DNA of 64,000 nucleotides from Macrostomum lignano (lineage: Eukaryota): the NCBI GenBank assembly GCA_002269645.1, contig NIVC01000070.1, positions 248,001-312,000 on the forward strand. Direction: 5' to 3'. Shown here one piece after another: positions 1-64,000 of the stretch. Position 1 is the first letter of the stretch, and each line of letters begins with the position of its first letter. The notes beneath the pieces are model-generated. The model saw nothing but the letters and a program-made list of their open reading frames with translations, was not told where the DNA came from and searched no databases. Both the position numbers and the translations under genes were made by a program.

Positions 1-437
1 CGAAGGGTTAGAGGATAGAAAGAGAGCAGGGGGCGAGAGCCGGGTGTGTATATGCTCGTAAATACTGCAACCGGTGGGGTGAGAGGGTGGAATGAGAAAG
101 GGGCTGAGTGGGGCTAAGCCATGTGGTGGCTGGAAGTGGGAGGGAAAACTCACTGAGTTGAAGGGTGAGAGAGAGAGAAGGGGGAAGGCTAGCAAATCAG
201 TGCCTCTGCGGCTAGAGACCTGATTGGACGAGCCCAAACGAGAGAGAAACGGAAAGGGAACAGCAACAAGAAAACCAAAGGACAACAAGAATTGCAGCTT
301 TAAGATGAGGGACGGACCAGAATGAACAAGCGGCAGGGAGAGGAGCGGCAGGCTGTACATGTACATGTACGACCGTGAGTACGTTTAAACATTCTCGAAG
401 ACACATTTTAGCAGATCCGAATGTACACAAAACTCAC

Positions 438-3400
438 AGGTATCTGAAGCTTCGTATTTCATCTTGATTCCGAGTGATTGGCTGCTATATGGAATACGCA
501 GATACACGGTCAAGACGTTTTCTGTCGTTATGAAATCCCGCGTGGTGTCCGAGAAGCTGCTCTCGAGGGTAGCCAGAACTGTTGAGCGATAGGCTCCGTC
601 ATACAGAGTGACGCTATCATAACGGGAAGTTAGGTTAAAAAAGGTAAAACGAGCCACCACTCGCTTTGAGGGAGAGACTCTGATCACCCAGTAGCAGTCC
701 GAGCTGATCAAGAAGCCCATAGTTCCTGCAGACGAGTGGCTGACCAGCTCTCCAGTGTCGTTGGTCAGGAGCTCCGTGCCTTGACAGACTGGTGGTAAGT
801 ATAGGTCAATAAAAATATCAAAGCGCTGCTTCATGGTGAAAAATGAACTCTTTTCAAGACTGTGACGTGTCTGCATCAATAGTGTAAGCGGTACAAGCGG
901 ACATGTACATGAATCTATCATTGGGCATTGCAACACGTTTTACAATTTTAACTAATCAAAACTCAGTTTATGAGCCAAAACTTAAGACGAGATTAGATTG
1001 CGCTTGTTTGTCAAAAATGTAGTTACAACTGTAAGCTTTGCTCACATTTTTCGGTTGTGTTGTACTTCACCCCGAAGCCAGAGCCTGTTCCACCCGACGT
1101 GAAATATACAAGCATCGCATTTGACTGTGAAACGAAAACTCTTGAACTGACAATCTGAAATTCACTCCGTCCGTAGTATCTTGCGATGTATGGTGAGCCT
1201 CGAATTCCTTCAGATATGCTGACATAGTCATTGGGGTAGAGGCTGAATGATGTAATGTGAGCCACTACACTGTATCCCAATGGCGCGGTAATGGTCCAGT
1301 AGCATATCATACGTCTCAAATAGTTAGGGGATGATGAGTTCACATGGGCGAAAAACTTGCCTTGGCTGGCTTGAAGAATTTTCCGACCATCACAGACTGG
1401 AAACTGAAAGAATGATAGGTTTTTTCTATCGTGTATGTCCTCTAATCCTCTGAATAAACTCTAACTTACAGTTCTCCGCAATGCTGTATCGCATTCGAAA
1501 GCCGTAGGAATGCCAAGTGGCATCTGTTGTGAACCGGACCCTCATGCTGTTTGTGATGGACCGGTATCCGACCTCTGTCGGAATAGAAGTGCCGCTGACC
1601 AAAGTGTTTGAACCACTGAGACCATCGTATAATGTCACTCTGTCGTACGAATACCCGTGACTCGACAGTTTGTTACTAGTAAACCAGGCGATTACTTGCT
1701 TGCCTGGCGACACAGAAATTTGCCAATTGCATGTCATAGAGTGCAAATAGTGCGTTGTTCCAGCATTGGTGTGAGTAACCACTTCACCGTTGTCGGAGTC
1801 CCATTTCTGAACGCTTGGGCAAGCTAAAATGAAACGTATGATTTAGAAAACAAAGTAAAGTTTCTTAATGGGTTTTAATCGTAGTGCATTAGAGAAATTC
1901 CCCAAACCTTGCTCGTAGTAAAACTGAATAGAGAATCCGATTGATTCATGAAGATTGTCAGTTGTAAACGAAATATGCGCGTCTCCTGTTGTCACCCAGT
2001 GTACGTTTTGGCCGAAATGAGTATTGCAATACTGCAAATCTTTATCACTGCCGGACTCACTGGCAGTTGAGGAAAGCTTCGTTACCATTTTTAGGCAGTC
2101 CCCGTTGCTAAGATAGTAGGTTTCGATAAAGAGATAGATGTAGAATCCAGGTCGTTTGGGCAGTGTCCACAGGCAGGCTAAATTGGGTGCGTATGCGGAC
2201 ATGCTGGTGGCATTGTAGCCTTTGTGGCTCTCGATGACTCCAGATACGTTCGATGAATTTGCATAACTGATCGTTCCGCATGTGTTGTTAACGGCTGAAA
2301 GCAGATAGTAATATTTGTGTTTAGTACGCATATGTACTCGTAATTAGAAAGCGGCCAGTGCTTCAATGAAAAAATGGCTTATCTTGTGTGTGGTGCTGCT
2401 AAGCACAGTTTTTATCATTTTGGCATTGTTGCGCAACATTCCGTTATTAAGCGCAAATATTTTTTAAAATTTCGTTTTTTAGCATTTAAACATATCTGTA
2501 GATATCTATATCTATCTGACGGAAAACTGGGTAAAAATACATTTTCTTGTTTCTTAGTTACTATGCTTTACGTCATATGTGCTTAATGCTTTGCTTACCA
2601 TTGTCAATTTCTTGAAGCCACAATGCAAAGCCATATCCTCCATAGTCACTGTCTGTGTTAAACCGCACAGTCGCCGTGTTTGCTGAGGATACAATAACAC
2701 CTTTAAAATTACTGCCGGAAGTATTGAGCAGAACAGCTGAACCGTTGGAGCCATCAAACACTGTCACTCTATCATTTGTCTGTGTATTGAAGTAAGTAAA
2801 ACGAAAGGCGATTCTCTGTTCGACAGGAACGCTTATGTGCCAGTAGCAGCTCATGTTGTTTAAATAAGGACTTGAACCAACACCGTAGTGACTCCTTATT
2901 TGACTTCCCGTTTTCGTTGCTGTCACGTTTTCAAATCCGTAACAGTCTGAAAAAATATGTTTAAATATATGAGAACTTCCAACGGGGACTGTATTTGGTA
3001 CATGGCTAAATAAACAACTAATACAATAAATAAAGCATCTAAGGTAGAAATATACTTCAAAACTCTGCCAATTTCGACTTCGACGTTAGCGAGACGGAAA
3101 GCTTTTAATTTCTTTTAAAGAAGTATTTTAATTTTCAGAGGTTAATTGAAGGGAGTATTCAGTAGTCCCTGGTTAGTTGTTGCAAAGTTCATAATTTGCT
3201 CTGATTCAAAGAACCCATTGTTGCTCTTTTTGCAACTAGAACACCGGGAAGACGAGACGTTTGTGACTTTCGTTCGATAAAACTTAAGATTTGCTGTCTC
3301 GATTATTTTTTGGCTTGCGGGCGTAGCGCCTTTCTGCTTCAGTTGTTAATGATTAGTTGCAAAAATATTAAGAAAATTGTTTTCAAAACTTTAAACTTAC

Positions 3401-5437
3401 ATAACTGGGTAAAGTTATAATGAAGTCGAAATCCGAGACCTGAGTACATGCTGCTTGTAGTAAATGTTACGCTTACAACACTTGCTGTGGATTGAAACCC
3501 CGACGGCGAAGGCGAATGGCCCCTGCGGAGCGTTGCAATTGTGCTCGAAGACTCTCCCATGTTTCGAGCGCTGACGTAGTCATTGTACCCTAAATTAAAA
3601 TAGGAAAACCAGAACCAAACCTGCTGACCAGGCGGTGCCGTAATGTACCAGACGCACTGTGCATTGTTCCCATAATAGTATTCTCCGACGCCATTGTGAC
3701 TTACTACTTCACCTGTGCTATTAGTCAAGTTGCGTTTGTCTGGGCAGTCTGAAATTTACAAAAATATTTACATTCAATGAAGCCCGCAGAAGAAAGCTAT
3801 ACAAATATAATTTATATTCAAAAGTACTTCAATATTGGATTGTGATGAACACTCCTTAATGTTTGAATAATACAGACCATTCCACTATGTCATGAGTACT
3901 GCATATTCCTCTTTTATCTTAGGTTGCTACAGAGGGAGTACGATGCATGCAAGTATCGATTTTTAACTCGAATTCTTGCTGAAAATTCTTATTTTTAGCT
4001 CATTTTTTGCTTGCAAATCATAACATATACTAGGGTGGCGATAAATCATAGCGACTAAGTACAAAGTACGTGAAACTTTTATAAAAAACCCATAAAAAGT
4101 TTACAAACAAGAAATATACATAAGTAACAAATTAGTGATTGAATCTCATTACAAAACTCACAGTTTTGCAATTCAAACTTGATTTGAAAGCCCGTGGACT
4201 CATAAGCTCCATTGGAACTAAACCTGATGATGAAGTTGCCATCCACCTGAAGTGTCATGCCAGTGACAGCTTTCCAGCCGCACAAATTCACATTAGAACT
4301 GCCACCTGTCACTGACGCTGTGCCTTGATTTACAGACAGGCAATCTCCATTTCCGAGAGACACGTTGCCAACGTAGAGCTGGTAAAACTTTCCGGACACC
4401 GATGGCAAGGTCCAGCTGCATGACATAAACTGTGTTGGTCGTAGCCGGGGTGGCTGACAATCATTCCGGAAGAGTTGGAAGCGTCATCAAACGTGACTGG
4501 TCCGCACGTGCTGCTGTTAGCTGCAGAAATTTGGATTAAGCGAGAAGATGACTGCCATTTATTCAATGTTTACAAAACAAAACCGATATTATCGTCGATG
4601 CACCTCTCAACATGCAATCGCAACTATATGATATTATGATTCAATGATTCACAATCCGATAACACTGGCAACTAACCTGATACGGTGGCGTTATACTCTA
4701 AACGAAATCCTTTTCTTGCGAATTGGCTGTTTGAATAAAAATTCACTGTCAGAATATTTGCGGACGAAACGAATCTCGGCGACTCATAGCCAACTGAGTC
4801 ATTCGCGCTAACGACTGCAATTTCGGATGACGTTGTCAGGCCGTCGTACAGAGACACTCTGTCGTTTGGCGACTCGAGATCCATGTAGGTGAACCAGACT
4901 ATGACTCTCTTGCCAGGTGGCGCATCCAGCTGCCAGTAGCACTGCGAGTTGCTGCTGTAGTTTGTTGTGCCGACTCCGCTGTGACTGGCGATTTCGCCAC
5001 CGGCCTCAGCTGACAGCGCTGGAGCGCGCTGCTGCAGTCTGTTTGGGAATGGTTGGTCCGGTTAGTGAAGGAATATTAATATCGATTGACTATCATATAT
5101 TAGCTGGTCGTGATGCTTAGCTAAAGTAACTTTAAGAAGGCAAATTTCAAGAGCTAAAATAGATTAACTACAGTGATAAAATACAGAAGTGAAGCCGGAA
5201 AAAATGTTTGTTTTAAAATGCTAGTTATCAGCAGAAAACATGAGTAACTCACAGGCAGTTTGACTGCTGCACTTTGGCAGAAAGATCAACAAGGCACAAG
5301 CAACGAAGCCAAGCTCCCAAAGTATTATTTCTGCGACAGAAAAAGTAATAGCTCGTAATCATGGGTAAATTATTAACCAAGTTTGCTATATCTGAGCAAA
5401 TATTTAGGAGTAACTCACTGCGTTCCTGGTAGGCCAT
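438..5437 (-). CDS. Secreted multi-CUB-domain protein (cubilin/tolloid-like CUB array), 3'-incomplete; one or two apparent frameshifts
   Basis: Hand-assembled exons (minus), all introns phase 1 GT-AG: 5437-5419 (MAYQER), 5331-5253 (hydrophobic signal IILWELGFVACALLIFLPKCSSQTA), then CUB exons 5038(or 5018)-4677, 4520-4162, 3748-3401, 2946-2599, 2294-1908, 1823-1470, 1396-1046, 788-438. Each shows CUB hallmarks (C...G.I.SH...Y.NN..C.W.I, D.V..YDG, F.S/T, GF...Y). No further exon found in 1-437. Confidence 0.88.
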
Positions 5438-5896
5438 GTTAAAATTTTTCAGAACTCTGGATTTTTCAAAATCGCAAGAAAATTCTGTTGCAGTTGCTTC
5501 TGAGAGATTTTTATTAACAAGGACGGCTATATGCTACAATTATATAAAATTTCGTTTTGAATGCGGATACAAGACCATAAGCATTCTTTGTATTTAATGT
5601 TTTGCACAACAATTAAACGAAGAATCTTCAAATGTGGCGCAGAGAAAGAGTTGACAGGGGGGCTTTTTGGAAGACAAGGTTTCAAGGAATTGGTTCACTA
5701 TAGTGGGTCCCTATTCTATTGTAATAGATTTGAAACACGCAAACAGGCTTTTTAAGAAGCGAATAAGGTATGGTATACAAGATACAGAACAACTGGAAGT
5801 TATTGCTCCATAAAAATGAGACCATATCGCAAAGCTAAACTTTATGAACTCGGACAATAGCTATATTTTTAAGCTGAATCCGTAACCCTAAACAGA

Positions 5897-6333
<437 letters not shown>

Positions 6334-6725
6334 TCATTTAGTGTTAAATATATCTGTTTAAACTGTGCTGTAATATAACGCTGTGCTGTCTAATAAGTCC
6401 AGGGGCTGTTTTGGATTCCGGAGCAGCATTTCAACAGAATTATTAGCATGCTCTATTTTACTTCCTTTTGCTCAGAAGAGTGTTTTGTTACTTTGCTATT
6501 GCGATCGTACTATGTTCTACAAGAAAAATACCAACAACCCGGTGAACAATTACTTTATTTTTCCACGTGCCTCACACTGGAAGTGCTCTATCTACAGTAG
6601 TATTCAGCACTTTTCATGTCCGTCATCGGAATACATATTATCACATTGGTATTGGGTTAACAGTCAGAATATTAGAAGAATGAGAGCAAACTGTTTAACG
6701 AAATTCCCTCGCGCTGCGTTATCGC

Positions 6726-7254
6726 CCCTGGTGCTGGCGTCCCTGGTGCTGGCGCGCCGGGTGCTAAAGCCCCTGGTGCTGGCGCCCCTGGTTCTAAAGC
6801 CCCTGGTGCTGGCGCCCCTGATGCTAAAGCCCCTGGTGCTAAAGCCCCTGGTGCTAAAGCCCCTGGTGCTAAAGCCCCTGGTGCTAAAGCCCCTGGTGCT
6901 GGCGCCACTGATGCTAAAGCCCCTGGTGCTAAAGCCCCTGGTGCTAAAGCCCCTGGTGCTAAAGCCCCTGGTGCTAAAGCCCCTGGTGCTAAAGCCCCTG
7001 GTGCTAAAGCCCCTGGTGCTAAAGCCCCTGGTGCTAAAGCCCCTGGTGCTAAAGCCCCTGGTGCTGGCGCCGCTGGTGCTGGCACCGCCGGTGCTGGCGC
7101 CGCTGGTGCTGGCACCGCCGGTGCTGGCGCCTCTGCTGCTAAAGCCCCTGGTGCTGGCGCCCCTGATGCTAAAGCCCCTGGTGCTAAAGCCCCTGTTGCT
7201 AAAGCCCTTGGTGCTAAAGCCCCTGGTGCTAAAGCCCCTGGTGCTAAAGCCCCA
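6726..7254. repeat. 15-bp minisatellite (CTGGTGCTAAAGCCC)n, copy A
   Basis: Direct tandem units; source of the (LVLKP)n and (APGAL)n ORFs. Confidence 0.97.
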
Positions 7255-7405
7255 TGAAATTAAAGTTGCGTCTTCTCAAAATAAAATGGTTCGACTTTAG
7301 TCGCAATAGCGCTAGTTACATTAAAATGAACTGGTGGCCTCTCAAAAGGCACCACAAAGTGTCGGGTGCACCTGCACCTACTTTAACTTGTGTTGTGTTC
7401 AATCA

Positions 7406-7787
7406 GGGTCCATGAGAATTGCCCGCAGACGAATTGCCCGCCGAGCTTTTCCCGCCGAGGTTTGCCCGCAATGCTTTTTTCCTGCAGTGCCTTTGGCCAC
7501 GGCAGATTTTGTCTGCATTGCCTCCCCAATGCTTAGTAAGTCTTAATAAAGAGATTTAACCGATCAAACGTTTTGATAGTAACTGCATATCAAATGCATA
7601 TTTTTTGGGGGGAGGCAATGCAGACAGAATCTAGCTGCCAAGCGCTGCAGTAAAAAAGCATTGCGGGCAAACCTCGGCGGGAAAAAACTCGGCGGGCAAC
7701 TCGCTCGTGGGCAATTCACTCGCGGGCAAATTGCACTGCGGGCAAATCTCGGCGGGCAATTCGTCTGCGGGCATTTCTCGTGCTCCC
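7406..7787. mobile_element. Mutator-like MITE (382 bp)
   Basis: 9-bp TSD GTTCAATCA at 7397-7405 and 7788-7796; GGG...CCC termini; long imperfect inverted arms (GAGAA(T/A)TGCCCGCAGACGAATTGCCCGCCGAG) with internal TTGCCCGC subrepeats. A 9-bp TSD is characteristic of MuDR. Confidence 0.85.
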
Positions 7788-8141
7788 GTTCAATCAGCTA
7801 ATAAATTTTAGAATCTAAAAAGATCGTAAAAGCAACAAGAAAAACCACCAAATTCAAAAGCAACAAAACTGCAAGACGCGTAGAAAAACAATGAAACTTT
7901 GAAACAGACGGTAAATACGTCAAATATCTGTTCGACCGATTAAAAATATTGATTCAGTATTTGTGCCGCAACTGCGCTGTCAATCACACACATGTATAAT
8001 TCCTTGAATAAAAAGACAAACTTTCGAATCGAGGAAGCAGTGGCCAAGCAAAGTAAGCATTTTCGCTGATTGAAGAAAGCTTCTCTTGACTGCTTCTGAG
8101 TCCAACTTGCATTTTTGCATAGATTGTTTTTAATGTGCTAT

Positions 8142-10695
8142 TTAGGGGACATCGGCCACAGTGTATACTGTATCTTCTTCATAAACCTGAAATAATTAAA
8201 GAAACATGAAAGGTGAGAATCAATTTGAAGACCTCACTAAAATACCAATGGTATTTAAATCCAGAAAAAATATTTTTTTTAAAAATTACCGCTAAGTGCT
8301 CAGATACTCCTTCCGATCTCCTAGGTTCCTGAGGGTTGGTCAGCTGTAACAAAATTTCATTAACTTTTGAATCGTTAAACTGCTTAATATCGAGATAACA
8401 AACAAGTTAGCAACCAACCTCAAGATGATAAGATGACTTTACATCAGTAACAAACGAAACTCGTAACCTTTCACCAGGCGTCTTAGCGAGAGTAGAGGCC
8501 TTTAGACGAAAAAAACAGTGAAAGTTGTATGGCTGGTGAACAAACTACTCAGAAATTTCCATTTGTTTTAATTTACTGATACCAGTTCCTACCTCAGCAG
8601 GTTGATCAACGGGGCGTCTTGGAAGCGGAGGTGCTAGAGCCTAGGGAACATTGGAAAAAAATTAAATGGTTTTTTTGTTCAGTCTGAATGATTTTGAGTT
8701 CATAACCTGAATGGCCTATTACATGTACGCTAGTTTATGTGCTCGAATGGAATTTATGACTCAGATTGTCAAATGCTAAGAGAGAACTTCTCAGGAGTTA
8801 AAATGCTCAGAGGGAATTTCTCAGATGGTCGAGTGCTCATAGGGGATTTCTCAGATAAACAAGTGCTCAGAAGGGAATTCTTAGATTTTCAAGTACTCAT
8901 AGGGGATTTTTCATGTGTTCAAGTGCTCATAGAGGGAATTCAACAGCTGGTCTAGAGCTCATAGGGAACTTCTCAGGTGGTGGTAAAGTGCTCAATTTGA
9001 ATTTCCCTGTTTGCCCTAGGTGAAAATATAAAAACTTCAAACAGGGTCTTGAGATTTCTTGATTGTTTCTCAGTAAATACTATAATTTTATTATTAAACT
9101 GAAGCAAATTCAGCTCGCAGTGCAGCTTACGTCACCGGAGACCTGGGAATTGGCTTCGGGTTCCTCGGTGAGCCAGTCTGAAGTCGAACTCTGATCGGGC
9201 CGCTTCAACAGCAACCTGGCGATGCTGTTGATCTGCGTGTTGAATGGAAAACAGATTCTGACCTTAACTTTACAACCCAGATCCGTGTTTATTTATTTCA
9301 GCAAAAGAACTTCAACACTGCTAAAAAGGTGCATAGCTAATTTCTATAATGTTTAACAGCTTCAAGGAAATGACGAGTACTTTCTTTGCTAAGTTGCAGT
9401 TTCAAGAGCTCTGTGGGACGTTTTAGTTGGTACAAAGATGTGATATGATAGCTGAGATCTCATTTACCATTTGCTACTCGTAGTCTGACACCAAGCTTAA
9501 ATTTTGTTGAAAGTGTTCAAATGCAATATCTCAATTGTTCAACGTAGTTTAGAGTAATCTGTTTATGGGAATAAGGTGCTAAAGCCTTTGGTACTAAACC
9601 AATAGTGCCGGCGCCCCTGGTGCTAAAGCCCCTGGTGCTAAAGTCCATGGTGCTAAAGCCCCTGGTGCTAAAGCCCCTGGTGCTAAAGTCCATGGTGCTA
9701 AAGCCCCTGGTGCTAAAGCCACTGCTGCTAAAGCCCATGGTGCTAAAGCCCCTGGTGCTAAAGCCCTGGTGCTAAAGCCCCTGGTGCTAAAGTCCATGGT
9801 GCTAAAGCCCCTGGCGCTAAAGCCACTGCTGCTAAAGCCCCTGGTGCTAAAGACCATGGTGCTAAAGCCCCTGGTGCTAAAGTCCATGGTGCTAAAGTCC
9901 ATGGTGCTAAAGCCCCTGGCGCTAAAGCCACTGCTGCTAAAGCCCCTGGTGCTAAAGACCATGGTGCTAAAGCCCCTGGTGCTAAAGTTCATGGTGCTAA
10001 AGCCTCTGGTGCTAAAGCCCATGGTGCTAAAGCCCCTGGTGCTAAAGCCCCTGGTGCTAAAGTCCATGGTGCTAAAGCCCTGGTGCTAAAGTCCATGGTG
10101 CTAAAGCCCCTGGCGCTAAAGCCACTGCTGCTAAAGCCCCTGGTGCTAAAGTCCACGGTGCTAAAGCCTCTGGTGCTAAAGCCCATGGTGCTAAAGCCCC
10201 TGGTGCTAAAGTCCATGGTGCTAAAGCCCCTGGTGCTAAAGTCCATGGTGCTAAAACCCCTGGCGCTAAAGCCACTGCTGCTAAAGCCCCTGGTGCTAAA
10301 GTCCATGGTGCTAAAGCCCCTGGTGCTAAAGCCCCTGGTGCTAAAGCCACTGCTGCTAAAGCCAGGTGCTAAAGTCACTGGTGCTAAAGCCCTCGGTGCT
10401 AAATCCCCTCTCCCCGCCTCAGAACTCACCCTGCGCAGGGCAACAGCAACCAAGACAATTTGCAGAATGACACCCAGTAGAAGAATGAAGGCGGCAACTG
10501 GCAGGGCAATGATGATGGTCATGCCCACGTATCTGTCACTGATGTCTGAAACGAGCACAAAATCACGGTGTGATTGGTTTTAATCAGAGCAGATAATAAT
10601 TTTGCTCACGCACCGATCATCACATGTTGCGCTGCCTGCGGCGCAGCAGTGGAACTCGACAAGAACTCGTACTGCCTACTGGGCCTGGAGAGCAT
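8142..10695 (-). CDS. Orphan single-pass membrane protein (~148 aa) with proline- and tyrosine-motif cytoplasmic tail; N-terminus uncertain
   Basis: Exons join in frame with canonical GT-AG sites: 10695-10614 (phase 1), 10545-10430 (TM: MTIIIALPVAAFILLLGVILQIVLVAVALRR), 9232-9131, 8640-8593 (ALAPPLPRRPVDQPAE), 8343-8290, 8186-8142 (VYEEDTVYTVADVP*). The frame is open ~190 nt upstream of the ATG, so extra 5' exons are possible. Confidence 0.72.
8770..9005. repeat. Degenerate ~30-bp tandem repeat (GTGCTCA(G/T)AGGG(A/G)ATTTCTCAG core)
   Basis: About 8 diverged units inside an intron of the membrane-protein gene. Confidence 0.8.
9575..10410. repeat. 15-bp minisatellite (CTGGTGCTAAAGCCC)n, copy B
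   Basis: Same unit and orientation as 6726-7254, with GTCCATGG/GCCACTGC variants; intronic. Confidence 0.97.
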
Positions 10696-13319
10696 CTCAG
10701 TAACTGGCTGGTTGTGTCGTCTGTATCGGTTGTGCTGTCCATTATATGTAGGACCACGATAGAGCGCCTTACAGATAGCAACTAATCCAAAGCTTTGAAT
10801 GCGCTTTACAGTCTCAAAATAGCTATAGAAGATTTGTAAAGCTTCCAGAAATCTATCTGAGCTGCTGCTAAATACACAGCTGTTTTACACGAAGTTCGTC
10901 AATGTCAATATATCGAAGAACTTCGGTTTACCGAATTGAGCTTGTGTTGCTAAAAATAGCTTCATACAGACGGTGAACTTCATGAAGAGCTTAGTATAGG
11001 GTTACTTAATTATTATTGTTTCTTTGCTTTTCTGTACAACACATTTGCTATCTGTAGAACAGATTATAATTTGAAACTTCAGTCAGAAAGATTGTCAGCA
11101 ACATCGCCACGACAATGGCAATGTTGCAATCCGTTGGGCTTCAGAGTCCGGGGTGCAAAACCAAGCCGGTATACCGTATGGATGCCTGCAGCCTTAACTA
11201 CACGACTGTGAAGTAAACCAGCTCGAAACGTTTTGCAAATCTCGACATTTCAATTTTTCTAGAGAACGCATAGCCGGTAATTTGGATTTACACATAGACA
11301 AAATTAGTCCACAAAAATTGTCCATGTACTCGTAGTTGTCCTTACGTTTTGTCTAAAAATGTCTGTTTGTCCCGTTTTGATGTGGACATTTGCTCACTAG
11401 CGAATTCGACCTATTGAAAACGTAGAAGCAATGATCGCCTGGGAGCAGCGTTGTGACAGGCGGTTGTCAAGATTGTCATGCAACATAATTATACGAGTAT
11501 ATCAGAGTTTGACGGTTCAAACTGTAACGAGACTTGATCCCTATGCCTGTGCTTCTATCGTTTAAAACAAATACAACTACCGTTATCTCGATGCCCAGCT
11601 TCTTGTCGTTTTCAAGTGTTGTATTTGTGAACAAGGCATGGTTGACAGCAGTAGAAGACAACCTGCAGGTCATATACGTCGTAGGAGATTAAATGTCAAT
11701 AGAAAATTCCGCAAAAATAGAGGACCTAAGCATTGGGTGAATGTACCTGTAATCCAGAAAGTTCTGACACTTTTTAACTCGGATCAAAAACGAAAGTAGC
11801 TCGTAGCTGCTAACGCAAATTTTGTGTCATTTTGAAGTGGTGTGGCGTATTTTTGCTTTCTAATAAATTCAATCTCGCATATTATTCTCGTGATTTCGTG
11901 CAAAATGATGTCTTTACTTTACCACAGTTGAAAAACATTTGAGAGGGTGAGTTTGTGCCAGCACAGGTCATTTGGAACACAATTTCCTGCGAAGTCACTC
12001 CCATGGTCTTTTCAAGGCAATGCTGTTCTGAAGCCATTGACTGGACGCTCTACTAAGCGATGGGAGAATTGAGTTCCTACAAGTGGAGACTTTAATGCTG
12101 AGAAGGCTGCTTTAAAGGACAATTATTTTTATAAAAGACTATTAGCCAGAAAATTTAGGTTCATACACGTACTATTTATACGAGTATACTTCTTTCAACG
12201 GATGCTGAAATATAAGCTTTGAAGAAACGTACACAATTTGTGAGATAAATATATTCATGCATATAGCTTTCTACGCCGTTTTATTTATTGCCGTGGGTGA
12301 CAGCCTTAACACTCTTAGAAGAAAGTTGGTTTGAGATAGGTAGTTTACTGCTACCAAAGCCCCTTGGCTGGTCATTAATTCTATTACGCAAGATTATACA
12401 CTAAAGAATGAAGGCTGGATGTCAAATAGAGTTGTTCTGAGTTTACGAGTATCACAATAACTGTATTAATCAATTGATTTCTTTACACCTGATTTCCTAG
12501 ATCCTGTGCCTTGGGCTGCTACTCCCGTTTATTTGAGGCAAGATTCCTCTTGTGCAACCTAGCTAGCATTCTATTATGCCAACTCCGTTCAATTTTCTTA
12601 AACGACCCCGACAGATGCTTCAACTGCTCTTTAGTTATAGGAAATCCCACAACGTCTTAACTAAACTACCTGATCTACTGACACTTCTGAAACAAAAAGC
12701 TACTAACAGTAGCGTAAAAGCTAATCTACAGTAGCTAACCCCTTAAACTATGCCCTAATAATACTACATTGTTGACGCTTATGACGTCAATATTTGAAGT
12801 ACGAGAGCTGCGTTATTAATTTGTAAGGCTCTGTAGTGCAGTGCAAGGTGAAGGAATCAACGAATTGTTGGAGACGAAAACTGTTGAGAACATTTCAGCT
12901 GGGGGTTAAATCCAATTAAACCAATGCAGTAGTGCAGAGGCACACAAACAGACGCAGGCAAGAGAAGGGTAAGCGAGCGCAAACAATTTGGCGTGTCGCA
13001 CTGACCAACCCCTTGGCATAAGCCGCGCTCTCGACACGTCAAACTAAAACCAGCAAAAATGGAAGAATAAAAACCCAGCATTAAAACAGCTCTCTGTTGC
13101 TGTGGTAGGAAGCTACAAACAGGGCAGAGAGGCTGACACACCCCGAGTTCAATTAATGCCTTGCGGTATTTTACAAGTTCTACCTACCGTATTTAACGCG
13201 TGCTCGCGGGTTTTAAGCGGCAGAAAGCTTGAAGGCTTCCAGAGTACAAGAGAATACCGATCAAAATAACCTAGCTCATTTTTTACTGCTGGTTAATTGG
13301 CAAGACAGCCAAGAAAGTT

Positions 13320-15946
13320 ATGTCGACAGAAACCTATCGGAACATGAGCCTGTATGGCAACCCCTACCCGGAGCAGATTCACGAGATACCGCTGAATCTG
13401 ATGAACAAACTGTGCAAATCCTTGGATTTCGAGGATAAAAAGGACAAACTTGGTGAGTAGATAAGTTCTTGCTGGACTAAAGTGTACCTTTTTATGCATC
13501 TATTTACACCTATGTACATAAAATCCATCTATTTTATCTACTTCCTCTTTCTATCTACACATCCATCTACTCTAACTATTGTATTACTAATCATATACCT
13601 CATCTACTCATCCATGTACCCATCTACTCATTCATCTACTCCATCTATTTATCTATCTACCCATCTACTTATCCATCTACCCCCATCTACATGTACTTAT
13701 CCATCTCCCCCATTAAAGAATCCGTCCTCTAAGCTCTCCGCTGCACTCTACCCTATGTAAATATCTACCCGTGAAAATAGGCAATTTACCGACACCATGA
13801 AAATGCCAAACAAAAACTCCAACACCCCCAACCAGCCCGAGCTCTCGGCTACGAGAGGTCGCAGTTTCGCCAGTTCGAACGTCACGGCCTGTCGTTCTCG
13901 CGAAGCCTCCTGCAGGACTGGAGCTGCCGCCGGGGCAGCATCAAGGTGTTGTACACCGAGCTGGTCAGGGCCAAACTCATTGAGGAGGCGCTCATGATAC
14001 AGCCTTATGGTTGGTGAAAGAGTAGCATATGAGTTGGTGACTGAAGAAGTTCTTGTTGATGTGTTGGTGACCGAAAAGTTTCTTGTTGATGCGTTGGTGC
14101 TTGAAGAAGTTCTTGTTGATGTGTTGGTGACTGAAGAAGTTCTTGTTGATGCGTTGGTGCTTGAAGAAGTTCTTGTTGATGTGTTGGTGACTGAAGAAGT
14201 TCTTGTTGATGCGTTGGTGCCTGAAGAAGTTCTTGTTGATGTGTTGGTGACTGAAGAAGTTCTTGTTGATGCGTTGGTGCCTGAAGAAGTTCTTGTTGAT
14301 GTGTTGGTGACTGAAGAAGTTCTTGTTGATGTGTTGGTGACTGAAAAGTTTCTTGTTGATGCGTTGGTGACTGAAGAAGTTCTTGTTGATGTGTTGGTGA
14401 CTGAAGAAGTTCTTGTTGATGTGTTGGTGACTGAAGAAGTTCTTGTTGATGCGTTGGTGCTTGAAGAAGTTCTTGTTGATGTGTTGGTGACTGAAGAAGT
14501 TCTTGTTGATGTGTTGGTGACTGAAGAAGTTCTTGTTGATGTGTTGGTGCCTGAAGAAGTTCTTTTAGATGCGTTGGTGACCGAAAAGTTTCTTGTTGAT
14601 GTGTTGTTGACTGAAGAAGTTCTTGTTGATGTGTTGGTGACTGAAGAAGTTCTTGTTGATGTGTTGGTGACTGAAGAAGTTCTTGTAGATGCGTTGGTGA
14701 CCGAAAAGTTTCTTGTTGATGCGTTGGTGCTTGAAGAAGTTCTTGTTGATGTGTTGTTGACTGAAGAAGTTCTTGTTGATGTGTTGGTGACTGAAGAAGT
14801 TCTTGTTGATGTGTTGGTGACTGAAGAAGTTCTTGTTGATGTGTTGGTGCCTGAAGAAGTTCTTGTAGATGTGTTGGTGACTGAAGAAGTTCTTGTTGAT
14901 GTGTTGGTGACTGAAGAAGTTCTTGTTGATGTGTTGGTGACTGAAGAAGTTCTTGTTGATGTGTTGGTGACTGAAGAAGTTCTTGTTGATGTGTTGGTGA
15001 CTGAAGAAGTTCTTGTTGATGTGTTGGTGACTGAAGAAGTTCTTGTTGATGCGTTGGTGCCTGAAGAAGTTCTTGTTGATGTGTTGGTGACTGAAGAAGT
15101 TCTTGTTGATGTGTTGGTGACCGAAAAGTTTCTTGTTGATGTGTTGGTGACTGAAGAAGTTCTTGTTGATGTGTTGGTGACTGAAGAAGTTCTTGTTGAT
15201 GCGTTGGTGCTTGAAGAAGTTCTTGTTGATGTGTTGGTGACTGAAGAAGTTCTTGTTGATGTGTTGGTGACTGAAAAGTTTCTTGTTGATGCGTTGGTGA
15301 CTGAAGAAGTTCTTGTTGATGTGTTGGTGACTGAAGAAGTTCTTGTAGATGCGTTGGTGCCTGAAGAAGTTCTTGTTGATGTGTTGGTGCCTGAAGAAGT
15401 TCTTGTTGATGTGTTGGTGACTGAAGAAGTTCTTGTTGATGTGTTGGTGCCTGAAGAAGTTCTTGTTGATGTGTTGGTGCCTGAAGAAGTTCTTGTTGAT
15501 GTGTTGGTGCCTGAAGAAGTTCTTGTTGATGTGTTGGTGCCTGAAGAAGTTCTTGTTGATGTGTTGGTGACTGAAGAAGTTCTTGTTGATGTGTTGGTGC
15601 CTGAAGAAGTTCTTGTTGATGTGTTGGTGACTGAAGAAGTTCTTGTTGATGCGTTGGTGACCGAAAAGGTTCTTGTTGATGTGTTGGTGACTGAAGAAGT
15701 TCTTGTTGATCTGCTGGTGACTGAAGAATGATCGCTAAAATCAGTTGGTGGCTGAAGAAGTTCTTGTTGATGTATTGGTGGCTGAAGAAGTTCCTGTTGA
15801 TTCGTTGGTACCAATATCCCTGAACCTACAAACTTCCAGTGAGGCCAGTGGCCAGGATTAAGATCCCAGTTCAAGGTTGGGACAAGGAGACCTCGACGGA
15901 AGATCTCGGCTTCGACCTGAAGTACCTTGTGGTCCGAGATGATTAA
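13320..15946 (+). CDS. Small death-domain-only protein (137 aa)
   Basis: Exons 13320-13452, 13836-14009, 15840-15946 (both introns phase 1, GT-AG; 414 nt). Translation: MSTETYRNMSLYGNPYPEQIHEIPLNLMNKLCKSLDFEDKKDKLARALGYERSQFRQFERHGLSFSRSLLQDWSCRRGSIKVLYTELVRAKLIEEALMIQPYVRPVARIKIPVQGWDKETSTEDLGFDLKYLVVRDD*. The pattern LC..LD....LA..LG......F......LL.DW....G....L...L matches death domains (Tube/Pelle/IRAK-like by eye). Confidence 0.8.
13505..13715. repeat. Degenerate (ATCT/CATCTAC)-rich low-complexity tract
   Basis: Visible within intron 1 of the death-domain gene. Confidence 0.75.
14030..15795. repeat. 30-bp minisatellite (GTTGGTGACTGAAGAAGTTCTTGTTGATGT)n, roughly 58 units
   Basis: Fills intron 2 of the death-domain gene; source of the 574-aa and 708-aa repeat ORFs. 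Confidence 0.98.
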
Positions 15947-16749
15947 TTATCGACAGCATCAATTAATTAATGATTGTAATTTTAAATAATGCGCTTAGAA
16001 TTTGTTTTAAATGACGCTTTGTAAACAAATTCAAACTTGATTTTAAATGTGTTGCACAAGCCCTCAACCACTCTTTCACAATGGGTATAAGTACCGATAT
16101 GAATGTACATAAACCAGCATTTCAACGACCCATAATACACTCAGACCCAGTTGCTCTCAGATACAAAATTGACCAGATTTTTCCAGAGAATAAATGCAAA
16201 TAACTCGGTGAGACCAGAACTTTGCTGTTTTTTGATCATGCATCCTTAGAGTCCCGAATCAATTCTTTGGCAAAACACAAGCCTCACTAATTTTAGTGGT
16301 ATTTGTAGAATTTTAGCTATTAGAAACTTATTACACTTCATCTGCTTAAAATACTACTCACTAATTTTATTATATAGGCACACAAATGCAAATTGAAACT
16401 TTATGGAATCTGTCCTACTTTAATTAAAAGAAAAAACAATTTCTCTAAGTGACAAAAGGCTTAAATTTGCACTTGAATGAAAAGGTTAAAATCTTTAATG
16501 ACAATATATTCTAGTTTAATCATACATTCACAGATATGGGCATTGAATGAATATTTGCAGCTAAGTTTAGCGAAGTTTAGATTACACGGATATGAGTATT
16601 GCAATGACTTGAGGCCGATAAAACACACCAACTCATAATTGATGGGTTTAGTGGCAAAAACTATTTGATGGAAAAACTTTAGCTGAAAAAACTAATTCAC
16701 AGTGAGTTACAGCTCTATATGAGTGTTGTATGAGTTCAAGTTGCCGGCT

Positions 16750-17690
16750 CCACATCTGGTCACTCCAGCTCCATTTAGTCACTCTAGTCAATCTATTCAC
16801 TCCAGCTCCATATCTGGATTCTGGTCACTCTAGATCTACTAGTGTATCTCGTCACTCCAGATCTACATCTCGTCACTCCAGTTCTACACATCTCGTCACT
16901 TCAGATCTACACATCTCGTCACTTCAGTTCTACACATCTCGTCACTTCAGATCTACACATCTCGTCACTTCAGTTCTACACATCTCGTCACTTCAGATCT
17001 ACACATCTCGTCACTTCAGATCTACACATCTCATCACTTCAGATCTACACATCTCGTCACTTCAGATCTACACATCTCGTCACTCCAGTTCTACACATCT
17101 CGTCACTTCAGATCTACACATCTCGTCACTTCAGTTCTACACATCTCGTCACTTCAGATCTACACATCTCGTCACTTCAGTTCTACACATCTCGTCACTT
17201 CAGATCTACACATCTCGTCACTTTAGTTCTACACATCTCGTCACTCCAGTTCTACACATCTCGTCACTTCAGATCTACACATCTCGTCACTCCAGTTCTA
17301 CACATCTCGTCACTTCAGATCTACACATCTCATCACTTCAGATCTACATCTCGTCACTTCAGATCTACATCTCGTCACTCCAGCTATACACATCTCGTCA
17401 CTTCAGTTCTACACATCTCGTCACTCCAGTTCTACACATCTCGTCACTCCAGTTCTACACATCTCGTCACTCCAGATCTACATCTCGTCACTTCAGATCT
17501 ACATATCTCGTCACTTCAGATCTACACATCTCGTCACTCCAGATCTACATCTCGTCACTTCAGATCTACATATCTCGTCACTTCAGATCTACACATCTCG
17601 TCACTCCAGATCTACATCTCGTCACCTCAGATCTACATATCTCGTCACTTCAGATCTACACATCTCATCACTTCAGATCTACATATCTCG

Positions 17691-17697
<7 letters not shown>
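16750..17697. repeat. 23-bp minisatellite (CTCGTCACTTCAGATCTACACAT)n with 21-bp variants
   Basis: Direct tandem units immediately 3' of the FBXO21-like stop codon. Confidence 0.96.
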
Positions 17698-27536
<9,839 letters not shown>

Positions 27537-27769
27537 CTGTGTGAGTATAAGACCGAATGTTAATCATAACTCCCTGCTGTCTCTAAACCTGATGAACTTG
27601 TTAGTAAGCAGGAATTAACGTTGAAAATGTCGATTTTTTTGCTAGCTAGAATCAAAGCTTAGTCACCAGATTTAAGGCCTATTCACGAGATCAATGTCAC
27701 AAATTTTGTCTCATTAAGTCTCATTAAGATTCATTGATTAGATTCAAGACTCCTTCACAATATTCACGA

Positions 27770-28310
27770 CTCATTCACAAGTTTTAATAAAACTAATTTA
27801 GAAAACTTGGGACACATTCACAAAATTTAAGGCTCATTCACAAGATTTAGGACCCATTCACAAGATTTAAAACAGATTCACAAGATTTCAGACTAGTTCT
27901 TCACAAGATTTAATACACCTTCACAAGATTTCAGACTAGTTCTTCACAAGATTTAATACACATTCAAAATATTTCAGACTAGTTCTTCACAAGATTTAAT
28001 ACACATTCACAAAATTTCAGACTAGTTCTTCACAAGATTTAATACACATTCACAAGATTGAAGACCCAATCACAAAATTTAAGACACATTCACAAGATTT
28101 AAGACCCATTCAGAGAATTTAAGACTCATTCAAACTATTAAAGACCCATTCACAAGATTTCCGACTAGTTCTTCACAAGATTTAGGACTTATTCACAAGA
28201 TTTAGGACTTATTCACAAGATTTAGGTCCCATTCACAAGATTCAGACTCATTCACAATATTTAACACAAATTCACAAGATTTACCAACACAAATCACAAG
28301 TCTTCATAAG
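27770..28310. repeat. Degenerate tandem repeat with CATTCACAAGATTT core
   Basis: Repeated TTCACAAGATTT motifs at ~21-25 bp spacing upstream of the F-box exon. Confidence 0.8.
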
Positions 28311-28534
28311 AAATCTTACCTATGAGCTGCAATTGCAATAATAAAATAAACGAAATAATTAAAAAAGATATTGATATCACTATTTGCATTAAACTTATTA
28401 CTGATTTCTTTCAGAGAAAAAGCTGTTATATTTATACATCTACAAGTGTCTGGTCCATTAAAGAAACAAAGAAAAAGAGATAACAGTGGCAATAAAATAA
28501 TGAATAGGAATAACAAGAAGTCAATAATTTGCTA

Positions 28535-28900
28535 ATCTGGGTGACATGTAAGCACAGGGAAAGGCGGACTAACGCACCACGCTGCAAGCTATCCCGCACG
28601 GCTGTCCCCTGTTCTTCCTTCCGCAGGGACATCAGGGCGGTGACCATGGCCCCCTCAGCTTTGCCAGGCATTGCTATCTCCGGTGTTGAGAATGCGGAGC
28701 ACTTCATCCGTGAATGCTCAACCACCGAGAATCTCTGCAAGCTCGTCCGCTACCTACGGATGGGCTACGGGGCGAGCGACAGTCCACCTCCTGGACTCTC
28801 CGGGGGGGAGGGGGACCGCAGCACCAGCTGCCTGTGGTTGCCAGGGCTTATAGCGGTATATCCGGGATGCCCAAAACCCCCTGCAGCTGAGTCAAATAAT
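28535..28900 (+). mobile_element. Internally deleted 3'-end remnant of the same LINE family
   Basis: Collinear blocks match 21335-21895 (AAGCACAGGGA, CGCAGGGACATCAGGGCGG, GAGAATGCGGAGCACTTCATC, CGAGAATCTCTGC..GCTCGTCCGCTACCTA, CCCCCTGCAGCT.AGTCAA) with intervening segments missing. Confidence 0.9.
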
Positions 28901-29475
28901 TCACCAGTTCACTGTGCTCCATTCAATACGCAACTAGAAACGCTGGCTGTCAAGAAAGTGCACCAGTGCACTATAAATAACAGAATAACTATTTACAGGG
29001 AAAAAGAAACTGCTATTACAGAATCTGCAAGCCGGTATTCACAGAATACAAATAGCTGTAAGATTAAAAATATTTTTTTATTCTTTAAAAAGAGACAGAA
29101 ACACACGCGGCACTACTCACGGAAATCGTTCGCGATAGTAGTAATATGACAACATCGGTTTCTTTGAAATTTTAAATTAAAGTATCTAAACAAAAGTCCA
29201 AGATTAAATTGAAAGAGAAGTTCTGAACGCAAATATTGGAATAAAGCAACTGACCTACAAATCTCCAATTCTAATAAAATTCAACTCAATGGTGTTGGAG
29301 CATTCATTAATAATATCTCCTGAGCAGTGCCCGAACATCATGGTGTGTGTAACGTGTGAACTTAAAAATATTATTTTCTGCTTGCTCAGATGACCAAAAA
29401 TTTTAGCAGGGGAGCCCGCCGGGCAGGTTGGGGGGATTTAAGACAGGGAGACTCATCTGGACAGCTGGGCCCGGC

Positions 29476-29635
29476 TCAGCTGTGCATCTCGAAGGGTCCC
29501 ACGGCCGCGCCAGCTCGGCGGCGCAGATCGTCAAAGTTGATGCCGGGCACTTTGAAGTGGTTCTCCAGCACCGTGTCGTTGCTGTTGTACCCGAACACCT
29601 GCGGGTTCCCGGTGTTTATGGCGGGTATGTGCCTG

Positions 29636-29691
<56 letters not shown>

Positions 29692-29784
29692 TGGACAGAC
29701 AGACAGATGGACAGACAGACAGACACACACACAGACAGACAGACAGACAGACAGGCGGATAGACAGACAGACAGACAGACAGGC

Positions 29785-29817
<33 letters not shown>

Positions 29818-29896
29818 GGCAGACAGACAGACAGACAGACAGACAGGCAGACAGACAGACAGACAGACAGGCAGACAGAGAGGCAGACAGACAGAC

Positions 29897-29930
<34 letters not shown>

Positions 29931-29956
29931 GCAGACAGAGAGGCAGACAGACAGAC

Positions 29957-29990
<34 letters not shown>

Positions 29991-32001
29991 GCTCACCTTC
30001 TGCCGGCACTCGTAGGCGGTCACATTGAACTGGAAGGCCAGGCCCAGCACCACATTAAGCGCCGACATGTCGTAGAAATGGCAGCCGCTGTATTTAAAAT
30101 ACGGCGGCCTGTTGAAGTCGCAGCCGCTCTGATGCGCCCCCAACGGCTGCCAGCAGTCAGAGTTGAGCGCGCACTTCACCCAGGGCAGCATGACCCTGGT
30201 GTGCAGGAACTCCGTATAGTACAGCACCAGGTGCGCGGAGGCCACCATGTGCAGAAAGTAGAAATCTCTGGGGTCGGCATTCAGATAGGCGAACGTCTGC
30301 GGTGCGTGAGCGCGGAGGCTGGCGGCGGGATGGTCCAGGCCTGAATGCCGACCCGCCTGGCAGCTGTCAGGGTCGGGGCGATCTCCTCAGCGTCCACCAC
30401 AAAGTAGTAGGGAGTGCGGCGCAGGTCTGACCAGATCACTCCGCCATAGTCTTTTAGTAGCATTTGGATTGCCAGCGGTTTGAAAGCATTGGTGCCGGTG
30501 CTCTGCACGTGCGAAGGGAACTTGTCGAAATCGAACGCTTCGATTCGACACCTGAATAGCGAGTTAAGGGGGGGACAACAAGGGTGTAGGCGTGAACAGC
30601 ATGGCATGACAACAACAACATGCAGTAGCCTAGTGGTATTATGCTAGCGGCCCAGGCTCGATTCCCAGTTCAGTCGCATTAATTTGAGGCTAAATTGAAA
30701 TCTCGGCTTGGCTCTGCTATTGTCGACACGGCATGTTTTACAGGGGGTTGTAGCCTAGTGGTTAGAGCGTCGGACTCAAGACTTGAAGGTCGTGGGTTCG
30801 ATTCCCGGTCACACTGGAACATTTTGTGTCCTTGAGCAAGACACTTAACTCTGCATTGCTTCAGTTCACCCAGCTGTAAAATGCGTGCCAGCATTAGCTG
30901 AGGTGACTGAGGGTGTGTGTGGCACCCCCCCCTTGGACTGAACAGCCGTACGCAGCCTTCAGATGCGCCGCGCAATAGCTGCAGGTTGAGCTGTCGGTTG
31001 CACATCTGGCTCAATCGGGGCAGGTGTAATCAATTATTATTACTAATTACTAATTATAAATTAGGGCCGCTGTACACTTCCGTGTGAGTGTGCGTATGAC
31101 TGCGTACGTCAGCCGAATGGGCAGTAATGCCTCTCGCCGCTTTTGTGACAATGTCGCCCTGCTTCTAATACAGTTTGCCTCAGACTGACCTTGTAGTGAC
31201 ATTGCATCGCTTCTTCAGCTTATTCAGATCGGACATGTGCAGGCCGGTGTCCATCAGCACCAGAAGCGTATCGTTCAGGTTGGCCCGCACCGAGTCCAGC
31301 AGATCGAACGCGTACACATAGTCGCTAGTCGAAACGCTTGAAGCAACAATGAAGCCAAGACTGCCGGCATCTTTTGCTAATTTAAAGTTTCCCTCCTGCT
31401 TCTGCTGCTGTTTGGAAGAGGAGGCTGAGGCTGCCGCAGGGTGGGATTCGAACCTACCCAACAGGCCCAGATACTCCAAGTAGGTCTCGTCGGCGTCAAG
31501 GTCGCCAACGGCACTGCGAGAGCCGCCAACTGCGCTTCCGGCAGCCGCGTTGATGCCGCCGCGGATGGCGCTGACGCCGGTGTGAATCCGCTTGTTGGTG
31601 TCCTGCACAAACGACTCCAGCTGGGGGAACGGCCGGAACAGCAGGTACAGCGTGAGGTTGGTGATCAGAATTAGCATGAGAAGTAGCAGGGGCCGGCGGA
31701 ACCGGGGCATGCTACCGGAGATGAGCATTGAGTACAGGCTGCTGGCTTCCCTGACTATAGTGCGACGGCTGTCAGCGAATCGGCCGCTTTTGCTGCTACT
31801 AGGAGGAGAAGAAGAAGAAGAAGAAGAAGCGATAGCAGAAGTGGCAGCGGCGGAGGCGGCAGCGTCAGTCAGAGGCTCCCGGCAGCGGGAATCCGAGTCG
31901 CAATCCGAGTCCGATTCGTCGCTGCTGCTGTCAATCAGTTTGCGACTGGCGGCGGAGTCGGCGGCGGCGGCAGAAGCAGAAGACTGGCTCAAAGCAGACA
32001 T
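29476..32001 (-). CDS. DUF1647-like type II membrane protein (possible glycosyltransferase-like); one clear 1-nt frameshift and a phase mismatch
   Basis: Exon 32001-31190 (low-complexity N-terminus, [22 protein letters not shown]); exon 30551-29997 ([23 protein letters not shown][P][26 protein letters not shown]); exon 29632-29476. Family recalled from motif pattern, not searched. Frameshift near 30301. Confidence 0.7.
29636..29990. repeat. (AGAC)n microsatellite forming almost the whole intron 29633-29996
   Basis: Directly visible. Confidence 0.98.
30743..31057 (+). mobile_element. tRNA-derived SINE
   Basis: A-box TAGCCTAGTGG (30751), B-box GGTTCGATTCC (~30795), central GTGTCCTTGAGCAAGACACTTAAC...CACCCAGCTGTAAAATG, and an ATT/ACTAATT tail. 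No TSD identified. Confidence 0.85.
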
Positions 32002-34316
32002 GAAACTTGGCCAAGCAATTTGGATTGAGAAAAATTCTGGATAAAGAGATTCGCAACTGAGCCCCGCCTAAAGCTGACAAGGGCTGCCAGATTGAGGTTC
32101 AAATCTAATAAAAATTTCTACTCAGAAAACTCTGATTTTAACCAGCTGCTCTTTGATTTTGCACAGACAGTTTTGATTTAATAGAAGGCTGCAGGCGCAT
32201 GCAAAAAAGTTAGTAACAATACAAATAAATCATAGTTAGTTTTCCAATAAAATCTATAATAAAACTTCTAAATTTGACATTTAGCCTAGGTTCAACATTC
32301 TCTTTAAAATCTTGGCTTGATATGCAAGCACTTATATTTGCATGAAGACATTCTCTTGGACAGGTTGTTTGTCAAGCAGTTTAAAAAGCAATTAGACAAA
32401 ATGCAAAATGATATTTTCATATCATCTGTACCTTTTGCATCTTTAAAACTTATCATAATTTTAATTTTGAAATAGTTTTTGAAAAAGTTTGAAACAGATT
32501 GACAAGAAAGTTATAAAAATGCTATAAAAAGTATAAGCAACCAAATGTATTGCTAAAAATCAATACACGAGAGTCTTTTTGCTAAAAATTAATGATAACT
32601 TTATCAATATATTATGGCCACTATTTTTAACTTTCAAATAACAGAAACATGATTAAAATGTTAAATTATTGTTTAGCAAATCAATTCATAATAAATGGTA
32701 TAAAATATGCAAATACATGCTTTAAGATTGAGTACAACTAATTTTATTTTACTATAGGATTTTGATTTGCCAGCCTATACAATACTATACACTTGAGTTT
32801 TGTATAGCAACAGGCCAATTGCCAAACTACTATGCTTCATAAACCACTGAATATACTAGATATTATCTAGATTATTAACTCTATAAAACTTATATAGTTT
32901 TAAAATTTTGATTAGTAATTTTAAAACGACTAACATCAAGGAACAGTGACAATGTGCCTTAAAATATATAATGACATCTGATTTTATTACTCAATGACAT
33001 TGGCAATACATGTTATATAATGGATCTATATACTACTGTGAGTTCCTGACATAACTTTAAGTTGGTAAAGAAAGTTGTCATTTAATTCCTACTATTAACA
33101 GTGCAATACTAAACAATAGCAAAGCAAAAAAGTTTTATATAGGGAGCCTAAATTTGTTACATAAAATTGTATATTTTTAATGAAACACTTAAAGCCTTAT
33201 TATAATTTACTATTATTTATTTAATTATTTAAATTTATTTAATTATAGTGACAACTTTAAAGCATCTATTTAGCATGATCTTCACTATGAACTACATCTA
33301 TCACCTTTAAAAGCTAAATGTCTAAGCACAGGACAAATAGCATGTCAATGTCAATGTCATTGACTTGTACTTTCTGTGGCATGCACATTAGGACTTAAAG
33401 GCAAGGCTATCTGCTTCAAGTAAAGAAATTTTTATGACATCATTATTCCATGTTGTGTATGCCATGGCGCCATGTCATCGGCATGTAATGTCAGAACATT
33501 GTGTACTTTACTATCGTTAATTACACAATGTTCAATGGCAAATGTTTATTGGCAGGTTTTCCAACTGTTGATGTTTGTTGACTAAAATATAATTTATATT
33601 TCCCAATGATATGATTGGGCCTTGTATAGAGTAAGGCTAATACCGACACTGCCATTCTTCTTTATTTACTCAGTTGCGTTTTTATTTAATGGAAACCATT
33701 CAAACCGACAAGATATTTCTTTAACACACGCAGCAAAATGGCGCCAAAACGGTAAGTTGCTTATACAGTCAGTTACATATTGTCAGCCTTGTATAGCTTA
33801 TAAAAGCTTTGTTTGTAAGAAAATGAATTTTAGCTAAATTTCTAATTACATTTTTAAAAGAAGAAAAATCATTTTGTTTTTTTAACTTACTACCGTGTGT
33901 TTTAAAAAGCCAAGGACAATTACACCATACTACGCTCGTACTATTACCAATCTGTACTGTACTCTTCTGATATATTCAGTTTATGATTTTCAAATTCAAG
34001 TTCGTGAAGTTAAAAAAAAGATTGATAATCGAGTATGGCGAGACTGAGACATGCAAAGCTTGGAGATGTCGATCACTACTGGTCGTATTTCAATGAGTGC
34101 ATGTATTATTGAAGCTAAACCAGACAGAATAAATGTAAACATTATCCAATACTCGTATTAATGCTTATTTATAGCTAAAAAATAAAATGCACGTAGGCGA
34201 ATCCTAATACATTGGTCACAAGCACGTGCAAACTTCCGGCCGAATGATGATGTACACGTCTGCAGTTCAGTTAAAATGTGCCCCATTTCCCGGGACTTCG
34301 ATGATGTGGGAATCAG

Positions 34317-35342
34317 GTACCAATTTCACGAGACACTACTAACTGCTATTAGCAGCTGCTAGTCGGCTTTTGGTTTCTTGAGTTTAACAGTCGCACTCTA
34401 ATTTTTACAATGCAGTCTGCTAACTTTTGGCTTCTCGAGCTTCATCAGTATGGGATGAGAACTTTGAGCGATTTAGGTGGTCAAGACTCAAAAGGCTATT
34501 GTTTTTTAGCAGACTTCTAATTCGCGCGGTTTCATGAGCGTATGCATGTCCTGTAGCAGTTCTCTGCTGACGAACACAACGTTATACATTTAGCTGCTAA
34601 AAATTTTTGCATAATTGAGAGGCGGCTAATTACTGTAATTAAGAATCGAGATTCCACTATTCCACGCGCTTCAATTAATTAGCTGATATCCCGGTCGGTA
34701 ATCGTCTACCGAGAGAGTTCAAAGATTGCGTGAATTTCGACGCCTGTGTGATGACTTCAAGCTGCAGCGCTTCCGAATGAATCTGAAGAAGTTTTAAAGA
34801 CGTCGTCGGCGCGGACTCCGACCGTCCATTTAAGTGTATTGGTCGACGGGACATAAAGGACATCTTTTATTCCCATAAAGCAGCGGCATCGCTACACGAG
34901 AATCGGGCAGCGTCAGCGACGCTAGAATTCTGCGAAATAGCCGTCTTTTACAAGAATCCAGACGGAACAGTGGATACCTTTTCCAGGATTATTCATTCTC
35001 GGCGACAGCATATTTCCCTGTCTGGACTGGCTATAAATCCCCACCTGTTCTGGCCGCCTCTGGCTCCGCCGCCATCATCCCTTCCTGTACAGAAAGTTTC
35101 TTGTGTTCGATGGATTCCATTTTAATTCAAAGTCACAAAAATCCGCTTCATAATCCATATTTTAAGCCTTCTCGCCTTGAGAGAGCCCATGTTTAATTCC
35201 TGCCGCATTATCTATGGCGCAACACTACAGCTATGTACCTATACCATGCTGCTAGTTAGCAGCTCAGACATGAAACTAAAACTTCCCAACTGTCGGTTAG
35301 CTGCTGCTATAAGTTAGCAGTGCAGCTTCGTGAAATTGGTCC
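34317..35342. mobile_element. Non-autonomous PIF/Harbinger-like element (~1026 bp), copy 1
   Basis: TIR G(T/G)ACCAATTTCACGA (14/15), 3-bp TSD CAG, TTAGCAG-type subterminal repeats. Possible frameshifted transposase trace on the minus strand (DDVFK..FFRF, ~34770-34810). Confidence 0.72.
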
Positions 35343-36706
35343 CAGATGTGCATATGTAATATAAGTTATCTATGGCCGAAAGACATTATATATCGAGTTG
35401 CTATGCTCATGAATGCTGATGATGAGTCTCTAGCTATTAACTGTGTGTATTTTACTTCTGAGAGTAGCTGATCGAGACATGCGCGTGTACCATGTATAAT
35501 TTACATGTAATGCACTCTGCGATCGCACTGCAAGCAGCAACATGCCCGGCATACTTCTACTGTGCAGTACCCATCGTAGTAATTGTAGATTTGTCAATAT
35601 CCGCCGCAGCCCTTAAAATTTTATTTTTTCGAGCGGTATCAGCTAAAGAATTACGCGTACACACGTAATTGTTGAGCCATTTTTTTAATTTACAATTTTA
35701 TTTCTGGTATCAATTTATGGTACATTGCTATTATTTCAATTACACAGCGCCTATATACTCGTAACATGATGATATGCCTCGCAAACTTAATACTTCTTCT
35801 AGAGGTCATGCGATGCCACCAGCTTGTACAGTAGTTGTAGATGATGCGACATGTACACTGCACATGCAAATCTAGAGACCCTGTTATGGCCATACATTTA
35901 CCGTATGATACATGTATATGCCCGGCTCCCCAACAACCTCACAAAGATTTTTCTCCTCGACTGAGACTAATGACAGGAGCTCAACTTTTCCCACCTCTTG
36001 GACGTGATATCTACCGATCACCGGGATAGGGGCACCCACCAAGAGACATGGGTGCCTCCCTTCGAAGGAGATAGGTTAATGGTCTTAAATACTCTGACAT
36101 CGTGTACGGTAACTATATGCCACGTTAGTGTCCTCTAACCCTAAAATTGAAACGTGTGTGGATGCATGTGCGATCTTTCACCCTCAGAACAAATGATGAC
36201 CTAGACATTTACATGTAAGCTGCAGGAGTCTCTGAACACAAATTGAACAACATTTTCGCTAAAGATTCTGAACTTTCATCTGTTTAGAAAACTGTGTGGC
36301 ACGCATGCAGTAAACTATACAAACGGCATTTGGATAATTACTTGATTAATACCCATGCACTTTAGCTATAATACACTTTAACCACTCTAAAGGGGGAGGG
36401 TGCGGTGAAGGTTGAAAGGGGCATTAATGAGGGGAGAGAAAGAGAGAGAAAGAGAGAGGGGGTGGTATGACTGCGAGACATCATGAGCCAGGTACAGAGT
36501 TCAGGTACCAGGTACATGTACAGTTGCCCTACCAGATTTTCATGCATGCACAGTGCTTCTCTATATAGCAAGACAGCATTTTTCAAGCTTTTAGAATAGC
36601 GCTTCTCTGCCCACAATTTTTGCCCTTCAGGTCTATCAAACCTCTGCTAAAGACGGGTCCATCTGTTTTATTTGGTAGAAAATTTACAATACCTGCTGTC
36701 AACAGA

Positions 36707-36737
36707 ATGGAGGACTTTGTCGCTGGTGCAATTGGCG
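36707..36737 (+). other. Duplicated exon 1 of the SLC25 carrier gene (MEDFVAGAIG + GTAAAT donor)
   Basis: Identical to 39787-39817 with intact ATG and donor, but not followed by its own exon 2. Confidence 0.9.
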
Positions 36738-36768
36738 GTAAATATGGACTGTGAGCTTACACCTATTG

Positions 36769-37031
36769 CAGACAGCTCCCTGTTCCTGAAGATTCTGATC
36801 TCACAGCTGTTACAGACAGCTCCCTGTTCCTGAAGATTCTGATCTGACAGCTGTTACAGACAGCTCCCTGTTCCTGAAGATTCTGATCTCACAGCTGTTA
36901 TAGACAGCTCCCTGTTCCTGAAGATTCTGATCTCACAGCTGTTACAGACAGCTCCCTGTTCCTGAAGACTCTGATCTCACAGCTGTTACAGATAGCTCCC
37001 TGTTCCTGAAGACTCTGATCTCACAGCTGTT
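36769..37031. repeat. 44-bp minisatellite (CAGACAGCTCCCTGTTCCTGAAGATTCTGATCTCACAGCTGTTA)n, ~6 units
   Basis: Truncated at the duplication junction. Confidence 0.96.
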
Positions 37032-37396
37032 AGATATATACTCTTCTGATATATTCAGTTTATGATTTTCAAATTCAAGTTCGTGAAGTTAAAAAAAAGA
37101 TTGATAATCGAGTATGGCGAGACTGAGACATGCAAAGCTTGGAGATGTCGATCACTACTGGTCGTATTTCAATGAGTGCATGTATTATTGAAGCTAAACC
37201 AGACAGAATAAATGTAAACATTATCCAATACTCGTATTAATGCTTATTTATAGCTAAAAAAATAAAATGCACGTAGGCGAATCCTAATACATTGGTCACA
37301 AGCACGTGCAAACTTCCGGCCGAATGATGATGTACACGTCTGCAGTTCAGTTAAAATGTGCCCCATTTCCCGGGACTTCGATGATGTGGGAATCAG

Positions 37397-38422
37397 GTAC
37401 CAATTTCACGAGACACTACTAACTGCTATTAGCAGCTGCTAGTCGGCTTTTGGTTTCTTGAGTTTAACAGTCGCACTCTAATTTTTACAATGCAGTCTGC
37501 TAACTTTTGGCTTCTCGAGCTTCATCAGTATGGGATGAGAACTTTGAGCGATTTAGGTGGTCAAGACTCAAAAGGCTATTGTTTTTTAGCAGACTTCTAA
37601 TTCGCGCGGTTTCATGAGCGTATGCATGTCCTGTAGCAGTTCTCTGCTGACGAACACAACGTTATACATTTAGCTGCTAAAAATTTTTGCATAATTGAGA
37701 GGCGGCTAATTACTGTAATTAAGAATCGAGATTCCACTATTCCACGCGCTTCAATTAATTAGCTGATATCCCGGTCGGTAATCGTCTACCGAGAGAGTTC
37801 AAAGATTGCGTGAATTTCGACGCCTGTGTGATGACTTCAAGCTGCAGCGCTTCCGAATGAATCTGAAGAAGTTTTAAAGACGTCGTCGGCGCGGACTCCG
37901 ACCGTCCATTTAAGTGTATTGGTCGACGGGACATAAAGGACATCTTTTATTCCCATAAAGCAGCGGCATCGCTACACGAGAATCGGGCAGCGTCAGCGAC
38001 GCTAGAATTCTGCGAAATAGCCGTCTTTTACAAGAATCCAGACGGAACAGTGGATACCTTTTCCAGGATTATTCATTCTCGGCGACAGCATATTTCCCTG
38101 TCTGGACTGGCTATAAATCCCCACCTGTTCTGGCCGCCTCTGGCTCCGCCGCCATCATCCCTTCCTGTACAGAAAGTTTCTTGTGTTCGATGGATTCCAT
38201 TTTAATTCAAAGTCACAAAAATCCGCTTCATAATCCATATTTTAAGCCTTCTCGCCTTGAGAGAGCCCATGTTTAATTCCTGCCGCATTATCTATGGCGC
38301 AACACTACAGCTATGTACCTATACCATGCTGCTAGTTAGCAGCTCAGACATGAAACTAAAACTTCCCAACTGTCGGTTAGCTGCTGCTATAAGTTAGCAG
38401 TGCAGCTTCGTGAAATTGGTCC
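37397..38422. mobile_element. Non-autonomous PIF/Harbinger-like element, copy 2 (within the duplication)
   Basis: Same TIR and CAG TSD as 34317-35342. Confidence 0.72.
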
Positions 38423-39786
38423 CAGATGTGCATATGTAATATAAGTTATCTATGGCCGAAAGACATTATATATCGAGTTGCTATGCTCATGAATGCTGAT
38501 GATGAGTCTCTAGCTATTAACTGTGTGTATTTTACTTCTGAGAGTAGCTGATCGAGACATGCGCGTGTACCATGTATAATTTACATGTAATGCACTCTGC
38601 GATCGCACTGCAAGCAGCAACATGCCCGGCATACTTCTACTGTGCAGTACCCATCGTAGTAATTGTAGATTTGTCAATATCCGCCGCAGCCCTTAAAATT
38701 TTATTTTTTCGAGCGGTATCAGCTAAAGAATTACGCGTACACACGTAATTGGTGAGCCATTTTTTTAATTTACAATTTTATTTCTGGTATCAATTTATGG
38801 TACATTGCTATTATTTCAATTACACAGCGCCTATATACTCGTAACATGATGATATGCCTCGCAAACTTAATACTTCTTCTAGAGGTCATGCGATGCCACC
38901 AGCTTGTACAGTAGTTGTAGATGATGCGACATGTACACTGCACATGCAAATCTAGAGACCCTGTTATGGCCATACATTTACCGTATGATACATGTATATG
39001 CCCGGCTCCCCAACAACCTCACAAAGATTTTTCTCCTCGACTGAGACTAATGACAGGAGCTCAACTTTTCCCACCTCTTGGACGTGATATCTACCGATCA
39101 CCGGGATAGGGGCACCCACCAAGAGACATGGGTGCCTCCCTTCGAAGGAGATAGGTTAATGGTCTTAAATACTCTGACATCGTGTACGGTAACTATATGC
39201 CACGTTAGTGTCCTCTAACCCTAAAATTGAAACGTGTGTGGATGCATGTGCGATCTTTCACCCTCAGAACAAATGATGACCTAGACATTTACATGTAAGC
39301 TGCAGGAGTCTCTGAACACAAATTGAACAACATTTTCGCTAAAGATTCTGAACTTTCATCTGTTTAGAAAACTGTGTGGCACGCATGCAGTAAACTATAC
39401 AAACGGCATTTGGATAATTACTTGATTAATACCCATGCACTTTAGCTATAATACACTTTAACCACTCTAAAGGGGGAGGGTGCGGTGAAGGTTGAAAGGG
39501 GCATTAATGAGGGGAGAGAAAGAGAGAGAAAGAGAGAGGGGGTGGTATGACTGCGAGACATCATGAGCCAGGTACAGAGTTCAGGTACCAGGTACATGTA
39601 CAGTTGCCCTACCAGATTTTCATGCATGCACAGTGCTTCTCTATATAGCAAGACAGCATTTTTCAAGCTTTTAGAATAGCGCTTCTCTGCCCACAATTTT
39701 TGCCCTTCAGGTCTATCAAACCTCTGCTAAAGACGGGTCCATCTGTTTTATTTGGTAGAAAATTTACAATACCTGCTGTCAACAGA

Positions 39787-41484
39787 ATGGAGGACTTTGT
39801 CGCTGGTGCAATTGGCGGTAAATATGGACTGTGAGCTTACACCTATTGCAGACAGCTCCCTGTTCCTGAAGATTCTGATCTCACAGCTGTTACAGACAGC
39901 TCCCTGTTCCTGAAGATTCTGATCTGACAGCTGTTACAGACAGCTCCCTGTTCCTGAAGATTCTGATCTGACAGCTGTTACAGACAGCTCCCTGTTCCTG
40001 AAGATTCTGATCTGACAGCTGTTACAGACAGCTCCCTGTTCCTGAAGATTCTGATCTCACAGCTGTTACAGACAGCTCCCTGTTCCTGAAGATTCTGATC
40101 TCACAGCTGTTATAGACAGCTCCCTGTTCCTGAAGATTCTGATCTGACAGCTGTTACAGACAGCTCCCTGTTCCTGAAGATTCTGATCTCACAGCTGTTA
40201 CAGACAGCTCCCTGTTCCTGAAGACTCTGATCTCACAGCTGTTACAGACAGCTCCCTGTTCCTGAAGACTCTGATCTCACAGCTGTTACAGACAGCTCCC
40301 TGTTCCTGAAGACTCTGATCTCACAGCTGTTACAGACAGCTCCCTGTTCCTGAAGACTCTGATCTCACAGCTGTTACAGACAGCTCCCTGTTCCTTCAAC
40401 GACACAGTTCCAAAGTTATCAGTCCAAACGCATCTTATCAAATTGCAAATCTTCAGGTGCCAGCGGATTATTGATTGGCCACCCTATGGAGGTGATGAAG
40501 GTGCAACTGCAGGTGACCAACGCTGGAGATACTTCTGTGGCGGCTAAGGCCATGCTTAGCAGAGGAGTTTGGCAAGGTAATGAAGAGGCAAATCGGTTCA
40601 TGAATTTAAAAATTCTACATTCCTTATTCATGATCGACCTCCTTTTTCAGGCCTTTTCCGTGGCATGTCAGTGCCTATGGCGTCATTCACGGCGGTGAAC
40701 GCTGTTTTCTTTGGTGTCTATGGCCAAACACTGGCTCTGCTGAGCAGTCTGCGGCCCGACAGTCGCTATGGCAACGTGGCCCTGGCTGGCATGGCTGGCG
40801 GAATGGCCCAGCTGCCTTTGACGGCGCCTTTGGACCTGATTAAAACTGCGATGCAAGCGCAGCTGAGCAGAGTGAGCAGTGAGTGACCCAGAACTTACTG
40901 AGTCTTGCATCACGACCCCTGGTTCGATTCCCAGGCCAACATTCATTTAGGGCTTGCGTGCGCTCAGGAGTCGACGGAATGGGAAGAATTGCCTCAGCAT
41001 TAACCCTTGCACTGCAGATGCAGCGGACGCATTCCATAGAGGCCCAGCCTCTTGCGCAATGGCCATTATTAAACGAGAAGGCCCAGCGGGACTCACTCGC
41101 GGTTTCGCGTTAACTTTCGCTCGCGACGTGCCCTCCTACGGACTGTACATGCTGCTCTACGATTGGCTGTCGGAGCGGATCGGTCACGTGACTGGGGAGA
41201 CGGCCGGCACTCTGCTGGGCGGGGGCATCGCGGGCTTGGTGAGCTGGCTGTCAGTTCTGCCCATAGACACTGTGAAGTCCAACCTGCAAGCCGAGGCTGG
41301 GACCGGATCGATGCGCCGCAGCGGTTTGTCTGTTGCTAAGCGGATTCTGGCCGAGCAGGGCACTGCGGGACTGTACCGGGGCGGCCTGATCGTGGCGGTG
41401 AGGAGTTTCCCGGTCAACGCCGTCACTTTCTTTGTCTGGAGTCGGACGTTGTCGCTGCTGCGGGAAGAGCAACAGCAGTTCTGA
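39787..41484 (+). CDS. Mitochondrial carrier, SLC25A29/45/47/48-like (281 aa)
   Basis: Exons 39787-39817, 40457-40576, 40651-40878, 41018-41484 (all phase 1; 846 nt). Three P.[DE]..K..[LM]Q signatures (PMEVMKVQLQ, PLDLIKTAMQ, PIDTVKSNLQ); GLFRG, RDVPSYGLY, RSFPVNAVTF. Confidence 0.93.
39848..40394. repeat. 44-bp minisatellite, ~12 units, SLC25 intron 1
   Basis: Same unit as 36769-37031. Confidence 0.97.
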
Positions 41485-41492
41485 CTGCAAAC

Positions 41493-41915
41493 TGCAGATT
41501 CTCAAATGCTGAGGGAGCGGAGAGGCAGACTCTCAAATGCTGAGGGAGCGGAGAGGCAGATTCTCAAATGCTGAGGGAGCGGAGAGGCAGACTCTCAAAT
41601 GCTGAGGGAGCGGAGAGGCAGACTCTCAAATGCTGAGGGAGCGGAGAGGCAGATTCTCAAATTCTGAGGGAGCGGAGAGGCAGATTCTCAAATTCTGAGG
41701 GAGCGGGGAGGCAGACTCTCAAATTCTGAGGGAGCGGAGAGGCAGACTCTCAAATGCTGAGGGAGCGGAGAGGCAGACTCTCAAATGCTGAGGGAGCGGA
41801 GAGGCAGCCTCTCAAATGCTGAGGGAGCGGGGAGGCAGATTGTCAAATTCTGAGGGAGCGGAGAGGCAGACTCTCAAGGAGAGAGGGGTGGAGTGACAGA
41901 TTCTCAAGGACTGCG
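41493..41915. repeat. 31-bp minisatellite (GCAGACTCTCAAATGCTGAGGGAGCGGAGAG)n
   Basis: Begins just after the SLC25 stop codon. Confidence 0.96.
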
Positions 41916-42309
41916 GAGAGGCAGACTCCTAGAGAAAGCATATGTAATGTTTTATTAAAAGTTACCCATTCGCAATAGTTGCTAACTAAATTTTTAATTT
42001 CCTTTCTTCAGGAGTAGAATCGTTGCATTTTGTACGTTTCTGATTGTGCTCAAGTATTAATTAACTATACGCGCGCCAATGAACTGCATAAGACTAACAT
42101 GTTAAGTATTAGATTAAATCAAATTGTTTTCTTAAAGTATAAACTTAAAGTATAAAGTATGATAAACTGTCTGATTGGGACAAAAATGGGACATTCAAAA
42201 AAGGACATTGACAGAACTGATCCGGAACAAATAAACTGTTTGAGCAGCCGCTGCCACTGATAACACAACTGTCTGATGCTTTTTGTGATTGCTGAAGGAA
42301 TTATTGTGG

Positions 42310-42815
42310 GAATAATTGTCAATCTGCTGAGGGGAATGATTGTCAATATGCTGAAGGGAATGATTGTCAATATGCTGAAGGGAATGATTGTCAATATGCT
42401 GAGGGGAATGATTGTCAATATGCTGGGGGAATGATTGTCAATATGCTGAGGGGAATGATTGTCAATATCCTGAGGGGAATGATTGTCAATATGCTGGGGA
42501 ATGATTGTCAATATGCTGAGGGGAAATGATTGTCAGTCTGCTGATAGAAATGATTGTCAATATGCTTAGGGGAATGATTGTCAATCTGCTGAGGGGAATG
42601 ATTGTCAATCTGCTGAGGGGAATGATTGTCAATCTGCTGAGGGGAATGATTGTCAATCTGCTGAGGGGAATGATTGTCAATCTGCTGAGGGGAATGATTG
42701 TCAATCTGCTTAGTGGAATGGTTGTCAACCTGCTGAGGGGAATGGTTGTCAATCTGCTGAGGGAATTATTGTCAATCTGCTGAGGGGAATGATTGTCAAT
42801 CTGCTGAGGGTATTG
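42310..42815. repeat. 24-bp minisatellite (GAATGATTGTCAATCTGCTGAGGG)n
   Basis: Direct tandem units. Confidence 0.96.
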
Positions 42816-43478
42816 ATTGTGTTTTTGCTTTTGGTTTTTAATCTATACCTATAAATCGGAAGTATATTGTGTTCTGTAACTATCGCAATGTTTCCAGACA
42901 ATTTATTGTCAAGCTTCTATGTATCAAACTAAGCTTATGTTGTTAGTTGACGTCTAAGTTTTGTTTAAAAAAATCTTACATAGCAGTACCGTAGATAAGA
43001 TGATGCAGAGCGAAGATGCTCTCCTCTGAAATATTTAAACAATGCTGAAGAAAATTTATGCATGAATTATTTGCTTTTTTTCTAAAATGAAGAGCCACAC
43101 GTTCGAGAGCGCTATGAGGCCCATTTAGCCAGTCAAATTGACTTGCTTTCTGAGAGCAATGCAAAGCTTGCACAAATAAATTGAGTACTTGTGCATAGTG
43201 CGCAATGTTTTTTAAAACAAACACGTCTTTTTCAAATTTCAAACATTTGCTGTTAGCAAGGCAACCGAGGCAGACACAACTACATGTGTATATTTTAATT
43301 TTCACACATGAAGGCCAGCCACACAGGCACAAAGTGTGGGCCTCATGACCTCATGCCAGTCATGACGTTGTGGACCTCGTGAAAAAAACGCCATGTTATA
43401 TAGCTGTATATCGCGTTGTAGACCTTGGTTTTGTACCGGTTCGATTTCAGATCAATGAAATCGTTTGAGTCAAAAGTT

Positions 43479-44431
43479 TTATTCGTTATAAATGAGACAC
43501 TCGAATGTCTTCAGGGAATACGAACCGGACAAAACACCTCCGTTTAAAAAGTAGCTCAGCGCGAAACTCGTGCTATAGGCCTCAGGAGGAACCCGGTAGA
43601 TACCGTTGGGGTTCATGAAGGCGCAGTACCCGAACCACCAACCAGCTGACCTTTCTTCAGCGCAGAGGCCGTCAGTGGTGAACGTTTTGCCATTCGGGGA
43701 AAAGGCTGCGGTGGTCAACTGACCCACACTTGACCTCTTCGCGTCCAGCGGTCCCATCGAGCACCTGTACTTGTCGGTCGCTGGACCTACAGAGAACGGA
43801 GCATTCTCAGCCCAGTACCAGTTGTCGTTCCAGTCGCTGAACTCCCACCGGACTCTCCACACTCCAGTGGCGGTGAGCTGGTGGAGCTGCTCCAGTCCCA
43901 TCCAGTAGTTGAGACTCTCGCCCTGACCGAATCCGCTCACGTACTCCGACCAGTTCCGGTTGAAGCTGACGGAACCGTCGACTCTGTGCTGGAACGTCTT
44001 CCAGCAAGTCTTCGGTGGATCCTTGATCTGAAGTACAAACCAGAAACGTCGATTAAAATCCACTGTTTGGCTCAGTAACTATATCAGTTATCATTCTAAA
44101 TGGAAAAAGCATCACCTACCCAGAGCATCGGCAGACTCGCGTCCTTCTCGTGTCGACACTTCCTGCAGGCGTCCCTGCCGCCCCGGGCGCACTGCATCAG
44201 GGCGCAGTCGCCCGACTCAGCGTCGAAGGAGGCCGCGTAAGCCTCGGCCGCTGACGATTTCATCAGACAGTCGGTAATCTTTGGAAGCTTGAGCACAGTG
44301 ATCAGCTTGTACTCGGTGATGTCGCCTCGGAGCTGCTTCCACTTCGATCGGCACCCGGCAGAGACGGTCAGCAGTGGCAGAAAACAGCAGGCAGCCACGC
44401 ACAGCAGAAGTCCTGCAGACGGAACCATCAT
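43479..44431 (-). CDS. Secreted PAN/apple-like + fibrinogen C-terminal (FReD) protein (286 aa)
   Basis: Exon 44431-44120 (signal peptide MMVPSAGLLLCVAACCFLPLLTVSAG; Cys-rich DCLMK..AASFD..SGDCAL), phase-0 intron, exon 44027-43479 (FQHRVDGSVSFNRNWSEYVSGFG..YWMGLEQLHQLT..CAEERSAGWWFGYCAFMNPNG). Confidence 0.9.
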
Positions 44432-45134
44432 CTTCTCGGATCGCAGAGAGTTTTTCGAACAATTCCCGTAAGCTGTCTTTCTGAAAAAACGGACTTGCCA
44501 GTCACCGGACTGTATGAGTATGATTACTCAACTTAAGGTTTTTCAGAGCGTGGCTTCCTGTTGCATTTTTGTACATGTATTTATACAGCACATCGACCGG
44601 CTTTCAATGCGGCATGAGCTGACACTGAGTCTTCCGATTTCTATTGACTGACTGCTGAGGCGTTTAGTGAGCAACAACTGCTTTGAATTTGTTGCTTTTG
44701 TCTTCAGCTTTCAGAGACAATAGTCAACAGTTTCTGGGTGAATTGTTGCGGATCGGATGCATGACGCTTTTATGCATGGCGCTATTGTAAATTGCAGAGA
44801 TTTCTCTGACAATGCCGATCGAAGCGACACCTGCTTTCGGGCTTTACGGCAAAGCCTTTTTACAGCTTTTTTAAGGCCGTGAATGGCTCAAGAACAGCCT
44901 CACTAAGCCGCCTTCCTCCATTAGCAACGCTTTTGCTGCTGCTTTGCAGTCAGTTTTAGCGCAATTCACCCTTTGAAAGGGTTGCACTGTCTGTCTTCTT
45001 TAGCTCGCTCGCAAGGCTTTCACTGATTGCTTTTAGCAGACATTCAAGTGAGAGTTCGAGCTGGGACTCCCTTTGATCTGTCACCTGTGCCTGTGTGCGT
45101 ATTATCTATTCGTTCGATTCGAACTGAGATCAGA

Positions 45135-45690
45135 GGCTGGCCCAGCAACTGACACTTTAGGAGGCTGGCCCAGCAACTGACACTTTAGGAGGCTAGCCCA
45201 GCAACTGACACTTTAGGAGGCTAGCCCAGCAACTGACACTTTAGGAGGCTGGCCCAGCAACTGACACTTTAGGAGGCTGGCTCAGCAACTAAGGATCTGG
45301 GAGGCTGGCCCAGCAACTAAGGATCTGGGAGGCTGGCTCAACAACTAAGGATCTGGGAGGCTGGCCCAGCAACTAAGGATCTGGGAGGCTGGCCCAGAAA
45401 CTAAGGATCTGGGAGGCTGGCCCAGAAACTGAGGATCTGGGAGGCTGGCCCAGAAACTGAGGATCTGGGAGGCTGGCCCAGAAACTGAGGATCTGGGAGG
45501 CTGGCCCAGAAACTAAGGATCTGGGAGGCTGGCCTAGAAACTAAGGATCTGGGAGGCTGGCCTAGAAACTAAGGATCTGGGAGGCTGGCCTAGAAACTAA
45601 GGATCTGGGAGGCTGGCCTAGAAACTAAGGATCTGGGAGTCTGGCCCAGCAACTAAGGATCTGGGAGGCTGGCCCAGCAGCTAAAGATCT
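45135..45690. repeat. Two related 28-bp minisatellite blocks (GGAGGCTGGCCCAGCAACT + GACACTTTA or AAGGATCTG)
   Basis: The unit switches its 3' half at ~45290. Confidence 0.95.
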
Positions 45691-46065
45691 TGGGTGACAA
45701 TTATGAATATTTACATATAGAAAGAAAAATTACAGGAGCCATTTAAAAAAAGGTGAGAAGCCAAGTAAGCATCATTTCTATTTATATTCCTATTAGCACG
45801 TAATAACTTTTAATCTGCAACATAAAATGAAGCCTTAACATTTAGCAAGTTGATGAATAAAACACAGAAGAGTGTGCTAAACTTGCTTGTAATTTATCTT
45901 AGGAGACGCACAATGGCTTACACATATGCATATATATTTAATTATTTTATTTTTAAGCATCAGCCTCTCAGCAGCCCAGCAATTCAAGAATGCCAAAAAT
46001 TAATTCTGTTTTAATGCCTGCAACTAAACGCTTTTTATGCAGCACACGGAGTAGAACAATAGTTA

Positions 46066-46435
46066 CGAGGGGTGTCCAAAAAGGCTCGTACACAAACTAT
46101 ATCGAAATTTATAATAGTCGACTTCTGCACTCATTCATTAAGAAGGCATCGATAAATGTCTTTGCTGACAGGTTGGACAAGCAGAAATCAACAATTCATC
46201 GAAGCTTACTCGGCATGGATCTCGTGAAGCTCAGCCTATAATTTGTGTAACTCTGTGGTACAGGTACTGTTACTTTCGTGGGTATAACTTTTGTTATCTG
46301 GTATCAATTTTAAAAAATTCAAAAGGCAGTCTGTAGAAGAGATTTGCCGCTATCAGTTCATAAAATTTTAAATCACAGGAAGCTATAGAATGATAGCTAC
46401 GGTTAAAAGTATCACTACTTTTTGGACACCCCTCG
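46066..46435 (+). mobile_element. Internally deleted mariner (Tc1/mariner) element, 370 bp
   Basis: Perfect 18-bp TIR CGAGGGGTGTCCAAAAAG; TA TSD at 46064-46065 and 46436-46437; internal remnant ADRLDKQKSTIHRSL resembles the mariner transposase HTH. Confidence 0.9.
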
Positions 46436-47019
46436 TATATGTACATGTCAAGTTAAACAACTAGTCGCAATAATAAAAATGGTGCTCGCTAGAAGTACAT
46501 TATTATCAGCTTACGCATTATAATAAATTAATATGCATAGAAAAATTTGTGATAAACAGATTAATTCAAACGCGGTATATGCCCAGGTAAATACACCTGT
46601 ATAGAATTACAGGTAGGTTATTTGGAAATCGCAGAGCATATTTACAAAAATTACAAGAAGGCACTGGCAGGGGTACATTTACCATGTATATAGTTATTTT
46701 TAATCAAAAAATGACGCTTGCACAATAAACAGCGGATGACTACTTGAAGTAGCGAGTAATATATGATGCATCTTTCAAAGCGTGGAACTTTTTGTGGCCA
46801 AGGTGGATATTTACAAGTTGAAAATACTGCAGTCTCAATGTGGATTTAAGCCAAGTTTTTTCAGAGTTGGATTAGCCAATTATTAAGAAACTTTTTAAGT
46901 GGGGACCCGAAATTATTCCAAGAGCCTGGAAAGGTGAATCTGAGGTCAATGAAAGTTAGTTCCAGACTCTCAGGAGATCTGAAAGGATATCAGTGATAGA
47001 TAATCCAAGGGTTCGTAGG

Positions 47020-47280
47020 AGCTAATCCAAGGACTAGTGAGAGTTAATCCAAGGATCAGTGAGAGCTAATCCAAGGATTAGTGAGAGCTAATCCAATGAT
47101 TAGTGAGAGTTAATCCAAGGATAAGTGAGAGCTAATCTAAGGATTAGTGAGAGCTAATCCAATGATTAGTGAGAGCTAATCCAATGATTAGTGAGAGCTA
47201 ATCCAAGGATCAGTGAGAGCTAATCTAAGGATTAGTGAGAGCTAATCCAATGATTAGTGAGAGTTAATCCAAATATCAAA
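47020..47280. repeat. 22-bp minisatellite (GTGAGAGCTAATCCAAGGATTA)n
   Basis: Downstream of MAU2. Confidence 0.93.
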
Positions 47281-47411
47281 AATAGTTAATATTAGGATTA
47301 GAGAGTTAATCCGAAGTTCTAAGAAGGCTTAACCCTAGGGCATCTCGTAGGGTATGGGTAGAATGGCAGGCTTCTGAGAATCAGAGTTGCAATATATCTT
47401 TTTGGACTAAT

Positions 47412-50400
47412 TTAAAAAAAACTCCGTCGCGAGGCAAGTCGGCAGCAAGCCTGCGTCAGACTGAATAATCGTGCGCGGCTGACTGCGGCGGGTGCGGCAG
47501 CACAGTCTGCTGCGTGGACAGCTGCGGCTGGTAGGCAGAATAATAGGCCTGGTACTGACTGCTCGATGCCATCATGCTGGCCGGGGCGCGGCCGCTTGTG
47601 AAGGCATTGGCGGAGCGGAGACCTGGGGGAAATGCTGCTGCTGATAGCTTTGATGAAGCGGAGGCTGGAGCACAGCGGATTGGCCGCTGGTGATTGGGGC
47701 ACCGCTGCAAGCTGGCTGCCGCTGTCCATGTCCGGCGGTGCACCCTCCAGCCACTGGGTGTGAGAAAAGGGTTTATAGGATTATTGATTTTTATATCTAT
47801 CTAATTTGATCGGAGGATTATTAGCTGTCCTGGTTTATATTTAAAAAACCGGGAAAGCTAATAATAAACTGATGACTCATGGAGTGGCGCCTCAAAACAT
47901 CCAATAACTCATCGAGTGGCGCCTCAAAACACCCGATAACTTATCGAGTGGCGCCTCAAAACACCCAATAACTCATGGAATGGCGCCTCAAAACACCCAA
48001 TAACTCATGGAATGGCGCCTCAAAACACTCAATAACTCATGGAATCGCGCCTCAAAACACCCAATAACTCATGGAATAGCGCCTCAAAACATTCATCAAC
48101 TCATGGAATAGCGCCTCAAAACACCCAATAACTCATGGAATAGCGCCTCAAAACATTCATCAACTCATGGAATAGCGCCTCAAAACACCCAATAACTCAT
48201 GGAATAGCGCCTCAAAACACCCAATAACTCATGGAATGGCGCCTCAAAACACCCAATAACTCATGGAATAGCGCCTCAAAACACCCAATAACTCTTGGAA
48301 TAGCGCCTCAAAACACTCAATAACTCATGGAATGGCGCCTCAAAACACCCAATAACTCATGGAATGGCGCCTCAAAACACCCAATAACTCATGGAATAGC
48401 GCCTCAAAACATTCATCAACTCATGGAATAGCGCCTCAAAACACCCAATAACTCATGGTATGGCGCCTCAAAACACTCAATAACTCGTGGAATGGCGCCT
48501 CAAAACACTCAATAACTCGTGGAATGGCGCCTCAAAACACTCAATAAATCGTGGAATGGCGCCTCAAAACACTCAATAACTCGTGGAATGGCGCCTCAAA
48601 ACACTCAATAACTCGTGGAATGGCGCCTCAAAACACTCAATAACTCGTGGAATGGCGCCTCAAAACACCGAATAACTCATAGAGTGGCCCCTCAAACGGA
48701 CAACTAATGCAAGAAGTCAAGGTCTGAAAACTCACATAGATGAGCTGATGCTCAGGAGCGCTAACAGCCTGATCAATGCTAGTCTGATAGGCCGTCAGCA
48801 AAGCCGAGTGACGCTGGGCGCAGGCCGTCTCCAGCTGAGGACTTCCTTCGGCCCTGTGCAAGTCGCGCATGAGAGTGCTGGCCCACAGCTGCACCGCCTC
48901 ATCTGGAATTTGCTCAGCCAATTGAACTGCCGCGTCAACAACTTTCTTCACCTCCTCGTACTGAGCGGTGGCGAAGTGAGCTTGCCCGAGCACAATGAGC
49001 GACAGGGTGAGCAGGCGGCGGAGGTTCTCAGAGTTGGCCAGCTTCAGGCTCTCCTTGATGCACAGCCTGGGACACGGTGTGGGGAGGATAGGGGGGTCAA
49101 TTGGATTTTATTGGTGCTGAAATTTAATTTTGAAATTCGGGCAGACACCCTGCAAGGACACAAATAGGGTAGCGGGCAGACACCCAAAAAGACACAAATG
49201 CTGAGGCGGGCAGACACCCTGCAGACACAGATAAGAGACGGGCAGGCAGCCCGCAAAGACAAAAATGCAGAGGCGGGCAGACACCCTGCAAAGACAAAAA
49301 TGCTGAGGCGGGCAGACACCCTGCAAAGACAAAAATGCTAAGGCAGGCAGACACCCCACAAAGACACAGATAAGGAGGCAGGCAGACACCCTGGAAAGAC
49401 ACAAATGCTGAGGCGGGCAGACACCCCACAAAGACACAGATAAGGAGGCAGGCAGACACCCTGGAAAGACACAAATGCTGAGGCGGGCAGACACCCCACA
49501 GACACAGATAAGGAGGCAGGCAGACACCCTGGAAAGACACAAATGCTGAGGCGGGCAGACACCCCACAGACACAGATAAGGAGGCAGGCAGACACCCTGG
49601 AAAGACACAAATGCTGAGGCGGGCAGACACCCCACAAAGACACAGATAAGGAGGCAGGCAGACACCCTGGAAAGACACAAATGCTGAGGCGGGCAGACAT
49701 CCCACAAAGACACAAATGCTGAGACGGGCAGACACTCCACAAAGACGCAAATGCTGAGGCGGGCAGACATTCCTAGACAACAACACATGGTCTATCCAGC
49801 ACTCACTTGGCCCTGGTGAAGTCGCCCAGCATCATTGCCAACAGGCCGTCAACCCAGTCGCCGGCAACACGCAGGCAGTGCCCAGTAGGCCGGGCTGGTC
49901 CAGCAGCCAACTGCTGACTGCTGTCGGTCAGGACTTTCTTACAGTCTGCCAGCCGGTTCTGCCTGAGCATGACCAGGCCCATGTTGAGACAGACAAACTG
50001 GTGCAGGTCTGGCCGAGGTGACAGGCAGAGAGCTCGGCGGAACTGACTCTCGGCCGCACCCAAGCAGTTGGTGGTCATGGCGTACAGGCCGAGCATTGCA
50101 TGGCAGTGGGGACCCCTGCGCTGGAACAGCGAACTGTTGGCTGAGCAGATCCTTAGACTGGTGGCAGCTTGTTCAAGAGCGGCGACTCGATTCCCGGATA
50201 CCAGGTGGCACTGGAAGCTTTGCTCCAGAATGCACAGGTGCAGCACCGTGAGTAGGGGAGAATTATCCTCAATGGCTTTGAGTTTCTCCACCTGAATTTG
50301 ATGAGGAAGATTCTTAACTGAGTCCACTAGTCAGAGTTTGTGAGTCAGAGTGAGTCACTGAGTGAGTCAGTCAGTCAGTCAGTCAGTCAGTCAGTCAGTC

Positions 50401-53400
50401 AGTCAGTGAACAAGTCAGTCAGAGTGAGTCACTGAGTGAGTCAGTCAGTCAGTCAGTCAGTCAGTCAGTCAGTCAGTCAGTCAGTCAGTGAACAAGTCAG
50501 TCAGTCAGTCAGTCAGTCAGTCAGTCAGTCAGTCAGTAAGTGAGTCAGTGAGTCAGTCAGTCAGTGAGTGAGTGAGTCAGTCAGTCAGTCAGTCAGTCAG
50601 TCAGTGAGTCAGCCAGTCAGTGAGTCAGTGAGTCAGTGAGTCAGTGAGTCAGTCAGTCAGTCAGTGAGTCAGTCAGTCAGTGAGTGAGTGAGTCAGTGAG
50701 TCAGTCAGTGAGTCAGTGAGTCAGTCAGTCAGTCAGTGAGTCAGTCAGTCAGTGAGTGAGTGAGTCAGTGAGTCAGTCAGTGAGTCAGTGAGTCAGTCAG
50801 TGAACAAGTCAGTCAGTCAGTCAGTCAGTCAGTCAGTCAGTCAGTCAGTCAGTCAGTCAGTCAGTCAGTCAGTCAGTCAGTCAGTCAGTCAGTCAGTCAG
50901 TCAGTCAGTCAGTCAGTCAGTCAGTCAGTCAGTCAGTCAGTCAGTCAGTCAGTCAGTCAGTCAGTCAGTCAGTCAGTCAGTCAGTCAGTCAGTCAGTCAG
51001 TCAGTCAGTCAGTCAGTCAGTCAGTCAGTCAGTCAGTCAGTCAGTCAGTCAGTCAGTCAGTCAGTCAGTCAGTCAGTCAGTCAGTCAGTCAGTCAGTCAG
51101 TCAGTCAGTCAGTCAGTCAGTCAGTCAGTCAGTCAGTCAGTCAGTCAGTCAGTCACTGAACAAGTGAGTCAGTCAGAACCCCAAGCAGACCTGAGTCAAA
51201 GCCTTCTCAGTGTAGCGCTGCACTTTATCATAATAGGCCTCCTGCATGTTGTGCAGCAGAGTGAGCAGGTACACCAGCACGGACATGTGCTCTCTAGACA
51301 GCCATTCGAACTGGTCCATCGTGTCGGATGCCGCATTGGGCTGCTGCGAGTGAGCCGACTGCGCCGGGGCCGGATCGTCTTGCATAGCCGAGAATGCTTG
51401 GATGGCCTTCTGCAGCTGGCGGAGTGTTGGCCGGGCCTGTTTGGCCTGACCGGCGACCAGGTGGTTCATCACCTGGGATTTGGGAATAGATGCGGCTTAT
51501 CGTGAAACTACGAGTGTCAAAACACTCGTGGGATATTTAACCAAACTGATGATGGGATATCTAACCAATTTGATGATGGGACATCTAACCAATTTGATGA
51601 TGAGATATCTAACCAATTTGATGATGGGATATCTAACCAATTTGATGATGGGACATCTAACCAATTTGATGATGAGATATCTAACCAATTTGATGATGGG
51701 ATATCTAACCAATTTGATGATGGGACATCTAACCAATTTGATGATGAGATATCTAACCAATTTGATGATGGGATATCTAACCAATTTGATGATGGGACAT
51801 CTAACCAATTTGATGATGGATATCTAACCAATTTGATGATGGGATATCTAACCAATTTGATGATGGGATATCTAACCAATTTGATGATGGGATATCTAAC
51901 CAATTTGATGATGGGATATCTAACCAATTTGATGATGGGATATCTAACCAATTTGATGATGGGATATCTAACCAATTTGATGATGGGATATCTAACCAAT
52001 CTGGGAATGGGATATCTAACCAATCTGGGAATGGGATATCTAACAAAACTGATAAAGGGATATCTAATCAATTTGATGATGGGATATCTAACCAAACTGA
52101 TGATGGGATATCTAACCAAACTGATGATGGGATATCTAACAAAACTGATAAAGGGATATCTATTCAATTTGATGATGGGATATCTAACCAAACTGATGAT
52201 GGGATATCTAACCAATCTGGGAATGGGATATCTAACCTAAGTGAAACTAAGAAACGTAGATCTCAAACATCCAAACACCAAAGCCCGCAGTTAGCACACC
52301 TGAATAATAAGAGAAAATATTTTAAGCGCCTCCTGTTTCCGACCGCCCTGTTGCATGGCCTCGATAACCTTGGATGTAACTGTGAGACTGTTGTGCACCT
52401 CAGCCAGCTGTCGTGTGGCCAGCAGCAGTAGGCATTTGGCCAGCAAGAACAGGCCTCTGGTGTACTCGCTTCGGTGCTGCTGGGCGTACTGAGAGCCCAG
52501 GGCCAGCAATTCGCAAGCTCGGCCCGGATCGCTCTGGCTGAGGTGCTGCGCCAGTTTCAGAAGGAACCGGCAGTGCCTGAAAAGGATATTGAATGCGATT
52601 TATTAGACATTTCTATGACCATTATTGGGAATTTATGAGCAATTCTTAGAAAATCCATAAACAATGCATGCAAATCCGTGAGCGGTTCTTAAAAGACCGT
52701 GAACTATTCTTGGAAATCTATGAGCGATTCTTGAATATCAATGAGCGATTCTTAGAAATCTATGAGCGATTCTTGAATATCAATGAGCGTGAGCGATTCT
52801 TGGAAATCTATGAGCGATTCTTGGAAACATGAGCGATTCTTGGATATCAATGAGCGATTCTTGGAAATCTATGAGCGATTCTTGGAAACATGAGCGATTC
52901 TTGGATATCAATGAGCAATTCTTAGAAATCTATGAGCGATTCTTGGAAACATGAGCGATTCTTGGATATCAATGAGCGATTCTTGGAAATCTATGAGCGA
53001 TTCTTAGATATCAATGAGCGATTCTTGGATATCAATGAGCGGTTCTTAGATATCAATGAGCGATTCTTGGATATCAAAGAGCGATTCTTAGATATCAATG
53101 AGCGATTCTTGGAAAGCTATGACCGATTCTTGGAAGCCTATGAGCGATTCTTGGAAACCTATGAGCGATTCTTGGATATCAATGAGCGATTCTTGGAAAT
53201 CTATGAGCGATTCTTGGAAACATGAGCGATTCTTGGATATCAATGAGCGATTCTTGGAAATCTATGAGCGATTCTTAGATATCAATGAGCGATTCTTGGA
53301 TATCAAAGAGCGATTCTTAGATATCGATGAGCGATTCTTGGAAAGCTATGACCGATTATTGGTAATCTATGAACGATTATTAGAAATCTATGTGTGATTC

Positions 53401-55387
53401 TTGGAAATCTTTGTTCGATTCCTGGAAACCTATGAACGATTATTGGATATATATAAGCGATTCTTAGAAATTCTTAGAAACCTATGAGCAATTTTCAGCA
53501 ACTAACAATTTTATAAGCTATTCTTGAAATTTATTAAATTCTAAAATTACATTGAAAAAAGTGGGAAGATCGGAAACAATGGGGACAATTAAAATTTCAT
53601 GGGGGATTATTTTTACATAAAGAATCCGCACTCACCACTCTGGCAGGCCGTGACTGGCTGCCAGGGCCTCCTCCAGCAGCGGAGTGACCCTCTGACCGGC
53701 CAGCCCAACAGCCATGGGATCGGCAGTCAACCAGCAGTCCACAAGCAAGTCAGCCGCCTCGAGGCACACCACCGGATCCTGCGATTGCACCAGGGCGCGC
53801 AGACTCCAGGCCGCTTCCAGGTGAGCGGCGGCAGCTGCGGCGGCCCGCTCCGCGCCAGCCCGAGTGGTGTGCTGCATCAGCAGCCGCCCGATCTGCACCT
53901 TGGTTCTAAACAAAATAATTATCGGATATGCTCATTATGCTACTGGCAGTAAAAAGTAAAGAAAGTTGACTTTTAAAATTATACTGATTTGGACCTGTGA
54001 CCTGGAAGTTACTAACCTACCAGGTGAACCTGAAGCGGTCACTACCATAGCCTGAAGATTAACATCGGTCACTTCCATACCCTGAAGATTTATATCATTA
54101 CAGCATACCCTGAAGGTCAACTGCGGTCACTACCATAGCCTGAAGGTCTACAGCGGTCACTACCATAGCCTGAAGGTCTACAGCGGTCACTACCAATACA
54201 CCGAAGGTTTACAGCAGTCACTACCATAGTCTAACGGCTTACATAGGTCACTACCACACCTTGAAGGTTTACAACAGTCACTAGCATACCCTGAAGGCTT
54301 ACATAGGTCACTACCATACCCTGAAGGTAAACAGCAGTCATTAAAATACCCTGAAGGCTTACATAGGTCACTACCATACCCTGAAGGTAAACAGCAGTCA
54401 TTAAAATACCCTGAAGGCTTACATAGGTCACTACCATACCCTGAAGGCTTAAATAGGTCACTATCATACCCTGAAGGCTTACATAGGTCACTACCATACC
54501 CTGAAGGCTTACATAGGTCACTACCATACCCTGAAGGCTTACATAGGTCACTATCATACCCTGAAGGTCTACAGCAGTCACAACCATACCCTGAAGGTAA
54601 ACAGCAATCATTAAAATACCCTGAAGGCTTACAGCAGTCACTATCATACCCTGAAGGCTTACAGCAGTCACTACCATACCCTGAAGGTTAACAGCAGTCA
54701 CTACCATACCCTGAAGGCTTACAGCAGTCACTACCATACCCTGAAGGTTAACAGCAGTCACTACCATACCATGAAGGCTTACAGCAGTCACTACCATACC
54801 CTGAAGGTTAACAGCAGTCACTACCATACCCTGAAGGCTTACAGCAGTCACTACCATACCCTGAAGGTTAACAGCAGTCACTACCATACCATGAAGGCTT
54901 ACAGCAGTCACTACCATACCCTGAAGGTTAACAGCAGTCACTACCATACCCTGAAGGCTTACAGCAGTCACTACCATAGCCTGAAGGTTGTGCAGTGTCG
55001 CTGCTACACCTGCACTTAAGCACTGATCAAGCCTTACCTAGCAATGATGAGTTCAGGCAGGCGGATCTGCAGCACAGCCTGCAAGCAGTGCAGCGTCATC
55101 CGAATGTTGCCAGCCAGACGGAAAGACTCTGCCATGCCAAGTAAGGAATGATAGGCGGCTTCTGCATCCTGCTGCTGATGGATGGAGCTGCTCAATGATG
55201 GTTCAACTGGCTGCTGAATAACTGCCTGCGCCTCGCTGCTAGCTGGATAGACTGCAGCCTGGCCTGGTTGTTGATGCTGGTATGCACTGTGATAAGCCTG
55301 AGCAGCACCTGCTGTCCCTGATGCTGAATGCTGCTGCTGCTCATCTAGAGCTTGCGACAGGAATGTGTGAGAATTCCACAAGTTCAT
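47412..55387 (-). CDS. MAU2: Cohesin loader subunit MAU2/Scc4 with Q-rich terminal extensions
   Basis: In-phase exons 55387-55038 (LLGMAESFR..IR.TLHCLQAV), 53905-53636, 52576-52300 (WHCRFLLKLAQ), 51472-51191 (FEWLSREHMSVLVYL), 50291-49807 (HCHAMLGLYAM), 49066-48736 (LKLANSENL.RL), 47753 onward (WLEGAPP). The stop is at 47412 as read, or 47456 if two indels are errors. The ATG is uncertain. Confidence 0.93.
47870..48690. repeat. 32-bp minisatellite (CAATAACTCATGGAATGGCGCCTCAAAACACC)n
   Basis: MAU2 intron 6. Confidence 0.96.
49138..49775. repeat. 35-bp minisatellite with two alternating variants
   Basis: CAGACACCCTGGAAAGACACAAATGCTGAGGCGGG alternating with CAGACACCCCACAAAGACACAGATAAGGAGGCAGG; MAU2 intron 5. 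Confidence 0.93.
50325..51176. repeat. (AGTC)n/(AGTG)n microsatellite
   Basis: Nearly the whole of MAU2 intron 4. Confidence 0.98.
51530..52237. repeat. 24-bp minisatellite (ATGATGGGATATCTAACCAATTTG)n
   Basis: MAU2 intron 3. Confidence 0.97.
52720..53480. repeat. 21-bp minisatellite (ATGAGCGATTCTTGGATATCA)n
   Basis: MAU2 intron 2. Confidence 0.96.
54030..54990. repeat. 30-bp minisatellite (CAGTCACTACCATACCCTGAAGG(C/T)T(T/A)ACAG)n
   Basis: MAU2 intron 1. Confidence 0.96.
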
Positions 55388-57255
55388 AGCCGTGTATTGA
55401 ACTTGGGACCTCTGGGGTGGTCTGATAGAGACTGGCTGATAGCAGATTTTAACAATGAAATCTTTTAGTATTTGATTTTGACATCAAAGAGTACAAACAA
55501 GTTTTTTAGAAAGAAAGCTTAACAAAAATATGCATTATTAAATAAATTATAACAGATATTTTTTTAATAAAAATGAATCATTTTGAGGTTCAAATGCTCA
55601 AATATATATTTGTTCAATTTTCAAAGAAATGCGAACAATTTTGCCTTTTTCTATTTAAACAATATATCTCACTCTAATATTTTGGGCATTGTTTTACATA
55701 AGACAATAAGGTTTAGGCCTACCCACATAACCAAAGATCTCGTCATTGGTTTGCCTTACTAGCGATAACTTGCTTGGCAAAATTGCAGCAACATCATAGC
55801 AATTATATATGGTGATACACAGTTTTTTGAAGTAACATAAACATTAAACAACATAGAATGTTTAGTCATTCTGAAGGTAACTAAAGAAATTTATGAACTT
55901 TCTATTGTTCTGCAGTCAAAGTTTTTTTAAACTCACAAAAATTTTTGGCAATAATTATGGTGTAGCAATGGGAAAGCAAATAATTGATTTTGGAAATATA
56001 TTTTTTATCTAGATCAATACATTAGTGGAAAATGTTTATTAAACATGAATTCCAATTCCAAACACCAAAGATTTATTAAAATTCAGAGGCACATATAACT
56101 TTGCTTTTCTTTTACTTCTTTTTCATATTTTCATTGCTATGCAATAATACAACAATTGTTTGGTATAGATTTTAAAAGGAATTAAAAACCAAAAAAATTG
56201 ATGTAGAATGTTGTTTTATTTTTATTTCAAACAATTTTATTATATCTACTCTTTTTACCTTTAATTGTCAACTTAATAGGCCTTAGCTATTGCTATATTA
56301 AGTATTAGGCCTATGTTTACTTATTTACAATAAGAAACACATAGACCAAGACCCAATTGTATCCATACTGACCATTTAGAACTATGGCTATCTTAAGATT
56401 TGGCCATTTGGTCATGCACCTCATGGTTTAAATGGTGTAATAAATGGTAGAAAAATTGTAGAAAAAATGGTAGAATAAATAATCAATAAAATTACAAGCA
56501 TTATCTGTTCACCATTTTTGTAGAAATAAGCTTCTTTAGAGCATCATAAAAATTGGAAATGTATCAAGGATGTTCCATATAGTATACATATGAATACTAA
56601 ATTTTAAAATGGCACCCTGAAATGAAAAATTGGGTGCAGTTTAAGTGTAGCCTCATATCTATTTTTTTATTGAAGCCTTATTTGCATTGCCTTAAGAATA
56701 AAAAAGAGAAATTATAGTTTGAGCCTTATAATCACTGTGAAAATGAACATAGGATACAATTTTGCACTTTATATACAATGTCTCTAGGGAAAAAGAAAAC
56801 CCTGAAATAACCCCTCATTATATAAGTTCATGATGATTGCTCTGCCTCCCACAATGTCAATAGGCCTAGACAAAAAATCTTGATGGGAGAATTTCCATTC
56901 TTTGATTGAAGGGCATTTCTATTTATGACTATGGTTTAATCAGTGCAAACAACTAGTGAGAAAAGCGGGACTTGCTTTATGTCTATAATTTATTATCCTT
57001 AAAAATAAGAAAATGGCAATTGTTATTTGTCTAGTGACTAGACAAATAGCCTATTTGCTATTTGTCTGGTTAAATTGCTAACACAAGTATTATGATGAAT
57101 ATTCTAGATTTTTAAGACCTTTTCTTGTATACTAGACCCTAATATTTTCTTGTATTTGTATAAGCAAAGCAGTGTATTCAATTCAGTACAATTTGGTAGG
57201 CCTAGGCCCTATATAAAACACATACTAGTACTAGTTCCCAGTGAGCTCCGCGAAA

Positions 57256-57382
57256 CCCACAAACCCAAGGACACGCGCGAAGCGCGTGTCCTTGGGTTTG
57301 TGGGGTGAGCGGAGCGAACGCGCGAGGCACAAAGTGCCGAGCATGAGGAACAAACAGCCAGCCAATGCGCGAAGCGCATTGG
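57256..57382. other. Two GCGAAGC-capped perfect hairpins (23-bp and 9-bp stems)
   Basis: 57256-57304: CCCACAAACCCAAGGACACGCGC-GAA-GCGCGTGTCCTTGGGTTTGTGGG; 57362-57382: CCAATGCGC-GAA-GCGCATTGG. Confidence 0.95.
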
Positions 57383-59566
57383 GTGGTCTGGCTTGTGACG
57401 AATATAATAATATGAGACGTGTGCATCGAAAAAATGACAAGAAAAATCTCACAAAAACTGCTGTAACTTCAAAACTACAAGTGCGAATTTCACAAGTGAG
57501 GTGTCATTTTAAAGAGAAGAATCTGATCTATTTAACGAGTATAGTTTTGTATGGATTCACTGCGGAGAAAAGGAACAGGCTTCAGTTGAAATGTTTGACT
57601 TAAGATTATGTCTTTACAAAAGTGCATTTCCTCATGCACATTAAAACTCGAGCTAAAAATGTTCGAGGGTTATAGGTGCGCCTTACTAAGATGCATAACA
57701 TTATTGGGTTGTTTTTTTCAATTGTATCAAAAAGTTGGCACTTTGGTTGCAAAAAATGCAAAAATTGAAAATGTACTTTTACAGTTTTTTGCATTTTTTT
57801 CTATACTGCTAATAGTTAAGCATACATACTATGCACCAATTGATGCGCAATTCAAAGATACACAAGTGTGGAAGTTTTCAATTCTTAAACATTTGAAATC
57901 AGAAAGTTATCGACGAAAGACTAAAAATCATGATCTCAAACTGATTTGAGGAAAAGTGCTCATTATAATTTTTGGAATATGGAAGAAACAATTCAACGCC
58001 GTCATCTAATTCCAAACTAACTGTACTTTAAGGTACTGCGATGATTTTTTTATTGAAAGAGCGAAACCTGTTTAAATATTTGAAAAAATGGAAAAAAAGT
58101 ACCTTTTTTTCATAGAAATACACTCTTTTGACTGCTTAATCCGATTTCCAACAACAAAATAGTTGCTTTCCTGCTGGTGCAAACCGTTATTAGGGTGAAT
58201 TTTCAAAATTGCATACTGTGCCAAAAGTAAACTGAAGCTTAATATTTATAAACATTAGAAACGGGACCACTAATGGGTATTTTACTTTGGTTACTTACTA
58301 TGGACTAAACTGGCACTGGCAGAGACAGATTTGAGAGAAACTAATTGCTCCATTGTATTTGTATTTGGCTCCAGCGTTACAAATTACAATAGCTATTTCG
58401 GGGTCTAACCGGCTAAGTTATCAAAAAAGCTAGATACCAATCACCAGTTTCATCATCAGCTATACCTACCACGATTTTATAGTCACATGCAACAGTAATA
58501 CCCTCCTTTAAAAGTTTTCAATATCTAAAATGATGTGTTAAATTTTATAAAATTTCATAAACAGTGAAATTTTAGCTGTTTACGTGCTGGTGGTTTGAAC
58601 GTAGCTACTTTGTGCGAAAATACACTGTCATTAATACCGTACCTATTATTGTATTTATTGTATTGAAAGTTGATGTGTAAATTGTACTTTTCTATTTTTT
58701 TGTCATTCGTTATCGCACTCGGGCCGGCCTGCCTGCCTTGTGGGGTGTGGTGGCCTTGGCCACTTTCTCCCCCTTCTGCTAGGATCCAAAGCAAGCTTTC
58801 AAGTGTACATTTAATATTATCGATCGATTATTTAAAACAAGCCTCTAGTGGCTGGTGTTGAGAGTGAGTGGCCTTGAGTGTACGCGAAAGCAAGAGGAAG
58901 CCCATGGGCGGACTATATGAACCTTCCTTTAGTGGAAAGTTGGGCCTTGTGCATTGGATAGTGTACGCTACACAAGACAGAAGGTAAAGAGAAAGAGAAC
59001 GACAGGCTAGCCAATAGCGATAGCATGTGCTTCTTTCTCTCCAGTCCACTATGGTAGGGGGGGGGAGGGGGGTGTCAGACGGCCCAACTCTAACCCCCAT
59101 ACCCAAAACAGCGTACATGTAGAATAAGAAGGGATTGGGTCCAGATAAGTCTTCCCAAATGTACATGTATGTACAAAGACAAACACAGACAAGAAAAATG
59201 GCTCTAAAAACCATTGTTATTGTTACACTGTGTGTCTATTTTTATTAACTTGACTTTGACTTGTCTTTACTCTAGCATGGTCAAGGATAATTACTGTTAC
59301 TTCATACCTAATTTACAATTAATTGCATAAGATTAAGAAGGAATAATACAATCGAGGTCGAACCCATGATCACTTGACCCACCCACCCATGATCACTTCT
59401 GATTCTGACCTACATGTATCTACTATATCCTGCCAGTTTCTCCAGTTTTATGGGTCTTGGTGTCGGTGATTCGAGCAATTCCATTACATTTTATCGGTGC
59501 AGTGCGTCTATTAATGCTTAGCTACTTGTATATGTGTTGCAGAACTTATGCTCGTAGTTTCCCTTC

Positions 59567-60345
59567 TAGGGATGTTGACCCCGGGAGTGCTCCCCGGGGA
59601 GCTTGTCGGGGAATACTCTCCGGGGAATTTAACCGGGGACCCTGGGGAGAAAAAATATGAAAAAATGCATTTGTAACTTAATTTTTGCCATTAAAATAAG
59701 AAACTGATTCACAGAAAGCTGATTGAAACTCTGTCTATGCTCTTTTACCGCATAATTGCTTATTTCAATGCATTACATGTATTTGAAACACAACACACGT
59801 TTGATTGTTTTTTCACTAATAAGTCATTCAATCAAGCAAATTGCACGTAGAAAAGAAACCCGTCAGGAAAAAGAAGCCTTACTGACTAGTGACTGCTGTG
59901 TTGGTCTGCGTTGACGGCTTGACGCAGGCGCAGCGCTGCGTCATGCGTCAGGCACTGACGCATGGGGGGTGTCATACATATACTCCCAATTAGACAAGGA
60001 CAAAATGGTGATTTACATATATATGCAAGAAATAAAATTCCGATTATAAAAACAGTCTCATTCATTAATTATCCTCTCACGAGCGTAGCTGTTTAGCATG
60101 CATTCCAACAAATGCACTTTTCCGATAAAGGTGCGCGCACGATTTCGTGATGCCACATTGTCAAATACAGTTTAAAAAAACATTGTTTAAAATTTTTACC
60201 CCTGCGCCTTGAACATGTAGTACAAAGCTTAAATCAAAGTTTAAAAAATTCCACTTACAATCTAAGTGATCCGCCGTTTTTACTTATTTTTTCTTTTCAC
60301 CGGGGTCCCCGATAAGATAATTCCCTGGGGAATCGACATCCCTAA
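59567..60345. mobile_element. Non-autonomous hAT-like element (~780 bp)
   Basis: TIR TAGGGATGT(T/C)GA (11/12); 8-bp TSD TTCCCTTC at 59559-59566 and 60346-60353 (one extra base on the right); CGGGGA subterminal repeats inverted at both ends. Confidence 0.82.
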
Positions 60346-61193
60346 TTCCCTTCCTATAAATCATTTGACGTTAGAGACATTTTACAACTCTCGCCCTACT
60401 TTATCTATTAGGCTAACTTTATGTATGACACGACGCAAAATATTAGGAGCATCAGCGTTAATAATGCCTTGAAAGTCTTTAAATAATCGATACAACACTA
60501 GGTATTATAAAATTCCAACCCCAAAGCTCACTGGGGTGAAAAGACTTTGTCTTCATTAACTAGTATAACAACATAATAATCAAGAAGATATAAGTAAGAA
60601 GTCTTTGAAGTCTGGGAATATTCACCCTTATAGTTTCTATGAAATAGATCTCATAAATAGTGTCATGAAAATTGATTAAGCTGTTTTTCTTTAATTGATT
60701 GCAAGCAAGCAAGCAAGCAAGATTTTCATTTTTAGTGTATAGGATGAAATAGGCCTAGATAGGCCTATTTTAGCATTATCAATTTAACTGGACAAATAAC
60801 AAAATGCCTATTTATCTAGTATTAACCAGATGAATAGGAAAGCATTGTCATTATCCAATAACTGGACAAATAACCACATCACTATTCATCTAGTCACCAG
60901 ACAAATAACAACTGCCTATGCCTAAGAAAATATAATAAAGTAGCTGCTAGCAGATACTTCTAAATTTCTACATTTTTGGCAGTTTGTGGTTGACTGTTTG
61001 GGATAAGTTGCATACTGGAAAGAAAATCTTGTGTGCTTTTGTGTATTGCATTATAAATTATACTTATTTGATACTTTTTATTTGCTGTAGGCTACCACAA
61101 GGAAAGGTGGTAGGCCCTAATATGGCGCAGGTGGACATCTGCAATGGCTTGGCAGTAATACTAATACTAAATACAGTAATAGGCCTGCGATCA

Positions 61194-61612
61194 TGGCGCA
61201 TGACCAAGACCGCCACATACCAAGACCGCCACAGCTCTTACTAACTATTGGAATTGAGGGGAAGCTACCAATCTTCCAGCATTGCTATTGGTTATGATGG
61301 GTTGTGGAGTTAGATGAAGAGGAAGTGTCCTAAGATTGGTCACTAATAAGATGAATAAGTGGCCCAAAATGATTGCAAGTCAACCAGGGAAATTTTAACA
61401 ATTCAAATTAAATGAAAAAAACAAGGAGCCTAGCTCACTCACCTACCTAGCCAGGCTAGCCTGCTTACCAGTTCCTCTCTTGTGGCCTTGTCTTGCTGGC
61501 TCTCCCCATCTCACCCCTCCTCAGCCCTATCCAATAACATGGCAAGCCAAATTCCTCCCTCCTATCTCCCCCAAGTGTGGCGGTCTTGGTGTGTGGCGGT
61601 CTTGGTCCTACA
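61194..61612. mobile_element. Mutator-like MITE (~420 bp)
   Basis: 9-bp TSD CTGCGATCA at 61185-61193 and 61613-61621; inverted subterminal dimers ACCAAGACCGCCACA(T/C)ACCAAGACCGCCACA. Confidence 0.82.
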
Positions 61613-61884
61613 CTGCGATCATTGGGTGAAGCTTTGGCAAATCCATTGGCGATATTGCCGCATTGTTGTAGCGAGGATTTTAGTTACGTGGGTATATATC
61701 CCCTGTTGCCAAAATTAGAAACTTCAGTTAGGCCTAAGGTCCTATGACTAGGCCCCTAGCCAATATGCATACAATGGACAAATTCAAATTTGAATTACAA
61801 ATAGCTTGTAATGCCACTTAAGAGCTAAGTTATCCACTGTTTTTTTGTTTTCCCTGAGGTCCATAGTCAGGATCATGGCACGCC

Positions 61885-62030
61885 TGCACCGGAACAAATC
61901 CTATCAAAAAGTTTGATTGCGCCATGCGCCAGAACGAATCCTAGGCCCTATCAAAAAAATTTGCTTGCGACATGCGCTGGAACTATTCCTAACAAAAAAA
62001 TTTGCTTGCGCCGTGTACTGCAACATGAAA
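61885..62030. repeat. Degenerate ~40-45-bp tandem repeat (..TCCTATCAAAAAATTTGCTTGCG..)
   Basis: Three to four diverged units. Confidence 0.6.
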
Positions 62031-64000
62031 CTTTTTGAAAAAAACGCAAAAAACCAGTGTGTAATTAATTTTATGTTCGAAAAAAACACCAGTAAAGTGA
62101 GGTGAGGACAGAGAAAAGGTGAAGGTAGCTAGCGCCGGTCGTTTGCGCGATTTTGTGAATAATTGCAACTTCAAATTGCCGCCGTCCGTAACTTGGCACT
62201 CGTAAAGCCGAAAAGTTTCATGGACTTGTTCGGGTTGATTTTCTCCGTAGATACTTGGTCTGCCGGGTCCTCAATTCCGGGGGGGTAGCCGTAATTGCAG
62301 TCGAGCGGTCTTTAGCAAGCACTGTCGTTCAGATGGTAGACACCGAGGTCTTGACGCCGTAAATTTCAATATTCGCCGATTTGCTTAACTGATTACTTTC
62401 AGTAGAGTAGCGCTGGCACCACCGTAATTTCGTATTACGGAACGTTGAGATCTCAGAGCTCGTTCGGAGTTGAGATTAATTCGGTTGTTTTACGCCCCGC
62501 GGGCAAATAACTTAAGTTAAACTAGCAGGGGGCTTCGATTAATTAATGAGAATAAAATTCTTAATGTTTAATTATATTAAACAAAAGTAGACCGAATATT
62601 TATTATTAACGAAAGATATTTCCGGCGGTGCCGAGGTGCTGAATTAGGTATTCATGAAAGTTAGCCGAGTAGTTTAAGCTATTGAAACTAGTATCGCACA
62701 GGCAAAGTTAAAACTATGTAACAACAATAAAAGAGCGGAATGATCCAATTAAAGCAAAAGAAAAGGGAAGGGGGGCATGATATGCATACGGTGCGGCCCA
62801 ATCCGGCCATATAAATAAACAAACTAAAACAACATGTGGGGCAACCGCAGGGGCAAAGGATGGGGCGGCGGATGGAGCCACAGAAAAGCACAAAACAAAA
62901 AACACAAAAATTGAAGGCCAATGCAACCGACGGGGCAAGGGATGGGGCGAGGGATGGGGCAGCAGAAGGACGGGGAAAACCACCGGCAGGGCGTCATAGC
63001 GTGAGTCATAGCTATAGGCCGAGTGGTAGATCACCCTACCACAAAAGCTTGTATTTGAATCTGTTTCATAGAAAATGCAATGTTAACGTAATTAAAAAAA
63101 GCCGTCAATACACCGGCGCAAAAAAGTGCTAATAAATAGAAATGCTAATTTTCTGCCAGAGAAAATGCGTTTAAAACAAAGATTTAGGTAGGCATTATTT
63201 GTTTGCAGTTACGGTATACGAATAGACGCGTAACCCAGTGTCTCACATACCAGAATTATGCCGGCATTATGCCAACATGCTGGCATAATCAAGGCATGAA
63301 ACTTTTTTTCCTAAAATAAGGCGCGGAGGTACAAGTGATCGGATTGAGAACTAATTTCAGCAATTAGAAGGTTTTAAAAAATAAATTGGCCATGGCACAA
63401 TCAGGGCATATTTCGGGGATCTCATGCCGCAGCATGAAATGAGCATGTGGTGCCCAAAAGGTGCCAGTGGAAAAGAAACTTATTTTGCTGAAAAACGAAC
63501 AGTCTATTATGTTTTTAAAAAAATTGTTATCTTTTATGATACATTATATAAGAATTTTCTGTGGTATTTTTTAGGCATGTATATGCCCAGGAAATTCTTA
63601 TACAGACCGACCGTACGTTATTTAGAAATGAAAATATTGTTTTCTTTTGTTGTCTTTGACAAATAAGTTGAAAAAAGTATTAGAAACTAATAATATAGAA
63701 ATTCAGAAATAAACAAAACGCATTTTAGATAAACTGCTAATACATTTTGATTTAATTACCTCTAGGGTCCCACTAATTCAAAACATAATCGCGCACGCAC
63801 GAATTGTCAACATGCACTTGTGCTGAGTACTAGTAATTGTTTTTATTATGCTTTATTTCCTACATATCATTGGAATAGTTTTACTTATAGAAGTTATAGT
63901 TTAGTGCTTTTAACTTAATCATTCTGCTTGTTTTTAAAACACAGCGGTATGTTATATACCTTGATTCATTGAATTGGCTTCAGGGTTTTTTTTTTGTGCG

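What the first reader, a model, noticed from the sequence alone, without database searches (positions are those of the whole stretch)
13320..15946. Hidden gene for a stand-alone death-domain protein
Three exons missing from the ORF track (masked by a 1.8-kb intronic array) splice with matching phase-1 junctions into a clean 137-aa ORF. It consists of one death domain plus a ~35-aa tail. There is no TIR, kinase, TM or ankyrin module. The spacing resembles Tube/IRAK/MyD88-type domains (my reading). DD-only proteins can act as adaptors or dominant-negative decoys, so this may be an uncharacterised regulator of Toll/TNF-like or apoptotic signalling.
Basis: partly seen in the sequence, partly recalled or inferred. 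Interest (0 to 1): 0.72.

Follow-up and report, generated by a model that had tools for sequence, protein, structure and literature searches.

The report
Kinase-less IRAK-type death-domain gene
The three exons are a real gene, already annotated in the flatworm Macrostomum lignano, that encodes only the death domain of an IRAK/Pelle-type immune kinase, with the kinase part missing; this is a modest evolutionary curiosity rather than a hidden or new kind of gene.

Summary
Exons 13320-13452, 13836-14009 and 15840-15946 (+) join through GT-AG introns, both phase 1, into a 137-aa ORF. Intron 2 holds a 59-copy 30-bp minisatellite.

The gene is not hidden. This exact protein is in GenBank (PAA77972.1/PAA91832.1, Macrostomum lignano), from a transcript-derived annotation, and UniRef calls it "Death domain-containing protein".

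The domain is specifically IRAK/Pelle-type:
- The only real hit among 1.84 billion proteins is the N-terminal death domain (DD) of a mussel DD+kinase protein (E=1.2e-5).
- PDB hits are the IRAK2, IRAK4, Pelle and IRAK3 DDs.
- hhalign against IRAK DDs gives 97% probability.
- AF2 with an alignment gives six helices, and Foldseek ranks the IRAK2 and Pelle DDs first.
- Both introns lie at the same codon and phase as in mussel IRAK and vole IRAK2. The gene therefore corresponds to the first three coding exons of an IRAK1/2/Pelle-like gene, ending at a stop in exon 3.

No kinase exon exists anywhere in the 64 kb. Three genomic copies keep the ORF, with 7 synonymous and 3 non-synonymous differences (dN/dS 0.12).

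Function is inferred, not shown. I read it as a non-catalytic subunit of DD assemblies, more likely a competitor than a bridge. Published surveys find no TLRs in this species.

The parts
13272..13274 (+). In-frame TAG upstream of the start codon; it closes the frame 48 nt before the ATG
13320..13452 (+). Coding exon 1 (M1 to the first base of Ala45). Encodes the N-terminal lead, DD helix 1 and most of helix 2. Donor is TTG|gtgagt, phase 1
   Evidence: Homologous to exon 1 of mussel IRAK and vole IRAK2, where the intron also falls in an Ala codon split G|CN
13453..13835 (+). Intron 1 (383 bp, GT-AG). Contains a short 20/41-bp C/T/A-rich repeat at 13592-13690
   Evidence: Its length is 383, 444 and 383 bp in the three genomic copies
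13836..14009 (+). Coding exon 2 (rest of Ala45 to the first base of Val103). Encodes the end of DD helix 2 through helix 6. Donor is ATG|gttggt, phase 1
   Evidence: tblastn with mussel IRAK hits 13829-13981
14010..15839 (+). Intron 2 (1830 bp, GT-AG). Its length varies among copies (1830, 810 and 1148 bp)
   Evidence: Lies at the same position and phase as the end-of-DD intron of mussel IRAK and vole IRAK2
14029..15809 (.). 30-bp minisatellite, 59.3 copies, unit ATGTGTTGGTGACTGAAGAAGTTCTTGTTG. It is intronic and generates spurious ORFs of 574 aa (+) and 708 aa (-)
15840..15946 (+). Coding exon 3 (Val103 to Asp137, plus TAA). Encodes the post-DD linker (VRPV...) and an acidic tail predicted as disordered. 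Other in-frame acceptors at 15849 (134 aa), 15870 and 15876; the 15870 and 15876 ones give the 127- and 125-aa products of older gene models
   Evidence: Five of the seven differences between copies in this exon are synonymous
16189..16194 (+). AATAAA, a candidate polyadenylation signal about 245 nt after the stop (inferred only)

Best explanation
This is an expressed three-exon gene of Macrostomum lignano, at NIVC01000070.1 about 261320-263946. It encodes a 137-aa protein made of one IRAK/Pelle-type death domain (six helices, about residues 20-102) and a 35-aa tail predicted as disordered.

Its exon-intron structure shows that it descends from the first three coding exons of an IRAK1/2/Pelle-like kinase gene. 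The linker and kinase exons are gone, and translation ends in exon 3. These points are shown or strongly supported.

The mechanism is inferred. With no catalytic or effector module, the protein can act only through death-domain-to-death-domain contacts. It would enter helical DD assemblies of the Myddosome type, nucleated by another DD protein such as a MyD88-like adaptor or a TNFR/p75-like receptor DD.

It carries no kinase, and no IRAK kinase with a related DD was detectable. I therefore think it most likely occupies IRAK-type slots non-productively, as a competitive or capping modulator comparable to IRAK-M or short MyD88 isoforms, rather than relaying a signal.

My confidence in identity and origin is about 0.9. 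My confidence in the competitor mechanism is about 0.35-0.4.
For: Gene reality:
- The ORF and splice sites are as described.
- An identical protein is in GenBank and UniRef.
- That GenBank annotation was built only from a genome-guided RNA-seq transcriptome (PMC5730564).

Selection: three genomic copies all keep the ORF and splice sites. The diverged copy differs at 10 nt, 7 synonymous and 3 non-synonymous. dN/dS is 0.12, with binomial P=0.0017 against neutrality.

DD identity:
- Pfam Death, E=0.0047.
- hhalign of the M. lignano-only profile against nine IRAK-family DDs: 97.1% probability, E=6e-11, residues 19-107.
- AF2 with a 36-sequence alignment: pLDDT 81-89 over residues 20-100 and six helices.
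- The top 20 or so Foldseek PDB hits are all death domains, led by IRAK2 (TM 0.77, 2.2 A) and Pelle.

IRAK type:
- The single-sequence PDB search hits only the IRAK2 and Pelle DDs among death domains.
- The exhaustive phmmer search of 1.84e9 proteins finds one genuine outside relative, the N-terminal DD of a 984-aa DD+kinase protein of the mussel Potamilus streckersoni (E=1.2e-5, 34% identity).
- The profile search ranks IRAK2, IRAK4, Pelle and IRAK3 far above MyD88 and RIPK1.

Origin:
- Intron 1 splits the aligned Ala codon in phase 1 (G|CC here, G|CT in mussel, G|CC in vole IRAK2).
- Intron 2 is phase 1 in the first codon after helix 6 in all three genes.
- Snake IRAK4 has its internal DD intron elsewhere, in phase 2.

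Stand-alone status:
- tblastn with the mussel IRAK finds only the DD exons in the 64 kb.
- The next gene downstream is on the opposite strand in all three copies.
- Retaining intron 2 would give a stop after 2 codons.
Against: - The Pfam Death score (17.5 bits) is below the curated cut-off of 22.6.
- The Trp that is invariant in helix 2 of all nine IRAK-family DDs compared is Lys41 here.
- AF2 without an alignment gave pLDDT 40.
- The alignment that rescued the AF2 model consists mostly of IRAK2, IRAK4 and Pelle DDs. The Foldseek ranking within the DD superfamily is therefore partly circular.
- I did not see RNA-seq reads myself.
- The selection test rests on 10 substitutions between copies that show mosaic, gene-conversion-like divergence.
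- No orthologue was found in any other flatworm.
- Published surveys report no TLRs in M. lignano (PMC8609888) and no IRAK family in other flatworms (PMC4484250). The pathway it would modulate may not exist in canonical form.
- No binding partner, expression pattern or phenotype is known.
Confidence: 0.6

Rival explanations
1. It is a Tube-like positive adaptor. The kinase-less IRAK-family DD would bridge an upstream DD protein (MyD88-like or a receptor DD) to a downstream DD kinase or other effector. The short acidic tail would serve as a docking peptide.
For: Drosophila Tube shows that an IRAK-family DD without a kinase can be an essential positive adaptor (my knowledge of the family). The DD is under purifying selection, including the tail exon, where 5 of 7 differences are synonymous. 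The tail is retained in all three copies.
Against: No DD+kinase protein of M. lignano with a related DD appeared in the exhaustive search. Tube DD is not hit by sequence and is only Foldseek rank 17-18, TM 0.47. Intron 1 matches IRAK2 and mussel IRAK, not IRAK4, the clade Tube is assigned to. No recognisable docking motif: the PxQxxD stretch is PxRxxD in the other copy.
Confidence: 0.2
2. It is a DD adaptor or regulator of a TNFR/p75-like or cell-death pathway. In a lineage that lost TLRs, the IRAK-derived DD would have been re-used for a different DD receptor.
For: M. lignano is reported to have a TNFR homologue with a probable intracellular DD, plus TNF ligands (PMC7519573), but no TLRs (PMC8609888). 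FADD and CRADD are reported absent in flatworms (PMC11463336), which leaves DD receptors without known adaptors. p75NTR DDs are the next-best non-IRAK hits.
Against: There is no direct evidence of any partner. IRAK-type DDs are not known to bind TNFR-type DDs (my knowledge). The sequence similarity to p75 DD is weak (E about 0.01).
Confidence: 0.12
3. It is a transcribed relic. The truncated remnant of a decayed IRAK gene would still be spliced and annotated but have no function.
For: The kinase part is lost. The invariant helix-2 Trp is replaced by Lys. The Pfam score is sub-threshold. No orthologues were detected elsewhere. The rest of the canonical pathway is reported missing.
Against: The ORF, both introns and all splice sites are intact in three copies. 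There is an excess of synonymous changes (7:3, dN/dS 0.12, P=0.0017). An IRAK-like fold is still confidently modelled.
Confidence: 0.08
4. It is the N-terminus of a larger protein. Further exons (kinase or other) would lie outside the model or the window, and the 137-aa form would be a minor isoform.
For: IRAK genes normally continue after this exon, and the mussel gene spans 44 kb. Several in-frame alternative acceptors exist at exon 3. A possible acceptor upstream of the ATG (ttttttactgctggttaattggcaag|ACAGCC) leaves the frame open for 18 nt.
Against: No kinase similarity anywhere in 13 kb upstream or 48 kb downstream, on either strand. The adjacent downstream gene is convergent. The transcript-derived models in all three loci end at the same stop. 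The stop is conserved in all copies.
Confidence: 0.04

Closest known systems
IRAK1/IRAK2/Pelle-type kinases (N-terminal death domain); nearest sequence is the Potamilus streckersoni DD+kinase protein KAK3601769.1
   Same: The DD sequence is similar (34% identity, E=1.2e-5 in 1.84e9 proteins). The fold is six-helical and closest to the IRAK2 and Pelle DDs. Both DD introns are at the same codon and phase. The post-DD linker starts V-x-P-V in both.
   Different: There is no ProST linker, kinase domain or C-terminal region; the protein stops 35 residues after the DD. The invariant helix-2 Trp is Lys.
Drosophila Tube (kinase-less IRAK-family DD adaptor)
   Same: The architecture is the same in concept: an IRAK-family DD that has lost the kinase and can act only through DD contacts.
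   Different: Tube is not detected by sequence and is structurally more distant. Tube carries C-terminal Tube repeats and is regarded as the IRAK4 orthologue. The intron pattern here matches IRAK2 and mussel IRAK, not IRAK4. This looks like an independent kinase loss.
IRAK-M/IRAK3 and short dominant-negative isoforms of Myddosome components (for example MyD88s)
   Same: These are non-catalytic or truncated components that join or block DD assemblies and dampen signalling. This is the behaviour I propose. The IRAK3 DD is hit at E=0.002.
   Different: IRAK-M keeps a pseudokinase domain, and MyD88s keeps its TIR domain. Here only the DD is left, as a separate gene rather than a splice isoform. 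An inhibitory role is untested.
MyD88 death domain
   Same: It belongs to the same superfamily and the same type of helical DD oligomer.
   Different: There is no TIR domain. The match to MyD88 DD is only marginal (E=0.055) against 1e-7 for IRAK DDs.

Membership tests
Death domain (Pfam PF00531, DD superfamily) | Profile match at or above the curated Pfam gathering score | tested here: not met
   17.5 bits against a cut-off of 22.6, E=0.0047. The paralogue scores 14.2 bits.
Death domain (Pfam PF00531, DD superfamily) | Significant homology to bona fide death domains by more sensitive sequence methods | tested here: met
   phmmer E=1.2e-5 to the mussel IRAK DD in 1.84e9 proteins. The PDB profile search hits IRAK2, IRAK4 and Pelle at about 1e-7. 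hhalign gives 97.1% probability, E=6e-11.
Death domain (Pfam PF00531, DD superfamily) | Six-helix bundle fold | tested here: met
   The AF2 model built with an alignment has helices 25-35, 38-47, 52-58, 65-75, 80-89 and 93-102, with pLDDT 81-89. Foldseek top hits are all DDs. Caveat: the single-sequence model was poor, and this is a prediction, not an experiment.
IRAK/Pelle kinase family | N-terminal DD of the IRAK subfamily | tested here: met
   IRAK2, IRAK4, Pelle and IRAK3 are the best PDB matches, and other DD classes score at least 1000-fold worse. The best structural matches are the IRAK2 and Pelle DDs.
IRAK/Pelle kinase family | Ser/Thr protein-kinase (or pseudokinase) domain C-terminal to the DD | tested here: not met
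   The protein ends at residue 137 and Pfam finds only Death. tblastn with the mussel IRAK kinase finds nothing in the 64-kb window.
IRAK/Pelle kinase family | Shared gene structure (intron position and phase) in the DD-coding region | tested here: met
   Both introns are phase 1 at the aligned Ala and at the first post-helix-6 codon, in M. lignano, mussel IRAK and vole IRAK2. IRAK4 shares only the second intron.
IRAK/Pelle kinase family | Assembly into a Myddosome-type complex with MyD88 and other IRAK DDs | not testable with these tools
   No partner sequences of M. lignano could be retrieved, and no multimer prediction or binding assay is available.
Tube (Drosophila-type kinase-less adaptor) | Tube-type DD and C-terminal Tube repeats; IRAK4-clade ancestry | tested here: not met
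   Tube DD is absent from the sequence hits and is Foldseek rank 17-18 with TM 0.47. There are no repeats in the 35-aa tail. Intron 1 differs from that of IRAK4.
MyD88 | DD followed by a TIR domain | tested here: not met
   No TIR hit. MyD88 DD scores E=0.055.

The most novel reading that the evidence does not exclude
In a flatworm lineage that has lost Toll-like receptors and, apparently, IRAK kinases, the death domain of the ancestral Pelle/IRAK1-like gene was kept as a free-standing protein under purifying selection. It was re-wired to a different death-domain partner, for example the TNFR/p75-like receptor, in animals that also lack FADD and CRADD. If so, it is a new minimal adaptor or gatekeeper of flatworm stress, immune or cell-death signalling, not a mere Myddosome decoy.
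Probability: 0.15. Interest if true: 0.6.

Novelty: new variant of a known kind. Interest (0 to 1): 0.38.

Why it matters
Flatworms are textbook examples of loss of the Toll pathway. Published surveys report no TLRs in M. lignano and no IRAK family in the flatworms examined.

This gene is a clear molecular remnant of an IRAK gene in an early-branching flatworm. Its IRAK ancestry is shown by conserved intron positions, it has been reduced to the death domain, and it is still under constraint.

It offers a second, independent example, after Drosophila Tube, of an IRAK-family member that lost its kinase. It also gives a concrete handle for asking what death-domain signalling does in a regenerating animal without TLRs, because M. 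lignano is amenable to RNAi and transgenesis.

It is not a new kind of system. The gene itself is already in the databases under a generic name.

Tried and rejected
- AF2 on the single sequence gave pLDDT 40 and was unusable.
- The word-indexed homologue search found only the species' own copies with the protein alone. With a three-sequence profile it added one mollusc-like fragment.
- After I seeded that search with IRAK2, IRAK4 and Pelle segments, it returned only short fragments of vertebrate and fly IRAK DDs and no new flatworm relatives. These were useful only as an alignment for AF2.
- Two of the four exhaustive-search hits (P0005, P0007) are translated tandem repeats and were discarded.
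- I looked for kinase or other IRAK exons in the window by tblastn and found none.
- I looked for expression data under the gene identifiers Mlig018393 and Mlig009956. There was nothing in the paper library or in the supplements of two M. lignano transcriptome papers.
- I considered the 574-aa and 708-aa ORFs across the minisatellite as coding and rejected them. They are pure 10-residue repeats created by a 30-bp period, they lie inside an intron whose length differs between copies, and the exon-2 frame stops two codons into the array.
- I considered the 125- and 127-aa models (acceptors 15876 and 15870). I prefer 15840 because it is the transcript-derived model and it restores the V-x-P-V linker that begins the homologous exon 3 of mussel IRAK.
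- A TRAF6-type motif in the tail (PVQGWD) was rejected, because the key position is not Glu and it varies (Q/R) between copies.
Full report
**Observation.**
- Exon 1 is 13320-13452 (ATG ... CTTG|gtgagt).
- Exon 2 is 13836-14009 (aaccag|CCCGAG ... TTATG|gttggt).
- Exon 3 is 15840-15946 (ttccag|TGAGGC ... TAA).

The exons are 133, 174 and 107 nt long. They join in phase 1 at both junctions to give a 414-nt, 137-codon ORF.

An in-frame TAG lies 48 nt upstream of the ATG. Read-through of either donor terminates within two or three codons.

Intron 2 is nearly filled by a 30-bp minisatellite of 59 copies at 14029-15809. Its period is a multiple of three, which explains the 574-aa and 708-aa pseudo-ORFs that mask the gene in a mechanical ORF list.

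**Source and prior annotation.** The 137-aa translation is identical to GenBank PAA77972.1 and PAA91832.1 (BOX15_Mlig018393g2 and BOX15_Mlig009956g1) of Macrostomum lignano. UniRef names it 'Death domain-containing protein'.

The window is NIVC01000070.1, about 248001-312000, of assembly Mlig_3_7.

That GenBank annotation was produced solely from a genome-guided RNA-seq transcriptome, using StringTie/TACO plus a de novo assembly (PMC5730564). The junctions are therefore transcript-derived, although I could not inspect reads myself.

Older WormBase-type models of 127 and 125 aa use the in-frame acceptors at 15870 and 15876. So the gene is real, but it is not 'hidden' in the sense of unannotated.

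**Copies and selection.** The assembly holds three copies.
- L002 (NIVC01000713) has an identical CDS, but its intron 2 is 810 bp and its intron 1 is 444 bp.
- L003 (NIVC01003966) has an intron 2 of 1148 bp and 10 CDS differences, 7 synonymous and 3 non-synonymous (A45S, Q114R, D136N).

For L003 against the window copy, dN/dS is 0.12. The binomial probability of at least 7 synonymous changes out of 10 under neutrality is 0.0017. Five of the seven differences in exon 3 are synonymous, which supports that exon's frame.

Divergence is mosaic. Intron 1 is nearly identical between L001 and L003, yet it is diverged between L001 and L002, whose CDS are identical. This suggests gene conversion among homeologous copies, so the test is indicative rather than strong.

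In all three loci the downstream neighbour is a convergent gene with Transglut_core2 and YccV-like domains, FBXO21-like.

**What the protein is.**
- Pfam finds only Death (E=0.0047, 17.5 bits), below the gathering score of 22.6.
- A single-sequence search of PDB sequences hits the IRAK2 DD (E=0.006) and the Pelle DD (0.3) as the only death domains.
- An exhaustive phmmer search of 1.84 billion representative proteins finds one genuine relative outside the species. This is the N-terminal DD of a 984-aa Death+kinase protein of the mussel Potamilus streckersoni (E=1.2e-5, 34% identity over residues 19-108). The other two hits are translated tandem repeats.
- A small profile ranks the IRAK2, IRAK4, Pelle and IRAK3 DDs at 1e-7 to 2e-3. 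p75NTR, UNC5, RIPK1 and MyD88 score 0.01-0.06, and Tube is absent.
- hhalign of the M. lignano-only profile against nine IRAK-family DDs gives 97.1% probability and E=6e-11.
- AF2 without an alignment failed, with pLDDT 40.
- With a 36-sequence alignment it gives pLDDT 81-89 over residues 20-100, six helices (25-35, 38-47, 52-58, 65-75, 80-89, 93-102) and a tail of pLDDT below 50, read as disordered, from residue 106.
- Foldseek against the PDB returns death domains only in the top 20 or so. They are headed by the IRAK2 DD (3mop_K, TM 0.77, 2.2 A), the Pelle DD and the IRAK4 DD.

That alignment is dominated by IRAK DDs. The intra-superfamily ranking is therefore not independent evidence, but the DD fold is well supported.

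One oddity: the Trp that is invariant in helix 2 of all IRAK-family DDs compared is Lys41 here.

**Gene-structure test.** I compared intron positions across four genes.
- In the mussel IRAK gene, exon 1 ends in phase 1 inside Ala39 (G|CT). Exon 2 ends in phase 1 inside Val101 (G|TC).
- In the window gene, exon 1 ends in phase 1 inside Ala45 (G|CC). Exon 2 ends in phase 1 inside Val103 (G|TG).
- BLASTP aligns A45 with A39 and V103 with V101.
- Vole IRAK2 has the same two introns: Ala32 split G|CC, and a phase-1 split of the first codon after '...QIVLS'.
- Snake IRAK4 shares only the end-of-DD intron. Its internal DD intron is about 11 residues further on and in phase 2.

Two exact matches of position and phase within about 100 codons are very unlikely by chance. 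The window gene therefore corresponds to coding exons 1-3 of an IRAK1/2/Pelle-like gene.

Exon 3 begins with the homologous linker (V-R-P-V against V-N-P-V in mussel). This favours the acceptor at 15840. In the flatworm gene, exon 3 runs into a stop after 35 codons.

**Is it truly stand-alone?** tblastn with the whole mussel IRAK finds only the two DD exons in the 64 kb, with nothing from the linker or kinase on either strand. The stop is conserved in all copies. The neighbouring downstream gene is convergent. Retention of intron 2 would also give a DD-only product...QPYGW*. A larger isoform cannot be excluded without long-read cDNA, but nothing supports one.

**Context from the literature.**
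- TLRs were not found in the M. lignano genome (PMC8609888).
- IRAK-family proteins and TRAF6 were reported absent from the triclad and parasitic flatworms examined (PMC4484250).
- FADD and CRADD are reported absent in flatworms (PMC11463336).
- A TNFR homologue with a probable DD, and TNF ligands, are reported for M. lignano (PMC7519573).
- I found no paper that mentions this gene.

**Mechanism (inference).** A 137-aa protein with one DD and a tail predicted as disordered can act only through homotypic DD contacts.

I commit to this reading: it is a non-catalytic subunit that occupies IRAK-type positions in helical DD assemblies. It has no effector module, and no related DD-kinase was detectable in the species. 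So it more likely limits or caps such assemblies, in the manner of IRAK-M or MyD88s, than relays a signal.

The alternatives are:
- a Tube-like bridging role;
- re-use with a TNFR/p75-like DD;
- a transcribed relic, which is less likely given the selection signal.

**Verdict.**
- The gene is already annotated under a generic name, and its function is untested.
- It is a new variant of a known kind, of moderate interest mainly for the evolution of Toll/IRAK signalling in flatworms.

Noticed in passing
window 14010-15839; L002 10752-11561; L003 10691-11838: The intron-2 minisatellite is a length-variable array: intron 2 is 1830, 810 and 1148 bp in the three genomic copies. Each 30-bp unit contains TTG|GTGAC, which resembles the true donors (TTG|GTGAGT, ATG|GTTGGT), so there are dozens of potential cryptic 5' splice sites directly downstream of the real donor.
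   Followed up: partly
L001, L002 and L003, gene region (window 13320-15946): Divergence among the three copies is mosaic. L001 and L002 have identical CDS but 8 mismatches and a 61-bp indel in intron 1. L001 and L003 have a near-identical intron 1 but 7 differences clustered in exon 3. This suggests gene conversion or recombination between homeologous copies of this neopolyploid genome.
   Followed up: partly
window 13440-13442 (Lys41 codon): The helix-2 Trp that is invariant in all IRAK-family death domains compared (xxWxxLA) is replaced by Lys in all three copies. The structural consequence is unknown.
   Followed up: no
window 18280-21805 (+); fragment at about 28430-29150: A degenerate non-LTR retrotransposon (Exo_endo_phos_2 endonuclease, RT-like ORFs, RNase H) is split over several frames. 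It lies inside the span annotated for the convergent FBXO21-like gene. A second fragment with similar C-terminal residues lies near 28.5-29.1 kb.
   Followed up: partly
window 17691 to about 27455 (-): The downstream convergent neighbour is a 678-aa protein with Transglut_core2 and YccV-like domains (FBXO21-like). This gene pair is conserved in all three genomic copies.
   Followed up: partly
window 385-4426 (-): A series of exons each appears to encode a CUB domain: Pfam CUB E=3.5e-8 for 388-936, and the other ORFs look similar by eye. No gene was called there in the locus listing, which covers window 3320 onward.
   Followed up: partly
window 40954-41481 (+), 43482-44063 (-), 48637-55387 (-): Other coding exons are present: a mitochondrial carrier (Mito_carr), a fibrinogen C-terminal domain, and a cohesin-loading-factor (MAU2/SCC4-like) gene. 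The last hit is on 49806-50327; the 48637-55387 span and its interruption by several minisatellites are read from the ORF and repeat lists.
   Followed up: partly
whole window (for example 6724-7253, 9613-10409, 16846-17695, 23010-25210, 36769-37032 and 39849-40395, 47875-48696, 50349-51155, 51529-52237, 54034-54989): Tandem repeats are extremely dense: 39 TRF rows with score at least 150. Many have periods divisible by three and create long repetitive pseudo-ORFs on both strands. The same 15-bp unit occurs in two arrays (6724-7253 and 9613-10409), and the same 44-bp unit in two arrays (36769-37032 and 39849-40395).
   Followed up: no
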